64,000 nt of DNA from a virus: the IMG/VR virus record IMGVR_UViG_3300020203_000008, positions 64,001 to 128,000 of that record; one strand, 5' to 3'. The first letter of the stretch is position 1. Every line of letters starts with the position of its first letter. The translations under genes and the position numbers were made by a program. Shown in pieces: positions 1-64,000 of the stretch. The notes beneath the pieces were generated by a model, which did no database searches, had not been told where the DNA came from, and worked only from the letters and a program-made list of their open reading frames with translations.

Positions 1-1395
1 TCGCAGTTCTATGCCTTTACTTGGTGGGGTACGAAAACTTATCAGGTTCGGGGACGTTCGAAAAATGGGGTAAAGAGGAAGAAGCAGTTCCTGAATCTTC
101 GAGTACCTCTTGGCATTTCGATGCTGGATCCATTAAAAGTTGTTCCGGTTGGGAACCTTCTCTTTAACCAAGAGCAGTTGGCCTATATTGCCACGCGAGA
201 TGAGAGTTTAAATATTGAGCCTAATCTTCCAGGCAATGTTGTTGGTGGTGGAGACGAGGTTATCAAGAATCTCTTTACCAAGGTTTATGATGCTCCTGCG
301 AACGAACGGCGTCAACTCGCAGATCAGGGAATCGATCCGAATTACCTGTATCTATTGAATCCTGCGACCGTGTGGCGGCATACTGAGACTCGGCCACAAT
401 ACAAGCGGTATGCCGAAGTTCGTATGAAGTCAGTGTTTGAACTTCTGGATCTTAAGCATCAGCTTCGTGAGATGGATCGTGCCCATTTGCTTGGAGCTAC
501 CAACTTCATCGTCCTAGTCAAGAAAGGTACTAAGGAACGCCCTGCTAACCAAACGGAGATTGATAATCTTCAGGCTTCGATGAGGACGCTTGCGCGTCTT
601 CCGGTAATTGTGGGAGACGATCGACTCAACATCGAGATCATCACACCCCAGATGGACAATACCTTGCGACCAGATCGTTATAACGGTCTTGACGCTCGTA
701 TCACTGCTCGTCTATTCCAGATGTTCATGACGGGTAACTTCTCTGCTGGTGCTAAAGGTGATGACTCAATTAAGTTGGCTCGCGTTGTGGCACGAGGTCT
801 AGAGTCTCGTCGCCATATGCTTATGCGTTCTATTGAGAAGAATATCTTTAAGCCCACTTACACTTTGAACGAAGAGTTTACGGATGTTCCAAGCGTTGAG
901 TTCCATCCGAAGCAGATTGCTCTCGATTTCGATGCGGGGTTGGCAGCATTCTTCCAGGGTCTAAGGGACCGCAAGGAAATTAGTCGAGATACTTTGCTTG
1001 CCCAGGTCGATCTCTCTGAAGCTGATGAGGCCCGGAAGCGTGAACGTGAAGCCGAGAACTTCGATGACATCTTCGACACCATTAGTGCCCTCAACGATCC
1101 TGTCGAAATTGCGAAGGTTCAGGCTGAGCTTAATAAGAAGGCTACTGAGCATCAGGCTGAAATTGATATGAAGAAGGCCGATCAGGCGCAGAAGCTTCAA
1201 GTGAAGACCGCTAAGTCCGTGCCGCCACCTGCCGATAACCAGACTGGTGGCGGGGGTGCGAACCAACCACAGCCCAAGCAGGATCCTAAAGCAATTGGCC
1301 GGGCTCGTGGTGGACGAAACAACGGTGGCGGGGCTGCTCCAGGAACAGGCCAGGGGCAGGCTCCAGATCCACGTAAAAAGCCGAAGGGTAGCTAA
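1..1395 (+). CDS. portal protein (5'-truncated by window edge)
   Basis: Frame is open from base 1. It precedes protease/scaffold/capsid genes and has a Gly/Pro/Gln low-complexity C-tail typical of actinophage portals. Called mainly by synteny. Confidence 0.7.
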   Translation, partial: SQFYAFTWWGTKTYQVRGRSKNGVKRKKQFLNLRVPLGISMLDPLKVVPVGNLLFNQEQLAYIATRDESLNIEPNLPGNVVGGGDEVIKNLFTKVYDAPANERRQLADQGIDPNYLYLLNPATVWRHTETRPQYKRYAEVRMKSVFELLDLKHQLREMDRAHLLGATNFIVLVKKGTKERPANQTEIDNLQASMRTLARLPVIVGDDRLNIEIITPQMDNTLRPDRYNGLDARITARLFQMFMTGNFSAGAKGDDSIKLARVVARGLESRRHMLMRSIEKNIFKPTYTLNEEFTDVPSVEFHPKQIALDFDAGLAAFFQGLRDRKEISRDTLLAQVDLSEADEARKREREAENFDDIFDTISALNDPVEIAKVQAELNKKATEHQAEIDMKKADQAQKLQVKTAKSVPPPADNQTGGGGANQPQPKQDPKAIGRARGGRNNGGGAAPGTGQGQAPDPRKKPKGS

Positions 1396-2214
1396 ATGAG
1401 TGTTGTCGTCGTTGAGGGGCAAGACCGATTCTTCTTGGGTGCTCGGGCCACTCTGATCGAAAACGATCGAGAAGTAGCCAATGAGTGGGCAGCCAAGCAT
1501 GTTGTTTCTAATCCTGCTTATGCTTGGGTTCTGGGCAAATTTGTAGAAGCTGACCGGGCGAACAAGAACAAGCAGTATTTTCCTCTAGATGAACTTCAGA
1601 TGGCTCGCCCGAGCATCACAAATGCTCCGATGAACATTAATCATAATACTCGTCGGGTTGTCGGTTCCTTTGTGGCAACTGAGATGGTCTATCCGACCAC
1701 CGAGGAAGCTGACGAGGAGCCACTGAATCCTTATATTGAGAACCTTGGGGTCTTTTGGAAATTCTATTTTCCTGAGGAGTATAGGGAAGTTCAGCTTGCC
1801 AATGCGGAGGGTGGTTTGTTCTACTCAATGGAAGCAATTCCAGAGTCGATTTCCACAATAGGTGGATCTGACGACGAGAAGCTATACCCATATGAGGGGC
1901 GTACTAGTGAGAACTATCCAGATGAGATTAACAATCGCGAAGTAGAAGCGCTGGTATTGCACAAGCCTCACTTTACTGCCGGTGCTCTTATTCTCCCCCC
2001 GGAAAAGCCAGGTTGGTCAAGGGCTGATGCCCGTCAGATCGCCGGTCTCATGAAGGAACGTATGCATGAGGCTGAATTGGCTTATGAGGGTATTAAGAGC
2101 GCGTTCCCTCACCTAGATGCCGATGATTGGGAAGGCATGATGGCTGAACTTTTAGTCGTTGCTGGGTCAGACTCGAATTCAGATCCTGGTAGTACCGGGG
2201 AAAAGTTCAATTAA
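1396..2214 (+). CDS. capsid maturation (prohead) protease-like protein
   Basis: Lies between portal and scaffold; motifs ANKNKQYF, PMNINH, YSME and FTAGALI fit phage prohead proteases. Confidence 0.6.
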   Translation: MSVVVVEGQDRFFLGARATLIENDREVANEWAAKHVVSNPAYAWVLGKFVEADRANKNKQYFPLDELQMARPSITNAPMNINHNTRRVVGSFVATEMVYPTTEEADEEPLNPYIENLGVFWKFYFPEEYREVQLANAEGGLFYSMEAIPESISTIGGSDDEKLYPYEGRTSENYPDEINNREVEALVLHKPHFTAGALILPPEKPGWSRADARQIAGLMKERMHEAELAYEGIKSAFPHLDADDWEGMMAELLVVAGSDSNSDPGSTGEKFN

Positions 2215-2233
2215 TCAGGCGAGATTCCGAATA
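2207..2233 (+). promoter_or_regulatory. putative sigma-28-like late promoter (TCAA-N15-TCCGAATA)
   Basis: Same spacing as the matches at 7758 and 25214; resembles the FliA/WhiG/SigD consensus TAAA-N15-GCCGATAA. Confidence 0.45.
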
Positions 2234-2238
2234 CATAA

Positions 2239-2940
2239 ATGATGACGCTTAAGGATCTTCACGACCGGCTATTGGATGAACGTCCATCGGGTGCTGAGCA
2301 CGCGGCTGACGAATGTCCGTTCTGTCGTGAGGTTGCGTCTGACCTAACCAACAATGGAGGTAATGGAGTGAGCGACAAGACCTTTACAGAAGATGAGGTC
2401 AAGTCTCTCGTTACCGCTGCTGTTGCTGAGGCCGTAAAGCCACTTCAGGATGAAATTGCTTCCCATAAGGAAGCTTCTACTGAGGCTGAGACCGAGGCAA
2501 AGATTGCTGCTATCCGCGAAGAGCTAGAGGCGAAGGTCGAGGAGATTCAGAAGTCTCTCGATGAAGCCACTCTCAAGGCTGAAGCAGCATCGGTAGAGCG
2601 TGACGAGCTAGTGGCCTTCCTGGATTCAGAGAAGGAAAAGGCTGAAAAGGAGGCTGAGACCGCCAAGCTTCGCGAAGAGCGGACTGCAAAGGTCGCAGAA
2701 GTTGCTTCCTTCCCAGAGGAATACGTCAAGGCAAATACTGACCGGTGGGCTTCTATGGAAGAGGACGCTTTTGTTGCTCTCCTGGAGGACTACAAGGCAG
2801 TTGCTGTTAAGCCGTCCGAGGGTGGCCTGCCTGCAAGCACGACAATGAACGCCAGTCGTGAAGAGAACAAGTCCAAGCTTTCCGTTGTTCGTGAGATCAT
2901 TGATCTCCGCAACGAGGGCATCGATACCCGAGCAGTATAA
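2239..2940 (+). CDS. capsid scaffolding protein
   Basis: Acidic Glu/Ala/Lys coiled coil upstream of the capsid genes. N-terminal H...H...CPFC motif; possible internal GTG start at 2368 with GGAGG RBS. Confidence 0.7.
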   Translation: MMTLKDLHDRLLDERPSGAEHAADECPFCREVASDLTNNGGNGVSDKTFTEDEVKSLVTAAVAEAVKPLQDEIASHKEASTEAETEAKIAAIREELEAKVEEIQKSLDEATLKAEAASVERDELVAFLDSEKEKAEKEAETAKLREERTAKVAEVASFPEEYVKANTDRWASMEEDAFVALLEDYKAVAVKPSEGGLPASTTMNASREENKSKLSVVREIIDLRNEGIDTRAV

Positions 2941-2951
2941 GGGGGTAAGAC

Positions 2952-3527
2952 ATGGCATCCTACGGACGTAATTTCGATTTCCGAGTACCACCGTATGGCG
3001 CATCACGTAAGGGACGTTTCTTTGCTCCCCTTACTGGTGCCCGTATTCCGATCGGTGCTCCGATTGGCGCTACGACCGGTGCTGTAAGCACTGATCTACA
3101 GCTAGCTCCGATTAACCTGACTACTAGTGCAACTACTCCAGTTTCAGGTAAGCACGGAATCCTAGTCTATGAGTACGCTCCAGCAGCGTTTGCTGGTGAC
3201 GACCCGTTCATTGTTACTTATTCAGACAAGGACACTGCACCTCTCGGTGCAGCAGTTCAGCTTGTGTCTGGTAAGGACGTGAAGGTCGTATTTAAGAACA
3301 CATCTGCCCGCACATTCCTACGTCAGCGTGCATACGCTGCTCGGACCATGGTGGCAGGTATCGGAATCGCTACACCGACTATTGCAGTAGGGGATTTCCT
3401 TACTCCTGGTGTCGGTAATGATTCTGCTGGATATTGGGCCGAGGTTGGGGCTGGCGCTACTGCATGGCTAGTTGTAACCGGTATCGACAATGCTAGGGCT
3501 GAGGTTGAAGCCCAGCTTCTCTTCTAA
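2952..3527 (+). CDS. capsid decoration/head protein
   Basis: 191-aa Ala/Gly/Thr-rich beta protein between scaffold and major capsid; RBS AAGGGGG. Confidence 0.55.
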   Translation: MASYGRNFDFRVPPYGASRKGRFFAPLTGARIPIGAPIGATTGAVSTDLQLAPINLTTSATTPVSGKHGILVYEYAPAAFAGDDPFIVTYSDKDTAPLGAAVQLVSGKDVKVVFKNTSARTFLRQRAYAARTMVAGIGIATPTIAVGDFLTPGVGNDSAGYWAEVGAGATAWLVVTGIDNARAEVEAQLLF

Positions 3528-3540
3528 GGGGGGACTGAAT

Positions 3541-4512
3541 ATGCCTATGGTAGACAAGTACGGTCGCTCCGACGACGAGCGTAAGGCTCTCCGAGAGAAG
3601 ATCGAGCAGGCTAACACCATTGCTCGTGACAACTGGGATAACCCAACATGGCGGCGTGAGATGGCAGCGGATCTAACCGCTACCATTTATCGTGGTTTCG
3701 ATCACGAGAACCTTCTTTCGCTATTCTCTGAGGTTGAGAACCTTCCTTTCGATGGACGGTCATTCGTTCGTGAGACTCGTGGCCTCCGGGCCTTTTGGGT
3801 AGCTCGCGGTGGTTACATCGAGGCAAGCTCGATCACGCAGGACGTGTTCGAGATCACTCGTGACACCATCGGGTTCCACGTAACAGAGTTCGAAGACAAG
3901 TTGATGACCAACTTCGCTGAAACTCAGGCGACTTTGGTTAATCTTGGAATTCAGCGTCTTGACGCTGAAGTTAACCTCCGGTTCCTCCGGGCGTTCCAGG
4001 CAGCTATTCCTTCTACTTCTGCTTTCTACTCCCAGGGAGCGGGGCTCAGCCTCACTACCCTTAATACCGCACTTCGTGAGGTTCGAGACGCATCTCGTTC
4101 CCGCAATGTGACGATCATCGGTCGTGCAACAATGACCGACCAGATCATGGACACCTTGGTAGCGCAGTCGCAGTATCCTGCGTTCCTGCCGGAGAGCAAT
4201 GAAACTCTCCTCAACTTGGGTGTTCTCGGTACGTACCGTGGAGCAAAGATTGTCACACTGACCAACTACTTGGACAGTGAAGACCTTCCGTTCTTCCCGG
4301 CTAACGAGCTTTACGTCATCAGTGCGGACGCTTCTAAGTTCGCCTTCTTCGGTGGTCTTATGTCGAAGGAGTTCACTGAGGACGACGCTTGGTACTGGCA
4401 TTACCTTGCACGGCGCGATTTCGGTGGTGTGGTTCACCGCCCACAGCGTGCCCGTCGCATCGTGGACACCAGCATCAGTGCGAACCTTGCACAGGATGGT
4501 TCCTTCGCGTAA
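3541..4512 (+). CDS. major capsid protein (HK97-like)
   Basis: ~323 aa from ATG 3541 (RBS AAGGGGG). Strongly biased codons, GVLGTYRGAKIV and RRDFGGVV motifs, followed by a terminator-like hairpin. Confidence 0.8.
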   Translation: MPMVDKYGRSDDERKALREKIEQANTIARDNWDNPTWRREMAADLTATIYRGFDHENLLSLFSEVENLPFDGRSFVRETRGLRAFWVARGGYIEASSITQDVFEITRDTIGFHVTEFEDKLMTNFAETQATLVNLGIQRLDAEVNLRFLRAFQAAIPSTSAFYSQGAGLSLTTLNTALREVRDASRSRNVTIIGRATMTDQIMDTLVAQSQYPAFLPESNETLLNLGVLGTYRGAKIVTLTNYLDSEDLPFFPANELYVISADASKFAFFGGLMSKEFTEDDAWYWHYLARRDFGGVVHRPQRARRIVDTSISANLAQDGSFA

Positions 4513-4539
4513 GGATTATCCTGGTGAGTTTATGGGTGG

Positions 4540-4562
4540 GGGGGGCTGTTTGGCCCCCCTTT
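4540..4562 (+). terminator. intrinsic terminator-like hairpin after capsid gene
   Basis: GGGGGGCT-GTTT-GGCCCCCC followed by TTT. Confidence 0.6.
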
Positions 4563-4565
4563 ACC

Positions 4566-4574
4566 TGTTATAAT
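4566..4574 (+). promoter_or_regulatory. extended -10 promoter TGTTATAAT
   Basis: Perfect TGnTATAAT in the intergenic gap upstream of the 4621 gene. Confidence 0.5.
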
Positions 4575-4620
4575 GCAAGAATTGGGTGGCTCAGGTCACA
4601 TAGGAGATTAGGAGAAATAC

Positions 4621-5160
4621 ATGGCACGAATTGTTGATGATCCAACCGGTTTCGAGACCTGGAAGAATACGGTTCCCGGTAAGGTTGTAATTAAGCGTAT
4701 GGGCCGCACGGGTGAACTCGTTGATGAGATGATCTCTGGAGAGCGCACTTTTCATATTACGCCCGCAGAACGCCGATTGAATCAGGAGATGGCTGCTGAT
4801 GAGTTTCTTGATTTCTTTCAGAATGGAGTGCTGGTTCCAGTGAAGCTGATTGAATCTGCTGAAGACGTAGAAGCGATTAAGTCTAATCCTAATCTTGTTA
4901 CTGAGGATGAGATGAAGGACTTGATCGAGAATCGTCGTGCGATTAAGGCTTTCCAGGAGCGAGTTGAGTCCATTAGGAATCCGACCGCACTTCAGCGCAT
5001 GCTGGAGCTTGCTAAGGCTGATGACAACGCAACTGTACGGCAGTTAGAGGTTATTGAGGCTCGCTTGAAGCAGGTTGCTCCGTCCCTTCATCAAGAGATC
5101 GAAGTAGTCGACGCCCGCCCAGTGGCATCGGGCACGAAGAATGCTATTTCGCCTCGATAA
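4621..5160 (+). CDS. hypothetical virion-module protein
   Basis: 179-aa ORF with AGGAG RBS, downstream of the capsid gene. Confidence 0.7.
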   Translation: MARIVDDPTGFETWKNTVPGKVVIKRMGRTGELVDEMISGERTFHITPAERRLNQEMAADEFLDFFQNGVLVPVKLIESAEDVEAIKSNPNLVTEDEMKDLIENRRAIKAFQERVESIRNPTALQRMLELAKADDNATVRQLEVIEARLKQVAPSLHQEIEVVDARPVASGTKNAISPR

Positions 5161-5172
5161 AGGAGCTTATTT

Positions 5173-5700
5173 ATGGCGATCGATCTTGCTGATCTCATCG
5201 ATCCGCTGAAGCGCGAAGTGAGCCCACCGGGTACTAACTTGTTCCCAACTGCCGTTGAGGACGAGTGGCTCGGTCAGCTTAGTGATTCCTTCTGGGAAGC
5301 AAAGCTGTTTGGTTTCTTCGGCACATTCACGGAATCGGACGGGCTTGTGCAGCCTATTACCTCTGGTGGTTTAGAGTTTACCCGATCCGAGCAGCAACTT
5401 ATTGTGTTGTTTGCTGGAATTCGTGTAGTTCGTATGGCTATGATTAATAAGAACACCCTATTCCGGGCTCAAGCTGGCCCTGTTGAGTTCGAGACGCAGA
5501 CCTCCGCCAATCTTCTTAATGAAGTGCTGAAAGAATTGCAAGCTAAGATTAATCTTATTTACACAGTGCTGGGCAGTCTTGGGACGATTACTGATGCTTA
5601 CATAGACTCCCTGGCCGAGAGGAATTACAGCATTGGTGCTGGTAATACTGCCTGGTGGAGTGCTGATAACAGCCGTCGTGTTGGCAACAGATATTTCTGA
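5173..5700 (+). CDS. head-to-tail adaptor (putative)
   Basis: Position, size and helical content; AGPVEFE strand typical of adaptors. Confidence 0.5.
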   Translation: MAIDLADLIDPLKREVSPPGTNLFPTAVEDEWLGQLSDSFWEAKLFGFFGTFTESDGLVQPITSGGLEFTRSEQQLIVLFAGIRVVRMAMINKNTLFRAQAGPVEFETQTSANLLNEVLKELQAKINLIYTVLGSLGTITDAYIDSLAERNYSIGAGNTAWWSADNSRRVGNRYF

Positions 5701-5710
5701 GGATTGAGTT

Positions 5711-6172
5711 ATGGCTGGGACCGATTCGAGGTTTAACGCTACTCAATTCCGTGATGCCATTCATTTTGCGATGACCATGGGTTTGCCTGACGCGACTTCC
5801 GAACGCATCACGTTACGTTGGAAAAAACGACGTACCTATACGCAGGAAGATGCTGGCAGAAATCCTTTCGACTGGTCGGATTCTCCCGTTACAGATGTTG
5901 CACATACAGATGTCGCTCTGAAGGCAGCCGTTGAGTTCCAGTTTGTTCGTTCTGGCGTAGAGAACAACCCAGTGGGTCAGTTCGAGGCTCCTAATCTGGT
6001 TGTGACTCTTCTTGATACTGAGTATCCCTCGCTTTTCGCCTCAGATGGTAAACGTGCTGACGAGGTTATACTTGATGGTTCTACCTACCAAATTAACTTC
6101 GTAGCTCCTCCCATTGGACTCTTCGATGTAACGGTATATCAAATTTATTGTAGTGGGCTTGACGAGGCATAA
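5711..6172 (+). CDS. head-to-tail stopper/closure protein (putative)
   Basis: Beta-rich, with DEVILDGSTYQI motif typical of stoppers; synteny. Confidence 0.5.
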   Translation: MAGTDSRFNATQFRDAIHFAMTMGLPDATSERITLRWKKRRTYTQEDAGRNPFDWSDSPVTDVAHTDVALKAAVEFQFVRSGVENNPVGQFEAPNLVVTLLDTEYPSLFASDGKRADEVILDGSTYQINFVAPPIGLFDVTVYQIYCSGLDEA

Positions 6173-6690
6173 TGCAGTATGTTGGTGGTCTTCGGGCGCG
6201 GCTTATCAGGCAATCTGTTTACATGACGATCAACGATGCCCTTTTGACTTTAGATTGGTTCAACCCTGGCCGTAGGCACAAGCCGGTCACTTTTGTTGCC
6301 TATCCAGTAAACCCTGATACTGAAGTCCCTTTTAATACGGCTGCTCTTTCAGATGAGGATATTTTCGAAAGCGAAGATGAGGTTGGCTCACAGTTTGCTG
6401 AGCACCGCTGGACCTTCTATGTGGACTTCTACGCTGAATCTGACGCTTTGGGACTCCACTTTCAGCAGGATGTTAGGGCAATCCTCTCAGGGCGAATGGA
6501 CGCCGTAGGAAGAAACTATCCAAAAGTGGATGTCTATGACTGGACCATGGCAACTCCACCGCTAATCTTTACGGTCCAGATTGAGAATGTGGTGGGCGAC
6601 CGGGCACACGATTTCCCGAAGAGGTACCAACAGCATTGGTACGCAGTGCGGTTCGATGTTGTTGATAACTATGGAAATGAATTCTACTGA
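6172..6690 (+). CDS. tail terminator-like protein (putative)
   Basis: Coupled TAATG start; FYVDFYA and YAVRFDV strands; synteny. Confidence 0.45.
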   Translation: MQYVGGLRARLIRQSVYMTINDALLTLDWFNPGRRHKPVTFVAYPVNPDTEVPFNTAALSDEDIFESEDEVGSQFAEHRWTFYVDFYAESDALGLHFQQDVRAILSGRMDAVGRNYPKVDVYDWTMATPPLIFTVQIENVVGDRAHDFPKRYQQHWYAVRFDVVDNYGNEFY

Positions 6691-6974
6691 TGCAGCCAGT
6701 CCTGAATGAAGTTTTAGCACGCAGAAGGGATCGAGGAATTGCTATTATGCTCGGTCTTAAAGAAAGGGAATGCGATCAGTTTCTGCCCCGTGAGGTTAGC
6801 GTAAAGCTCCGCAAGGCCGTACTAGATCAGTTTAATGAATTTTACGATCTTTGTGTTGATGTCATCAGATCTCTAGATACCGGCGAAAACATTATCAATG
6901 AACACTACTTGAATAGACTTGAAGAGAAAATTGATGCTATCCACGATAGCTTGCAGCAAGTGCCGAAAGACTAA
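6690..6974 (+). CDS. hypothetical protein
   Basis: Translationally coupled on both sides. Confidence 0.65.
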   Translation: MQPVLNEVLARRRDRGIAIMLGLKERECDQFLPREVSVKLRKAVLDQFNEFYDLCVDVIRSLDTGENIINEHYLNRLEEKIDAIHDSLQQVPKD

Positions 6975-7765
6975 TGGCGACTAATCCAGCAATTAACTCC
7001 GTCATAACCAGGACCAAATTTGTTCTTTCTGAGCGCATAGCGACCAAAGTCAGGGCTGCTGTAGCTGAGGCAGTCACTAAAGGTGGTGCCAGTGAGAGGT
7101 TGACTCAGTTTGGTGATGGGCTGTCTAGTTCTATTGGCGGCAGAGCAGGGAAGAGTTCTCTTGCTAATGCCCATAGGGACGTAGCTGCTGGAATGCAGCA
7201 GGCGGTCCTTGCTTCTTATGCTCAGAGGGTCACCGCTCGGAAGCGCATTAAGGAACCTTACCGGGTTGGTCAGAATCGATTTTCTGGTGGAGCCTTGCGA
7301 CGTGCTTTGAAGAGCGAAAATATGGTTTCTGCCAATCACGATGGTATTGCTTTTGTTAACAAGGACATCCTGGATGCTGAAGCTAGGCACTGGTATAGAC
7401 TTAACTATGGTGCCGGTGCCAGGGGTGCCACGAACAACGCCAAGTCCTATCGACTAAAGCTTTTCGGTTCTACGATCTCACAGATCTCTGACCCCGGTGG
7501 CCCTAGTGGCGCGTTCAAGATGCCACGAGGTATCTGGGGTGGTAATGAGTCAGCGAAGGGTGCTGGTTTCCCTGCTGGTTTCTATCCAACAGGAGTATCG
7601 CTGGTTGTACCGACACAAGGTATTGCTGCACGCAGATACTTGGATGCTGGTCTGGCGTATCTCGCTAAGAATCTCGGGCCTCGTTATGAAGAACTGCTTG
7701 ACGAGTGGATTGACCAAGCCGAACGAGGTAAGGGTCCATTAAGCAAGACGGTCCATATCAAATAA
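6974..7765 (+). CDS. neck/tail-completion protein (HK97 gp10-like, putative)
   Basis: Basic protein with SGGALRRAL, LNYG and GIAARRYL motifs, just before the major tail gene. Confidence 0.5.
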   Translation: MATNPAINSVITRTKFVLSERIATKVRAAVAEAVTKGGASERLTQFGDGLSSSIGGRAGKSSLANAHRDVAAGMQQAVLASYAQRVTARKRIKEPYRVGQNRFSGGALRRALKSENMVSANHDGIAFVNKDILDAEARHWYRLNYGAGARGATNNAKSYRLKLFGSTISQISDPGGPSGAFKMPRGIWGGNESAKGAGFPAGFYPTGVSLVVPTQGIAARRYLDAGLAYLAKNLGPRYEELLDEWIDQAERGKGPLSKTVHIK

Positions 7766-7784
7766 ACGTTCTGCTTGCCGATAG
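7758..7784 (+). promoter_or_regulatory. putative sigma-28-like late promoter (TCAA-N15-GCCGATAG)
   Basis: Near-consensus sigma-28 promoter upstream of the major tail gene. Confidence 0.5.
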
Positions 7785-7788
7785 ATAC

Positions 7789-7874
7789 TAGGAGCGCAGG
7801 CATTGGAATGCACTGGATACTGAGGTATCCGCCCTGGGATTGAGCTATCGGGTCTGCGGCCTACTATTCAGGAG
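7789..7874 (+). promoter_or_regulatory. structured 5' leader (multi-stem junction, five GGA motifs)
   Basis: Stems TAGG/CCTA plus CGCAGG/TCTGCG enclose hairpins GCAT-TGGA-ATGC and GGATAC-TGAG-GTATCC and a weaker CCC..GGG stem. Confidence 0.45.
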
Positions 7875-7882
7875 TTTTGCTA

Positions 7883-9100
7883 ATGGCAATTAAGTCCGGT
7901 TCGATTCTTCACGACTCTCGCGGTTTCGTTGTAGACCGCATTCAGAGTGGTGGAGTTAGCAACCTTAATATTCCTCTAGAGAAGATCTACGAAACTGGTA
8001 ACTACAGTTCCGTGACGACTCTGCGAGACATCCCAGAGCTTCAGTTCGAGCTGGAGTCCCTCGATGTCTCTACGGAGACGGAAGCTCTTATTAACGGCCT
8101 AGACCCAGCGACTGTGACCACTGGCCAGAAGTTGGACTTCATCAACTCGCTACCGATGGACATTGTTTCTCCATTCAAGGCGGGTAACGGGGCGTTCAAC
8201 ATCGTTAAGGGTATCGTTATCCCTTATCTCAGTCTGGACTCGGTTACCTATCGTTTCGGTGTTCGTCAGAACTCGACTCAGACCTTCAGCCTCCGGGGTG
8301 ACTCTCTCTACTACATCCCTGGTACTCCGAAGATCCAAGAGTTCACCATTACTGCTGGTGCTAACCAGGTTTATGCCTTTGCTAACACCGCTATTGCTTA
8401 CACAGAAACTGGTACCACGCTATACGCCCTAAGCGTTTGCGCCAAGAACACCTCCACCGGGATCTTTAAGCGTCTCTTCTTCGGAGACGACTTTACGAAT
8501 ACCCCTGCCAACGTTACCGTCCTTGCTAATCTCTTTACTCAGGGTTACAACAGGCTCCACGTAACCTACGGAACCGCTACCGCTGCAACATATAACAGCA
8601 CGGTTCACCAGGGAGCGACCGTTAAGCCGGGTGCTGTTCGTGGTAAGGACGTATGTGTTTACGTTTCTGATGGTGCAGCCACTCCGACTCTCCTTCGTTG
8701 GACTGGTATTCAGACCTTTGAAGCAACTCGATCGGTGAACCTTGAGGCAGATGAGGAACTCTGTAACACCCACTACGTGTCTTATGACTACGACATAGCT
8801 GAGGTTAAGGGAACCATCGGTCTTAAGCCATTCAATTACACCGATCTGTTTGACAAGATCGCACAGGTTTCTAATGTGAGTACCAGTGTTATTGCTGGTC
8901 CATATTCTTCGGCTGCCCTTGAGATTCTCGTGAAGATCAAGGATCCGGACACTGGTGTAACCCTGAAGACTATCGATATCCCGGACGCTAGGTTCACGCT
9001 CCCGGCCATTCAGCCTCGGGCTAATACCAAGCTAGAGACTACCTTCAATTGGGAGTCTGACTCTGGAACGATGTACGTATACAGGGGTGACAAGCCCTGA
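7883..9100 (+). CDS. major tail (tube) protein
   Basis: Thr/Gly/beta-rich with biased codons; precedes the chaperone pair and tape measure; RBS CAGGAG. Confidence 0.75.
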   Translation: MAIKSGSILHDSRGFVVDRIQSGGVSNLNIPLEKIYETGNYSSVTTLRDIPELQFELESLDVSTETEALINGLDPATVTTGQKLDFINSLPMDIVSPFKAGNGAFNIVKGIVIPYLSLDSVTYRFGVRQNSTQTFSLRGDSLYYIPGTPKIQEFTITAGANQVYAFANTAIAYTETGTTLYALSVCAKNTSTGIFKRLFFGDDFTNTPANVTVLANLFTQGYNRLHVTYGTATAATYNSTVHQGATVKPGAVRGKDVCVYVSDGAATPTLLRWTGIQTFEATRSVNLEADEELCNTHYVSYDYDIAEVKGTIGLKPFNYTDLFDKIAQVSNVSTSVIAGPYSSAALEILVKIKDPDTGVTLKTIDIPDARFTLPAIQPRANTKLETTFNWESDSGTMYVYRGDKP

Positions 9101-9106
9101 TAATTG

Positions 9107-9134
9107 ATCTACTTCGGTAGATAGCTGGTAGAAT
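9107..9134 (+). promoter_or_regulatory. palindrome ATCTAC-TTCG-GTAGAT followed by extended -10 TGGTAGAAT
   Basis: Seen directly in the intergenic region after the major tail gene. Confidence 0.4.
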
Positions 9135-9177
9135 AAGTGGGTTCATCCGAATCCGCGTGGACTGTGGACGAGGGAAG

Positions 9178-9199
9178 GTGGGGGGCTTCGGCCCCTCAC
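9178..9199 (+). terminator. GC-rich cUUCGg hairpin (terminator or stabiliser)
   Basis: GTGGGGGGC-TTCG-GCCCCTCAC; no adjacent U-tract. Confidence 0.45.
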
Positions 9200-9222
9200 T
9201 CAACCTCATTTAAAGGAGCAAC

Positions 9223-10047
9223 ATGGCTAAGAGTCGTCAGCTAAGTGACCTATATGTGAGGGGAAAGTCTGTCACCATCGATGATGGCGAAGGTACTCCC
9301 GTAGAGGTTTATATTCGTAAGCTTAATCCCATGGAGCACGAGAAGGCTCTCCGTAAGAGTAATGCTGCTCGTGCTCGCGTCATGGCAGCCGTCAAGGACC
9401 CGGATGGCGACGAATACCTCCAGGTCCAGGGTGATGTTTATGACATGGTACCAACCCAGATTGTCAACTACCTCGTTGAAGAAGGTCTAGATGACACTCG
9501 TCTAGTTGCCGAGGCCGAGGAAGAGAACGAGAAGGAATGGAGTGAGGAGGATTACCTCCAGGGTCTTAGGGATTCTTGGAATGATGTCCTGAGTGGACGC
9601 TTACAAGAAGATCCTGAGGATGCAGAAGCTCTGAGGGTTCTCAAAGAGCTTGAGCGGTTTACTACGAAGGTGGATAAGCGGATTGAGAAGGAACGAGAGA
9701 ATCTCCGTTCCGAGCTAGAGCTTCATTCTATCGAGGCCCTTCGGGAAAAGACCGTCGAGACCTTCCTGAAAACCCGAGCAAACCTTCTTTGGCTTTCCGA
9801 GTTCCGTCGTGCTCAGCTTTGGCTGGCAGTTCGTCAGGTTAATGATCACAAGGCTTACTACTTCACCTCTCGTGATGAGGTAGATGAGCTTCCAGAAGAA
9901 GTGCTCACAATTCTAGTTCGTTCATATGCTGAACTAGAGGTGGACACTCTTGAGGGAAAAGACTCGGAGGAGATCCCGGATTCCTCACCCTCGCCCGAGC
10001 AGGGGCCAGTAGCGGAAACGGTAGTCTCCTCTTCCCTCTCGGAGTAA
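9223..10047 (+). CDS. tail assembly chaperone (gpG-like)
   Basis: Acidic ORF between major tail and tape measure; contains the GGGAAAA slippery site. Confidence 0.75.
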   Translation: MAKSRQLSDLYVRGKSVTIDDGEGTPVEVYIRKLNPMEHEKALRKSNAARARVMAAVKDPDGDEYLQVQGDVYDMVPTQIVNYLVEEGLDDTRLVAEAEEENEKEWSEEDYLQGLRDSWNDVLSGRLQEDPEDAEALRVLKELERFTTKVDKRIEKERENLRSELELHSIEALREKTVETFLKTRANLLWLSEFRRAQLWLAVRQVNDHKAYYFTSRDEVDELPEEVLTILVRSYAELEVDTLEGKDSEEIPDSSPSPEQGPVAETVVSSSLSE

Positions 10048-10304
10048 CAAGTATAGAGGATGTGCCTTGGGATTTAATGAAGGCCATTGAGCATGCTTAC
10101 AGGGTTAATAGTTGGTTTGAACACCTCCTTCCGGAAGAGCAACCCCCGGAGTGGATGTGGCCATACGAGAGCCAGCTAACTCCATGGTTCGAAGAGGTCG
10201 AAAGCAATCGGAAGCAGAAGTATAATGGCGACAGTGGCAGTAGTAGTGGGGGCGACGAAGAAGTTCCTCTAATGGACAATGAGTTGGCTCGCGATAGGCG
10301 TTAA
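9954..10304 (+). CDS. tail assembly chaperone -1 frameshift extension (gpGT-like; fusion 9223..10304)
   Basis: In-frame G GGA AAA at 9954-9960. The -1 frame is open (RLGGDPGFLTLAR...) and continuous with the 10062..10304 ORF. Confidence 0.8.
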   Translation, partial: GKRLGGDPGFLTLARAGASSGNGSLLFPLGVTSIEDVPWDLMKAIEHAYRVNSWFEHLLPEEQPPEWMWPYESQLTPWFEEVESNRKQKYNGDSGSSSGGDEEVPLMDNELARDRR

Positions 10305-10309
10305 GGTGC

Positions 10310-13300
10310 ATGGCTGATAACAATTTCGAATTTGGATTTACGTTCGACTGGTCTCAGCCAGAGCGCTCTACCGAACAGTTTATCCAAAAGGTCCGACGCG
10401 AGCTACAGCGTCTAAATCAGCTCTCTGTCTCGGGTGGTTCTCCGCTTAAGGGGGTTGAGGCTCTAGACTCGTCTACAAAAAAGCTGCTAGAGAGTGGAAG
10501 GCGCGCGAGCAGCTCTGCTACCGGATCTTCTCCTGCGGGTAAGCTGAATGAACAAGAAAAGGCGCGGGCTAGCGGCTTATCGGCCGAAACCAAAGCTCAG
10601 GGTCAGGCTGTTGAGGCGGTCAATGAGCGCCGTAGAGCCATTGATGCTCAAACTCGTCAGGCTGCACTCTTTACCAAACAAGACGCAGCAAATCTTCAGC
10701 AACTCAAGCGAGTCAGAACCCAGAATGCTCTCACTAGTGAGGGCGCTGTTACTGCCGGTGATAATAAGGCAGCAGGGGAACTCGTTGCCGCTAAGCGTCG
10801 TAGAGCCACAGCAGAACAACAGGCTGCTGAGAATGCAGTAAATCCTGGTGACATTAGGGCTAATGCTGAGCTAGCTTCTTCTAAGCGTCGTCGTGCTCTG
10901 CGTGAGAACCTTGCGGCTGAGCGCACTTATACACCTGCTGAAATCCAGGCAACTGGTGATCTCGTTGCGGCTAAGCGTCGTCGCGTTACGAAGGAACAAC
11001 AGGCTGCTGAGGGGGCTATTACTCCACAGGATAGGCAGGCAAGTGCCAATCTAGCGGCCATCAAGCAACGGCGTGTCGCACAGGAACGTGCGATTACAAC
11101 TCGTCAGACGGCTAGTGATCAGGAACTTTTACGAGCTAATGCCGAATCTGTTGTCAATTCTCGTTTGCGTTCGGCTCGTGAGAAGTCGTTTGTTAATGAG
11201 GCTGCTCTTGGCAAGGGTCCAAATGCTGGAACTGCTGCTACTGCTGCGAAGCTTGATGCAGAGAATGCAGTAAATTCGAAGCGAATCCGCGCCCAGCAGC
11301 AGGCTCTTGAAGAAAAGGCTATTGCGAGCGGTCCTGGTGGTAGGACCGGGTTCGTAAATGAGCAGGCCGGAGCACGATCAAGTCAGGCTCTCCTTAATGC
11401 ACAAATCAGAGCCGAGGCTACGCGTAGGCAGGCAGCTAGTTCTGAATATACTTCGGCGGTTGCTTCCACCGCCATCTCTCAGCGTCGTCTGAAGGCCAAG
11501 GTAGATGAGCAAGTAGCGAAGGCAGTTGTTGGAGATAGCGCGACCCTGCAACGCGAAGCAAATGCTGCTGTAGCTAAGAAAACTGCTGCAAACATTAAGT
11601 CTGCCAAAGTAGCGGAAAAGATTCTTGCTAATCAGTCAGGTGAGCTTGACGAGATTGTTCGTGCCAAGGTCGCTAATAAGCGACTCACTGCTGCTATTCA
11701 AGCTCGTGTTAATGCGGAATTGAAGGCTGCCCAGAACACTAATACGGCACCCGGCTCGGCTCAGGGTGGCGGAACCTTGTTCCAGCGTCTCCAATCACGC
11801 TTTGCTCAGCGAGGTAGTGGGCAGGGGGGGCAGGATCTACGTGCTCCTGAAGAGTTCCAGCGTCTCGGTCAGTTCGTTGGATCTAAGGCTCTTACTACCG
11901 GAGCTTTCGCCTTCTCGGGTGCAGCTCTCTTCGGTGTAGTGAATACAATCCAGGCTGCGGTTGAAGAGGCAAACAAGTTCCAGGTGGTTATGGTTTCCGT
12001 GGAACAGCAGTTGATTTCCACAGATCAGGCTGGTCAACTACCACAGTTCCGTAAGGCTATTATAGACATCTCTAATGAGACGGGGGTTGCAGCCTCCGAG
12101 GTTGGTTCCGTTGCATTCCAGTTGAGGGGTGCATTCGGAGACACGGCTAAATCAGTCGCGGAGGCTAGCGCAGCGATTAAGCTCTCTGTCGTTTCTGGTC
12201 TATCGGTAGGAGATATTACTGATAGCCTTACCGCTACTGCATTGTCCTACAAGACTTCGATTAATTCGATTGGTGACTCAGCCCTTGGTATTCAGGAGCG
12301 TACCGGTGTGCTCGCTAAGGAGACCATCCGATTTGTGGCCGATATTGCTCCGGTGGCTAAGCAGGTAGGTCTTAGCCTCAAAGAGATCACGGCTATTGGT
12401 GCGGTTGCTCAGCAGCAGAGTGGTCGTGGTGGTGCTGCATTAGCTGAAGCCTTTGGTCGTATCCTTCCGGAGGTTCAGAAGAGTGGGTCAGCAATCCTTG
12501 AGTTGTATAACTCCACGCCTGCTCTGGCTGGACGTGTTGGCCAAATAGGTAATGCTCTGTCTCAAGGTAATACGGGGACTGTACTTAAGGCTCTTATTGA
12601 TGATTATGGCAAGCTTGATAGAACTACACAGAACTATGTCGTTACTCTACTCGGTGGTCGTCGTGAAGCTGCTTCTCTTATCCCGGTCCTCCGGAATGCC
12701 AGTAAAGTAAACCAACTGATTGCCCAATCGTCTACTGATGCAGGTAAGACGCAGGAGTATTTTGCTAGGGTTCAGAGAACCCTTTCGACTGAGGTTCAGC
12801 GCATCACTCGTGAGTTCCAGAACTTCATCGGAACGCTACTGCGTGCGGGCCTTTCGGACATCTTGAGGGATGTCCTCATCGTGGGAGGGCTTCTTCTCCG
12901 TGTTATCGGTGGGCTGGCCCGTACCTTCCAGTCCCTTAATGAGGTTCTTGGTGGCTTCCCGGTAAAGATTCTCGCCGGAGCGGCAGCAATGGCTTTGCTT
13001 CTTAAGAGTGCAAGAGCTTTGGGTGGACTAAACCTTGTTCAGTCTCTCGGTGGATTCTTTGGAATAGGTTCTCGGGCTGGTGGCCTAGGTGGAGTCCGAG
13101 GAATTGCCGGTCGTGTCGGTAACTTCTTTGGAGCTTCTTCTAATGCTGCACAATCTCAGCGTGCTGCTGCTCAGTCTGCTTCTGCGGCTCGGGGTACCCA
13201 GTTCTCTTCGCTGCTCGGACTCAATCAGGGTGGACTTCAACAGGCTCCGTTAGGTGGCCGACTTGGTGGGATAAACCAATTTGTTCGCGGTCAGTCCAAC

Positions 13301-15751
13301 TTCTTCAATCGAAGTAGTGGATTTGCTAACACAGTCGGTGCTGGTCTTGCTTTCGCTGGTGTTAATGTCCTCTTGGATTCTCGCACTAAGTACCAATCTG
13401 AAGCCTTGGACTGGGCGAACCGGATTCGAAGTGCCGATGAAGATGCTGTTGACAAGATTATTGCCAAGTACAATAAGCAACAAGCCCCGACAAATACTCT
13501 CAAGGACAGTATCAGCGGCAAACTCAATGGACTCCTCCCTGTCGGTGGAGCGCTTCAGGGTCTTGCTGCATTCCTTACTAACGAGGAGTTCCGGGGTGAA
13601 GTAACAACCTTCTTTAGTGGGGGAAAGACCAAGGACGACGTTGTTGAAGATTCTCTCCAGCAAAGACGTGCAGCCAACAATACCGTTCCTCTCTTAGAAG
13701 CATTCAAGAGTGAGTATAAGAAGAGGAATACTGCAAGAATTGTTAAGTTCAAGGAGGTTGTTGATTTTCTACAGAGCGGTCAGTTCGGTGAGGGTAAGAT
13801 TCTTGAGATCTTCAAGGAGCCGGAAGCGGCAGCTAAGCTCACCGGCAAGCAAGCAGCGAAGCAGATTCAAGCTGTTATAGACTTCTTGGGTGACGGTTCA
13901 GATGATGCTGCCAATCAGATCGTTGAAAATTATATCCAGATTCTACAGAGCAACCCGGCTACTCCTAAGAGGCTCTTGAAGAATGTTGTTGCCGCGCTTC
14001 GTGATTCCCAGAAAAAAGCTTCAGATCAAGCTGGACCGACTGGCGCTGATCGCGAGACTCTTGATACATCCAAGGCTCTTTTTGAGGCTGGAGATAAGCC
14101 TCTTAATGAATACATCAAGTCCCTTGATTCTTTTATCTCGGCGCTTAAGACTATAAAAGATCCTAGTGATGATCAAAAGAAGGACCTTGCCCAGAAGCAG
14201 AAGGAGGCTAGGGACGCCCTAACGACTGCGGCGAAGGAACAGAACGATCTCATCAAGTTTGTGGATGAACTTCGTGCTGGCGAAGCTCGTCCAATTGACC
14301 AGCTAAATGCAGCGAGAGGACTACTAAATAATCCCAATCTTACGGCAGAGGGTCAGGTTGAAGCGGCTAAGGGAGTTCTCTCTGCCCAGCAGGATGTGTT
14401 CCTCCAAGCTGTTACTTCTTCGGGCAAAGGCATCGGTAGCGTTATTGCTGATCTACAGGCCGGATTTAAGCCTGACGCCAAGGCACTTGCAGTCATTCGG
14501 AAGCGAGTAGCTGACCTTAATGCTCGTGGTATCAACGTCAGTGTTGATGATATTGTTGCTGGTCAGGCCAAGGGTGCCCGTGAGGAAGTAAACAAGCTTC
14601 TTGATCTTCAGGGTCGTCAGTCTGCCGTGGCGATTGGACCTAATGCTGTCAACCAGGCAGCCCTGTCTCTGCGTACCGCTCAGGCGAAGCTTAAGAATGC
14701 TGCTCCAGGTACAAGTACAATTGAAGCACAGACGGTTGTCCTTGAAGCCCAGAAGGGCTTGAATGATGCTATTAGGACTCAGGCTCGGGCCGTTGAAGAT
14801 GGTTACCAGGCACTCTCTCGGGCCTCGCTTGGGAATCAGAATCCTATTGCCCAGGCCAGGTTCGATATCGCTGGCGCTGATATCGCCACCCGTCGCGCCT
14901 ACGAGGACCAGGATCCAGGTGCCCTAATCCAGGCGCTGGCTACTCGTCGCCAGGCTGGGGTTGCCCTCTTGAAGGCGCAACAGGACATTGACGACGCTTA
15001 TAGGGAACTTCTCAAGAGTCAGACGAACGATCCAATTAAGCAGGCTTACTCAGATATTGTTGCAGCCAGTGTTGCTTTCGACAGAGCTAATGCTCAGAAC
15101 GACCAGGCCGCTGCCTTCCGGGCCTTGGCCCAAAGGAATGAAGCCATCAAGGCAGGGCTTGCTAGCATTAGTGACCTGTACTCTTCCATTAATGAGTTTG
15201 CTACATCCCTCGCCAACTTTAAGGGCGATGCGGTGTCGGCTGCCGAGATCAGTGTCACTGAGGCTACTAGGAAGCTCCAGGAAGCCGTCAGTCAGGATGC
15301 TGGTCAGGCTTCTATTAATCGGGCTCGGGCGGCCCTACAGGATGCTCAGGGGGGTCTCCGGGATTCCAAGCTGAACAAGCAGTTGGACGATATCGACTTT
15401 GCTTTGGAGCTATCCAAGATCTCTGTTAATCAGGCCATTCAGCAGTTAACTGCTCTCCTCCAGATTCCTAATCTAACAGAGGAGCAGACTCGTGGAATTC
15501 TGCGTAAGATCAACTCCCTGAAGCAGGGACTGAGCCAGGATCTCCAGTTTAATCTGCCAACTGAATTGAAGTTGCCTACCCTCTACGAGTCTCGCCGCTT
15601 GAACCAGAGCAATGGGGCTTACCAGGATAATCGAGTTATATCTATTCAGTTGTCTCCGAATACTCCGACAGATCTTAATGCGGCAGTACAGCAGATTGTG
15701 GATGCCGTGAATCAGCCTCCTGTACTCGGATCAAGACCTAGGATTTATTGA
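10310..15751 (+). CDS. tape measure protein
   Basis: 1813-aa Ala/Gln-rich helical protein with a tape-measure-like core (~11950-12800) and hydrophobic Gly-rich segments. Confidence 0.9.
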   Translation: MADNNFEFGFTFDWSQPERSTEQFIQKVRRELQRLNQLSVSGGSPLKGVEALDSSTKKLLESGRRASSSATGSSPAGKLNEQEKARASGLSAETKAQGQAVEAVNERRRAIDAQTRQAALFTKQDAANLQQLKRVRTQNALTSEGAVTAGDNKAAGELVAAKRRRATAEQQAAENAVNPGDIRANAELASSKRRRALRENLAAERTYTPAEIQATGDLVAAKRRRVTKEQQAAEGAITPQDRQASANLAAIKQRRVAQERAITTRQTASDQELLRANAESVVNSRLRSAREKSFVNEAALGKGPNAGTAATAAKLDAENAVNSKRIRAQQQALEEKAIASGPGGRTGFVNEQAGARSSQALLNAQIRAEATRRQAASSEYTSAVASTAISQRRLKAKVDEQVAKAVVGDSATLQREANAAVAKKTAANIKSAKVAEKILANQSGELDEIVRAKVANKRLTAAIQARVNAELKAAQNTNTAPGSAQGGGTLFQRLQSRFAQRGSGQGGQDLRAPEEFQRLGQFVGSKALTTGAFAFSGAALFGVVNTIQAAVEEANKFQVVMVSVEQQLISTDQAGQLPQFRKAIIDISNETGVAASEVGSVAFQLRGAFGDTAKSVAEASAAIKLSVVSGLSVGDITDSLTATALSYKTSINSIGDSALGIQERTGVLAKETIRFVADIAPVAKQVGLSLKEITAIGAVAQQQSGRGGAALAEAFGRILPEVQKSGSAILELYNSTPALAGRVGQIGNALSQGNTGTVLKALIDDYGKLDRTTQNYVVTLLGGRREAASLIPVLRNASKVNQLIAQSSTDAGKTQEYFARVQRTLSTEVQRITREFQNFIGTLLRAGLSDILRDVLIVGGLLLRVIGGLARTFQSLNEVLGGFPVKILAGAAAMALLLKSARALGGLNLVQSLGGFFGIGSRAGGLGGVRGIAGRVGNFFGASSNAAQSQRAAAQSASAARGTQFSSLLGLNQGGLQQAPLGGRLGGINQFVRGQSNFFNRSSGFANTVGAGLAFAGVNVLLDSRTKYQSEALDWANRIRSADEDAVDKIIAKYNKQQAPTNTLKDSISGKLNGLLPVGGALQGLAAFLTNEEFRGEVTTFFSGGKTKDDVVEDSLQQRRAANNTVPLLEAFKSEYKKRNTARIVKFKEVVDFLQSGQFGEGKILEIFKEPEAAAKLTGKQAAKQIQAVIDFLGDGSDDAANQIVENYIQILQSNPATPKRLLKNVVAALRDSQKKASDQAGPTGADRETLDTSKALFEAGDKPLNEYIKSLDSFISALKTIKDPSDDQKKDLAQKQKEARDALTTAAKEQNDLIKFVDELRAGEARPIDQLNAARGLLNNPNLTAEGQVEAAKGVLSAQQDVFLQAVTSSGKGIGSVIADLQAGFKPDAKALAVIRKRVADLNARGINVSVDDIVAGQAKGAREEVNKLLDLQGRQSAVAIGPNAVNQAALSLRTAQAKLKNAAPGTSTIEAQTVVLEAQKGLNDAIRTQARAVEDGYQALSRASLGNQNPIAQARFDIAGADIATRRAYEDQDPGALIQALATRRQAGVALLKAQQDIDDAYRELLKSQTNDPIKQAYSDIVAASVAFDRANAQNDQAAAFRALAQRNEAIKAGLASISDLYSSINEFATSLANFKGDAVSAAEISVTEATRKLQEAVSQDAGQASINRARAALQDAQGGLRDSKLNKQLDDIDFALELSKISVNQAIQQLTALLQIPNLTEEQTRGILRKINSLKQGLSQDLQFNLPTELKLPTLYESRRLNQSNGAYQDNRVISIQLSPNTPTDLNAAVQQIVDAVNQPPVLGSRPRIY
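10740..11100 (+). repeat. ~30-aa (90-bp) imperfect repeats in tape measure N-terminus
   Basis: LVAAKRRR / LASSKRRR / LVAAKRRR / LAAIKQRR recur at a 90-bp period (ctcgttgc.gctaagcgtcg at 10781 and 10961). Confidence 0.7.
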
Positions 15752-15752
15752 C

Positions 15753-16154
15753 ATGGCTGCTGTAGTAAGGTGGAAGTTCGATGATCTCACGACGTTGGCT
15801 ACTTATACGTTCGAGATAAACCCTGCTTCGGGTGGATCTCCCTCTTTCGAAAAGAACCTCGTTTATGAGAATACTCTTGCTCCTAATGGTCATGCTCTGA
15901 TTTATGAAGGCCAAGATCCGGTACGTGAACTGACCTGGGAGGGAGTTATTCTCACTCAGACTCATTATCAGACCTATGTTGATTGGTGGGACAAGCGACA
16001 TCAGATCAAATTGACAGACGATCTGGGTAGACAGTACGTCATTTATATTAAGAGTTTTCAGCCCAAGAGAGAGAGAGCTGTGCATTATCCTTGGAAGCAC
16101 AGCTATACTGTCACTGCTGTTATTCTTGATTGGCTCAGTGAGCCTACGATATGA
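15753..16154 (+). CDS. distal tail protein (Dit-like)
   Basis: Small beta protein right after the tape measure (FEINP...LTDDLGR). Confidence 0.55.
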   Translation: MAAVVRWKFDDLTTLATYTFEINPASGGSPSFEKNLVYENTLAPNGHALIYEGQDPVRELTWEGVILTQTHYQTYVDWWDKRHQIKLTDDLGRQYVIYIKSFQPKRERAVHYPWKHSYTVTAVILDWLSEPTI

Positions 16155-16160
16155 GGATCA

Positions 16161-18773
16161 ATGCGTTTAGTACCGACTGATTTTTGGAGGCTTTGGTCAC
16201 AAGGTGGGCCTTTCATCGGTGATGCTGGGGCTCCTCATGCCCGTGTCACCGTGGAACCTAGCTATAGGCTTCGGGAATCGGCTACTACTGCTGTTGGTAG
16301 TTTTGCTAGGGGTCCTATCCGTTGGTTTCAACGTCAAGATAATAGTCAAACTGAGTTTGAGGTTCCTAATATTCAGAGTATCCAAACTGAACGCAGTTTG
16401 GATGCTGATGCTGCATCATGTAACATTACATTGAAGAACCAGTGGATGAGAATTAATACCGACGCCATCTCTCCTGATGACGGAGAGTTGGGACAACCCG
16501 GTTATTTTACCTTCTCGCGTGGTGAATCTCCCGATGCTCAAGCTCGATGGGGTCATGAGACCATTGGAGACACTACCTTATGGTATGAGACTGCATATCC
16601 TGATAGTTCATGGACTATAGGTCATGTTATTGGGAGTTCTGCGGTTAACTCTCCACCGAATTGGCCGGATGCCATTACCTCTATCATCTGGGATTCAAGA
16701 GGTACGGCTATTGCTGCCCCGCCAGGACAACTGTTTTGGCGATACCATTTTACATTGGCTTCGCCTAAGACTGTGCGGTTTTATGCCGCAGTTGATGATT
16801 ACATGAAGCTGTATGTTGATGGAGAATTGAAAGTCAGTGAAATTGAAGGTCATAATGTAGTGACGGGTGGAGGCGGTTTGAGTATATCAACAGTTGTTGA
16901 TATGTCTTTGGCTGCTGGAAGTCATTGTATTGCTATCCAGGGAGTTAACCATAATCAATATCCTGATTATGGTAATCCAGGTGCCCTTCTATTCGTTATG
17001 TATGAACGCATAGGGACTACCTTGGGTCCACGTATGTTCGGTACTGATGATGTAGCGAATTGGAAACTTCTACCTTATCAGGCAACCGAACCTCCTCCTG
17101 TTATCTCTGGTTGGAATGAGATCCTCGTTCCAAATGCTTTGATTCGCACATATCAAGGCTATGGTGGAAAAGATAAATCAATAGCCCAAGCATTAACTGA
17201 TGGAAATATCATTCTTACAGGTGTTTGGCTGGTAGATTCTGTTAGGATCAATGCATCGGATAACTCGATAACCCTTGCTTGCAGGGATATGGCAAAGCTG
17301 CTTATCGAGCAACAGGTTTATCCACCGTTAGTGCCGCTAATCTATTATCCTCTTCGTTATGCGCGCTATATTCTTGGGGCCGAATTCACACCCGACAATG
17401 CTCCGCAGTTCTATGATCTTAAAGTAAAGCTGAAGAGCAGCAATTATATACAGGCTAGTTCTGATGCTATAGCGGGACCTAATGGTCCGATTCATGGGCA
17501 TGTTCCTTATGATTCTGATACGTCAAGGTTTGGGTCTCCCGGTTATGAGGGTGGTCGGGGTATAGATCCTAATAAGTATTGGCTTTCAGAGGGTTATTCC
17601 AGTGCCAATCCTGCTACTGGTCCGTGGTTTGAGGTGCTGTGCAGGGAGGATATAGATGCTGTTTATGTCCGTCCTTGGGCTGGAAATTATCAATGTTTTG
17701 TATCGGTATTTGAAGTTGATGCTACTAGCTTCACAGATATTGGTGCCGGAATGGTTGACGGGATACCCTATGTGGCGCAGTTTGGGACTCCTTGGGAGAC
17801 CCAAGCCTGGTATCGTTTAGGTCGAGTATATCGGCCTAATGTTATTAGATTTACTTTTAAGAATCTAGTACCAAGTCCCTGGGATGCACCAAATAATTAC
17901 CGTGTAGGTATCCGTGGATTTGCCGTTGCCCTTTCTGATGATGCTATTGCAAATTCCAAGCGTGATGGAAACTACAAAGACTATTCTGATATCGTTAAGG
18001 ACTTGTTGTTGTGGGGAGGATTTTGGTTCTATAATCCAGTTCTTGCTAACAATGAAAGACCTCCCGTATATGGAAGTATCGAATCTACGGGAGCTTGGGC
18101 TGATGATGTTATTCCAGAGGATAACTTTGATAAACGTCCATTGATTGATGGCATCAATTTTTTCAAGGAAATTGTCGGTTATGTCTTTAATGTAGATGAG
18201 ACGGGTGCTGCCAATTTTCGTTCACCAAACTGGTGGTCTTTGGGTAATTTCTTTGAGGATGGAACTCGTACCAATTTTATGCCGGAGATTGACGAACGGC
18301 TTCAGTTGACGAATTATACGATTGAAGTATCGGACAAAGCGGCACGTTCCGAGATAATCATTGGTACTGCCGATCCAACGGCAGGTTTTCAGGATACGAT
18401 TACCTCGCGCTATGTACCCCCTAATCAGGATCTCCTCAAGGGCATGGTCCGTCCAGCCATGTGGAACAATGGGGTATTCACCAACAAGGCTGAGCAGGAA
18501 ATTATGGCTCGACTGATTGCCCTGCATTCCTGGTTTGCTCAGCGCCAAGGATCTGTTACTTGTGTGGCTAATCCAGCCATACAAATTGATGATCAGGTGA
18601 GGATATATGAGCGTCAGACTGGCGAGACTTACGTACATTATGTGCGGGGTATAAGCACCCAGTTCGACGTTGAACAGGGTAACTACACGATGACGCTTAC
18701 GACGAACTGGTTGGGTGAACGAGATAACTGGGCTATTCAGCTAAGCGATTCAGCAACGACTTTTGGAGATTAA
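16161..18773 (+). CDS. tail tip/hub protein with inserted carbohydrate-binding-like domains
   Basis: Hub motifs (CRDMAKLL; NPAIQIDDQVRI). Insert with AVDDYMKLYVDG...GSHCIAI...NPGALL (PA14/jelly-roll-like) and a discoidin-like segment. Confidence 0.65.
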   Translation: MRLVPTDFWRLWSQGGPFIGDAGAPHARVTVEPSYRLRESATTAVGSFARGPIRWFQRQDNSQTEFEVPNIQSIQTERSLDADAASCNITLKNQWMRINTDAISPDDGELGQPGYFTFSRGESPDAQARWGHETIGDTTLWYETAYPDSSWTIGHVIGSSAVNSPPNWPDAITSIIWDSRGTAIAAPPGQLFWRYHFTLASPKTVRFYAAVDDYMKLYVDGELKVSEIEGHNVVTGGGGLSISTVVDMSLAAGSHCIAIQGVNHNQYPDYGNPGALLFVMYERIGTTLGPRMFGTDDVANWKLLPYQATEPPPVISGWNEILVPNALIRTYQGYGGKDKSIAQALTDGNIILTGVWLVDSVRINASDNSITLACRDMAKLLIEQQVYPPLVPLIYYPLRYARYILGAEFTPDNAPQFYDLKVKLKSSNYIQASSDAIAGPNGPIHGHVPYDSDTSRFGSPGYEGGRGIDPNKYWLSEGYSSANPATGPWFEVLCREDIDAVYVRPWAGNYQCFVSVFEVDATSFTDIGAGMVDGIPYVAQFGTPWETQAWYRLGRVYRPNVIRFTFKNLVPSPWDAPNNYRVGIRGFAVALSDDAIANSKRDGNYKDYSDIVKDLLLWGGFWFYNPVLANNERPPVYGSIESTGAWADDVIPEDNFDKRPLIDGINFFKEIVGYVFNVDETGAANFRSPNWWSLGNFFEDGTRTNFMPEIDERLQLTNYTIEVSDKAARSEIIIGTADPTAGFQDTITSRYVPPNQDLLKGMVRPAMWNNGVFTNKAEQEIMARLIALHSWFAQRQGSVTCVANPAIQIDDQVRIYERQTGETYVHYVRGISTQFDVEQGNYTMTLTTNWLGERDNWAIQLSDSATTFGD

Positions 18774-18774
18774 T

Positions 18775-18918
18775 ATGGCACACGAACAGAGACCAGTATT
18801 TATTGTTGACGATATCCTACGTGGTTATCTTATGCGTTGTGAGTCAAAGTCTGTTACCGTAGCGCGTTTGGATGGGATCTTGAACCGCGTTGCGAAGGGA
18901 ACAGTGGTAGCAGGCTAA
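18775..18918 (+). CDS. small hypothetical protein (47 aa, not in ORF track)
   Basis: MAHEQRPVFIVDD...VVAG fills the gap; its stop overlaps the next ATG. Confidence 0.55.
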   Translation: MAHEQRPVFIVDDILRGYLMRCESKSVTVARLDGILNRVAKGTVVAG

Positions 18919-19355
18919 TGGTAGATGTCAATGTTCCCAGACTTGGGAGAATGCTGAAAGGTCAGCAAGAGGACAGGCGAGGCGAGATAGGGCGAGGCGC
19001 TGCTTTTCATGCTGGTAGGCATGAGCTTGAGGGCTTCATAGAGACGACCGGAGCAGGTGAAGTTCTGGTAGATGTTCATTTCCCAGTTCGATTCATGGAG
19101 AAGCCGAACATGACATTTGGGGGCGAACTCACTCCAAATCAGGGAGCTGTTCTTGGCAATTTCCCCACCGTGAGTGTAGTAGTTGTGACGTGGGATCGTG
19201 AGGACCAGGTTGGTGGCTTTTACTACAATGGATGTTCATTGGGTATTGTAACCAGTGGGCCAACGGATATGAGAATGTTCGTTCACTGGAAGGCTTCAGG
19301 GAAAGCTTTCGTTAATCCGGTAAAACATGGCGGAACTTTGGGCGAGGCTATCTAA
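18918..19355 (+). CDS. minor tail protein
   Basis: VHFPVRFMEKP...VHWKASG resembles H-type-lectin-like tail domains; synteny. Confidence 0.5.
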   Translation: MVDVNVPRLGRMLKGQQEDRRGEIGRGAAFHAGRHELEGFIETTGAGEVLVDVHFPVRFMEKPNMTFGGELTPNQGAVLGNFPTVSVVVVTWDREDQVGGFYYNGCSLGIVTSGPTDMRMFVHWKASGKAFVNPVKHGGTLGEAI

Positions 19356-19426
19356 TTCTTGATTAGATGGTTGTAAGGGTCGATCTAAAATCAGGGCTCT
19401 AGTAAAGGGAATTAGGGGAATAAGTA

Positions 19427-20818
19427 ATGGCAGGCAACACATCACATTATCGTCTACAGAAACTAGCCCAGAGCGATTCATTCGACCTGAACGGTTATAA
19501 GTTCACTAATGCTGACCGGGATCAAATTGATAGGCTTCTCTATCAAGGAGCCGAAGGCCATCGACACACCGGTACTTCTACCAGTACGGCTACTCCGTCC
19601 ACTGGGCCGTCAGCTACCGTATCAACTACTGGGGGCACGCTCAGTTCTGGGCTAACTATCTACTACAAATATGCCCTTGTAGATATTTATGGAAATGAGA
19701 CTGCTGCCTCTCCTGAAACAGTTGTCTCAACTATTGCTTCTCTGTTGCAACCTTCTTCTCCGACGATGACTACTCAGACCACTGGTGGTACGCATCTACC
19801 GGGCAACTATTTTTACGTTCTGAGTGCCTTCACTGGAGCAAACACCAGTGAAACTAAAGCCCTCTCCCCGGCATATATTACAGTGCCCGTTGGAACGAGT
19901 ACGAACAAGGTTGTTCTAACTCTTCCAACTTTGCCATCCGGAGCTTCGGGATTCAATATATACAGGAAGGGACCAGGAGATCTCTCTTACTTTTTCCTGG
20001 CGTCCCTGAATATAGGCGCTACTCCAGCTACAACCTATACTGATAACAATTCGGTCACAGAAGATTGCAACAGATCGTTGCCGACAAGCAACACAACTAA
20101 TAATACCAACAAGGTTAGGATATCCTATCCTGGTACAACACCTACTATTCCGGCTGGCTATACCTGGAAAATATATCGAAGCTTTTCTAATGGTATCTGG
20201 GATAACACAACTCTCCATTGGGTTGTAGAAGAGACGAGTGTAGGATCCGGCATTATCGTCACTTATTACGATGATGTTGGAAACTCGACATCGGGCGGTA
20301 GACCGCAGGATGCGACCATTTCGGTCGGGCAGCCAACTAAGATTCTACTAACCAATTCTACTGAAGTTCAGGGTTCCCTGCCGATGGGGAATGTAGCTGG
20401 CTTCCCGTTCGAAGTTACGTTTGCGTTTAGTGGTACTCTATCGGTCCAAACGGGTAAGTCGATTTGGATTTGTGAGTTTCCTAACTTTCAGGTTTTGACA
20501 GCTCGTGCTGTTCTGGGTTTGGGATCTACTCCTGCTTCTGCATCTGTGATTGTCGATGTTAATAAGATCAGTTTCGGGGCTACTCCGACCGCAGTAACCA
20601 TGTTCGCTAATCAGGCATCTCGTCCGAGGGTTTTGGTGGGAGCGACTCGTGGTGCTACTGCTGCTCCTGATAGTCGATTTCTTCTAGTCGCTGGAGACGG
20701 AATCACCTGCGACGTGGACCAAGTAGGCGGCGGAGCTACACCTACTGATAATAACCTGACTATCCATATTTATGGATTCGCATATGGATTCCCAACGACT
20801 AGTTGGGTTAACTCCTAA
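19427..20818 (+). CDS. tail fibre/minor tail protein (Thr/Ser-rich, Fn3-like repeats)
   Basis: Two repeats of TTGGT..G..YY...GNET..S...FNIYR/WKIYR. Confidence 0.6.
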   Translation: MAGNTSHYRLQKLAQSDSFDLNGYKFTNADRDQIDRLLYQGAEGHRHTGTSTSTATPSTGPSATVSTTGGTLSSGLTIYYKYALVDIYGNETAASPETVVSTIASLLQPSSPTMTTQTTGGTHLPGNYFYVLSAFTGANTSETKALSPAYITVPVGTSTNKVVLTLPTLPSGASGFNIYRKGPGDLSYFFLASLNIGATPATTYTDNNSVTEDCNRSLPTSNTTNNTNKVRISYPGTTPTIPAGYTWKIYRSFSNGIWDNTTLHWVVEETSVGSGIIVTYYDDVGNSTSGGRPQDATISVGQPTKILLTNSTEVQGSLPMGNVAGFPFEVTFAFSGTLSVQTGKSIWICEFPNFQVLTARAVLGLGSTPASASVIVDVNKISFGATPTAVTMFANQASRPRVLVGATRGATAAPDSRFLLVAGDGITCDVDQVGGGATPTDNNLTIHIYGFAYGFPTTSWVNS

Positions 20819-20829
20819 CGTAGGGGATT

Positions 20830-21855
20830 ATGGAAGTTAGAATTGTTCGTCCTAAAGTTCCTCAGGTACGCGTGCGGCAGGGTCCTTTCTCTACAAGTCC
20901 CCGTTCAGCGGTGACTTTGTTGAGTGAAGCGGTTCAATCTCCTGAGTTAGCTCATGTTTGGAAGATAGATCGACTGGTTGTTAGCCTCCTAGATCCTGAC
21001 AATGCTCTTGAGGTTAGCTCCCAAGAAATCAAGAGTGATAGTCGTGGTTCATTTTTCTTGTCTGCTTTCACGACTAGCATGCGTATCTATAGGATGCCTG
21101 AGAGAGGCCCGACCTTACTCAATGATCCATTGCCGGATCCAGTAGGTAATCTGACTGGATACTTCACGATAGATAAAGCAAATAATCTTCTCTATGCTAC
21201 GGCTGGCACACAAGCTTTGACATCTGCTTCCATTTGGGAGTGCGATCTATCTACGGACACCTGGAGATTGATTAGTGGAAGTATCTCTACGAGTGGATAT
21301 GTGGAGGGATCCGATCCTAGATATTCTCAGCTTGGAGGGATTGTCAAAGCTGGTAATTTTTTGTATGTGGCAGATCAAGCTGGCAGGGTGATCCGTCGCG
21401 TCTCTTTAGCCGGACAGTCAACCATACACTATGGAGATATCCTCACGCCTCGTGGGTTTACTTATTTAGGTTATGCTTATGATAATGTGTTTGCATCTAA
21501 TGATGTAAACCTCATTAGAATTAATACAGATCTATCTGAAACTACTATTCCAATCTATGATACTGAGGATCCCATCCTCCTAAACTATAAGTACCAACTC
21601 ATCTGGACGAATCCGGCTCCCGATTCAGCCGATTTTGGGTGGCCCTATAATGATTATGCTCCTACCGTGAATGGTTTTGGCGTAGCTCAAGATCAGCTTC
21701 TTGTGACGGTACGTATGAGCTTCCCTAGTTATCCTAATTCTGTAGGAACCCTGGTACTTCAAAAATCTTTTGGCGCACCTGCTCGTGGTATGGATACAGC
21801 CAGTGATGGTACTCTTTATCTGGTCATGTCTCAGATTCCTGTCGATATCGCCTAA
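20830..21855 (+). CDS. minor tail protein with NHL/beta-propeller-like segment
   Basis: LYVADQAGRVIRRVSL and RGMDTASDGTLY blades. Confidence 0.5.
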   Translation: MEVRIVRPKVPQVRVRQGPFSTSPRSAVTLLSEAVQSPELAHVWKIDRLVVSLLDPDNALEVSSQEIKSDSRGSFFLSAFTTSMRIYRMPERGPTLLNDPLPDPVGNLTGYFTIDKANNLLYATAGTQALTSASIWECDLSTDTWRLISGSISTSGYVEGSDPRYSQLGGIVKAGNFLYVADQAGRVIRRVSLAGQSTIHYGDILTPRGFTYLGYAYDNVFASNDVNLIRINTDLSETTIPIYDTEDPILLNYKYQLIWTNPAPDSADFGWPYNDYAPTVNGFGVAQDQLLVTVRMSFPSYPNSVGTLVLQKSFGAPARGMDTASDGTLYLVMSQIPVDIA

Positions 21856-21872
21856 CTTTATAAGGAATCATT

Positions 21873-22205
21873 ATGGATCGATACTTTGATGCAAGTAATC
21901 AACCACTACCTGGGCCTACTAGGCTGGTTACTATCTCTGAGGCTAATGAAGTGCAATATTTCGTAGGACAGGGTTCTATCCCGGCGTATGACGGCATTGA
22001 TCCAGTCCTGTTTTTTCCTATCCCCATAAACACTCCATATCCTCCTAATAATTTGGTACTCCCCATAGATCAGCCACCCACGCACACTAATGGGTCTAGC
22101 TTGGCAAGATTTCAGACTGATGTAACTGTAGGGTTGCAAGCTAGAGGTATTGTTTCCGTTCAGCGACAGCAAATTAGAGTTCACAAAGTAGAAAGCGGAG
22201 TCTAG
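21873..22205 (+). CDS. hypothetical tail-region protein
   Basis: RBS TAAGGA; Pro-rich. Confidence 0.6.
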   Translation: MDRYFDASNQPLPGPTRLVTISEANEVQYFVGQGSIPAYDGIDPVLFFPIPINTPYPPNNLVLPIDQPPTHTNGSSLARFQTDVTVGLQARGIVSVQRQQIRVHKVESGV

Positions 22206-22207
22206 AG

Positions 22208-22732
22208 ATGGCTGACTGGGATCCATTTATCGCATCAAACGCTCCGACCATCTGTCCTACGAGTGCTGAGTCAACTGGTGCTCAGGCCATATGTGATGGC
22301 AACATTCTTAGTAGTATTTGGGCAGTTGCCAACACGGCTGTCTACATTCCGTTTGTTGTCTACCAGTCATTTATGGTTGTGAAGTTGAGTGTCTGGAATG
22401 GAACAGTTGTTGCCGGTAACTTTGACTTGGGTGTGTATGATGATCAGAAGAACAGGCTGGTTTCTTCTGGTTCTACGGCTCAGGCTGGTACATCTGTTAT
22501 TCAGACAGTAGATGTCACCGATGTATTGCTATTGCCTGGTCAGTATTATATGGCGTGTGTTGCTAATGGGATTAGCGGTCGATACTTTAAGTACACATCT
22601 GTTGCTTCTGTCCAGGGGTCATGGGGAGTTCTGAGTCAGACCTCTGCGTTCCCGCTGCCTACTACGGCTAATTGGGTACGTAACACGATGGAGGCTCCAA
22701 TAATGATGGTTCACCAAAGGACGACAAACTAA
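22208..22732 (+). CDS. minor tail protein (paralog 1)
   Basis: Beta-sandwich; clearly similar to the next ORF. Confidence 0.6.
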   Translation: MADWDPFIASNAPTICPTSAESTGAQAICDGNILSSIWAVANTAVYIPFVVYQSFMVVKLSVWNGTVVAGNFDLGVYDDQKNRLVSSGSTAQAGTSVIQTVDVTDVLLLPGQYYMACVANGISGRYFKYTSVASVQGSWGVLSQTSAFPLPTTANWVRNTMEAPIMMVHQRTTN

Positions 22733-23259
22733 TGAGTGACTGGCCAACTATCTTTTCTCACAACAGCACGATCAATTCTTCTTCACAGGAAGTGCCGATA
22801 GCCTTTGTGTTCGGTAGCGCTTCTAGTGCCTGGCCATCGGCTAACCGAGGTATCTTTGTGCCGTTTAATCTTCGCGCTCCTTTTCTTGTGCAGAGATTAT
22901 TCTGGCTCAATGGAACCTCGGTCGCAGGTAATGTTGATTGTGGTATTTATATGACTACGAATCCGGGTAATTGCACAAGGCTGGTGAGCACAGGAAGTAC
23001 GGCTCAGTCGGGAGGGACAGCCATCCAGGCTGTCAATATTACTCCTCTTTTGCTACAGCCAGGTGGCTATTACATGGCTCTATCAGTTTCTACTACTTCG
23101 GCAACCATTAGGACAAGAGGATCTAACGTGGTGGCTTGCCAGGCTGCTGGGATCGTACAAGCACCGTCCATGGTGCCACTGACCACGAATCCAACGCTGG
23201 AAGCTCCGGTCTCCAATTATCTGCCATTGTTTGGCCTAACCTCAGCATTAGTGATTTAA
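22732..23259 (+). CDS. minor tail protein (paralog 2)
   Basis: Shares NGT.VAGN.D.G.Y, RLVS.GSTAQ and LLL.PG.YYMA with the previous ORF. Confidence 0.6.
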   Translation: MSDWPTIFSHNSTINSSSQEVPIAFVFGSASSAWPSANRGIFVPFNLRAPFLVQRLFWLNGTSVAGNVDCGIYMTTNPGNCTRLVSTGSTAQSGGTAIQAVNITPLLLQPGGYYMALSVSTTSATIRTRGSNVVACQAAGIVQAPSMVPLTTNPTLEAPVSNYLPLFGLTSALVI

Positions 23260-23278
23260 GGATTAGAAGGATTAGAAT

Positions 23279-23635
23279 ATGGCTGTAACTGCATCTGCTT
23301 CAGGAACTCAGACCGCAGAAGTGACGACAGAACATCAGTTGGCAGATACTTATGTCGCTGGAACTTATACGTTCCATGTTGATACGGTTAACCTGGCGGC
23401 GGGAGATGTTGTTGAGCTGAGAATTTACCAAATGATCTTGAACGGTGGAACCGCTAGGGTCATCTACTCAACCAGATATGCAGGCGCTCAGCCTACCGAC
23501 GATCTCATTAAGGTTAGCGTACCTGTTAGTAGCGAGCTAGGTTCTGCCTCGCCAAGCGTAGCGCTGCGATTCAGCTTGAAGCAGACTTTCGGGACTTCCA
23601 GGAACTTTCCTTGGAAGGTACTTAAGTACGCCTGA
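23279..23635 (+). CDS. minor virion protein
   Basis: 118-aa beta protein in the tail fibre cluster. Confidence 0.55.
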   Translation: MAVTASASGTQTAEVTTEHQLADTYVAGTYTFHVDTVNLAAGDVVELRIYQMILNGGTARVIYSTRYAGAQPTDDLIKVSVPVSSELGSASPSVALRFSLKQTFGTSRNFPWKVLKYA

Positions 23636-25227
23636 TGGCATCTGCGTCGACCCGCCATATTGAAGTTCTCTTACCTACTATAGCCGGATTGGTTAATCCA
23701 ACTGTAGTAATAGCTACAAGCGCGGTTGGTTCTCCAGCGATTCAGACTAGTTCCACGGTTGTTGTCTCCACTGTTACTGCTGTTGCGGCGGTGGGGGTTG
23801 CTACAGTAGAGACTGGTACTCCAGCTACAGTTAATGCAACGGCGGTGAGTGCTGTTGCTGCGGTTGGAACGGTAACTATCACGACATCAGCCCTTGTGAC
23901 TGCCGTTGTGGTGTCTCGTTCTGTGGCGGTAGGTGTACCTACAATCTCCACTATTACTTCTTCTCCAGTAAATGTTGCTTGCGGGGTGTTCAGTAAATCC
24001 ACATCCGCTGCTCCAGTGTCGCAATCTGTTACGCTTGGGTTTCAGCCCAAAGCGGTATTTCTGTGGTCTGATAGTACGACCGTTGATGACACTCTAGCCA
24101 CTAATGGCATGTTCACGGTGGGTATTACATCCTCTGTTACAGACTCTATCGCCGTGTGTAATTATGCACCTAATGGGAGCAACTCGATCAACCGGCATAA
24201 GACACATGGAGATAGCAAGCTTATTGTTTTCAGGACAACAACAATTCTAGCAGAAGCCAGCCTGACATCTTTTAATGTAGATGGATTCACTATGTCGTGG
24301 ACCACCAATAATGCCACGGCATACCGGATTAACTATATAGCCTTTGGCGGCGATGACGTTACTGCCCAGATGGTGAAATGGTATCCCACCGACAATATCG
24401 AGCAGTTCTCTGTTACTGGGGTGGGCTTCCAGCCTGATGCACTTCTTAATGTCAACAGTTATGTCAACTTTGATGGAGGATCTCTTCCCCGCACTGTCAC
24501 GGGAATCAACTTCGGGATTGGGGCAGCTTCGCCTTCAGGGCAATTTACCACTTACATGGGGGAGACGACGGGCTTCGGGGGCAACGAGGTTTCTTATTCT
24601 AGGTTCATTGATGATGGTTTCGTAAGCTTCAATGGATTTTTGGGGGGAACAGAGAGTTGTAGAATTGCCCTTGTCTCAATGGATGTAGACGGATTTACGG
24701 TGAATGCTACGAAAGTGGGCACCGGAGCCATTGAATTATACGCATTAGCGTTAAAATTTGATTCTGGGTCTATAGAAGTAGGAAACTTCCAGAAATCCAC
24801 ATCCTCTGCTCCAGCTACACAGAATTTGTCTAGCGTGGTCATCTCTCCAGATTCTATGTTCTTTGTTGGGGATAAAGTTACGACGCCAGATACCGATGTA
24901 GCTAACGCTCATCTCTATGTGGGTTCAGGGGATGATGCTGCTCAAGTGAGTACTGCTTGGGGGGCCAGGAATGGGACGAATCCATCTGAAGTTAAGTCGA
25001 TCAGTGGGGGCACTAAAGCTATTACTGTTAATGATGGCACTAATATGGGTGTCGCTGATGCTAAAGCTTCGCTATCTCTAGCGTCAGCGATTCCGGTTCT
25101 CACTTGGGACCCCAACTCATCTAATGCCGTTAATATGGGTTATATGGCATTCCAGTTCGGCGTGGAGTCTGGTGGCGGTGGGGGATCTGGCAATGCTGTC
25201 TTGACTCCTGGCTTCATTCCACTCTGA
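23635..25227 (+). CDS. tail fibre/receptor-binding protein
   Basis: Val/Ala/Thr shaft repeats, then repeated GFQP..A/D...DGFT units. Confidence 0.6.
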   Translation: MASASTRHIEVLLPTIAGLVNPTVVIATSAVGSPAIQTSSTVVVSTVTAVAAVGVATVETGTPATVNATAVSAVAAVGTVTITTSALVTAVVVSRSVAVGVPTISTITSSPVNVACGVFSKSTSAAPVSQSVTLGFQPKAVFLWSDSTTVDDTLATNGMFTVGITSSVTDSIAVCNYAPNGSNSINRHKTHGDSKLIVFRTTTILAEASLTSFNVDGFTMSWTTNNATAYRINYIAFGGDDVTAQMVKWYPTDNIEQFSVTGVGFQPDALLNVNSYVNFDGGSLPRTVTGINFGIGAASPSGQFTTYMGETTGFGGNEVSYSRFIDDGFVSFNGFLGGTESCRIALVSMDVDGFTVNATKVGTGAIELYALALKFDSGSIEVGNFQKSTSSAPATQNLSSVVISPDSMFFVGDKVTTPDTDVANAHLYVGSGDDAAQVSTAWGARNGTNPSEVKSISGGTKAITVNDGTNMGVADAKASLSLASAIPVLTWDPNSSNAVNMGYMAFQFGVESGGGGGSGNAVLTPGFIPL

Positions 25228-25240
25228 TTTATGTCGATAT
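25214..25240 (+). promoter_or_regulatory. putative sigma-28-like promoter (TCAT-N15-GTCGATAT) for pup
   Basis: Same spacing as the 2207 and 7758 matches. Confidence 0.4.
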
Positions 25241-25261
25241 GTTCGTGACCTAAGGAGTCAC

Positions 25262-25447
25262 ATGGGACAGATCCGTAAGCAGAGAAAAGTCGAGAAAAAG
25301 GTTGAGTCTGTAGCGGAACCGGTCGAAGCCAAGGACAGTACTGCCCTTAAAGCTGAAATGGATGCACTCCTAGATGAGATTGATTCAGTCCTAGAGGAAA
25401 ATGCAGCGGAGTTTGTTAAAGGCTACATTCAAAAAGGGGGGGAATGA
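25262..25447 (+). CDS. pup: prokaryotic ubiquitin-like protein Pup
   Basis: C-terminal LKAEMDALLDEIDSVLEENAAEFVKGYIQKGGE matches the Pup signature (DDLLDEIDDVLEENAEDFVRAYVQKGGQ/E); 61 aa; RBS TAAGGAG. Confidence 0.93.
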   Translation: MGQIRKQRKVEKKVESVAEPVEAKDSTALKAEMDALLDEIDSVLEENAAEFVKGYIQKGGE

Positions 25448-25659
25448 ACGAAGAAGACGAGCTACTTCGCAAGCTGGACGAAGAAATGCAGGATCGCAAG
25501 GTCATCTCCCTCATCCTCCGAGAGGGGCAGCCGGTGGAGGTCGAAAATGGAGGGCTTCCAGCCGATACTGTATTAGCAACACTATTTAAGGCTCTACTTT
25601 TCCTGGTCTTGGATGATTATATGGATGAAGACGAAATCCTTTACGAGGAAGAAGACTAG
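25444..25659 (+). CDS. small acidic protein
   Basis: ATGA-coupled to pup; very Asp/Glu-rich. Confidence 0.65.
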   Translation: MNEEDELLRKLDEEMQDRKVISLILREGQPVEVENGGLPADTVLATLFKALLFLVLDDYMDEDEILYEEED

Positions 25660-25673
25660 GGAAGAAGAGAGCG

Positions 25674-25862
25674 GTGAACAAAATCGCCATCCAGAGGGCT
25701 AATGGGATTACCAGAATTGGGATTCTCTGTGAAGGTCATACCTCCGATGCGATTGGAATTCTCGTTAAAGCGGGTAAGGAATACCGGATACGAGAGTACG
25801 ACGGGCCTCAAATCTGTGAAGCCTGTGGACAAACAGACTATCTCCATGTGGAGGAGGGTTAA
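25674..25862 (+). CDS. small Zn-binding-like protein
   Basis: CxxH and CxxC motifs; coupled to the holin start. Confidence 0.5.
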   Translation: MNKIAIQRANGITRIGILCEGHTSDAIGILVKAGKEYRIREYDGPQICEACGQTDYLHVEEG

Positions 25863-26203
25863 TGAATTCGATTGTAAAGCTTGATGTTGGTTTCTTGGCC
25901 ATCGTTGCGGGTACGTTCATTCCGATCGTGGTCGCATTGGTAACCAAGTGGAAGACATCTTCAGGAGTCAAGGCTGTCGTTAATGGTTTACTAGCCGCTG
26001 TAGCCGGTGCTGTCGCTGTCGCTACCCAGGCTAATGGAGTCGTTAACGTCAGGAATACGGTAGGGGCTATTGCTCTAGCGTGGTTGACTTCTGTTGCCAC
26101 CTACTATGGCCTTTGGAAGCCAACTGGAATTGCTAATGCAGTTGGTGAGAAGACCCAGAACGTGGGTATTGGTTCGAATCAATCCGGTATTCCGGGGGCA
26201 TAA
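25862..26203 (+). CDS. holin
   Basis: 2-3 TM segments; IPIVVALVTK...VKA...ATYYGLWKPTG is a typical actinophage holin pattern. Confidence 0.7.
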   Translation: MNSIVKLDVGFLAIVAGTFIPIVVALVTKWKTSSGVKAVVNGLLAAVAGAVAVATQANGVVNVRNTVGAIALAWLTSVATYYGLWKPTGIANAVGEKTQNVGIGSNQSGIPGA

Positions 26204-26205
26204 TT

Positions 26206-26472
26206 GTGGACCGGCTAAAGTCGGGCACGGCAGGATGGGTCCTTCTCACCGCATTAGTGTTGAGTTGGGACTACGGAGTAGGTATGCGGGCGGGGGGAGA
26301 AACTCTCTCTTCCAGTTTTGCTAGAGCCACTCGCCATCCCCGTGCCCGATGGCCGGTTATATCTATGTGGGTTATCATAACGGCTCATTTGTTTGAACGG
26401 TTGCCAGAGATGGTTGATCCATTTCATCATATGGCAAAAGTAGTCAGCACGCGGGGGGCGGGGCGTGAGTGA
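26206..26472 (+). CDS. small membrane protein
   Basis: AGWVLL...GETLSSSF...HPRARWP...AHL...DPF; a type common in actinophages. Confidence 0.55.
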   Translation: MDRLKSGTAGWVLLTALVLSWDYGVGMRAGGETLSSSFARATRHPRARWPVISMWVIITAHLFERLPEMVDPFHHMAKVVSTRGAGRE

Positions 26473-26678
26473 ACAAATTTCGAACACCCCGGAATATACA
26501 TTGGCCGAGGTTGACCAGGGATGGGATTATCTTCATCCTGGGCGTCCTCATGATCGGTTCGCAGACGGTTCACTCCCTCTCAGGGGAGTCGGCGGACGCA
26601 CAGATCGTGACGGGTGGGATCGCACTGATCCTCGCTCCAGGGATTCTGCACGCAGGCTCGAAGAAGCGGGACGAGTGA
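26469..26678 (+). CDS. small 2-TM membrane protein
   Basis: Two hydrophobic segments and a basic C-tail; overlaps the upstream stop. Confidence 0.5.
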   Translation: MNKFRTPRNIHWPRLTRDGIIFILGVLMIGSQTVHSLSGESADAQIVTGGIALILAPGILHAGSKKRDE

Positions 26679-26799
26679 GGACCGAGGTGGGCGGTCCCGC
26701 TCTAGTCAAGGTCGTCAAGAGATTCCGTATCGAGATCATCTACGTCATTGTTGCGGGGACAATCGTTGCCTGCACTCCCCTGATCCAGCGGGTAGTCGG

Positions 26800-27144
26800 A
26801 TGAGTCTGAGCCTGATCAAGAAGTTGACCCCTTACTTCTTTGTGGTGGTCGTCTCGATCGGCCTCATCGGTCAGATCCAGTTCAACGCCGACCGGAACGC
26901 GAGGGAGATACGAGATCGTATTCAATCAAAGTGCATCTCCATCCAGTCGAACTGGGACACGATTACCCGCATCCTCCTGACCGGACCCGACGACCCGCTT
27001 GTGATCCCGCCCGAGGTTGCGCCGGAAGTGCCCGAGTCGACGGTCGTGCTCATCGAGGAGATCCTCACCCAGGCAAACGACCGGGCCAACGCCCAGAAGC
27101 GCGAATCGCAGGAGAAGCTCGGACCACGACCGGGGTGCCCATGA
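26800..27144 (+). CDS. membrane-anchored protein (lysis-accessory?)
   Basis: N-terminal TM, coiled coil and two Cys; high GC3. Confidence 0.55.
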   Translation: MSLSLIKKLTPYFFVVVVSIGLIGQIQFNADRNAREIRDRIQSKCISIQSNWDTITRILLTGPDDPLVIPPEVAPEVPESTVVLIEEILTQANDRANAQKRESQEKLGPRPGCP

Positions 27145-27324
27145 CCGTTCTCGAATTTATCTTAAACTCAAATTAACAAACCAGTGAGAGCAATTAGCGA
27201 AAATTTTCCTGGTGCCGTCAAGCAAATCAAGAAAATCTGAGCAGAAATCCTTGCAACGGTACGGCTAGAGGCGTAGAACCTCACTACCGCCTGAGGGCGG
27301 GATAACCGAACGTATTAGTCGGGA

Positions 27325-27597
27325 GTGTTCGTGGGGCAGCCTTCTACGCTTGATGCTAGGTCTTTGACGCTTGCAGACGCGATCAGATACCTGAGGGAGA
27401 AGCGGGGCTTCAGTGCCCGATCTCTCAGCCTTAAGGCTGGAGTGAGTCCCTCCTATGTTGGGAAGCTGGAATCAGGCGAGATTGAACCTTCTGTGAGAGT
27501 GTTCGCAAGAATCGCTTTGGTTCTCGGTATGTCCCAACCGGAGATCTTTTTCTGTGTCGTGCAGGAAGGGCTCCGCGACCTCCCGACTAATGCTTGA
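27325..27597 (+). CDS. XRE/Cro-C1 family HTH regulator
   Basis: IRYLREKRGFSARSLSLKAGVSPSYVGKLESGEIEPSV signature. Confidence 0.85.
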   Translation: MFVGQPSTLDARSLTLADAIRYLREKRGFSARSLSLKAGVSPSYVGKLESGEIEPSVRVFARIALVLGMSQPEIFFCVVQEGLRDLPTNA

Positions 27598-27622
27598 TAC
27601 TGTCCCACCCTCATGTTATTGT
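27594..27622 (+). promoter_or_regulatory. sigma-70/SigA-type promoter TTGATA-N17-TATTGT (extended TG)
   Basis: Upstream of the replication operon; spacer contains TGTCCCACCCTCA. Confidence 0.55.
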
Positions 27623-27645
27623 TCTAAGATATTAGGCCGGAGGGC

Positions 27646-28497
27646 ATGCAAGTGATGGATATGCTGGGGCGCATTAGTGCCTCAAAAATGAGTACCTTCA
27701 TGACCTGTCCTTTGCAGGCTAAATTCCAGTACCTGGACAAGCTTCCGAGGAAGCAGCATGCTTCGGCATCGTTCGGTACCTGTGTCCATCATGCTTTGGA
27801 TTTCTATAATAATACCGGGGACCTTAATAGGTCCGTAAACGAATTCCTCGATGTTTGGGAGAATCCCGAGAAACTAGGGGTGACTCCAGAGACCTGGCCT
27901 AAGGGTGGGACCTACGGCGGGATGCGTCAGCGTGGAATTGAGATGCTTCGTGGTTACCACGACGGTCTGAAGTGGGACACCAGAGAAGTCCTTGCCACTG
28001 AACACAAGTTTCTGGTCCCGCTGGGAGAGTTTGAAGTCACCGGATTCGTAGACCTCCTTGAGCTACGCAAGAATAAGCGTGGCAAGTCTGAGATCCGAGT
28101 CGTTGATTATAAAACGAATAAGAAGCAACCATTCCTGAATTCGTTGCATCTTAATATTCAGTTCACCACCTATGCTTATGCAGCCGAGCAACCTGAGTTT
28201 TGGTTAGGTAACGGTCCCGATTTTCCAGCCATGGAGAACGGGGCCTACTACTGGGAGATGTATAAGGACCTGCCGCGTCGTCCTATCTGGTATCAGCTAG
28301 AAACCCAGAAGGAGATGGACGCCGGGCTCCGAGACGACCAGGATTACATGCGTCTTTACCGGGTCTGCAAAGAGATGGCGAAGGCCGTGAAGTACGACGT
28401 GTTCATCCCTCAGATTAGTGGGGACTCCTGCGTGTTCTGTCCCTACACCGAGCCTTGTGGCATCCCGATTCCAGTTCCAGAGGAGGAAGATGAATAA
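27646..28497 (+). CDS. PD-(D/E)xK RecB/Cas4-like exonuclease
   Basis: ISAS..TCP, GTCVHHAL, GFVD..VVDYKT, Q...Y and C-terminal CxxCxxxxxC. Confidence 0.85.
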   Translation: MQVMDMLGRISASKMSTFMTCPLQAKFQYLDKLPRKQHASASFGTCVHHALDFYNNTGDLNRSVNEFLDVWENPEKLGVTPETWPKGGTYGGMRQRGIEMLRGYHDGLKWDTREVLATEHKFLVPLGEFEVTGFVDLLELRKNKRGKSEIRVVDYKTNKKQPFLNSLHLNIQFTTYAYAAEQPEFWLGNGPDFPAMENGAYYWEMYKDLPRRPIWYQLETQKEMDAGLRDDQDYMRLYRVCKEMAKAVKYDVFIPQISGDSCVFCPYTEPCGIPIPVPEEEDE

Positions 28498-28705
28498 TAA
28501 TCTGCCCAATTTCATGAGGACAGAGCATGCCCTTAATGAGAGGGGTACTCGTGCTGATGTGAAAATTGCTGTTTGCTCATCGTGTGGAACGTATGGGCTT
28601 GTTGACACGGAGAACATTAAATGTGCTTGTGAACATAATCATCCACTAGCTCAGCGAGACTACGGTTGTCGTCTCGGATACTGCAAAAGGAATGGTAGTA
28701 AATGA
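28490..28705 (+). CDS. small Cys-rich protein
   Basis: CSSC, CACEH and GCRLGYC; coupled to neighbours. Confidence 0.55.
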   Translation: MNNNLPNFMRTEHALNERGTRADVKIAVCSSCGTYGLVDTENIKCACEHNHPLAQRDYGCRLGYCKRNGSK

Positions 28706-29685
28706 CACTTAAGACGAAGTGGACCGGCTCCTCCGAGTACGGCCGATACATTAAGATGCTGCTTGTTGGTGATCCCGGTTCCGGGAAGACCCTTACTAGC
28801 TCTACCTTCCCCGGCGTTTACATCGCGTCGGCTGAAGGTGGTCTGATGTCGATTCACGAGAAGAACCTGCCTCATGCTGAGATCACTACGAGCGAGGATC
28901 TTTTCGAACTAAAGAACATCCTCACCAAGTCTTCTGATGTCCGTAAGTCTGAGCTTGGGGTGGATCCGCAGACTGTAGTGATCGACACCATCGATGAGGT
29001 CCAGGGAATTCTCATTCGTGAGCGGATTGAGTCCGAAAAGTTGAGTGCCATGCGGATCCAGGATTTCGGTTGGCTTAATGAGCAGATGCAAAGCATTATC
29101 CGTGGGTTCCGTAACCTTGACCTTAATGTGGTATTTACCTGTCACGTCAAGGAAACTCGCGATGATGAGCTGGGACGCATTGTATACAAGCCCGGTTTAC
29201 AAGGCGCGATCGGAGACAAGATTGCTGGCTTCGTAGACATCTCCGGCATCTTGCAAGGTAAGACACTTACGAAGATTGTGGGCAACGAGACCAAGCAAAT
29301 TATCCAGCGAACGTTCAAGACTTTCCCGGACCCGCAGTACCCTTGGTTGAAGGATAGAAGCGGCAAACTCCCCGGCGATTTCTCGATTAATTTCGTGGAT
29401 GACTATGCTAGGATGCACAAGCTAATCTACGGAGATTCACCGATTGTGGATAACCCCGCTCTGTCTCCGATAGAAGTGATTGGTGTGATTGGAGAGCCGG
29501 AGAAAGTGGAGCCGGAAGTAAAAGAACCTGAGCCCGAAGAGGTCGAACAGGCCACTGATGGCAAGTACGAATGCTATAACTGTGGTGCTAATTTCGATGA
29601 TGAAGACCAGGCTGAACTAAGCAAGATCAGACTTCGCAAGCTGGCATGTGCTACTTGCTACGCCGAACTTAAGAGGAAGAAGTAA
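28702..29685 (+). CDS. Sak4/AAA_24-like recombination ATPase with C-terminal Zn finger
   Basis: Walker A GDPGSGKT, VVIDT, VFTCH and KDRSG; CYNC...CATC at the C-terminus. Confidence 0.8.
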   Translation: MTLKTKWTGSSEYGRYIKMLLVGDPGSGKTLTSSTFPGVYIASAEGGLMSIHEKNLPHAEITTSEDLFELKNILTKSSDVRKSELGVDPQTVVIDTIDEVQGILIRERIESEKLSAMRIQDFGWLNEQMQSIIRGFRNLDLNVVFTCHVKETRDDELGRIVYKPGLQGAIGDKIAGFVDISGILQGKTLTKIVGNETKQIIQRTFKTFPDPQYPWLKDRSGKLPGDFSINFVDDYARMHKLIYGDSPIVDNPALSPIEVIGVIGEPEKVEPEVKEPEPEEVEQATDGKYECYNCGANFDDEDQAELSKIRLRKLACATCYAELKRKK

Positions 29686-29687
29686 AA

Positions 29688-30191
29688 ATGACAATTCCCG
29701 TTGATGATGGTTTTACTCTGGTTGAAACTGTTCCCCCTGAGGAGGGTGAGAAGAAGGAATTCGATATCATCCCAGACGACACCATTTTGGGTGCAGTCGT
29801 TGTTAAGTCTGAGAAGGCCGTTAAGCCCTACAAGGATGACGACGGTAATCCTATAATTAAGGTTGAGTTCTCATTCAAGGTTACGGACGAGGGCGAGTAC
29901 CGCAACCGTCGCGTCTGGGGCGAGACGCCAACTACCTTCACGACGCATCCGGATTGCAAGCTTCGGGCATGGGTCCAGGAAGCTTTGGCTGTTGCTGAGC
30001 TACCGAAGGATTTCACTTTCAACCTTGCCGACCTTAATGACCAGCCGGTACGTGTGGTTGTAGGTGTGCGTTCTTGGACAGATAAGAGCACCGGCAATTT
30101 GCAGGAACGCAACTACGTCAAGGACGTGATTCGCGATCGCGACCATGCTGAGGCTGTTGCGTCTGCTGTGCCCGAGGAAGAGCCCTTCTAA
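29688..30191 (+). CDS. ssDNA-binding protein (DUF669-like)
   Basis: Follows the Sak4-like gene; GEYRNRRVW motif and acidic C-tail ending EEEPF. Confidence 0.7.
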   Translation: MTIPVDDGFTLVETVPPEEGEKKEFDIIPDDTILGAVVVKSEKAVKPYKDDDGNPIIKVEFSFKVTDEGEYRNRRVWGETPTTFTTHPDCKLRAWVQEALAVAELPKDFTFNLADLNDQPVRVVVGVRSWTDKSTGNLQERNYVKDVIRDRDHAEAVASAVPEEEPF

Positions 30192-30193
30192 TC

Positions 30194-30679
30194 ATGGGCA
30201 CGACAATTGAGCAGGTAATGGAGATAGCCTTAGAAGTGGCTACCCAGAGTCCTGATCCCTCAACGCAGAACGGTGCTGTCATCATCTCGGAAAAGCGGGG
30301 TGTGATGGTCCATGACTGCAACCGTTTCCCGGATGGTGTCCAATACTCAGATGAACGTTGGGAACGCCCAGCGAAATATGAGTATGTGGAACATGCGGAA
30401 CGCGGATCTGTGTTTAAGGCAGCCAGATTAGGTATTCCAACAAATAATGCAGTGATGGTTGCGGTATGGGCTGCCTGCTCAGACTGTGCCAGGGCTATTG
30501 TACAGTCGGGCATTAAGACACTTGTCCGGGGTCCTAACGGTGGGGCAGCCCATTGGGATGGTTCAATTTCCATTGGTGACACCATCCTATTGGAGGGCGG
30601 AGTCAACATCGTGGACTTGGATCTCTCGGATTTCAAAATCCCCACCCTGAGAAGGAATGGGGAGGTGTGGATCCCATGA
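30194..30679 (+). CDS. dCMP deaminase
   Basis: SPDPSTQNGAVI, HAE and CSDC motifs. Confidence 0.85.
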   Translation: MGTTIEQVMEIALEVATQSPDPSTQNGAVIISEKRGVMVHDCNRFPDGVQYSDERWERPAKYEYVEHAERGSVFKAARLGIPTNNAVMVAVWAACSDCARAIVQSGIKTLVRGPNGGAAHWDGSISIGDTILLEGGVNIVDLDLSDFKIPTLRRNGEVWIP

Positions 30680-30882
30680 TTCATGCAGTTCATCTTAATG
30701 ACGATCAGACAAATTACCTTCATGCCGATGACTTCTACTGCGAGTATGGACTGATTACTTTCGTCCGATATGAAACCGAACCTATCGATTTTCAGACAGT
30801 AGCCTCATGGCCAGTAGATCTAGTGGAATGGATAGCGGTAGACCCTGATGGCAGAGGACGTATTAGCCTATCTACACTCTAA
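30676..30882 (+). CDS. hypothetical protein
   Basis: ATGA-coupled to the deaminase stop. Confidence 0.5.
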   Translation: MIHAVHLNDDQTNYLHADDFYCEYGLITFVRYETEPIDFQTVASWPVDLVEWIAVDPDGRGRISLSTL

Positions 30883-32776
30883 AGGTGTCGAAACTAAGCA
30901 AGCTACTGGTCCTAATGTTCATACAGCTTGCTGGTATTGCGGCGAGAGCCCAGGTAAGCGAGGTCGTTTATATATCAATGTAGATCCTAATGCGGAACCT
31001 CCAGGTTTGTTCACCTGTTTTCTGTGTGGTCGTCGTGGGGGCCTGAATGCCATCAAAAAGCATTTCGGGGATCCCATTACCGACTCTAAGGTCGAACGGT
31101 TCTCAGAGGTCCACAGGGTCCGTCAGGCAGCGGCTGTTTATTACCACGCGAATCTCGCTGAGCACCCTGAGATAGTCCAATATTTACAGACTGATCGTGG
31201 TCTTACCGAAGAGACCATTAAGAAGCATCAATTAGGGTATGCAGACGGCGGACTACTTGAATTCCTGTTAGAGAAGAAGTACGACCTGGACGACATCAAG
31301 GGCACCGCGCTGGTTCAGGAACGTAACGGGAAACTTGTGGACTTCCTGGACGACGCCATCACGATTCCGTACATCGCGTCGGGGTCGGTGGTGAATATCC
31401 GTGGTCGAAAGATGTCCGGTGAGACCAAATACCTAACTCCACCGAAGTCAACGACCAGGCTGTTTAACACTGACGCGCTGTTCCAGGCAGACCAAATCGT
31501 CGTTACCGAAGGGGAGTTCGATGCCCTGCTTCTGGAGCAGATGGGGTACGCCGCGGTCGGTTGTCCGGGAGCGAATGTCTGGCAGGACTCGTTCACCCAG
31601 TACACGGCCTCCGCTAAGCGGGTTTACATAGTTTTTGACAACGACTCGTCAGGTCGAGCTGGGCTGGAAAAAATCCAGGAGCAGATCGGCCATCGGGCTA
31701 GGGGAACTACTGTTCCTCCGCTTCACGGTCCAGAGGACCACAACGACATTAGTGATTGGATCCTTCAGCAAGGCCACACGCAACAGGACTTTGAGAATCT
31801 GCTGGCCCGTACTTCAGGTGGGTTGCTGCTGACGGTAGATGATGCGATCCGTGAGTTCTCCGAGCTTCAGGGTCGAGAAGGAATCAAGTTTGGGCACGAG
31901 CTTCTTGATGTGATGATCAAGCCGGGGTTGCTGCCATCGCAGGTAATGGTGATTTTGGCGAAGACTGGCACGGGAAAAACTTTGCACCTTTTAAATACGT
32001 TCCAGTCCATGGCTATGGAGAAGCCTGACATCAAAATTTTGTTCTGTTCGTTGGAGCAGACTCGTGGAGACTGGTTCGAGCGAGCACGAAGGATTCATGG
32101 GTTTCATAACCTCGATTTGGCACCGGACTTCGAGAAGCCTGGAGATCAGTTCTACGAGCGGCTTCATGGGGCCACCTTGGATTTCTGGCGGAACAACCTC
32201 CTCATGGTGGATAAGAACAGAATGACCGAAGAGGATCTTGTGTCCTGCATCGAGGAGTATGAGGAGTACATGGGTGCCCGCCCAGATGTGGTGGCAATCG
32301 ATTACCTCGGATACTGGGCGAGTTCCTTCAAGGGGAAAGACAAGTACGAGAAAGTCACAGATGCGGTGATGGCTCTTAAGGCTGTCGCTAAGGAATACCA
32401 GGTTCCGATCATTGCCCCGCATCAGGTGAACCGTGGGGCTGACTTTGGGTCAGAGTTTCAAGCTGACTCAGCTAGAGATTCGGGTGCCGTTGAAGAGACT
32501 GGTGACTTTGTGTTTGGTCTCTGGTCTCCTGATTCCCAGAAAGGTAAGAAGACAGAGGAACGCACGGGTCGTGTCCATCTTAAGATCCTGAAGTCACGAC
32601 ATGGTGGCAAGGGAACAGAGATTGAGTACCAATTTGCTCCCTTAACGCTTGCAATGGTGCCGATCACGAGCATGGCCCATCGAGAAGCCCGCCATGAGTT
32701 GGAGTATCAACTGCGGAAAGACTCATGGGAGCAGGCGCTGTGGCGGCACAAGACAGGAATGCGAACCTCGCCTTGA
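30848..32776 (+). CDS. DNA primase-helicase (Zn finger-TOPRIM-DnaB-like)
   Basis: CWYC/CFLC; EGEFD and FDND TOPRIM motifs; AKTGTGKT, SLE, IDYL and QVNR helicase motifs. Confidence 0.92.
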   Translation: MAEDVLAYLHSKGVETKQATGPNVHTACWYCGESPGKRGRLYINVDPNAEPPGLFTCFLCGRRGGLNAIKKHFGDPITDSKVERFSEVHRVRQAAAVYYHANLAEHPEIVQYLQTDRGLTEETIKKHQLGYADGGLLEFLLEKKYDLDDIKGTALVQERNGKLVDFLDDAITIPYIASGSVVNIRGRKMSGETKYLTPPKSTTRLFNTDALFQADQIVVTEGEFDALLLEQMGYAAVGCPGANVWQDSFTQYTASAKRVYIVFDNDSSGRAGLEKIQEQIGHRARGTTVPPLHGPEDHNDISDWILQQGHTQQDFENLLARTSGGLLLTVDDAIREFSELQGREGIKFGHELLDVMIKPGLLPSQVMVILAKTGTGKTLHLLNTFQSMAMEKPDIKILFCSLEQTRGDWFERARRIHGFHNLDLAPDFEKPGDQFYERLHGATLDFWRNNLLMVDKNRMTEEDLVSCIEEYEEYMGARPDVVAIDYLGYWASSFKGKDKYEKVTDAVMALKAVAKEYQVPIIAPHQVNRGADFGSEFQADSARDSGAVEETGDFVFGLWSPDSQKGKKTEERTGRVHLKILKSRHGGKGTEIEYQFAPLTLAMVPITSMAHREARHELEYQLRKDSWEQALWRHKTGMRTSP

Positions 32777-32921
32777 GGCGTACTAACAAAAGATACGGTC
32801 ATTCAATTTTCCCGGTCATATCAGGAGTTTCGAGAAGCGTAGGGAAACAAAATGGAGATTCAAAGATAACTGTGTAGGTCCTCGAAGCCGATGTTAACCA
32901 TTACCTTCTAGTGAGGCAATC

Positions 32922-33521
32922 ATGAAAGACGTTCTTGCGGCAACGGCATGGACGAGCAATGCCGACCTGATAGCCGACTGTGCTCGACTGAACTATCTCC
33001 AGAAAGATTGGGTCACCCTCGATCCAACTTACGGCAAGGGAAATTGGTGGACTGTGTGGCGACCGGACACTCTTATCGAGCACGACATTAAGATTGATGG
33101 AGTGGATTTTCGGAACCTGCCCTATGGGGATGGGCACTTCGATGCGGTGGCTTTTGATCCGCCATTCGTTTCGGTGGGTGGTCGTTCCACTACTGGGATA
33201 CCGAAAATGCATCAAGCCTATGGAATGGATAGAGCCCCTATCTCTCCGAAGGGTGTGCAGAAGCTCATAAACCTTGGGCTAGGTGAGGCTCACAGGGTTG
33301 TGAAGCCTAAAGGAATTGTGCTCTGTAAAGTCCAGGATTATATTTCATCAGGCAAGCTATGGCTTGGTACGCATTACACGTTGTCCACGGCATTAGAATT
33401 GTCGTTTGAACCAATCGATCGGTTGGAGTATATCTCCGGCGTTCGTCCGCAACCTTCAGGGAGAAGGCAGGTTCATGCAAGAAGGAATCTATCGACTCTG
33501 TTTGTCCTAAGGAAGAAGTGA
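32922..33521 (+). CDS. SAM-dependent (DNA amino-) methyltransferase
   Basis: LDPTYGKG motif I; DFRNLPYGDGHFDAVAFDPPF; RVVKPKG. Confidence 0.7.
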   Translation: MKDVLAATAWTSNADLIADCARLNYLQKDWVTLDPTYGKGNWWTVWRPDTLIEHDIKIDGVDFRNLPYGDGHFDAVAFDPPFVSVGGRSTTGIPKMHQAYGMDRAPISPKGVQKLINLGLGEAHRVVKPKGIVLCKVQDYISSGKLWLGTHYTLSTALELSFEPIDRLEYISGVRPQPSGRRQVHARRNLSTLFVLRKK

Positions 33522-33959
33522 ATGGGATTCGTAGACACGCTAAATGCAGCCGAGGTAGATACCCCTGAGGCTTTTGCGAGGTATGTTCAAGAGACAACTG
33601 GGACTCCTTATCCCAGAGGAAAAGATATAGCAATCCTCAAGAGGGAGTTGAAGGACTTCTTCAAGCAATATCCGCACCTTAATTACATGACACTGGTTCG
33701 CACGGTGGACTGGTGTCGATCAAAGAAGCGCAGATTTGCTCACGTCTATCAGGTTGTTGGTCAGTACCGATATGCCTGGCAGGCTGGTGCTATTCCAGAG
33801 TTTGCTGACCGTCCTAATGGTGATGAAATTCTTAATGGTCAGATTGAGAAAGCACTTGAGATAGAGCGTGATCCTGATTGGCGTTTCCGTCTGATCGGAG
33901 CCGAGGGGGATAAGGCGCGGCGGGAGGTGTTCTTGGCGTGGCAGATCAAGGTGTCGTAA
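33522..33959 (+). CDS. hypothetical protein
   Basis: 145-aa ORF within the operon. Confidence 0.65.
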   Translation: MGFVDTLNAAEVDTPEAFARYVQETTGTPYPRGKDIAILKRELKDFFKQYPHLNYMTLVRTVDWCRSKKRRFAHVYQVVGQYRYAWQAGAIPEFADRPNGDEILNGQIEKALEIERDPDWRFRLIGAEGDKARREVFLAWQIKVS

Positions 33960-34111
33960 TCAAATTTCCGTTGGAGATTCAGGTGAAGTCTTGCCTTAAT
34001 TGTCAGAACGTATTAATGGGTGTCCGTGGGCTGTTTTGCTGGGAGTTACGCGAAGAGATCGTGGACGACGAGATAGCGGACCAGTGCGATTGGTATGAAA
34101 ATGATTCTTAA
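33938..34111 (+). CDS. small 4-Cys protein (57 aa, not in ORF track)
   Basis: GTG start with GGAGG RBS; CLNC...C...C pattern. Confidence 0.5.
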   Translation: MADQGVVIKFPLEIQVKSCLNCQNVLMGVRGLFCWELREEIVDDEIADQCDWYENDS

Positions 34112-34185
34112 TTTTATTTGTCGGCTCTTCGGATGGAAGCACGTCACTCGTGCCCTTAACGAAGCATTCAGTTTAAAGGAAGACA

Positions 34186-36126
34186 GTGTTTCTACGTCAG
34201 ACGTTTCTAGATGAATTCAAAGACAAGGAAGTCAATTGGGGATTTTCTTCGGGGCCTAATTCCCTGGGGGAAGTCACGTACCGTCGTACCTACAGTCGTG
34301 ACGGTGAACAGTGGTGGGAGACGGTCCAACGTGTAGTTGAGGGCGTCTACTCGATCATTGGCGATCATTGTGAACGCTACTCCCTTCCTTTGGATCGGGA
34401 ACTTGCGACAGAAGACGCAGAGACAATGTACCGCCTGATTTTTGACTTCAAGTTTCTGCCTCCGGGCCGGGGCCTCTGGATGATGGGGACTGATTACGTT
34501 CGAACAAGAGGCGGGGCTGCACTCAACAACTGCGCGTTTGTGAGCACAGAGAAGATCGACGTGGAGTTCGATCGGCCGTTCCGATTCCTCATGGACATGA
34601 GCATGCTTGGTGCTGGTGTTGGTTTTGATACTCGTGGCGCTGGGAAGCTGGTGTGGTGTCCTTCAAACGGTAACGTAATCGATGTTCAGGTGGAGGATTC
34701 GAGGGAAGGCTGGGTGGACTCGTTGAGTTCGCTATTGAAGTGGGCGTGGGGTGCTGGTGCTCAGCCGGTCTTCGATTACTCGCTGATCCGACCCAGAGGA
34801 ACGAAGATTAAGGGATTCGGAGGAGTCTCCGAGGGCCCAGATCCGCTGATCAAGCTGCATCAATCTCTGTTCAAAATGATCCGAGACCGTGATGGAGAGA
34901 AGGTAACGAGCCGAGACATCACCGACATCTTCAACTTGATCGGTGTCTGTGTTGTATCAGGGAATGTCCGTCGTTCGGCTGAAATTGCGTTTGGTGAGCC
35001 GGGTGACGAGGAGTTCTTGAACCTCAAGAACTACGACCTTAATCCTGAGCGTGCCGAGTTTGGGTGGTCCTCCAACAACAGTGTGTTCGCTGAGGTTGGC
35101 ATGGATTATCATGTCTTCACCGACAGGATCGTGAGCAACGGTGAACCTGGATTTGCTTGGCTCTCGAACATGCAAGCCTACGGAAGGATGGTTGATCCAC
35201 CGAACAACAAGGACTGGAGAGTTCGTGGAGGTAATCCATGTTTGGAGCAGTCACTCGAACCATACGAGATGTGCTGCTTGGTGGAGACCTTCCCTTACCA
35301 TCACGAAACAGTCGAGGAATATCAGCGCACACTAAAGTATGCCTACATCTACGCTAAGGCTGTGACGTTGTTGGCTACGCATTGGGAGCAGACCAATGCG
35401 GTGATGCTGAGGAACCGTCGAATCGGTACTTCGATGAGTGGCATCACCCAGTTCCTCGCTTACCGCGGGGAGAAGGAATTGGTTAAATGGTGTGAGTTAG
35501 GTTACGAGACAGTTCAACACTATGACCGTGTGTATTCCGAATGGCTTTGCATCAGAGAATCAGTTAAGACAACGAGTGTTAAGCCATCCGGTACGGTGAG
35601 CCTGCTTGCTGGAGCAACACCGGGTTGCCACTTCCCCACCTTCCGTTACTACCTGCGAAGGATCCGATTCTCCGACACGCATCCGGATGTTGAAGCTTTC
35701 CGGGAAGCAGGTTATAATGTTGAGGTTGCTGTTAATGAACCGAACACTGTTGTTGTCGAATTCCCCGTTGAGGGCGATAGCAGAGTTAAGACTGAACGGC
35801 AGGTATCCTTGGCAGAAAAGATGAGGATTGCTACACTTCTTCAGAAGCACTGGGCTGACAATCAAGTATCATGTACAGCCACGTTCGATCCTGAGAGGGA
35901 AGGCCATCTAATACCTGATCTGCTAATGGCATACGATTCTCGTCTCAAGGGAATCTCATTCCTACCCCTTTATGAGGCTGGAGCTTTCCCTCAAATGCCA
36001 TATGAGTCGATCACCCCGAAGCAATACGAGAAGCTAACGAAGGATCTGAAACCAATTGTCTGGCCGCAAGAGAGTGCTCATGACACCGAAGACAGATTCT
36101 GCGACGGCCCAACGTGCTCACTTTAG
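34186..36126 (+). CDS. nrdJ: class II (B12-dependent) ribonucleotide reductase
   Basis: RTYSR, PPGRGLW, NNCAF, GNVRRSA, NPCLEQ, VKPSGTVS and C-terminal CDGPTC. Confidence 0.92.
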   Translation: MFLRQTFLDEFKDKEVNWGFSSGPNSLGEVTYRRTYSRDGEQWWETVQRVVEGVYSIIGDHCERYSLPLDRELATEDAETMYRLIFDFKFLPPGRGLWMMGTDYVRTRGGAALNNCAFVSTEKIDVEFDRPFRFLMDMSMLGAGVGFDTRGAGKLVWCPSNGNVIDVQVEDSREGWVDSLSSLLKWAWGAGAQPVFDYSLIRPRGTKIKGFGGVSEGPDPLIKLHQSLFKMIRDRDGEKVTSRDITDIFNLIGVCVVSGNVRRSAEIAFGEPGDEEFLNLKNYDLNPERAEFGWSSNNSVFAEVGMDYHVFTDRIVSNGEPGFAWLSNMQAYGRMVDPPNNKDWRVRGGNPCLEQSLEPYEMCCLVETFPYHHETVEEYQRTLKYAYIYAKAVTLLATHWEQTNAVMLRNRRIGTSMSGITQFLAYRGEKELVKWCELGYETVQHYDRVYSEWLCIRESVKTTSVKPSGTVSLLAGATPGCHFPTFRYYLRRIRFSDTHPDVEAFREAGYNVEVAVNEPNTVVVEFPVEGDSRVKTERQVSLAEKMRIATLLQKHWADNQVSCTATFDPEREGHLIPDLLMAYDSRLKGISFLPLYEAGAFPQMPYESITPKQYEKLTKDLKPIVWPQESAHDTEDRFCDGPTCSL

Positions 36127-36463
36127 AAAAAGCGACACGCTCGAATACGAGGGCGTAACTTACTCGAAGGGTGACACCATTGAGATTACGGGCCTAGGGA
36201 AGATGTCTTTCCGTGACCACACCGTCAATGAGAAGACTGAATCTGAATGGGTGTCCGTCTTCCAGCATAACCACGGGTCGAGGTCTTTCCATCTCGACAG
36301 AATCAAGACTTCGAAGAAGAAGACACCAACACGGGCCGCCAGCTCAAACAGCCAAACAGAAGTTTTGTGCTTAGAACACAAGACATACGGTGCGATTAGG
36401 AAGCCGCGTACGGATTGTGTCCGCTGCTGGGCTGCCTACGAGAACAGGAAAGTGGCCAAATGA
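36080..36463 (+). CDS. hypothetical protein (SH3-like + C-terminal CxxH/CxxC)
   Basis: KGDTIEITG motif; CLEH...CVRC. Start is uncertain. Confidence 0.55.
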   Translation: MTPKTDSATAQRAHFRKSDTLEYEGVTYSKGDTIEITGLGKMSFRDHTVNEKTESEWVSVFQHNHGSRSFHLDRIKTSKKKTPTRAASSNSQTEVLCLEHKTYGAIRKPRTDCVRCWAAYENRKVAK

Positions 36464-36478
36464 GCAGAAAGATGGACA

Positions 36479-37105
36479 TTGAGACAATTTGATGGTGAAA
36501 CAGTCGAGGAGTACACGGCTCGTTTCAGTGGGACGTTCGATATCGAGCCAGTAGATGGCGAAACGATCCATCGCGATGATGAAATTATGGTGGTGGTGAT
36601 CGCACGAACCAAAGAGCTTGGCGTCAAGGACACTAGAAGTGGTAATACTCGACTTCAATTTGTGTTCAGTCCTAATGAGGTCAGACTCGTGTCTAAGCCG
36701 GAACTTCAGAGGACTCTGCTTCATCAACTGGGTTTCAAGGAGGAGCAGGGATTCCCTGCCATGGATGATCCAGAATTTGGGGATAAGTTACGAACGATGC
36801 TTGATGAGGGCGAACTAGGACAAGCTGGACCGCGCAGCACCGCGCCTGATAGCTCAATCGAAGTTGACGATCTGGAGGTGAGGAAGTTGCAGGAGGTGTG
36901 GTTGGCACATCGGCCGTCAACAACCGTTGATGAAGCCGAGCAGCTCATCGAGGACGAGGCGTTCCGTGCTCGTGTCGAGGAGTCTCACGCTCAGCCAGCG
37001 GAAATCGACACTTCCGATCTTCAGCCTATAGAAGGAACTCCAGTTACGGTACCTTCAGGTCCCCGAAAAGACCAGGTTCTCGCACGATTTCTGAATGAGG
37101 CATGA
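36479..37105 (+). CDS. hypothetical acidic protein
   Basis: 208-aa ORF within the operon. Confidence 0.6.
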   Translation: MRQFDGETVEEYTARFSGTFDIEPVDGETIHRDDEIMVVVIARTKELGVKDTRSGNTRLQFVFSPNEVRLVSKPELQRTLLHQLGFKEEQGFPAMDDPEFGDKLRTMLDEGELGQAGPRSTAPDSSIEVDDLEVRKLQEVWLAHRPSTTVDEAEQLIEDEAFRARVEESHAQPAEIDTSDLQPIEGTPVTVPSGPRKDQVLARFLNEA

Positions 37106-37356
37106 TGATTCCAGATGGGACGCAAGACGTAGAGATTTTGAGCATCGGATTTCGCGATGACTTTGTTGAGATCACCTTCGCTGAAGCACGAGACCAGAAT
37201 CAGAACACAAGTTTGATTAAGGTCTTGAACTTCGCTAAAGGTTCAGTCGGCCCCGAAGTGGATGAGATGCTCTCAGACATCGTAGATATCGTAGACATCG
37301 TGCTCGACAAGCTTCGCAATATCCCCGAGCGCATTTCTGGTAGGAGAACAAATTGA
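37102..37356 (+). CDS. hypothetical protein
   Basis: Coupled on both sides. Confidence 0.6.
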   Translation: MMIPDGTQDVEILSIGFRDDFVEITFAEARDQNQNTSLIKVLNFAKGSVGPEVDEMLSDIVDIVDIVLDKLRNIPERISGRRTN

Positions 37357-38225
37357 GATTCTATCTGAGTGGTCCCATGCGTGGGATCAAGGAGCATAAT
37401 TTCCCGGCCTTCGATAAGGCCGCAGCTTCGCTAAGAAACTCAGGTCATGACATTCTAGATCCGGCTGCTTCCTTTCCTGGACAGCCAAACCCTGGACGTG
37501 CGGCATGTATGCGTCATGACATAATGCTAATTCTGGGAGTAGACGGAATCATCGTCCTCCCGGAGTGGCAGGCAAGTCCGGGAGCCAGGATGGAAGTAGC
37601 TGAGGCATGGGCCATCGACATCCCTGTTTACTCGTACCAGACGTGGCTTAATACCGGCAACTTTGTGGAAATCCCCCAATGTGTGGTGACTATCCCACGG
37701 GAAGATCAGTATTACCGCAAACTGTCGTTGGTCGGGCTCTCTGGGTTTGCTGAGGCAGGAAAAGATGAGGTAGCCCAGATCCTCCGGAAGTATGGCTGGA
37801 CCCGAGTTGCGTTTGCTGACCCCCTTAAAAAGGTTGCCACGGATATGGGTTGGTCAGGTAAGAAAGATGACACAGGACGACGACTCCTCCAAAGATTAGG
37901 GATCGCAGCCAGGGAGTACCTGGATCCTGATGTCTGGGTGGTGGCTGGAGAAAGACTGATTGAGTCTGCCCGAGGCCCGGTAGTGATCACCGATGTTCGT
38001 TTCCCAAACGAGTTGTTCATGGTTCGCCGTCGTGGGGGAATCATGATTAGGATAACCAGGCCAGGGAAAAGTGCAGTCAATGAACACGTCTCTGAGCGTG
38101 CTGTAACCCATGAGGACTGCGACTACTCCATCATAAATGATGGTTCACTTGAGGATCTTGAACGGAAAGTCATTCACCTCTTCGAGCGAAGAGGTCTGCC
38201 TATTTTGGAAGAGGTAAGCGTATGA
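37353..38225 (+). CDS. DUF4406 (deoxyribosyltransferase-like) - dNMP kinase fusion
   Basis: N-half YLSGPMRG..NFPAF...W..SPGARME; C-half GLSGFAEAGKD, FADPLK, RRLLQRLG, DVRFPNE, HVSE, NDGS. Confidence 0.8.
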   Translation: MRFYLSGPMRGIKEHNFPAFDKAAASLRNSGHDILDPAASFPGQPNPGRAACMRHDIMLILGVDGIIVLPEWQASPGARMEVAEAWAIDIPVYSYQTWLNTGNFVEIPQCVVTIPREDQYYRKLSLVGLSGFAEAGKDEVAQILRKYGWTRVAFADPLKKVATDMGWSGKKDDTGRRLLQRLGIAAREYLDPDVWVVAGERLIESARGPVVITDVRFPNELFMVRRRGGIMIRITRPGKSAVNEHVSERAVTHEDCDYSIINDGSLEDLERKVIHLFERRGLPILEEVSV

Positions 38226-38255
38226 CGAGAAAGGTGATTTAGAAAGCTATGGGTT

Positions 38256-38744
38256 ATGAGTAAGCGAAGATGCACAGCTTGTAGGGACTATTTTGACAGA
38301 GATCGGATGTACCGTCAGGGCGTCTCGGGAGTTTGTTCCCCGGAATGCCTAAGGGCTCTACAGGATAAAGCGAGAGCCAAACGCAAGCGTCGGCAGCTTC
38401 ACAAGGAGCGCCGTGTACGCTACGGTCGTCGTCTACCAGGAGCTACAAGGGACCGTGTAAGGAAGCGTGACGGAAACATCTGTAGGGTCTGCCAGAAGAA
38501 CACGAATGCCATGCAAATCCATCATATTGTTTATCGCAGCCAAGGTGGTTCTGATGCTGTCCATAATCTAATCACGCTTTGCGCTGTGCATCATGCCTTG
38601 ATGCACTCATCAAAGGTGAAGTGGCAGCCGGTCTGTCTAGCTGTAATTTGGATATGCTATGTCGAGAACAGGTATGTGACTGTTCCTGAGGCTCTAAAAA
38701 TATGCCATAAATTAGGATTAGTTGAGCGAGAAGCTCGGGCTTAA
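38256..38744 (+). CDS. HNH endonuclease
   Basis: RDGNICRVC, IHHIVYRSQGG and NLITLCAVHH. Confidence 0.85.
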   Translation: MSKRRCTACRDYFDRDRMYRQGVSGVCSPECLRALQDKARAKRKRRQLHKERRVRYGRRLPGATRDRVRKRDGNICRVCQKNTNAMQIHHIVYRSQGGSDAVHNLITLCAVHHALMHSSKVKWQPVCLAVIWICYVENRYVTVPEALKICHKLGLVEREARA

Positions 38745-38824
38745 TCGGAAACCTTTTCCCCGGCCGTTTCCGCACGGAAAAATTCCGTGGGTGCGACTAC
38801 CAAAAATTTTTTGGGGTTTCGGAT
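38744..38824. other. palindrome cluster at convergence of + and - arms
   Basis: CACGGAA-AAA-TTCCGTG (38773-38789) and CCAAAAA-T-TTTTTGG (38800-38814), inside an imperfect ATCGGAAACC/GGTTTCGGAT. Confidence 0.45.
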
Positions 38825-38885
38825 ACGTTCAGGTTTTACGTGTCTTCGATGTCGGCCTTGATGACGATGACACCTGGTGGGCTGG

Positions 38886-39110
38886 TTATCGGTGCCACCC
38901 GTCGTTGTCGATCTGGTCGGGCTGGTGGATCAGAACGTCGCATCCCCGCAACGCCTCTTCCCGTTTCGTGAGTCCTTCGCATGGCCCCTTGTCAGTGACC
39001 ATCCCCCATGCACCCCATGCCACTAGGGCGATAATGGCGATCCACGTCAGGAGTCGCCGAACGGTGATGGGCTGGTCCATCATTTTTTCTTTCCCGGTTT
39101 GAAACCCCAT
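38886..39110 (-). CDS. small membrane protein
   Basis: One TM segment; high GC3. Confidence 0.5.
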   Translation of the reverse strand: MGFQTGKEKMMDQPITVRRLLTWIAIIALVAWGAWGMVTDKGPCEGLTKREEALRGCDVLIHQPDQIDNDGWHR

Positions 39111-39213
39111 TCATGAGCGGAGGTTCTGTGTTTACGGCGACGTTCGAACTGAATACCTGTTGCTGTTCCGCATCCGAAGAGTACGATTCCTGAAACAACA
39201 AACTCTAGTAGAC

Positions 39214-39474
39214 TCAATCGTTAGTTCCTATTTCGATACCCCATTCAGGAGGATTTGGCAAGGTTGGGTACGGTTCTGACCACCACCAACCATCCCAATC
39301 TGCTGCTATAGCAGTGTCAGTGTGAACGTATTGATCTACTGCCGGATAACCGCATCGATCTGAGGTTGGGTAGCGACCTTCAAGGTCTGGGCATTCTTTC
39401 TGCCAGTGACCTCGGGCAAAGTGCTGCCACTCAGCAGAAATTACAATTGCTTGAGCGATCGTGTCATTGTTCAC
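39214..39474 (-). CDS. hypothetical Trp-rich protein
   Basis: 86-aa ORF on the arm strand with GGAG RBS. Confidence 0.55.
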   Translation of the reverse strand: MNNDTIAQAIVISAEWQHFARGHWQKECPDLEGRYPTSDRCGYPAVDQYVHTDTAIAADWDGWWWSEPYPTLPNPPEWGIEIGTND

Positions 39475-39519
39475 TACGGTCTCCGCTCGAACTCGTAAGA
39501 GGATGCCACCATGGGCATA

Positions 39520-39795
39520 TCAGAACTTCAGGTAGATGACTTCAATACCGAGGGCGTCCAACAGCAACGCCCTGGCGATGGTGTCGAGGTCGTTGTTCAA
39601 CGTAGCTTGGGCGTCGAGCACTTCCTCAATCTCGGTCTGCACACGGGTCAGGTGCTCGGATTCGATTACCACCTTGTCCCGAGTGATTGCCACCTTGTCC
39701 CGAGCCTTGCCAAGAGCAGCATATAGACGCGTCTGTTCCGTCTTTAGCAGCTTGGCCTGCTCCACAATCTCGTTCTGCTTGGCTGTAAGCGCCAT
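39520..39795 (-). CDS. coiled-coil protein
   Basis: Heptad pattern; includes a 21-bp tandem duplication at 39664-39705. Confidence 0.6.
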   Translation of the reverse strand: MALTAKQNEIVEQAKLLKTEQTRLYAALGKARDKVAITRDKVVIESEHLTRVQTEIEEVLDAQATLNNDLDTIARALLLDALGIEVIYLKF

Positions 39796-40010
39796 TATCG
39801 CTTCTCCAATTTGACGGTAAAATCCGTTCTTCGCTTTCGTTCTGTGACTTCGTGGCGATCCACCAGGATTTTACGTGGAGCGCGAATACAAATTCTGGCT
39901 TGACCTTCGCTGATCTCTGCTACTTCAACTTCGATGATCCCGCCAGCGATGTCGATGATCTGACCTACTCTGCGAGTGAGGACGAGCGTCGTGATGTCGT
40001 CTTCGGTCAT
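39795..40010 (-). CDS. csrA: carbon storage regulator CsrA-like RNA-binding protein
   Basis: LVLTRRVGQIIDI..IEVEV......ARICIRAPRKILVDRHEV matches the CsrA signature. Confidence 0.85.
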   Translation of the reverse strand: MTEDDITTLVLTRRVGQIIDIAGGIIEVEVAEISEGQARICIRAPRKILVDRHEVTERKRRTDFTVKLEKR

Positions 40011-40375
40011 TAAGGCGTCAACCTAACCCTAGAGGGACGCTTACGCTTCAGGCTCGGATCTTGATACTCAACCTCGATCCGACCATGCCTTGCAAGACCA
40101 CGAACACCAATCGCAACCAACATACGTTGGCCGGTCTGGATCGTCGTGTTCTTGTCGCCGTAGTGACGGTCCTGTTGAGGACGACCCTGACGGTCATAAT
40201 GCTGTTGGCGATTCTTCTCGGCCTTGCGCCAAGCAACCCCAGGAGGAACGAGCGGCATGCATTCACTCACGATCTCATCGAAGTTGTGCCACTCACCATC
40301 CTGAAGGATATCCAGGACCTTCAAGGTCCAAGGGTTAGCTGTTTTCCTAACAGCAGTTTTCTTCTCATTGCTCAT
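40010..40375 (-). CDS. winged-helix-like DNA-binding protein
   Basis: VLDILQDGEWHNFDEI...LARHGRIE; basic. Confidence 0.5.
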   Translation of the reverse strand: MSNEKKTAVRKTANPWTLKVLDILQDGEWHNFDEIVSECMPLVPPGVAWRKAEKNRQQHYDRQGRPQQDRHYGDKNTTIQTGQRMLVAIGVRGLARHGRIEVEYQDPSLKRKRPSRVRLTP

Positions 40376-40397
40376 CCGTAAACCTACTTTCTAGATC

Positions 40398-40444
40398 AAA
40401 AAAAGAGAGGGAGGGAAGCCCCACCACAGCGACTTCCCTCCCTC
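40398..40444 (-). terminator. intrinsic terminator
   Basis: 12-bp stem GAGGGAGGGAAG/CTTCCCTCCCTC followed on the minus strand by TC and T7. Confidence 0.75.
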
Positions 40445-40465
40445 ATTTCCCATGTCCAGGGAAAA

Positions 40466-41464
40466 CTAGTCAGCCAATGCCAGTTCAGCTTCGGTCAAAG
40501 TCTGCTTGGCCTGCTTCACCTTAGCGAGAAGCTCTTCGCGCTCTTCAGCGTCCAACCCGTTTAGCGCATCCTTGATCTTCGCTTTCAGGATGTAGCCGAT
40601 GTGAGCAGAGAACAAAGTGCGGGGGCTTGCTCCAGGGTGGGTCTTCTTGCCCTTACCCTGAGCGGCAAGCTTCGCTACTTTCTGGGCACGCTTCTCTTCC
40701 AGAGCCTTACGGTGAGCCTTCTCGGACTGACTCAGATGCTTCTTCAGGAAGCCCAACTGCTCCGCCTCGGAGGAAAAGGTGATGGTGTCGTTGATCAGAT
40801 CCTTCATCTGTGCGACCGTGAAGTTAAACTTCGATGCAAGCTGCACAGCCTGAGCGAATACCGAATCCAGGGTAAGACGACGGTGGAGCATGACCCGACC
40901 AGTGCGCTGTTCGATCCGGGACCACGAGGGGAGTACCCCATGCTTACGGGCACGCTCATGACCGCGGTAATCCTGAAGAGCCTCACTGACCCGCTTCTCC
41001 GGGAGACGCAGGAACTGTGCGACCTGAGAGACCGTCCAGTTCTGCGAAAGGAGATTCACCGCGTGGTGATCCCGGTCTTCTTCGGTGGGCGAGAAGCCCG
41101 TCATCACGTTGTTGAACTCGTAGGTAAGAGCGTTACGTAGTTCAGGAGTGGGGACGATGCAGATGTATGCGTCGATCTGCTTGCGTCCTGCCTTTTCTGA
41201 TGCAGCCCAACGGTGGTTACCGTCCATGGTAACGAAGGAGTCAGGGCCGGTTTTGTCGAGGAACACTACGATGGCGGGAAATTCATCCCCATTGATTAGG
41301 CATTCCTTGTACTGCATGACCTTGTCGTGGCTCAGGGGAGCAGAGACTCGTGCCTGATTGGCCAGGCTCTTAGCCCGGTTGATCTGGGAGAGTGCGACGG
41401 AGCCGTACTCCCAGTCGATCTCAGGATGGTCTCCAAGAAGTCGTTCGATGGTGGCGCTTTTCAT
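40466..41464 (-). CDS. ParB/Srx-like N-terminal domain protein with HTH
   Basis: FPAIVV...DGNHRWAA; TVSQVAQFLRLPEKRVSE HTH. Confidence 0.75.
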   Translation of the reverse strand: MKSATIERLLGDHPEIDWEYGSVALSQINRAKSLANQARVSAPLSHDKVMQYKECLINGDEFPAIVVFLDKTGPDSFVTMDGNHRWAASEKAGRKQIDAYICIVPTPELRNALTYEFNNVMTGFSPTEEDRDHHAVNLLSQNWTVSQVAQFLRLPEKRVSEALQDYRGHERARKHGVLPSWSRIEQRTGRVMLHRRLTLDSVFAQAVQLASKFNFTVAQMKDLINDTITFSSEAEQLGFLKKHLSQSEKAHRKALEEKRAQKVAKLAAQGKGKKTHPGASPRTLFSAHIGYILKAKIKDALNGLDAEEREELLAKVKQAKQTLTEAELALAD

Positions 41465-41494
41465 TGGTCAACTTTCGTTCGGTGAATGGTGAGT

Positions 41495-41524
41495 AACATA
41501 CTATCGGGATGGCGGGACAGTCAA
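41495..41524 (-). promoter_or_regulatory. SigA-type promoter TTGACT-N18-TATGTT
   Basis: Upstream of the ParB-like gene; contains TGTCCCGCCATCC. Confidence 0.55.
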
Positions 41525-41988
41525 GCAAGATTTTTGGCAATCTCAACGAGCCCATCCTTGGCCTCTTGGATGGCAGCAGCCGACAGGTGGGACTTGCTGA
41601 TCTCAACGTTGGCTCCAATGGCAGCAAACCGTTCTACAATTTCCAAAGCAGACTTCTCTGAGATGGCCCGGTTCAGTAGCTGTGGCGCAGGGTCAAGACC
41701 ACCTGTCCGTTCAACAAGAGTTTTTGCTTCCTTCAAACCCAGGGAAGTGACCTGCCGTACTTCCTTGATGCAGGCGATTATTTTCTGGCCCCGATCGGTC
41801 AAGTAAACATCGTAAGGGCTTTCAAGGTCGTCCATGATGGTTGGCGTGACTCCGCTAGCCTTTTCAAGTGCGCTTACGAGATCGTTTCCTGTGAGGACAA
41901 GAAGAGTAATTATTTCTATGCCCGCAACTAGCCCCCCTTTGCTTTCTCTTTTTGCTTTCTCCCAGGCTTCAACTTCTGGAATCATCAT
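41521..41988 (-). CDS. ribosomal protein bL12 (L7/L12) C-terminal-domain protein
   Basis: YDVYL...KIIACIKEVRQVTSLGLKEAKTLVE...ISEKSA..I.E.F..IGANVEI. Confidence 0.85.
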   Translation of the reverse strand: MMIPEVEAWEKAKRESKGGLVAGIEIITLLVLTGNDLVSALEKASGVTPTIMDDLESPYDVYLTDRGQKIIACIKEVRQVTSLGLKEAKTLVERTGGLDPAPQLLNRAISEKSALEIVERFAAIGANVEISKSHLSAAAIQEAKDGLVEIAKNLA

Positions 41989-42099
41989 CTCCTCCGTGCA
42001 GCCATCTCGATGAAAGAGAGAACTACTACTAGACGATGAACAATCCGTTCACGCACCGGAGGACGAGTGCGCGCCCTAGCAAGAAGAACTTCAATTTCT

Positions 42100-42606
42100 T
42101 TAACTGTTGGATCCGACGACGGACCAGAGTTCTTCGTCCGCTTCGGTTGGGTCATACTCATTCGTTACGATCTCCTGATGTCTTCGTATGGCATCCTTCA
42201 GTCGTACATTCTCTGCGATAACGGAGTTACGTTCTTCCCTTATCATGTCCGGATAGACTGAACCAAACAGACTGCTCCTCGCATCCTTGGCCTGTCGCAG
42301 CCTCTCATCTACTCCGTTGCGGAACCTAAGAGCGCCAGCCTTCCACTTATGGAACTCAGAGCGTTCCTTGGTGAACGCAGAGTCACTCATTTCACCGTGG
42401 TTCTTGGTTAAATCTGATTTCTTTGCGGCGATCTGGCTCTCTACGTTGGACTTCATGTGACTCAAGGTGCTGTAGAGTCTTGGACTCAGTTCGGGTTTAC
42501 GTAGGAGTGAGGCTGTTTCGGTGTCCAATTGACCGCGTACCTCACGATCTACGATCTTATGGAATTCGTCTAAAGGTAGGTTGAGTAGGTAGTCAACGGT
42601 AGGCAT
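42100..42606 (-). CDS. hypothetical protein
   Basis: 168-aa helical ORF; RBS AAGGA. Confidence 0.65.
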   Translation of the reverse strand: MPTVDYLLNLPLDEFHKIVDREVRGQLDTETASLLRKPELSPRLYSTLSHMKSNVESQIAAKKSDLTKNHGEMSDSAFTKERSEFHKWKAGALRFRNGVDERLRQAKDARSSLFGSVYPDMIREERNSVIAENVRLKDAIRRHQEIVTNEYDPTEADEELWSVVGSNS

Positions 42607-42614
42607 TCTTATCC

Positions 42615-43520
42615 TTATTTACGTTCGGCTTTGAGCTTGTTTAGCCCAGCTTGGGTGATCGATCGACCGCTTTCAGTGTACTCGATCAGATCGAACTTAA
42701 ACAGGAGCCTCTCTAGGTCCCTGACGGTCGGGTCGGGGATCTGGAGAACACTCTGAATGGGCTTCAGTCCTGCGGTGCTGCCAAGCTTTACGAGTGCTCG
42801 CAGATACTTGTAGTGCATGGCCGAGAGCCCGATCTCGTCTACCCGGCAAAGGATCATCACTTCTTCTGCGATTGGGATTCGGTTCAGACTGTGCTGAAGA
42901 TCTCTGGCTGCAAGAACAAACTGACGTGCGTTCCTGGGGATTCCTCCCGTTGCCTTGCCAAGCTTCTGGGACACCTCGATCGAGAACTCTAGCTTAATCT
43001 TGATTGCCATGCCCGCAACGATCAGTCCCATCTCTTCGTTCGTGTACTCCTCGAACACGGGCTTTGTCGGGAAACGATCGAACAGCGGTGCGATCACCTT
43101 GTCGGGCTCGGTCGTAGCACCAATGACTGTGATTAGATTAGTGGAGTGCTTTCGTCCCCGCCGATCTTGGATGTATCCAGACTCCAGTAGGGGAAGGAGG
43201 CTCTCTTGTTCCTTCTTGGATCCCCGGTGGATCTCATCCAGAAGCAGGACGGTGGGTTCCCACTCGTTGTCTACTTCCTGGATCATGCTAATCATCGTTC
43301 GTTCATCCACCGGCATGGTCAGGCTGATGAATTCGTATCCAAGTTCCTTCGCAATGATTGTGGCGAGCGAAGTTTTACCAAACCCAGGCGGGCCGGTAAG
43401 TAGAATATGGTCGAGCATATGACCCTGCGCCACAGCAGAGGCAATATGGATACTCAGTCGATCCTTCAGCATGGTCTGACCAACAAAGTCTTTCCATGTG
43501 TCAACTCGAACCTGATCCAT
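42615..43520 (-). CDS. ruvB: RuvB-like Holliday junction branch-migration ATPase
   Basis: FVGQ, LDHILLTGPPGFGKT, DEIHR, IGATT, DRF, GIPRNA, VDEIGL and C-terminal wHTH (GRSITQAG). Confidence 0.88.
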   Translation of the reverse strand: MDQVRVDTWKDFVGQTMLKDRLSIHIASAVAQGHMLDHILLTGPPGFGKTSLATIIAKELGYEFISLTMPVDERTMISMIQEVDNEWEPTVLLLDEIHRGSKKEQESLLPLLESGYIQDRRGRKHSTNLITVIGATTEPDKVIAPLFDRFPTKPVFEEYTNEEMGLIVAGMAIKIKLEFSIEVSQKLGKATGGIPRNARQFVLAARDLQHSLNRIPIAEEVMILCRVDEIGLSAMHYKYLRALVKLGSTAGLKPIQSVLQIPDPTVRDLERLLFKFDLIEYTESGRSITQAGLNKLKAERK

Positions 43521-43630
43521 TACACCTCTCTTTCGTTAAGCGTAAGATTTGTATTCGTCGTGGAAGCTAGCTTGGATCTCGGTCGAGAGCATGGAATGAG
43601 TGCCATCGGTGGGTGATTCCATCTCCAAGT

Positions 43631-44056
43631 TTAAAACCCTGATTGATTGGCACTGACTCTCACCTTGTACCGGAAGAGACTGGACTGGATTTCCATGCCC
43701 ATAGTTGCGGAGATCCAAAGACCGCCCTCAATGGTCATGAGGACACTATAGGGTTCGTCATCCGCGTTCAGTACGGGAACCTGCATCGTGCTGTTAATGG
43801 CACTGACACGCTTCGTGTCGTCCACGAAAAGGACGCCATCATTCGTATCTTCCGGCATCCTTCCTGAATTGTCAGCTACAGCATATCGAAGCGTTGACTT
43901 CTCCCGAAAGATCTTATGTCCATCGGGGATCTGGTGTACGAACTCCCATCGTTGAGTGTTGATTGGTTCAGTTACCAGCAAGGGGATCTCCTGGAATCGT
44001 CGGGTCGAGAGGCGGAAAAGGGAACTCGGCGGCTTCCTGAGCGTCAAGCTCCTCAT
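43631..44056 (-). CDS. hypothetical protein (start uncertain)
   Basis: Fills the gap on the arm strand. Confidence 0.45.
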   Translation of the reverse strand: MRSLTLRKPPSSLFRLSTRRFQEIPLLVTEPINTQRWEFVHQIPDGHKIFREKSTLRYAVADNSGRMPEDTNDGVLFVDDTKRVSAINSTMQVPVLNADDEPYSVLMTIEGGLWISATMGMEIQSSLFRYKVRVSANQSGF

Positions 44057-44291
44057 CTGTCAGAGCTACGGCCGAATGGATTTCACTGAAGTTCACAAAA
44101 CTGTATTCACCTTCAGAATTAGCGTTTACCTTCACTGTTTCTGAAAGCTCAAGTGCTGAAGCACTCAGAACACCGGCATCCACTGCCTTGATGTATCCGA
44201 AGGCTGTTACCTGTGCATCGACGTTAGTGGGGGCTTCAACCTCCAAGACGATACGGGAAACGCGCTGGAACTCAACGTTAAACTTGCTCAT
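43968..44291 (-). CDS. hypothetical protein
   Basis: MSKFNVEFQRVSRIVLEVEA pattern common in small phage proteins. Confidence 0.55.
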   Translation of the reverse strand: MSKFNVEFQRVSRIVLEVEAPTNVDAQVTAFGYIKAVDAGVLSASALELSETVKVNANSEGEYSFVNFSEIHSAVALTDEELDAQEAAEFPFPPLDPTIPGDPLAGN

Positions 44292-44637
44292 CCCACTCCT
44301 TCATTTTCTTCTCAAGGGTTTTGATCTGTTCTTTAGCTCGCTTAACATAGTCGATTACGACATCACGACGGAAAGCATTCTTCTTGTCAGTGTAAAGCTC
44401 TTCGAGCCTACGACTCCAAGGGGAAAGCTCCAACATCAGGTTGCCGTGCGAACCGTACAAACGGAACACGTCCGCATGTTCGGTACGCATCACATCGACG
44501 ACGTTGGCATGGCAGCCTACACCAAATTCTCCGCCACGATGCATGTGTTGATTGATACCTTCAACAAAATCTTCGGGATGCTTCTTAAGCTGGTCCAAAC
44601 CATCATTGAGAATCAGAATGGCTGTGTTATATCCCAT
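44278..44637 (-). CDS. hypothetical protein
   Basis: GAGG RBS; overlaps neighbours. Confidence 0.6.
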   Translation of the reverse strand: MGYNTAILILNDGLDQLKKHPEDFVEGINQHMHRGGEFGVGCHANVVDVMRTEHADVFRLYGSHGNLMLELSPWSRRLEELYTDKKNAFRRDVVIDYVKRAKEQIKTLEKKMKEWDEQV

Positions 44638-45241
44638 CTTTTGCCTCCTCTATTTCTAAAAGACCACGAGCCCTGTTAAGGCGAACAGTGAGACGCTCCA
44701 ACACGTCACGTTTACGATTGACTTCTGTGAGGTCTGGACCTGATTCTGTATAGTCTGGATCTATATTTGCGTTACTCACCAAGATCCAATGGATTGCATC
44801 ATCCAAAACTTCAAGGTCATCGACATAAAGTTTCATTCTGGTGCTCGGTTTGATCTTAGGCTTCGGTAGTGCAGGGTAAAGCTTCTCAGCTACAACACAG
44901 TCAATGCATGCACACTGACGCTTACCATTGAAGCTGATGCTCTGGCACCAACCCTTCTTCTTGAAATGCATATTGTCATGTGGGACACCGTAGAACCCTA
45001 CGCACCAATCACACCAATGTTCCCTGATAGGAGGAGCCTTGTCGCCGCGCTCCTTCCAATAGTGGAGAGGGAAGCCACGACTCTTCATCTTCTGACGACG
45101 CTTACGCTCCTTGGCAATAGCGACATCAAGCTGGTGCTCACTCAAAGGAAGCCCACCCTGCTCCGTCGCGGGCCGACTGGCGATCTTTTGCTTGCTGGGC
45201 TTTGGTCTTGCGATATCTAACGGGCTTCTTGATATCGGCAT
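44627..45241 (-). CDS. hypothetical Zn-binding protein
   Basis: CDWC..GVPH and CACIDC motifs. Confidence 0.55.
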   Translation of the reverse strand: MPISRSPLDIARPKPSKQKIASRPATEQGGLPLSEHQLDVAIAKERKRRQKMKSRGFPLHYWKERGDKAPPIREHWCDWCVGFYGVPHDNMHFKKKGWCQSISFNGKRQCACIDCVVAEKLYPALPKPKIKPSTRMKLYVDDLEVLDDAIHWILVSNANIDPDYTESGPDLTEVNRKRDVLERLTVRLNRARGLLEIEEAKDGI

Positions 45242-45277
45242 CTTTCACTGCCTTTTTCTTAGGCTTCGGTTTAGTCA

Positions 45278-45982
45278 TCAGAAACAGATACTTCCAAGTT
45301 GTAAAGAATTCTCTTGGTCAACGAACCTCATAAAGACCTCAAAATAGTTGTCTCCATCATGAGGCCAAAGAGGGTGTTGAAAGCACATACGAGGACGCTC
45401 TTCCCGAGGAAGACCTGCCCAACCCTCACATGCCCAATCATAACGATCTATGTTGGAGGCTTCTTCCATGGTCAACACACGGCGTCCATGTTCTCGGGCA
45501 GCCAACTCTTCAAATGCCTCATGGACACCTAGTTCCACCATGGCAACAATAATTGTCTGATTAGGAGTTAGGGAACCATGCTTTGAGGAATGGTAGTGAA
45601 ACTCAACTTGCCATCCAACTTGGGTCAAACCCACACTACGGGGTTGAACTGTATCTCGTCTAGAGACTTCTACGGATGGTCCGCAACTCCAGGTTGATTT
45701 GTAGTCCTGTTTGTAGACTGGACCTTTGTGGATACCTACTCTTTTACAGAGTAAGGCAGTTTCATATCGTTCTTCTACAACAGCGTAGCCGTTAAATTCC
45801 TTAGCTCGGATAGGGTCACCCATCAGGCTAATCCTATTGCCACCGTTAATCTCAATTCCGATGGATCGGATCTGCTTGATGCCCTTGGCACCGAAAAGCT
45901 GCTTGACGGGATCAACGCAACGTCGTGCAATGAAGTTACGTTGCGTGGGCTTCAGAGCCTTGGGAATCTTAATCTTAGGCAT
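45278..45982 (-). CDS. hypothetical protein
   Basis: 234 aa; AAGGAG RBS. Confidence 0.65.
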   Translation of the reverse strand: MPKIKIPKALKPTQRNFIARRCVDPVKQLFGAKGIKQIRSIGIEINGGNRISLMGDPIRAKEFNGYAVVEERYETALLCKRVGIHKGPVYKQDYKSTWSCGPSVEVSRRDTVQPRSVGLTQVGWQVEFHYHSSKHGSLTPNQTIIVAMVELGVHEAFEELAAREHGRRVLTMEEASNIDRYDWACEGWAGLPREERPRMCFQHPLWPHDGDNYFEVFMRFVDQENSLQLGSICF

Positions 45983-46030
45983 CGTTCTCCTTAGCGGGTA
46001 GGGTCCCTCATCGGTTCGGCTCCTTGGTTG

Positions 46031-46360
46031 TCATCTCGTTCCCCTCGGGCCAGCGGAAGGACGTTCCATCCATGCCTGGGTGTCGTCGTCGGAGGGACTG
46101 GTAGCAGCCAGGGCCGCGCGAGCGGGGTCTCGAATGAGGAGCGCCAGACGAATAATCTCGTGGACGCTCGGCGGCTCATCTACGACGGTGAGGCGTTCGG
46201 CCCACATCCGCATGCCGTGAGCACGAATCGCCGCCGTTTCGAGTGCGTCTCGGAGACGGTCGCGTTCAGCTTCCGCTGACTCAGCGCGCTCACGCAACGG
46301 CCGTTCCCACTCCTCGCGAACCTTCGCCATCATCACCTCGGTCGGATTGAAGTCGCTCAT
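46031..46360 (-). CDS. hypothetical protein (GC-rich islet)
   Basis: Coiled coil AEAERDRLRDAL...ARAALAA; high GC. Confidence 0.55.
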   Translation of the reverse strand: MSDFNPTEVMMAKVREEWERPLRERAESAEAERDRLRDALETAAIRAHGMRMWAERLTVVDEPPSVHEIIRLALLIRDPARAALAATSPSDDDTQAWMERPSAGPRGTR

Positions 46361-46608
46361 GATGCTCCCTTCTCGGCTCGCACGATGCGGTGGCCGATTT
46401 TGGCGTACTGCACGAGTATGTAGGCTTCTTGGAGGCGTGCCTGGTGGTAGCTGTCCACTGTGTCCTTGAAGACGGTGGGTACGCCGTTGTCATCGGTCAC
46501 GATGGTACGCACGTGGTAGCGCGCCTCGGCGTCATCTTTACGCGGAAGACTGGTGAGTTTCACCGCCACGGTCACATCAACCCCCGATGCTTCATCTCCA
46601 AAAGGCAA
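46357..46608 (-). CDS. hypothetical protein (GC-rich islet; start uncertain)
   Basis: ATGA-coupled to the next gene. Confidence 0.5.
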   Translation of the reverse strand: MPFGDEASGVDVTVAVKLTSLPRKDDAEARYHVRTIVTDDNGVPTVFKDTVDSYHQARLQEAYILVQYAKIGHRIVRAEKGAS

Positions 46609-46859
46609 CCATGATAAACAGCATGGAGATCCTTACCGGTGTCCGTCTTCGGATTCATAAGCTCACCACGTTTGTAAAGCTCCCGCTTTGCCTCATTGAA
46701 CTTCTGCGAAAGCTCAAAGTCACTCAAACTGGAGACTGTGACTGCACCAAGCTTCTCAATGTCAGACGTATCGAGGTTCAGATCGTCAGTCATCTGAGCA
46801 AAGATGCGTTTCATGTTGTCGTTGTCTTCATGGTTATCGCCCGGCTCAATAATTGCCAT
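46572..46859 (-). CDS. hypothetical protein
   Basis: GGAGG RBS. Confidence 0.6.
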   Translation of the reverse strand: MAIIEPGDNHEDNDNMKRIFAQMTDDLNLDTSDIEKLGAVTVSSLSDFELSQKFNEAKRELYKRGELMNPKTDTGKDLHAVYHGCLLEMKHRGLM

Positions 46860-46917
46860 TTATGTACCTCCTATTTCAGAAAAATTATTCTGGTAATTTC
46901 AAAGCTTTTAGGTTTTA

Positions 46918-47352
46918 TTAGTAGTTCGGGAAGTCAATAAACATATCGGCAAGACCCTGATCCTTCAGGGTCTCAATCACGAGGTTCTGAAGGTCAGTGT
47001 AATTTTGGTCGCACCGTTCAAAGGCCATTACCGCAATCTTGAGCTTAACTTCCCACATCTTGAGGAAGTTATCGAAATCTTCGGCCTTAGGGTATCCGGC
47101 AAAGATCTGAGGACAGATGAAAATGTTCAATCCGCCCTCTTCTCTGGGGATGGGCCACATGACGCCTTGTCGGGAAATTAAACCCGGATCTAGCTTCTCA
47201 AGTAGATTGTCGGCCCGAAGCATATCAATAAACTTATTCCACTGACTGTTAGGTTCCACGAACTTGATATGGACGGTTGGGGCAATAAGCTGATCGGCCA
47301 TGTAATGCCTTACGAAATCGACGCGTTCAACGTCCGTGAACTCGTTCGTCAT
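46918..47352 (-). CDS. hypothetical protein
   Basis: Coupled to the upstream stop. Confidence 0.6.
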   Translation of the reverse strand: MTNEFTDVERVDFVRHYMADQLIAPTVHIKFVEPNSQWNKFIDMLRADNLLEKLDPGLISRQGVMWPIPREEGGLNIFICPQIFAGYPKAEDFDNFLKMWEVKLKIAVMAFERCDQNYTDLQNLVIETLKDQGLADMFIDFPNY

Positions 47353-47615
47353 CCACCTAGCTCCTTCACAGCCTTAAGGAGGTTCTCTCTAGCTTTGTCT
47401 TCGGTTGCATTAGCCAGAGCCCGCTCCAAACGCCTGTTCTCTTCTCTCGTGGAATCCAGAGCTTTCTGCATTTCTAGATTGGCAGCAATTAGAGCATTGA
47501 CTCGACGGGCCATCGCAGCTTCTCTGGGTCCGTACAAGCCTGCTTCGCGGTCTATTTCCAGTTGGCTAGCTTCGCGTTCTATTTCCAGTTGGCTAGGTTC
47601 GTAGTTCTCATCCAT
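47349..47615 (-). CDS. coiled-coil protein
   Basis: Likely start MDENYE; contains a 27-bp tandem duplication. Confidence 0.55.
   Translation of the reverse strand: MDENYEPSQLEIEREASQLEIDREAGLYGPREAAMARRVNALIAANLEMQKALDSTREENRRLERALANATEDKARENLLKAVKELGG
47542..47595. repeat. 27-bp tandem duplication (1 mismatch)
   Basis: gcttcgcg(g/t)tctatttccagttggcta x2, encoding SQLEIEREA/SQLEIDREA. Confidence 0.85.
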
Positions 47616-48000
47616 TCCAGGACCATACTTTCTTCTTACCGACATTTGGGATATCAGCAACCTCTTTGGAGAGAGACAATGCGACATTCTCAGTTTGAGT
47701 TTTCGCCCATCCGGCATACTCTTCGACTTTAGCTTCGTACTCTTCTCCGTCCCGGATCTCATCCCAGAATTGGAGCCAAATATCCCACGGGTTAGGAAGC
47801 TTGTAGCCTTCTAGCTCTCTCGGGTTAATCTCGATTTTTATGACACGCTGACCCATGAGGACATCGATCATGCCCTCTGCCCAGCCACAAGGTGGACAGA
47901 GAAACCAGCCCCTAACCCATTCACCAGACCCGCGAGCTAGAGCAACTCTCGGCCACACAATCAGGGTCTCACAGGCTGTGCAGTAATCGATCTTGCTCAT
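47608..48000 (-). CDS. Zn-ribbon protein
   Basis: CTAC...CPPC. Confidence 0.6.
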   Translation of the reverse strand: MSKIDYCTACETLIVWPRVALARGSGEWVRGWFLCPPCGWAEGMIDVLMGQRVIKIEINPRELEGYKLPNPWDIWLQFWDEIRDGEEYEAKVEEYAGWAKTQTENVALSLSKEVADIPNVGKKKVWSWNG

Positions 48001-48003
48001 GGG

Positions 48004-48957
48004 CTAAAACTTCACGCTCGTCTTGAGGCCAACAATCGCCGTCTCGAACAAGCTCATACGAGACTTCGCCTCACCGAGACCAGTCTCCAAAAGCTCCTCG
48101 TACTCCACAGTGCGGGCAGTCAAACGCTGGTAATCAGTCACCAGCTTGGCATACCGATCAGATGAGATCTGCTTACCGGTGCGTTGGATCTCAGTGATCT
48201 CAGCCATGATCTCATCCACCGCATCACAAGTCTCAGCCTCAAAAGCCTTACGGACCATCTGACGCTGCTTCTTGTCATCGATCAGCGGCAAGGAGTGGAA
48301 CGTAGATTCCGTACCGGGGAGAGCGTTCACGAACGTCTCCAGAGATTCCATCTTGACAGCCTGATCTTCGGTGATGAAATATACTGCTCCACCTTCACGG
48401 ACCAGAGTCGCGCCGAAGTCCAGGACACGCTTTCGGATGAACTCTCGGATGGCATAGGCGTTCAGGGAATCCTTCCAAGCTGCAAACTCGGAACGAATCT
48501 CTTCGGTAATTTCATCAACCTTGAGGTTGCCATTCACGTTGTCAGGGAGATCCTTAACAACAATTGCTGTCGTGTTCTTGTGAAATTCGATATCCCGGAG
48601 CTGAACATAATCCAGCTTCCGACCCTTACGATCAACGGTCTGACGCACAATACGTCGGCAGATAACGTTCTCGCCACGACCACCGAAGTCTTCAACAAGG
48701 TAGTTCTCGAAGACATTCACGTTGCTAGTCGGGATCTTCTTACGTGCTGCGTTCGAAGCAACTCGGCGGAAAACGTCGAAGTCTTTCGGGTAGGGCGGGA
48801 TCGTGGACGAAAGACCTACGGTATTCAGTCCGTTCACAACGTCTGCGTGAGACACCTTAAGGGTTTGGGAGACGGTGTACCAACAAAGCCGACCGAGCAG
48901 TACGCTCTTGTCGGCCAGGTTGACTCGCTTTACATGCTCTTGCAAAATATCAGTCAA
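48004..48957 (-). CDS. DUF6744-like protein
   Basis: LGRLCWYTVS...PKDFDVFRR...REGGAVYF plus C-terminal coiled coil. Family recognised by eye only. Confidence 0.55.
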   Translation of the reverse strand: MTDILQEHVKRVNLADKSVLLGRLCWYTVSQTLKVSHADVVNGLNTVGLSSTIPPYPKDFDVFRRVASNAARKKIPTSNVNVFENYLVEDFGGRGENVICRRIVRQTVDRKGRKLDYVQLRDIEFHKNTTAIVVKDLPDNVNGNLKVDEITEEIRSEFAAWKDSLNAYAIREFIRKRVLDFGATLVREGGAVYFITEDQAVKMESLETFVNALPGTESTFHSLPLIDDKKQRQMVRKAFEAETCDAVDEIMAEITEIQRTGKQISSDRYAKLVTDYQRLTARTVEYEELLETGLGEAKSRMSLFETAIVGLKTSVKF

Positions 48958-48983
48958 TGCATTCCTCCTACGTTAAGTTGCAT

Positions 48984-49190
48984 TTACAGAACTACGGGAT
49001 CTTCAAGACCCTCGGTGGTCAGATCACTTGCCGTGTTGTCCAAACCAGCTTCGGCCTTGTCGGCTTCAAGCACGTTCCAGAGATCCAAAAGGATGTCCAA
49101 AACTTGCGTTCGGGTGTAGATCGAACGGCCTTCCTGCTCCCGGTTCTCCCGGAGCTTCTCCTCAAGCAGACCTCGGTACTTATCAAACAT
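48984..49190 (-). CDS. hypothetical protein
   Basis: Likely start MFDKYR. Confidence 0.55.
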   Translation of the reverse strand: MFDKYRGLLEEKLRENREQEGRSIYTRTQVLDILLDLWNVLEADKAEAGLDNTASDLTTEGLEDPVVL

Positions 49191-49527
49191 CGATTTGCTC
49201 CCCCGTGTCAAGAGCCGCAGCGATCTGCTGAAGCCTTCTTTCGGCGTCATCCATCTGAGCCCGCGAAACGGGCTTAAAGATTTCAACCATAGTTTTCACT
49301 TCGTTAATCCTCACATCGAAGATCCTCATTTCCGAGCCGCGACGATGCCTGTATTCTTCAGTCAACATGAACTGGTATCGGGCTGGTGGATGGGCGTCGT
49401 TGTCATGTATCCCACAATAGATCACATGAGCGCCTTGAAGTGCGTCTTTCAGGTATTGGGCAGCCTCCCAATTGCGGGTATCAATCAGATATTCTTGGCC
49501 AGGCCAAAGACGATCTTCAACTCCCAT
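49183..49527 (-). CDS. SH3-like protein with C-terminal tag helix (paralog of 49517)
   Basis: PGQEYLIDT...LQGAHV; C-terminal SRAQMDDAERRLQQIAAAL. Confidence 0.6.
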   Translation of the reverse strand: MGVEDRLWPGQEYLIDTRNWEAAQYLKDALQGAHVIYCGIHDNDAHPPARYQFMLTEEYRHRRGSEMRIFDVRINEVKTMVEIFKPVSRAQMDDAERRLQQIAAALDTGEQIDV

Positions 49528-49843
49528 GAGCCAACTCCTTAGCTACCCTCAGCAATCCCTCAGTGGCAGCCTCAAGATCTTCAATCGTTGGGACACGGGC
49601 CAAAGTTAGTCCCTTGCTGTTGATGGTAAAGGTTTGTGAGTACCAGTAATCTTCGAAACCTTCTGCTAAATGCACGGCCACATGCGGTAATATTTCGCTG
49701 CGGTTAGGTGAAGGACTTATGGAATCTACGACGACGTGAACACCGTTTAGCTTGTCTATACCGGAGGAGTCTACGCGCCAGGCTGTGGTGTCAATAACAT
49801 ACGTCTCGCCGATAATGACACTATAGGGAGTTGAAGATCTCAC
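49517..49843 (-). CDS. SH3-like protein with C-terminal tag helix (paralog of 49183)
   Basis: IGETYVIDT...LNGVHV; C-terminal TIEDLEAATEGLLRVAKEL. Confidence 0.6.
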   Translation of the reverse strand: MRSSTPYSVIIGETYVIDTTAWRVDSSGIDKLNGVHVVVDSISPSPNRSEILPHVAVHLAEGFEDYWYSQTFTINSKGLTLARVPTIEDLEAATEGLLRVAKELAHGS

Positions 49844-51410
49844 GGACCGATTCCCCTGAAGTCAACGACTTAATAGTCGCGACCTGCTGATCGCAAATCG
49901 TCCACATAGGTTCATCTCTAGCGGATCCACCAATGTTCACTCCCCAGACCTGGAAACCAAGCCGGTCCTGTTCCTTCTTGAACTCCGTGAGCCACTGATC
50001 ATCCACACTGCACATACCATCAGTAGCGAACACGATGTCGGCCTTAACTGCACCAAACCGTTCGTGCTGCTCCTGAAGGATTGTCAGAGCATGAGTGAGG
50101 GGAGTCCGGAAATCGGTTCCCCCACCGAAGAAGAATTCAGCGAAGTCGAGCACCTTGTCGGCGTCGATGTTCTGTGAATCCCTAAAGTCGTCAATCCTGA
50201 TTTGGTGCGGACTGCCGAACTGGATTGCATAGAACTCTCGCTTCTGCTTCCTCGCAATGTGCAGCAAGCACAGACCAAGAGCCTTGGTCCATATTTCAGG
50301 CTCACCACTCATCGAACCAGAACCATCGTGGCAGAAAACAATGCCGCCCTTAGCGACCTTCTCATAACCGCGCATCTTGTACTGAAGCAGGTTCCGATCC
50401 ATGTACTGCTTGAAGAACTTCATCCTCCGTAGAGGGTGCATAAGCTGTCCAAGCTCAGACGGCAGGACACGACGCAGGTTATTGCCCTGCTCCACGTCAT
50501 ACACTTCTTCCGGCGTGTAGTTCACCTTGCGCCGGTTCTCGGTGAAGGCCAAACGCTTCATAGGACCAAACAGTTCAGCGATCTTCTTAAACTTCGGGCT
50601 ATTCAACTTCCGTGCAAGTTCCATACGCTCATTGGCGGGCAGACGGTGAAGTTGACCCGGCTCCAAACCCCAAGCCTGAGCCATGTTCTCCTGGGCTTCC
50701 ATGTCCTCATTGGCCTGCTTCATGGCCTGCTTCATAGCGCCACGGATCTCGGGACCCGCACCGTTCAAAGCATCCTTAAGCTCCTGGCCCTTCTCCTGCA
50801 TCTGCTGCTGGAGAGCTTCCATACGCTCCTGAAGCTGCTTAGCCTTCTCCTGGTAATCCTGAGGCTCCGAATCTTCGGGGTTGTTCTCAGTCCAATCCTT
50901 GAACATCTCCTCAAGGTCGCGCTGCTCCTGCTGAGCCTGAGCCATCTGCGCCATAAGCTCCTGAAGTTCCTGAGCAAGTTTCTGCTCCCCTTCGAGCTTG
51001 TCGTAAAGCGTTTCTATGTCAGGCTCAATGGTGTTGAATGCCAGAGCCGCACCAATGTCGTCGCCCTGAGTCCACATACGCAATTCTCTGTAGTCAGGGA
51101 GATCTACTGCTTCCTGCATAACCTTGCGGTTAACGAGGTTTTGAGGACGCACCTTGTTCTCGTCCAACAGGTCAGGATCAACCTTCCAAAGAGACAGGTA
51201 AAGATCCTGGGTTACTGGATAGGCAAGATCGCCAGCCTTGGAGTCGGCCAGCTTGTCTCGCATAGCCCGATATTCCTTCATCTCCTCTAGGAGACGTTGG
51301 TGATCTTGCCGGTCGTAACGGTCGCTATCAATCGTAAATGGTGAAAGGTCGTTAGGGTTTGGGCTCTTCTTGCCCTTACCCATCCAATCTTTGAGAAAAT
51401 CCTTAGCCAT
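49821..51410 (-). CDS. VWA (MIDAS) domain protein, ViaA/CoxE-like
   Basis: GNNLRRVLPSEL, DGSGSM (DxSxS), GGGTDF and ATDG. Confidence 0.88.
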   Translation of the reverse strand: MAKDFLKDWMGKGKKSPNPNDLSPFTIDSDRYDRQDHQRLLEEMKEYRAMRDKLADSKAGDLAYPVTQDLYLSLWKVDPDLLDENKVRPQNLVNRKVMQEAVDLPDYRELRMWTQGDDIGAALAFNTIEPDIETLYDKLEGEQKLAQELQELMAQMAQAQQEQRDLEEMFKDWTENNPEDSEPQDYQEKAKQLQERMEALQQQMQEKGQELKDALNGAGPEIRGAMKQAMKQANEDMEAQENMAQAWGLEPGQLHRLPANERMELARKLNSPKFKKIAELFGPMKRLAFTENRRKVNYTPEEVYDVEQGNNLRRVLPSELGQLMHPLRRMKFFKQYMDRNLLQYKMRGYEKVAKGGIVFCHDGSGSMSGEPEIWTKALGLCLLHIARKQKREFYAIQFGSPHQIRIDDFRDSQNIDADKVLDFAEFFFGGGTDFRTPLTHALTILQEQHERFGAVKADIVFATDGMCSVDDQWLTEFKKEQDRLGFQVWGVNIGGSARDEPMWTICDQQVATIKSLTSGESVREIFNSL

Positions 51411-51588
51411 GAGTTAGCCTTACTTCCGTGATTCTGTTACGCTGGATTGCAAGTTTGCTTTCAACAAAAACGTAATCCTTGTCCCAGCCAGTTACGGTCC
51501 AAGCACAGTTATCGTCATCATCATCAATGATGACTTGATCTCCTTTTTCAATCTCAATTTCTCTGGTAGCTTTTATCTTAAGGCTCAT
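51403..51588 (-). CDS. small SH3/KOW-like protein
   Basis: IEKGDQVII...WTVTG. Confidence 0.5.
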   Translation of the reverse strand: MSLKIKATREIEIEKGDQVIIDDDDDNCAWTVTGWDKDYVFVESKLAIQRNRITEVRLTHG

Positions 51589-52053
51589 TTAAATCCCCAA
51601 TACCTTCCTGGTAAAGATCGGCTTAATCAATTCCTCTAGCCCCTTAAAAGCATCACCTTGGATGCCGATATTCGTTCCTCCGTAGCTCAGGTGGTTGGGA
51701 ACACCAAGTGTAACAAGCATCTCACTCAGTCTAACGCCTGTTGCCTTGTGTTCCTCCATCCGCTCTTGCCTAATCGTTTGTGCAATCTGATGCTTCTTGA
51801 TATTGAAAGCTTCTTCAGATTCGCGCTTAGCAGATTCATCGGCATAGTCTTTCCACCAACCAACGATAGACCGACCATGGATCTTGTAGTCCATCCCAGT
51901 GAGAGTTGTGGAGTTAAGGTAAACAACCATTGGGTGACCCGTCTTGTCCCCAACGCGCTTAACTACACCTTTTACTGGGTGGAGCAAACCCAAGTTAAAC
52001 TTCTTGGAGACGATGGCAACTTCGGCTCCAGGGTAAAGATCGTCAGCGTTCAT
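51589..52053 (-). CDS. hypothetical protein (SH3-like N-terminus)
   Basis: LYPGAEVAIV...KGVVKRVG; AAGGAG RBS. Confidence 0.6.
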   Translation of the reverse strand: MNADDLYPGAEVAIVSKKFNLGLLHPVKGVVKRVGDKTGHPMVVYLNSTTLTGMDYKIHGRSIVGWWKDYADESAKRESEEAFNIKKHQIAQTIRQERMEEHKATGVRLSEMLVTLGVPNHLSYGGTNIGIQGDAFKGLEELIKPIFTRKVLGI

Positions 52054-52073
52054 CTGTCTCCTTCCGGGAGGGC

Positions 52074-52099
52074 TTGGGAGAGGGACGTTCCCCCTCCCA
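52074..52099 (-). other. intergenic hairpin after AAA gene
   Basis: TTGGGAG-A-GGGA-CGT-TCCC-CTCCCAA. Confidence 0.45.
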
Positions 52100-52110
52100 A
52101 CAAAGCTGCA

Positions 52111-53298
52111 CTAGAGAGAGACTTCAGTGTCGATATTGAAGATCTCTTTGAGCAGCCGCTTCGTGACACTCAACAGCCGGGTACGAACTTCCTCGACCTT
52201 GGCAGACTTACGCTTAGAAGACTCCACCTGCTTAGACAGCTTGTGGAGATCATCCTTAGCCTTGTCAACCTTGTTGTGAAGCTCCACACCCTTCTTGTTC
52301 TTCAACTGCGGATCAACCGACTTGTCAGCAAGAACCTTGTCAAGCTCACTTGACAGCTTCTCAACAGTTTCAAGCAGGCTCATAGCTTCCTTGTCGAGCG
52401 GATTTGCAAGCTCCAGAAGGAGACGCTCAACCTTAGGCTGCTCTTCCTTAGAAGTCCACAGGACGTGAGCCAAGGGACGCATGTGCTCGATATCCGCAAC
52501 CGTCTGACCGTCCAGATATGCGGCAGCCCTGATAATCTTCAGGCACTCCACAAAGCGTCGGTCGGTCGGCTCGATACCATCGGTGCGGAGATCCGCCCGG
52601 ACAGTCTGGAGGGCATCCAGAACGTCTCCAGGGACCTCAACAGCCAGACTGGCCTGGTGAGCTTCCTGAATCTCATCCCAAGTGATGAGCTTGTCGGTCG
52701 GTCCAGAAGCACTGATCTTGAGCATCTGGATAAAGTTCCCAGGCTCCTGAATGCGCTTCGTGATCAGCCGGAACTGCACTCGGTCATAGATGGCGTTCAG
52801 TTCCTCACCATCGGGAAGCTCGTTAGAAGCACAGAACATGGTGTGAAGGGGCAGGTCATGCACCTGACCATCGTTCCGGAACTTCCGTTCGTTCAATGCC
52901 CAAAGAAGCGTGTTCAGAATAGCCGAGTTGGCCTTCCAAATCTCGTCCAAGAACCAGACGTGAGCCTCAGGGGCAAAGCCCTTAGTGACGAATGCGAAAC
53001 GATCCTCTTCCAGGCCCTTAAGGCTGACAGGACCGTTGATCTCTTCCGGAGTGGAAGTACGGGTCATGAGCGTGTCGAAGAAGTTGTAATCTCCGCCGAT
53101 CATTTCCATCATCTTCACAATGGACCGCGACTTGGCCACACCAGGCTCACCGAGCTGGAAGTGGTGAGTCCCGGAAACCAAAGCGAGAACCTGAGTCTCG
53201 ATGATGTCGTTACGCTCGATCAGGTGGGTCCGGAGACCATCCTTCAGAGTCTCGAACTTCTCCGGCAAAGTCGGAGTAGTGGTGGTGGTGTCTGACAT
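52111..53298 (-). CDS. MoxR/RavA-family AAA+ ATPase
   Basis: GEPGVAKS, FLDEIWKANSAILNTLL..LNERKF, ASNELP, AIYDR and TDRR. Confidence 0.9.
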   Translation of the reverse strand: MSDTTTTTPTLPEKFETLKDGLRTHLIERNDIIETQVLALVSGTHHFQLGEPGVAKSRSIVKMMEMIGGDYNFFDTLMTRTSTPEEINGPVSLKGLEEDRFAFVTKGFAPEAHVWFLDEIWKANSAILNTLLWALNERKFRNDGQVHDLPLHTMFCASNELPDGEELNAIYDRVQFRLITKRIQEPGNFIQMLKISASGPTDKLITWDEIQEAHQASLAVEVPGDVLDALQTVRADLRTDGIEPTDRRFVECLKIIRAAAYLDGQTVADIEHMRPLAHVLWTSKEEQPKVERLLLELANPLDKEAMSLLETVEKLSSELDKVLADKSVDPQLKNKKGVELHNKVDKAKDDLHKLSKQVESSKRKSAKVEEVRTRLLSVTKRLLKEIFNIDTEVSL

Positions 53299-53320
53299 TA
53301 TTACCTTTCTGTACGGTTAT

Positions 53321-54142
53321 TTACTGGACTGGGATAGAAGGTAGAACTGTCTTGCAACCAAACTTTAGCTGATCAATTGTGCAATCTGTCGGGTTTTTAT
53401 CTGGCCTTGGCCGCATAAAAACGGGCTGGTAAAGTCTCGGCTCATGCCGATTGTTGCAATAGAGGTAACGTACTTCTATAACGTCACCTTCTACGAGCTT
53501 TGTCAGGTTCTTTTCTGTTACAGCTACTGAACCGACATCTGTGAGAATCCCATTGTCGTCATAAACGCTGACGGCAACGGAACGCTTACCTTCTCTGCCG
53601 ACCTCCGTGATGATGCAGTCAACAGTCTCAACAAGCTTGGCCTTAAGCGAGAAGTTAGAACGCTTGCCGCAGGTATACGGTGCATCCAACTTCTTGATCA
53701 TGAGGCCCTCAGCATTGTTATCTACAACCCAGCGGGCCAACCTAATCTTGTCTACCGCAGTAGTGCAAGATGGCACTAGCTTAATCCGTTGGGTTCGGGC
53801 TGATAGAACTGAGATTACAGGTACGAGACTTTCACGTCGGAGCTTGAACGCGGTCTCCGGTGTGATTCCTGGTGCAAGTGGTAGGTCGAAGACCCAGAAT
53901 ACACCGCCGACGACTTCGCCGTCAAGAACCCAATCTCCGTTGATTCCGGAGAGTAGGTCGGCGATCTCTCGGTCAACACGAGTTTCGTTGCGCCGACCGC
54001 AACCGAACACCTTGCCGTCCTTTACTCCGATGGCAAGACGCTCACCGTCGAGCTTCTGCTCGAATGCCCACTCGGAACTGTGAGCATATTCCTCAATGTC
54101 CCCAAAAGGGACACTGTTCGCAAGCTGAACCTCAAACTTCAA
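53321..54142 (-). CDS. ATP-dependent DNA ligase (minimal adenylation + OB domains)
   Basis: Motif I EQKLDGER, III LDGE, IIIa FD, IV EGLMIK, V LKAK and VI YQPVF..RPDK. Confidence 0.88.
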   Translation of the reverse strand: MKFEVQLANSVPFGDIEEYAHSSEWAFEQKLDGERLAIGVKDGKVFGCGRRNETRVDREIADLLSGINGDWVLDGEVVGGVFWVFDLPLAPGITPETAFKLRRESLVPVISVLSARTQRIKLVPSCTTAVDKIRLARWVVDNNAEGLMIKKLDAPYTCGKRSNFSLKAKLVETVDCIITEVGREGKRSVAVSVYDDNGILTDVGSVAVTEKNLTKLVEGDVIEVRYLYCNNRHEPRLYQPVFMRPRPDKNPTDCTIDQLKFGCKTVLPSIPVQ

Positions 54143-54489
54143 CCGTAACGCTCCTTGATCCTTGCAGCTTCAGTCGCGTAGCTCATAACAAGCTTCAGAG
54201 AAGAACCTTGAGTTGTGACGAGAGACCCCTTAGGAAATCGGCCTGCTCCATCAAGCATTCTTACGACGATCTTAGTACGCTTCTTTGTGACGATCTCGGC
54301 ATGCATGCCGCGAATATACTTAGGAGATATAGTGTTTGAAAACATGACGACATCTCCAGTCTCAAGGTCATTCTGGAACTTCTGTCCAAGCTTCTTACGT
54401 CTATCCATGATTGTCTCAAAAAGCTCGTCAAGATTTTCGTCAAGGTTACCAAGATAGATAGCGCCAATTATTTGTGAGAGATCTGCCAT
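54139..54489 (-). CDS. SH3-like protein (paralog of 54640)
   Basis: GNLDENL...GDVVMF..PKY..G; ends IKERY. Confidence 0.6.
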   Translation of the reverse strand: MADLSQIIGAIYLGNLDENLDELFETIMDRRKKLGQKFQNDLETGDVVMFSNTISPKYIRGMHAEIVTKKRTKIVVRMLDGAGRFPKGSLVTTQGSSLKLVMSYATEAARIKERYG

Positions 54490-54659
54490 TACGGCTCCTT
54501 ATACGATTCGATTTCTTCTTGCTCAAAAGCCTCTTGCAGAACTTGGATTAGCTCACCAAGTTTACGATCGATGATGACACCCCAAATCTTATTGGGTCCA
54601 CCAAGCTCTACGGTGCCGACTAGACCACCGTCGTTTAGCTCAACTTTGATTCTGGGCAT
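54489..54659 (-). CDS. small protein (56 aa, not in ORF track)
   Basis: MPRIKVELNDGG...YKEP fills the gap; its stop overlaps the next ATG. Confidence 0.5.
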   Translation of the reverse strand: MPRIKVELNDGGLVGTVELGGPNKIWGVIIDRKLGELIQVLQEAFEQEEIESYKEP

Positions 54660-55119
54660 AACGATCCTTGATCTCTTGTACTTCGGCTTCTACCTCGCCA
54701 TCTACGATGGGTACAAGCTGGCTTGAGTTTATGTAAATCGTTTCATCTAGATCAAATCGTGACTTATATTGCTGCTTTGTACCGTCATAATCGGTGTACC
54801 ATGGACCGTGACGTACATTGTGTTCAAGGTGTTCGACCCGAACCGTATAAGTTCTTCGATTGCCATAGTCTCGGACTGTCTCAATTCTTACAAGTGCTCC
54901 ATCGAAGAACTTAGGCAAATATCCGTTCGGATCGCGTTTCACCTTAACCAGATCATCGATATGAAAGAGGAAAATCTGACTATCGATACGGTCACTCGAC
55001 TTCTCTCGGATTCGCTTACTGAAAAGGTTCCGAATAACCCGGAGATCATCGTCCAAAGCGCCCTGATCGAGCAGGGAAACAACCGCTTTCGCTTCCTGCG
55101 AGCTAAGTCTCCTAGCCAT
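54640..55119 (-). CDS. SH3-like protein (paralog of 54139)
   Basis: Likely start MARRLS; GALDDDL...DDLVKV..PKF..G; ends IKDRY. Confidence 0.6.
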   Translation of the reverse strand: MARRLSSQEAKAVVSLLDQGALDDDLRVIRNLFSKRIREKSSDRIDSQIFLFHIDDLVKVKRDPNGYLPKFFDGALVRIETVRDYGNRRTYTVRVEHLEHNVRHGPWYTDYDGTKQQYKSRFDLDETIYINSSQLVPIVDGEVEAEVQEIKDRYAQNQS

Positions 55120-55498
55120 CTGAAAGCTCCTTAGCTGTAGCCTGCAAAGCAGCGATGGTCTTAATGCGTTCGAATTCCTCGGCGTCATGCTGCTTCTCAC
55201 GTTTTTCCTGCTGGATGGCAGCGATATTGCTACGCTCGTATTCGCCAATAGCAATATCAAGGTGCTTACAACGGCCATACTGCTCATGACCCCTGATAAG
55301 AACCTTAAGGTCATGCTTCTTGTTCTTATTGCGAGTCATGGCATAACCCTGACAGGTGCAGTCAGCTTCAAACTCTCGGGCCGAGGGGAGGCTGCTGTAA
55401 ATAGGCGTGAGATCCACCTTGTAGATCTTGTCGTACTGAGTGTCTGATGGCACTCGGAACATGAATTCTGTGACTTGTTCAACTTGGTGCATGTTCAC
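55112..55498 (-). CDS. SWIM zinc-finger protein
   Basis: FRVPS...YKVDL...CTC...CKH (CxC-xn-CxH). Confidence 0.7.
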   Translation of the reverse strand: MNMHQVEQVTEFMFRVPSDTQYDKIYKVDLTPIYSSLPSAREFEADCTCQGYAMTRNKNKKHDLKVLIRGHEQYGRCKHLDIAIGEYERSNIAAIQQEKREKQHDAEEFERIKTIAALQATAKELSDG

Positions 55499-55501
55499 CT
55501 C

Positions 55502-56014
55502 CTAAGAGATCGGGAGTGGCAAAACCACGGAATCTGTTGCAGATGTTGCAAGCTGATGCTTCTCAAAGCCAGCCTCTAGAAGCCGGGACTTGACCAGAAA
55601 GTCATTCGGTAGGATCCCGTAAACCTCTTGCTCTAGGGTACGTTCGATTGCCCAACTATGATTTATGGGCACACCGAAATAGAATGCTTTGGTGTCGTAA
55701 TCCCAAGTGGGATCGTAAGCATTGCCTTGGCGATCAATAACCCAGGCATGCTGAATAGGGATAGCAAGATCTTCGCTGATCCCCCATCCCTCACAGTAGG
55801 TATAACGGCTGCTATCGACAAGAAGGGCATTCATGAAACAGAGCTTCTTCTCGCCGCGCTCAAGATCTGTCTCGCCTAGAGGACGACCTTGGAAGCCGTA
55901 ACCGTAGTGAAGGACGAGAGCTTCGTAGCTCTTGAATTGCAGGTTATCTCGTCCGTTCATGCCTTCTTGGAAGGAGGCTATGACTTCAAGATAGCGTTTC
56001 AGTTCCTGAATCAT
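55502..56014 (-). CDS. transglutaminase/papain-like Cys-His-Asp protein
   Basis: CFMNA, YCEG, HAW and DPTW motifs in triad order. Confidence 0.6.
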   Translation of the reverse strand: MIQELKRYLEVIASFQEGMNGRDNLQFKSYEALVLHYGYGFQGRPLGETDLERGEKKLCFMNALLVDSSRYTYCEGWGISEDLAIPIQHAWVIDRQGNAYDPTWDYDTKAFYFGVPINHSWAIERTLEQEVYGILPNDFLVKSRLLEAGFEKHQLATSATDSVVLPLPIS

Positions 56015-56339
56015 CGTCGTCAAGACCGATGCCCTCCTTGCCAACAAGATCCTCAAGGGTCTTCTTGAGTTTCTCGCCAGCGTTAGCGATCTTCTCGTCG
56101 TCGCGTTCCACTTGATCCATACGGGCGATCATCTCAAACTCCTCATCGATCTTGCGCTGTTCGGGATTTGAGAATGCCTTAGCGGGATCCAGAATGAACA
56201 TGGCTTGTGCCATGTGTGGCCCACCCTTCTCGGCGGGAATGGCAGCAAAGCCTGCAACTTCAAGGCCAAGCTCTTGTGCAACCTTGTTCAGGTTTTCTCG
56301 CAAAACCGCTAGGGCGTCCATCGGATTGTCAGACATCAT
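55986..56339 (-). CDS. hypothetical protein
   Basis: Coupled ORF on the arm strand. Confidence 0.6.
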   Translation of the reverse strand: MMSDNPMDALAVLRENLNKVAQELGLEVAGFAAIPAEKGGPHMAQAMFILDPAKAFSNPEQRKIDEEFEMIARMDQVERDDEKIANAGEKLKKTLEDLVGKEGIGLDDDDSGTETLS

Positions 56340-56607
56340 TAGCCCCCTTCGCTTCTTTGACGAAACCGAAAAGTTCCTTCAGCAGCTTGGCAGAAATACG
56401 TTTAAATTCGGCCTTCTGTTCGTCTGTCATGATGTTTGTCCATTGCAGGCCAATCTCTAGACCCGCCTTTTCAATCTTCTTGGAGTAGACCAAAAGCTTC
56501 GTCAAATCCTGGTCAATCATCTGAAGTTTCTGGGTGATCTCAGATTGCATCTTAATCTTGAGTTCCATGTCATCTTCGGTCAGGATTTTCTCGTCGCCAT
56601 CCGTCAT
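56329..56607 (-). CDS. hypothetical helical protein
   Basis: TAATG-coupled to the Ku gene. Confidence 0.6.
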   Translation of the reverse strand: MTDGDEKILTEDDMELKIKMQSEITQKLQMIDQDLTKLLVYSKKIEKAGLEIGLQWTNIMTDEQKAEFKRISAKLLKELFGFVKEAKGANDV

Positions 56608-57443
56608 TAGCTAGCCTTCTTTGCCGCTAGGGCAGCCAAAAGAACTGCCTCAAGGTCGTCATCAGACTTGGTAGCTGAGACTTCAGCCACAGGCTGATCT
56701 GAAGGTGCTCCACCAGTAGTCACCCAAGACACCAGATCGCTCAGACGCTTTCTGGAGCCCTTACGGTAGTCCTCCGGCTGGAACTCTGTCACTGACTGTT
56801 CCAGGAGGCTCTTAGCTGTCTCCAGAAGCGAGTTCTTAACTTCGATTTGCTGATCCTCAAAGGACTTGAGGTCCTCAGGCCAGACCAGTTCCTGCAAGAC
56901 AAGCTGATCGTTCAGGCCAAGCGTGACCTGGATGAGCTTGTCGTTCTTCCGCAGGTTCATCATTCCGATAAACACCAGTTCAGGATCTTGCTTCAGGATG
57001 TTCACCAGAACCGGGTAGAGCTTCCCACCATTGGCGGGACGAAACACGTAGGACGTGCCACTCTGGAAAGTGGAGTCCCGAACGTCGCTCAGACGGTGGA
57101 CGTTAAGCTCAAGCACGTTTGCCTCAAGCTCAGAGCCCTTAGCAAGCTCAACCTGCTCCTTAGTGAGCGGAATGATCTCGCCGTCGTCGTTCTCCTTACC
57201 CTTGGCAAGATCACCCATAGTGTGATCACTGTGCCCAGATTCCATGCAGCGGTAGAACTGCTTAACGGTACCGGGATAGCCACCGTCATTCAGAGCTACA
57301 CACTCGGGACAGAGTGAAACAAACTTCTCTTCTGAACCGGCACCAGTCACCTTAGCTGAAACAAGGTCACCAGTGACTTCCATGATGCCGAGAACAAGCG
57401 CCACACCCTTCTGGTATGCGCGATCCTTAACTGCTTTAGCCAT
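56607..57443 (-). CDS. ku: Ku-like dsDNA end-binding protein
   Basis: RAYQKG..LVLG, bridge with DLAKGKE...IPLT.E, YVFRP, LVWPEDL, FQPEDY and DDLEAVL, i.e. the bacterial Ku architecture. Confidence 0.78.
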   Translation of the reverse strand: MAKAVKDRAYQKGVALVLGIMEVTGDLVSAKVTGAGSEEKFVSLCPECVALNDGGYPGTVKQFYRCMESGHSDHTMGDLAKGKENDDGEIIPLTKEQVELAKGSELEANVLELNVHRLSDVRDSTFQSGTSYVFRPANGGKLYPVLVNILKQDPELVFIGMMNLRKNDKLIQVTLGLNDQLVLQELVWPEDLKSFEDQQIEVKNSLLETAKSLLEQSVTEFQPEDYRKGSRKRLSDLVSWVTTGGAPSDQPVAEVSATKSDDDLEAVLLAALAAKKAS

Positions 57444-57648
57444 GCTCTTGGAACCTCCTAAACATATTGAGATCGATTTTTACGGTTTCAGGCGGTGAGA
57501 CCACCTGCATAACACAAGTCACGGTACGGGTACCATGTTCTGAACATGGATAAAGACCACCGATGGTGACCTCTAGGTAATCTGAATCAAATTTACAGTC
57601 GCAATCTAGACGGACTTTCATAACGATCTCGTTTCCAAGATTGCCCAC
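57436..57648 (-). CDS. small Zn-binding-like protein
   Basis: CDC...CSEHG. Confidence 0.5.
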   Translation of the reverse strand: MGNLGNEIVMKVRLDCDCKFDSDYLEVTIGGLYPCSEHGTRTVTCVMQVVSPPETVKIDLNMFRRFQEHG

Positions 57649-57872
57649 TGTTGAGGCGTAAGAAATACTTTCTCGTCCTTAGCAACAATAGAAAGTGTTG
57701 CTCCTTCGATATCCCAGTCAACAGCAATGTCGGAGATATCAAGTTCTTTGCCGTTCACTGAGACAATAAGTGCGTAAAGGTTGCCGGAACGAACAGAAGG
57801 ATCACTGAGCGCACCCTGAAGAACCTCAGCCGCTTCTTGTGGCGTAAAAGTCTCATCCAACTCAAAGCTCAT
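57618..57872 (-). CDS. hypothetical protein
   Basis: GGAGGA RBS. Confidence 0.55.
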   Translation of the reverse strand: MSFELDETFTPQEAAEVLQGALSDPSVRSGNLYALIVSVNGKELDISDIAVDWDIEGATLSIVAKDEKVFLTPQQWAILETRSL

Positions 57873-58051
57873 TTAAATCCTCCATCTTCATCTAACCATG
57901 TAGATCCATTTCGAATCAGCCATGAACAAGTAGCGAGATGATATCGACGGTCTTCTAGCTTGTAAAGAGTGTTGCGGCGCTGTGCTAACGGAATAAGAGC
58001 GGCAGGGACTAAAGTGCTCCTACCTTGCAGGCGCTTCGGGGGAACTCTCAC
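57869..58051 (-). CDS. hypothetical protein
   Basis: Coupled on both sides. Confidence 0.45.
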   Translation of the reverse strand: MRVPPKRLQGRSTLVPAALIPLAQRRNTLYKLEDRRYHLATCSWLIRNGSTWLDEDGGFK

Positions 58052-58155
58052 AATGGAACTCCATCGTTCACCTTTGGGGTCTTAGCTATAATCACCCAGA
58101 ACAAAATCTGATATGGGATGAGCGTGACTATGAGATATAGCCAAATCTCGTCCAT
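58048..58155 (-). CDS. small membrane peptide (35 aa, not in ORF track)
   Basis: MDEIWLYLIVTLIPYQILFWVIIAKTPK... Confidence 0.45.
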   Translation of the reverse strand: MDEIWLYLIVTLIPYQILFWVIIAKTPKVNDGVPL

Positions 58156-58160
58156 GGGAC

Positions 58161-58373
58161 TCACAATTGAACTCCATGTGCTCGCAGCCACTTTTCAATC
58201 TGCTTAATACGTCGCATATCACCAGAGGTAAGAGCCGAAGTGAGAAACTCACCCGTTTTCGGGTCAGACCATCTCAAATGGTTTCCTCGCGTGATGGTGA
58301 CTTCAATGCCACCCTTGCGTGCCTTCCTGGCAAGCTTCTCAACGTCCTTGTTTGCACCTAGCTTTTGACTCAC
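58161..58373 (-). CDS. HicA-like toxin domain protein
   Basis: GIEVTITRGNHLRW...TSGDMRRIKQIEKWLRAHG fits the actinophage HicA-like pattern. Confidence 0.6.
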   Translation of the reverse strand: MSQKLGANKDVEKLARKARKGGIEVTITRGNHLRWSDPKTGEFLTSALTSGDMRRIKQIEKWLRAHGVQL

Positions 58374-58855
58374 TTGATCAACTCCTTAAACATTCGTTTC
58401 AGAGCCGAAATGGCCCCGTTAACCTCATCTGGCGTAGCAGTCAGATAAGGATAAAGCATATCCTCGACGGTACTTCGAATGTCACCGTGCATGCCACTAA
58501 GATCATCAGCGGACCAGGCGTAGCCCCCCCACGACAACAAGATAGCTGAGTTGCACGACAACAAGATAGCTGAGTTGCCGGGCAGGTAGAAATCAACTTG
58601 AGTGCTATCAACTGTTACCCATGTGTCACACTTTGTGCAGGTCAGTTTCTCGATGCAGATAAAGAATACCAAATAGTTACTGATATCACCATAAGTGCCG
58701 AGGTAGTCTACAAAGGAGAGTTCCTTGCCTTCCTGACTGAAAAAGGGACTTTCGGCGTACTTCTCTTCAGTGTCCCATTGAGATAGGTAGTCTTCGGTCA
58801 TTGAGTAGTCGTAGTCTTCTCCAATAACTACTCTGAGGTTATCAAAATAGGTCAT
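58370..58855 (-). CDS. hypothetical protein with C-terminal tag helix
   Basis: CTKC motif; C-terminal TPDEVNGAISALKRMFKEL; contains a 24-bp duplication. Confidence 0.6.
   Translation of the reverse strand: MTYFDNLRVVIGEDYDYSMTEDYLSQWDTEEKYAESPFFSQEGKELSFVDYLGTYGDISNYLVFFICIEKLTCTKCDTWVTVDSTQVDFYLPGNSAILLSCNSAILLSWGGYAWSADDLSGMHGDIRSTVEDMLYPYLTATPDEVNGAISALKRMFKELIK
58530..58577. repeat. perfect 24-bp tandem duplication
   Basis: cacgacaacaagatagctgagttg x2. Confidence 0.9.
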
Positions 58856-58862
58856 CGTCCTC

Positions 58863-59405
58863 CTATACGGTAATAGCCTTAGGCTCAGGCAGAAGCTCAG
58901 CTACCGTAGGGATACGCTCCAAGAAGGACTTAGCTGCATCAGATTGCAATGCATCAATTGAGATTTCCTTCTGAAGATCCACACTCTGTCGATCAACGGC
59001 AATGACAGCACGGGCATAGTCGTTGGACAGTTTGGCCTCAAGACGCTGAAGGTCCTCACGGACACTTCGCTTGATAACGGTCACTTGGGTTACGTTATCG
59101 TGACGAATGCCGGAGCCGAAGGTAATGAAATAACCCATTTCCTCATACTCAGCACCCAAGGCTCGTGCAGCCATCACTTCCTTCTTGGCCTTCAAAAGAT
59201 GCTTCTGAAGGTCCTTCTGGATGGTCTTAATCTGCGTGTCGCTGTCATTCTGGTAAGCCTGGGTGAGAGACAAAGCAAGCTCATCCCTCCGGACCTTAAG
59301 CTCTGCCTTGAGGATTTCAAAGTCGCGCTTAATGATGCTACGAAGCTCGCGTCGTTCAGTAGGGCTCATAACCCCAGGTTCAGTCTTTGCCATAATAACC
59401 TCCAA
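58863..59405 (-). CDS. coiled-coil protein
   Basis: MSPTERRELRSII...LQSDAAKSFLERIPTVAELLP. Confidence 0.65.
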   Translation of the reverse strand: MEVIMAKTEPGVMSPTERRELRSIIKRDFEILKAELKVRRDELALSLTQAYQNDSDTQIKTIQKDLQKHLLKAKKEVMAARALGAEYEEMGYFITFGSGIRHDNVTQVTVIKRSVREDLQRLEAKLSNDYARAVIAVDRQSVDLQKEISIDALQSDAAKSFLERIPTVAELLPEPKAITV

Positions 59406-59419
59406 TTAGATAGTAAAAA

Positions 59420-59485
59420 TCACTCCGGGGGGAACGGACGCTGGGAAGCGTATGAGGGCGGACCTAATCCGTTCCCCCCAAAGTG
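59420..59485. other. branched intergenic stem-loop
   Basis: 11-bp GGGGGAACGGA/TCCGTTCCCCC enclosing CGCT-GGGA-AGCG and AGG-GCGGA-CCT; outer TCACT/AGTGA. Confidence 0.5.
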
Positions 59486-59489
59486 AAAC

Positions 59490-59690
59490 TTAGACCTCTG
59501 CTCTCACCAGGAAAACATCGGAAAGCGGGTTACGCACGATTTGACTGATCGCGCCTTGCGTGAGCGAGTAACGCTTCGCAACGGTCGTTTGCGGCTTACC
59601 CTGCTCGATTACCAGCTTCTTGATCCGAGCATTACGCTTAGCGATCTTCTCGGAGCGAGCCGGGTTACGGGGCATTGTAACGGACATCAT
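59490..59690 (-). CDS. small HTH protein
   Basis: RNARIKKL...PQTTVAKRYSLTQGAISQIV. Confidence 0.7.
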   Translation of the reverse strand: MMSVTMPRNPARSEKIAKRNARIKKLVIEQGKPQTTVAKRYSLTQGAISQIVRNPLSDVFLVRAEV

Positions 59691-59960
59691 TCACCTCCTT
59701 GAATTACGGTAAAGTTCGATTGTTTTCTTGTAGGTCTCAACGATTTCTTTGTAACCCTCAATGGTTTCTTTGTAGCTCTCGATAATTCGGTCGGTGAAGA
59801 ACTCATAAAAGCAAACCATCCCCCACGCGATTCCAGTGTAAAACCATGGGATGATGGCACCACCGAGGATTGTGTTGATGGCTGCTAGAGAAAGAAACCA
59901 AATAGCGAGCCAGAAGGTGAAATACCCATAAAGGGGCTTTAACTTCTTTTTAGATCCCAT
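59691..59960 (-). CDS. membrane protein
   Basis: Two TM segments, then a YKETIEG heptad repeat. Confidence 0.55.
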   Translation of the reverse strand: MGSKKKLKPLYGYFTFWLAIWFLSLAAINTILGGAIIPWFYTGIAWGMVCFYEFFTDRIIESYKETIEGYKEIVETYKKTIELYRNSRR

Positions 59961-60186
59961 AGTTTTCTCCATTATTGAGATTTCCAAAGTCCTGGTAGAA
60001 CCTCCCTGCTCGAATCTCGGCGATGCGGGCCAGCACGTCAGCGTCACCAGGGACGCGTCGTGGGTCGGCGAAGCCGGTGGCGTTGCAGAGCGGGCATACC
60101 GTGGTGGCGGTCTGGTCAACCGGGTCACCCCAGATGACGCCGTCGCCGTTGCACTCGGGGCACGGGAGCGGTGCTTTGACGAACAT
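59950..60186 (-). CDS. DnaJ-type Cys-rich Zn finger protein (GC-rich islet)
   Basis: CPECNGDG and CPLCNATG. Confidence 0.6.
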   Translation of the reverse strand: MFVKAPLPCPECNGDGVIWGDPVDQTATTVCPLCNATGFADPRRVPGDADVLARIAEIRAGRFYQDFGNLNNGENYGI

Positions 60187-60210
60187 CAGGTCTCCTGTTC
60201 CTCCACTTCT

Positions 60211-60405
60211 TCAGGATGCATCAGGAACCTCGACCTCAGCCGAGATAGGGATGGAGAGGGTAGTGGGTGACATCTGGCAGTTATCCATTTCAATCGTCCA
60301 CTCATAGAAGTCACCCTCCCAACCGGGAGCAAGCTCTCCAACTTCCTCGCACAACAGATCAAAAAGCGTCTCGCTCATGACCTGAAGAACTTCCTTTTTA
60401 GCCAT
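60211..60405 (-). CDS. hypothetical acidic protein
   Basis: TAATG-coupled. Confidence 0.55.
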   Translation of the reverse strand: MAKKEVLQVMSETLFDLLCEEVGELAPGWEGDFYEWTIEMDNCQMSPTTLSIPISAEVEVPDAS

Positions 60406-60776
60406 TAATCCTTCTCTTTCTCGTGATTTACCATGATTCTTTCAATTGTAAGATCCGTTGGGTTAAGTCGAAGTATGTCAATGCTATCGGCGTCCTCATC
60501 AGCATCTGCCCACCACTCTTTTGCCTGCTTAATGGCTTCCTCTTCAGTGGCAAAAACTACGTATGATGGAGCTTCATAGCCGCCAGTCCAGGCGACGATA
60601 AAGACTAGCTCTCCAATTTTTTCGGGTTCGTTCCAGTATTCGTCGTTGATCACGATTTCTAGTGCGTCTTGCGTTTTTGCTGCCCAGGTTTGGAGAGCGG
60701 ACGGAAGATCGAAGTACTTCTCTTCGATGGCGTCTGCTGCTGATCGCAGCACCGCTAGGAACTGTTCCTCTGTCAT
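60405..60776 (-). CDS. hypothetical acidic protein
   Basis: VFATEEEAIKQA motif; GAGGA RBS. Confidence 0.6.
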   Translation of the reverse strand: MTEEQFLAVLRSAADAIEEKYFDLPSALQTWAAKTQDALEIVINDEYWNEPEKIGELVFIVAWTGGYEAPSYVVFATEEEAIKQAKEWWADADEDADSIDILRLNPTDLTIERIMVNHEKEKD

Positions 60777-60924
60777 TCGTGATCCTCTTGGACGATTGTG
60801 ATATCGAACTGAGCGATAGGGACACCCATAGCCTCAGCCGACTCAAGCACAAAGTCCGACGCGCCATTCTCACTAGAGAATGAATACGGGATCTTAAAAC
60901 GATGATGCGTTACGACCCATTGCT

Positions 60925-61170
60925 TCATAGATTACCTCTATCACTAGAAATTTTGGCACCTTCAATAGCTTTTCGTTCTAGAACTTTAGCCCTACCATTC
61001 CAAATGGTATCACCAGCCTTAAAGGACTGAGCGCAACCCTGTTGGGCTGCACAATAGATCGTTTCAAACTCGTATGTGCAGTTAGTGCCGGGGATGGTAT
61101 CCCGGATTACAAAAAGGTGTGTGGCCTCGATTTTCTGGCATTTTTGGCATTTCTTGTCAGTTGTTTTCAT
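60925..61170 (-). CDS. small Cys-rich protein
   Basis: CQKC...C...C. Confidence 0.5.
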   Translation of the reverse strand: MKTTDKKCQKCQKIEATHLFVIRDTIPGTNCTYEFETIYCAAQQGCAQSFKAGDTIWNGRAKVLERKAIEGAKISSDRGNL

Positions 61171-61495
61171 TTAGATATTCCTCAAAACGTACATCTGTCT
61201 CGCCCATAGCTAAAACACGGTCGGCATCAGAAAGAACAACATATTCCCATGGAGATACGATAATTTCTCGTTTCTGCATGATATGTTCGGTGTCTGTATA
61301 GCATTCAATGCTAGAGGCGCGATAAACGCCTCCAGGGTTACCTCGGGCTACATAAGCGCGGCATTTAATACCCGCACTATCCTGATAGCCAATTTCTTCT
61401 CTCGCCTCTTCTTCGGTGGTAAAGTTTACGCGATCCCACCAATCTATACGGCCGTCAGCGTACTTTCGACCGACTCGCCATTGCGTTTCGTTCAA
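61157..61495 (-). CDS. hypothetical protein
   Basis: FTTEEEAREE motif; GAAGG RBS. Confidence 0.55.
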   Translation of the reverse strand: MNETQWRVGRKYADGRIDWWDRVNFTTEEEAREEIGYQDSAGIKCRAYVARGNPGGVYRASSIECYTDTEHIMQKREIIVSPWEYVVLSDADRVLAMGETDVRFEEYLNENN

Positions 61496-61611
61496 CGCAT
61501 ACCTTCCTTTATAAACTTGCCCACAATCAGGGTCAGGAAAGTAACGCCCAGTAGAATTACTGCGATAATGACTGTCCAGTTCATAAGCCCTCGCGAAGCT
61601 AGATGGATGGG

Positions 61612-61953
61612 TTAGTCTTCATAGTCTTCAATGTCTGAGATGTAGTCATCAAGGTCGGCTTGACTCTCAAAATCTGAGGAGTGGCTGCCGCAGTCGTGTG
61701 GAGCATCAAAAAGGCAACCGCAAGAGAGACGCTCTGAGGCTGCCGCTTGATCGAGCACAGAAAGCTCTGTGCCCTTGTCGTAGAGGATCTGAGTAAAGAT
61801 CCCAGAGCCGATCTGAAAGTTTCCCTTAACGATGATTTCGTCGTTGTAGGGATAGTCTCGGGAGTTGAGAACGGTGTCCTCGACGGTTCCGAGTTCTTCG
61901 ATCACGTCTCCGGGCTCTAGGTCTTCAACTGCTGTGAGAATATAATCGCTCAT
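61612..61953 (-). CDS. hypothetical protein
   Basis: VEDLEPGDVI; CGC..H.C; acidic tail. Confidence 0.6.
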   Translation of the reverse strand: MSDYILTAVEDLEPGDVIEELGTVEDTVLNSRDYPYNDEIIVKGNFQIGSGIFTQILYDKGTELSVLDQAAASERLSCGCLFDAPHDCGSHSSDFESQADLDDYISDIEDYED

Positions 61954-61954
61954 C

Positions 61955-62146
61955 TTAAACCCCCTTGGGCTTCGTTGTCACTTCTCGAAGGGCAGTCTCA
62001 GCCAGATCGGCTCGGAGCTTCTCTGCCTTCAGCTCTTTCTCAAGCCGGGCAATCGTCAGCTCACGTTCCTCAATCTTGGTTAAGAGGATTCTTTCTGCTC
62101 GGGCCAGCCTCTGTTGAAGGTGAAGGCGGTCCTCCCAAAGGTCCAT
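61955..62146 (-). CDS. coiled-coil protein
   Basis: TAATG-coupled. Confidence 0.55.
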   Translation of the reverse strand: MDLWEDRLHLQQRLARAERILLTKIEERELTIARLEKELKAEKLRADLAETALREVTTKPKGV

Positions 62147-62343
62147 TATGAGTTAACCGCCTTGGTAACGGCAGTCTCAATATTACCGATGGCATCCCAA
62201 AGGAGCTTGTGCTCATCTTCGGTCTTTCGTCCTTCTGCCTTGTCAGCGGAGGACATAATCAAACGGTCGGAAAGAGCTTGGAGAATAAGCCTGCCGTCTG
62301 ACCGCTTAACCTTAATGGTAATTGGGTCGTCGTTACGCCACAT
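62146..62343 (-). CDS. hypothetical protein
   Basis: GAGGA RBS; coupled. Confidence 0.55.
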   Translation of the reverse strand: MWRNDDPITIKVKRSDGRLILQALSDRLIMSSADKAEGRKTEDEHKLLWDAIGNIETAVTKAVNS

Positions 62344-62605
62344 TAGCGTCCTCGTTTGACGCTACGAGCGGGCTTCAGTGGGGTGGGGTTGACCTTCCAG
62401 TGTCCGAATAGGAAGGCGTGGGTAGAGTTCCAGAACGTGCGAGTAATCATGTTGCTCCTTCAGTAATATGCATTCTCATGTCAGGCTCCCTTTGCCTTTT
62501 CCAGGCAATCGAAAGAACAGAAGGTTCCGAGTTTGTTAATGATTACGCTCAGACCGCCTTCACCCTCCAACGAGGTATTACACTGAGCGCACTTCTCTGT
62601 CTTCT

Positions 62606-62845
62606 TCATGCTGAAACACCGTGATAGAGGCGACGAGAATCGTCATGGAAAACGGGCTCGTTGTTCTCAAAAGTAATCCCGGTACCGGGGAGATACGAGA
62701 AGCCCCGATAGGCGTCAGCCTTATGCAACAGTTGCTCCACAATAAAGGCAACCGAATGACGATGCTCTACCATCTCATCGGTGCTGTTGGCAAGAGCATT
62801 ATTCGCCACTTCCAACAGTTCAGTAATCTTGATTGTCTTTCTCAC
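62606..62845 (-). CDS. hypothetical protein
   Basis: MRKTIKI...LLHKADAYRGFSYL...DDSRR, a pattern recurrent in small phage proteins. Confidence 0.6.
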   Translation of the reverse strand: MRKTIKITELLEVANNALANSTDEMVEHRHSVAFIVEQLLHKADAYRGFSYLPGTGITFENNEPVFHDDSRRLYHGVSA

Positions 62846-63036
62846 TTGTTGTTCATCTCCTTAAGTTTTTCGCCATAACGGATATGAGCGTCTTTGATAG
62901 CCGAAGTGAATTCTTCTGCAATAAGAACGCGGTACTCATCACGGTGAATAGCTATACAATCCTCACAAGTCAGAGGGTTATCCTGGTCGCTTGTCCAGCT
63001 ATAGTCACCGCACTTAAAGAACGCAATCAACTTCAC
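62842..63036 (-). CDS. hypothetical protein
   Basis: Coupled ORF; C..CxxC. Confidence 0.5.
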   Translation of the reverse strand: MKLIAFFKCGDYSWTSDQDNPLTCEDCIAIHRDEYRVLIAEEFTSAIKDAHIRYGEKLKEMNNK

Positions 63037-63230
63037 TCAACCTTCTCCTTCTCGGGTCGACGGCCGGTTCCGTCGCATCGACCTTCGTGGTAGCGGAGGC
63101 AGCGGAAGCAGCGGAAGATCTCGGTGGGCACGCCGTTGTTGTCGGGCACGTTGATCCCTAGCTTGTTCGGATGGAACTTCATGTTCGGCTCCTCGGGCGG
63201 GTAGGGGACGGTGGCCGGGTCGTCACGCAC
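63033..63230 (-). CDS. small Cys/His protein (GC-rich islet)
   Basis: CFRC..H...C. Confidence 0.5.
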   Translation of the reverse strand: MRDDPATVPYPPEEPNMKFHPNKLGINVPDNNGVPTEIFRCFRCLRYHEGRCDGTGRRPEKEKVE

Positions 63231-63275
63231 GAAAATGCCAAGCGTTGTCTGATACCCGCAATACGCGCAACGGGC

Positions 63276-63620
63276 TCACTCGTGTTCCAACTCCTTCGCG
63301 TTCTTCAACAGCTTACGCTTAGCCTTAGCGATTTCTCGTGGAGTGAGGGGAAGCTCACGGATGATATGGAACTCAGAAAGCTTCCGCATAAAGACCTTTA
63401 CGGAGACTCGCTTGTGAATGTTTCCTCCGTCAATTATGTTGAGGTGCTTACTTGTGGTCGGTCCCCAATCGTTCTCGCAGACCCACAAGGATCGTCCACC
63501 TTCTTCATCGTAGTAGTGGAATGCAATAGGCGTGCGATAGGAGAACCAGATTGTCAGGTCTCCGAAATCGACGCTAACGAAGTTAGGTCGCTCATTGGGG
63601 TGGTATGCGCTAGGATCCAT
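63276..63620 (-). CDS. hypothetical protein with C-terminal tag helix
   Basis: WFSYRTPIAF...N.WGPTTSKHLN core; C-terminal TPREIAKAKRKLLKNAKEL. Confidence 0.65.
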   Translation of the reverse strand: MDPSAYHPNERPNFVSVDFGDLTIWFSYRTPIAFHYYDEEGGRSLWVCENDWGPTTSKHLNIIDGGNIHKRVSVKVFMRKLSEFHIIRELPLTPREIAKAKRKLLKNAKELEHE

Positions 63621-63798
63621 TAGTAAGTGCCCCTACAGCGGCACCTTCAAGAACATAGGCGAGCGTATCGTTGAAAAAGAATCGTAGCGAAGGAACGGAA
63701 ACGTTAGCCTCAAAGTCAAGGTGAACGTTAAGTCCGCCATCAGTGGCGCGATCCAAGCTAATCTCAATTCCTTCTTCGGTAACCAGTTTATTCGTCAT
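63610..63798 (-). CDS. hypothetical protein
   Basis: AAGGAG RBS. Confidence 0.55.
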   Translation of the reverse strand: MTNKLVTEEGIEISLDRATDGGLNVHLDFEANVSVPSLRFFFNDTLAYVLEGAAVGALTNGS

Positions 63799-64000
63799 TC
63801 GACTCCTTTAAAGTCAGTCGTTAAGTTTGTTTAGTGTTTCATTCATAGGAGAACCAAACTACGATTCCCACGCAAGAATTTTAGTAGTCGTCGTCCCAGT
63901 GTTCGCCTGCAAAGGCCGGATCGAAGTCAGCGGGAGCATTGTATGGGTAGCGTTGATTAATCTCGTCTTCTCTATCGAGACGGATACCCCAATGATGATC

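Follow-up and report, generated by a model that had tools for sequence, protein, structure and literature searches.

The DNA analysed here, called the window throughout, is a stretch of 64,000 nt that comprises bases 64001-128000 of a 136,572-base IMG/VR virus record, which CheckV rates as 96% complete. It contains a short gene for a prokaryotic ubiquitin-like protein (Pup), which stands among the following features (window coordinates, with the strand where it was recorded).

10310-15751: tape-measure protein, upstream of pup (family match)
23635..25227, + strand: 530-aa late structural ORF, putative distal tail/fibre protein; no Pfam or PHROG match, position 3' of the tape-measure and tail proteins
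25252..25257, + strand: Shine-Dalgarno motif AAGGAG, 4 nt 5' of the pup ATG, read from the sequence
25262..25447, + strand: pup, 61-aa prokaryotic ubiquitin-like protein with C-terminal Gly-Gly-Glu, from the ORF list and matches to the PF05639 and TIGR03687 profiles
25444..25659, + strand: 71-aa acidic ORF, its ATG overlapping the stop codon of pup (ATGA); no Pfam or PHROG match
25862..26203, + strand: holin-like membrane protein of 113 aa, start of the lysis region (phrog_8269 'holin', E 7e-10)
26206..26472, + strand: DUF7427 small protein (PF24202, 45.7 bits, cut-off 27; phrog_1042)

The phage Pup and its neighbourhood

The pup reading frame opens with the ATG at 25262 and closes with the TGA at 25445-25447, and no in-frame ATG, GTG or TTG that could serve as an alternative upstream start lies between the preceding stop codon and this ATG. 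Its product, which ends in ...FVKGYIQKGGE, matches the Pfam Pup family PF05639 with an E value of 3.5e-19 and 69.9 bits (cut-off 27) over profile positions 6-69 of 69, and NCBIfam TIGR03687 with 62.5 bits (curated cut-off 41.45); in a PHROG search, the phage Pup matched no family. The profile matches lie far beyond chance, and the phage ORF is a genuine member of the Pup family. A first-pass annotation, made from the sequence letters, had proposed a 61-aa Pup ORF with a strong ribosome-binding site and had suggested a Pup HMM as a check. Its coordinates were exact, the AAGGAG motif and the GGE end are present, and the cut-offs of both profiles are exceeded by wide margins.

Free Pup is disordered by itself. 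In complexes, solved Pup segments are available with Mpa (PDB 3m9d and 3m91), with Dop and as a PafA-Pup fusion (4bjr), and residues 28/34-61 of the phage Pup align without gaps to the Pup segments of 7oy3, 7oxy, 3m91, 3m9d, 7px9, 9cku and 4bjr. The review PMC8223512 describes two conformations of bound Pup, a pair of short helices when it sits on PafA or Dop and a single long helix when it sits on the coiled coil of Mpa; at the level of sequence, the conserved C-terminal half, which includes the part that binds the Mpa/ARC coiled coil and the PafA/Dop groove, is present in the phage protein. Of its last 30 residues, 25 coincide with the consensus of 79 unique cellular Pups, and all positions that are invariant in those 79 are retained, with the exception of Ala49. 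At this position Glu is found in 79/79 of the nearest cellular Pups, and Ala also occurs there in other cellular Pup lineages. The remaining 31 residues stand N-terminal of the conserved 30, which gives a total of 61 aa compared with a median cellular Pup length of 65. A truncated 'mini-Pup' blocker, without one of the enzyme-binding helices or without a ligatable end, was considered as a candidate and ruled out, the C-terminal 30 residues being complete and the end being GGE.

The nature of this end matters for conjugation. As set out in the same review (PMC8223512), PafA joins the side-chain carboxylate of the C-terminal Glu of Pup to lysine, and Pups that end in Gln first need deamidation by Dop; the statement of the first-pass annotation that Glu-ending Pups can dispense with this step agrees with that account. 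Both forms are common in cells, with GGE at the end of 48 and GGQ at the end of 31 of the 79 unique cellular Pups. The same annotation had also called the N-terminus of the phage Pup unusually Lys-rich, a feature that it thought could promote poly-pupylation. An unusual Lys content of the protein did not stand up to comparison: its eight Lys are matched in 8/79 unique Pups from the nearest cellular loci and in 22/120 of the best database matches, the median being 6 in both sets. The N-terminal part is only somewhat more basic, with 8 K/R and 5 D/E, where the medians are 6 and 8, respectively.

The DNA that carries pup is that of a real, tailed phage without pupylation enzymes. Downstream of the pup region, genes for Sak4, a primase-helicase and a class II ribonucleotide reductase form a replication block, and a 1234-aa ORF just upstream of the window matches terminase-large-subunit PHROGs. 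Searches of the whole 136,572-base record for PafA/Dop (PF03136), the proteasome (PF00227) and pup_AAA (TIGR03689) gave no match at E<=1. The absence of pafA, dop, mpa/arc and prcAB, which had been proposed for the window, is borne out there and holds for the entire record, and the canonical pup-proteasome locus, in which pup is flanked by dop, prcB/prcA, arc and pafA, is not present in it. An auxiliary gene should lie within a viral genome, on contiguous DNA and with phage genes on both sides, and this is how pup is found.

Only 34 nt separate the 530-aa ORF from pup. The first-pass annotation had placed pup between the last tail-fibre gene and the holin; the downstream half of this description is supported by the holin PHROG match, while the 'tail fibre' label upstream is drawn from the position of the ORF. 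The candidate promoter of its own that pup had been credited with was not found in the 34-nt gap by a consensus scan, which covered sigma-70-type sites only. Across positions 23000-28000, the same type of scan returned 2 promoter-like sites, against a mean of 5.1 in shuffled sequence, and neither lies upstream of pup; nor did a consensus scan find a terminator-like site between 25227 and 25262. It is simpler to suppose that pup is co-transcribed with the late genes than that it has a promoter of its own. Because pup follows the last structural gene at a distance of 34 nt and has a good ribosome-binding site, the phage Pup is likely to be produced late.

Cellular relatives and the probable host

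The best cellular matches to the phage Pup are 47-65% identical and derive mostly from metagenome-assembled genomes of Acidimicrobiia and of other or unclassified Actinomycetota. In a Pup tree of 145 rows and 64 columns, which was built by a quick method and from which the truncated sequences L030 and L033 and all duplicates were excluded, the phage Pup falls into a 78-row set (SH-aLRT 93, not starred) together with 40 Acidimicrobiia-type cellular rows, with no resolution inside the set. The viral label changes 10 times on this tree and the starred branches force only 1 of these changes; the tree supports no claim of repeated capture, nor of a donor. The affinity to Acidimicrobiia that had been predicted for the phage Pup is reflected in the nearest matches and in its placement in this set, which lean that way, although the tree is poorly resolved.

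Among the products of the phage are a WhiB-family protein (48.7 bits, cut-off 23.6) and Ku together with an ATP-dependent ligase, which are characteristic of actinobacteria and of the phages that infect them. Several aquatic Acidimicrobiia loci have a GC content of 0.44-0.54, and that of the phage is 0.51; the Acidimicrobiia-type relatives possess the full arc-dop-pup-prcB-prcA-pafA locus. When cultured relatives were sought with the capsid-region protein and the exonuclease, only distant ones were returned, namely Bacillus phages at 20-25% and Microbacterium phage Cece at 26%, and in the same search one record of a mangrove-soil metagenomic phage gave a 54.5% match. On sequence features of this kind, the host is probably an actinobacterium and perhaps a member of the Acidimicrobiia.

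A scan of metagenomes for pup loci was biased by the peptide patterns that it used and returned mostly other lineages. Markers for dop, pafA or prc were present in 15/80 of the loci it recovered, and 2/80 share any other protein with the phage. The large groups without markers are cellular, and pup has RelA/SpoT, RecJ, H+-pyrophosphatase and RNase H as neighbours in them. Because such cellular groups exist, the absence of markers is by itself no sign of a phage.

Pup in other viral genomes

An alignment-based pattern scan of IMG/VR recovered at least 50 loci with a Pup relative. Scans of this kind require exact degenerate peptide patterns, so that the counts are lower bounds and zeros could miss divergent enzymes. 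With this in mind, alignment scans for PafA and Dop found 0 relatives in IMG/VR compared with 50 for Pup, and a Pup_ligase match was present in 0/50 of the Pup-bearing IMG/VR records, including 0/6 of the records that are at least 90% complete. A further search and two GenBank records brought the viral set from these 50 loci to 55, with 37 unique sequences. With markers taken from a complete Acidimicrobiia locus, dop, pafA or prc was detected beside pup (within 6 kb) in 79/80 reference-genome loci, the lone exception being a 2.5-kb contig, versus 1/55 viral loci. That single marker-bearing 'viral' locus, GenBank MT835496, is an unverified faecal scaffold with arc/dop/pafA markers beside pup and looks cellular. 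These results indicate that viral contigs encode the tag but lack the enzymes.

The ends of the 37 unique viral Pups are GGE (19), GGQ (16), QGQ (1) and SGQ (1), and all of them terminate in Glu or Gln. Among the 34 that are full length, all have Gln at -5 and Gly at -2 (100% each) and 97% have Gly at -3, with Glu as the commonest last residue (56%), and positions in the helix are looser, as at Glu39 (56%). Since the search patterns were placed in the helix and not at the C-terminal end, this conservation of the C-terminus is not a search artefact. In one pair of loci (L042 and L046), the two Pups are identical but for the last residue, which is Glu in the former and Gln in the latter. As a pattern of sequence conservation, this fits selection on the conjugation chemistry more than on mere docking.

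A syntenic viral counterpart is locus L010 in the phage G004, whose genome of 163,481 bp is complete and has terminal repeats and whose tail, exonuclease and Sak4 proteins are 41-56% identical to those of the 136.6-kb phage of the window. The L010 gene sits as it does in the window, after fibre-like genes and before a small membrane protein, and lies 1.6 kb ahead of an Amidase_2/PG_binding_1 endolysin. The gene order is alike, but the L010 Pup is 67 aa long and ends in GGQ and hence would need Dop. Retention in a divergent relative and a composition matched to the phage are further marks of an auxiliary gene, and pup has both: in the window its GC content is 0.462 and its GC3 0.435, values which resemble those of its neighbours and are near the genome GC of 0.507. 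Apart from L010 and a few weak matches, the other orphan viral Pups have no further gene in common with the 136.6-kb phage.

A tblastn search of deposited phage genomes identified two Pup records, namely MT835496 and the Streptomyces phage Dagobah (MT711977), in which HUN42_00036 (QMP84414.1) is annotated as 'ubiquitin-like protein Pup' and directly follows the endolysin. Dagobah resembles the window in that its pup lies in a phage, adjoins a lysis gene, encodes a GGE end and is accompanied by no enzymes in the 8.1 kb inspected. It differs in that its Pup has 78 aa and a longer acidic middle and is 60% identical over residues 28-61 only, and Dagobah itself is a 47-kb phage unrelated to the 136.6-kb phage. 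The Dagobah genome paper contains 0 mentions of Pup, ubiquitin, proteasome or pupylation (PMC7650747), and no paper that describes or tests a phage-encoded Pup was found in the full-text literature, subscription journals and supplementary files being outside the scope of that search.

The surroundings of pup vary among the phages that bear it, and a common timing or partner cannot be assumed for them. The gene is near lysis genes in three phages (the 136.6-kb phage, that of L010 and Dagobah); an L004 ORF that had been taken for a lysin has no Pfam match. A PHROG tally of 133 neighbour proteins from 35 viral pup loci was led by terminase, helicase and HNH families, with no lysis family in the top 25, and a general linkage of pup to lysis was rejected on this tally. 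The 71-aa ORF that overlaps the pup stop was likewise considered as a conserved partner of Pup and rejected, since it is family-less, rare and distant from pup in the related phage. Among 1.84 billion representatives, 9 entries reached E<=1e-3, namely the ORF product, 3 long proteins and 5 small ones (72-85 aa, 35-46% identity), and a pattern scan of IMG/VR found no relative. Its homologue in G004 is 31% identical and lies at 128.6 kb, with the G004 pup at about 16 kb, and by eye it does not resemble any of the small ORFs that lie 3' of the pup genes of Dagobah, L005 and L008.

A candidate role in host pupylation

As a protein, the phage Pup is an ordinary Pup. It shares with those of cellular Actinomycetota a similar length, a near-full profile match, the gapless C-terminal half and the Gly-Gly-Glu end, and it is unlike them in being virus-borne, in its place between late structural and lysis genes, in standing without dop, arc, prcBA and pafA, and in Ala49. 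Its setting, as a virus-borne tag without enzymes, is not known to be recorded other than in a database annotation, that of Dagobah.

The reading that we favour, with moderate confidence, is that this full-length, ligatable, Glu-ending Pup is a host-derived auxiliary gene product which raises or sustains the pool of tag late in infection through the host PafA. Because ligase, depupylase, unfoldase and proteasome are all missing from the phage, its Pup would be able to act only by way of the PafA, Dop and ARC/Mpa-proteasome of the host. Made along with the late proteins, it could be ligated to lysines directly by the host PafA, as its Glu end would need no deamidation by Dop. The pool of ligatable tag would in this manner be raised or sustained late in infection, with the phage bringing the consumable part and the host the enzymes. 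Pupylation of host proteins might as a consequence be maintained or increased, which could benefit the phage either through proteasomal turnover and the recycling of amino acids or through the inactivation of particular host proteins; a link of the pupylation system to amino-acid recycling in nitrogen starvation is mentioned in PMC8223512. A further candidate effect is the saturation of Dop and ARC by the phage Pup.

Viral copies of consumable or fast-turnover host parts are familiar from other systems, such as the ubiquitin encoded by eukaryotic viruses and the psbA of cyanophages. The logic would be the same, in that the consumable piece is viral and the enzymes are those of the host, but the proteins and hosts are unrelated and the comparison is an analogy only.

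The main rival to this role as a tag is that of a competitor. Free Pup binds Mpa and Dop too, so the same protein could act in either way, and sequence alone does not separate the two. Acting as a decoy, free phage Pup would fill the coiled coils of ARC/Mpa and the groove of Dop/PafA and block degradation or depupylation, for example to shield phage proteins that have been pupylated. The half that binds Mpa and the enzymes is wholly conserved, so that binding would be no less plausible than ligation; no enzyme gene of the pathway accompanies pup; and its strong Shine-Dalgarno motif and late position would permit high expression. However, a pure decoy for Mpa needs no extreme C-terminus, and yet the terminal Gly-Gly-Glu/Gln is the best-kept part of the viral Pups. 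In addition, the phage Pup is full length and has its N-terminal segment, unlike a truncated blocker, and PafA would consume its ligatable Glu end anyway. Since the protein is full length and its ligatable end is conserved, we favour the role as a tag and consider a competitor on the whole unlikely, if still the alternative that deserves most weight.

It is considerably less probable that pup is a passenger, a captured host gene without a role in the phage that has been retained by chance. Phage genomes hold many small mosaic genes, and the context of pup varies from phage to phage, as would suit such a gene. Against this, pup stands at the corresponding site in G004, although the proteins common to the two phages are no more than 41-56% identical, the composition of the gene matches that of the phage, and copies are known from 50 IMG/VR loci and from one cultured phage. 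The 36 unique viral sequences that remain when the cellular-looking L003 is excluded moreover show a strong conservation that is typical of the family.

We regard it as very unlikely that the protein is merely Pup-like and works outside pupylation, for instance as a disordered acidic helper of virion assembly or of lysis timing. Such a function might account for the nearness of pup to lysis genes in the 136.6-kb phage, in the phage of L010 and in Dagobah, but this adjacency is not general, with 0 lysis families among the 25 commonest of 35 viral loci, and the residues that are kept are those for the partners of pupylation, including the terminal Gly-Gly-Glu/Gln.

Finally, the joining of a host pup region to phage DNA by mis-assembly or binning is scarcely credible, even if such errors exist (the supposed phage MT835496, unverified, with its arc/dop/pafA markers, looks cellular): contigs of three other runs bridge both junctions of the fibre-pup-holin order without a difference, pup has the GC content of its neighbours, the order recurs in the independent complete phage G004, and the record has no dop, prc or pafA, compared with 79/80 cellular loci that have them beside pup. 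The bridging contigs cover 23600-26624 (X4, a contig of 4824 nt), 24845-25398 (X5) and 25137-26420 (X6), each with 0 differences; the three runs agree in habitat label and year, so that a single campaign may have produced them. Some of the region, with the 3' end of pup among it (25367-25578), is also present in a soil run of 2023 (X9). Microbial-mat samples are among those that contain the phage, and the runs listed for the stretch include no RNA run. A chimeric host insert, which the first-pass annotation had named as one of the findings that would overturn its proposal, was looked for in this way; the bridging contigs, the matching GC content and the synteny in L010 make it very unlikely, and the contigs and the syntenic relative speak against mis-assembly.

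The role of the phage Pup as a late tag for the host PafA can be extended, tentatively and as a possibility that we would not place on a level with the role itself. The Glu-ending Pup might be ligated late in infection onto proteins of host defence, repair or housekeeping and at the same time saturate Dop and ARC, so that proteolysis would be reprogrammed for the making of virions in a manner comparable to that suggested by virus-encoded ubiquitin, with lysine-poor late proteins as a matching shield.

Studies of pupylation have so far treated it as a system of Actinomycetota that belongs to cells alone. The presence in a virus of the tag only would imply that phages manipulate pupylation, and would add a new chapter to the conflict between phage and host over protein degradation. 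The question is directly testable in the cultured and non-pathogenic pair of Dagobah and Streptomyces coelicolor, and the trait is present on at least 50 viral contigs. The phage Pup also bears on an idea that is put as a hypothesis in the review PMC13696103, namely that the proteins of actinophages avoid lysines to escape pupylation.

As a separate observation on lysine content, made in the 136.6-kb phage alone, the distal tail proteins contain 0-3.4% Lys, compared with about 6-8% in the replication proteins.

The ferredoxin gene and its cellular counterparts

About 34.5 kb ahead of the window's first base, the phage carries a gene with homologues in cellular pupylation loci (coordinates of the whole phage record, G000:C1):
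G000:C1:29505-29804, small ferredoxin gene (Fer4_15, 65.9 bits)

The ferredoxin gene found near pup in cellular pupylation loci is 44-71% identical to that of the phage (mostly 53-63%), and among the cellular loci listed, at least 20 have this homologue 3.5-5 kb from pup; in one of them (L099) it is divergent and lies directly upstream of arc. Two genes of the phage, pup and the ferredoxin gene, thus have cellular homologues that lie close to each other. A further gene of the phage is a clue to its host:
G000:C1:14546-14713, WhiB-family gene (PF02467; 48.7 bits against a cut-off of 23.6 bits), outside the window

The presence of this family points to an actinobacterial host.

Pup in other records

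The 159-kb GenBank record MT835496 (L003; 'Bacteriophage sp.', unverified) has a locus GC of 0.74. Because arc, dop and pafA markers flank its pup, the DNA around that gene, if not elsewhere in the record, looks cellular and actinobacterial. Two viral Pups from IMG/VR differ at the last residue alone (Glu in L042, Gln in L046), and by this comparison the ligation-ready, Glu-ending form and the Dop-dependent, Gln-ending form change readily into each other. Stand-alone pup also occurs in cellular lineages, represented by four metagenome contigs, one of 2.1 Mb (L156, L158, L204 and L188), where dop, prc and pafA were not found within 8 kb of pup. In L156 and L204, relA/spoT adjoins pup, with RecJ, H+-pyrophosphatase or RNase H close by, and in L188 a sensor kinase adjoins it.

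Lysine content of the late proteins

Lysine makes up 0-3.4% of the late distal-tail ORFs (window 16161-25227), as against approximately 6-8% of the replication proteins, and two ORFs of the phage lack it entirely:
Window 22732-23259, 175-aa ORF, zero lysine
G000:C1:42581-43684, 367-aa ORF, zero lysine

This composition, compared within one phage only, could be in keeping with shielding from pupylation.

Other gene clusters of the phage

Two groups of minus-strand genes lie in the window, and further genes precede it:
Window 48004-53298, - strand, clustered genes for a DUF6744 protein, a VWA-domain protein and a MoxR ATPase
Window 53321-54142 and 56607-57443, - strand, ATP-dependent DNA ligase domain protein and Ku-like protein
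G000:C1:59487-63191, 1234-aa ORF with PHROG matches, outside the window
G000:C1:50646-51878 and 57281-58243, UDP-glucose dehydrogenase-like and nucleotide-sugar epimerase-like genes, outside the window

For the MoxR ATPase, the match (bpMoxR, 149.7 bits) is to the 'MoxR-vWA-beta-propeller ternary system' type, and the ligase and Ku-like protein possibly form a phage end-joining pair. Residues ~400-770 of the 1234-aa ORF match PHROGs of several kinds (terminase, primase, helicase-loader and endonuclease), which suggests an intein-interrupted terminase large subunit. The UDP-glucose dehydrogenase-like and nucleotide-sugar epimerase-like genes directly precede the packaging genes.
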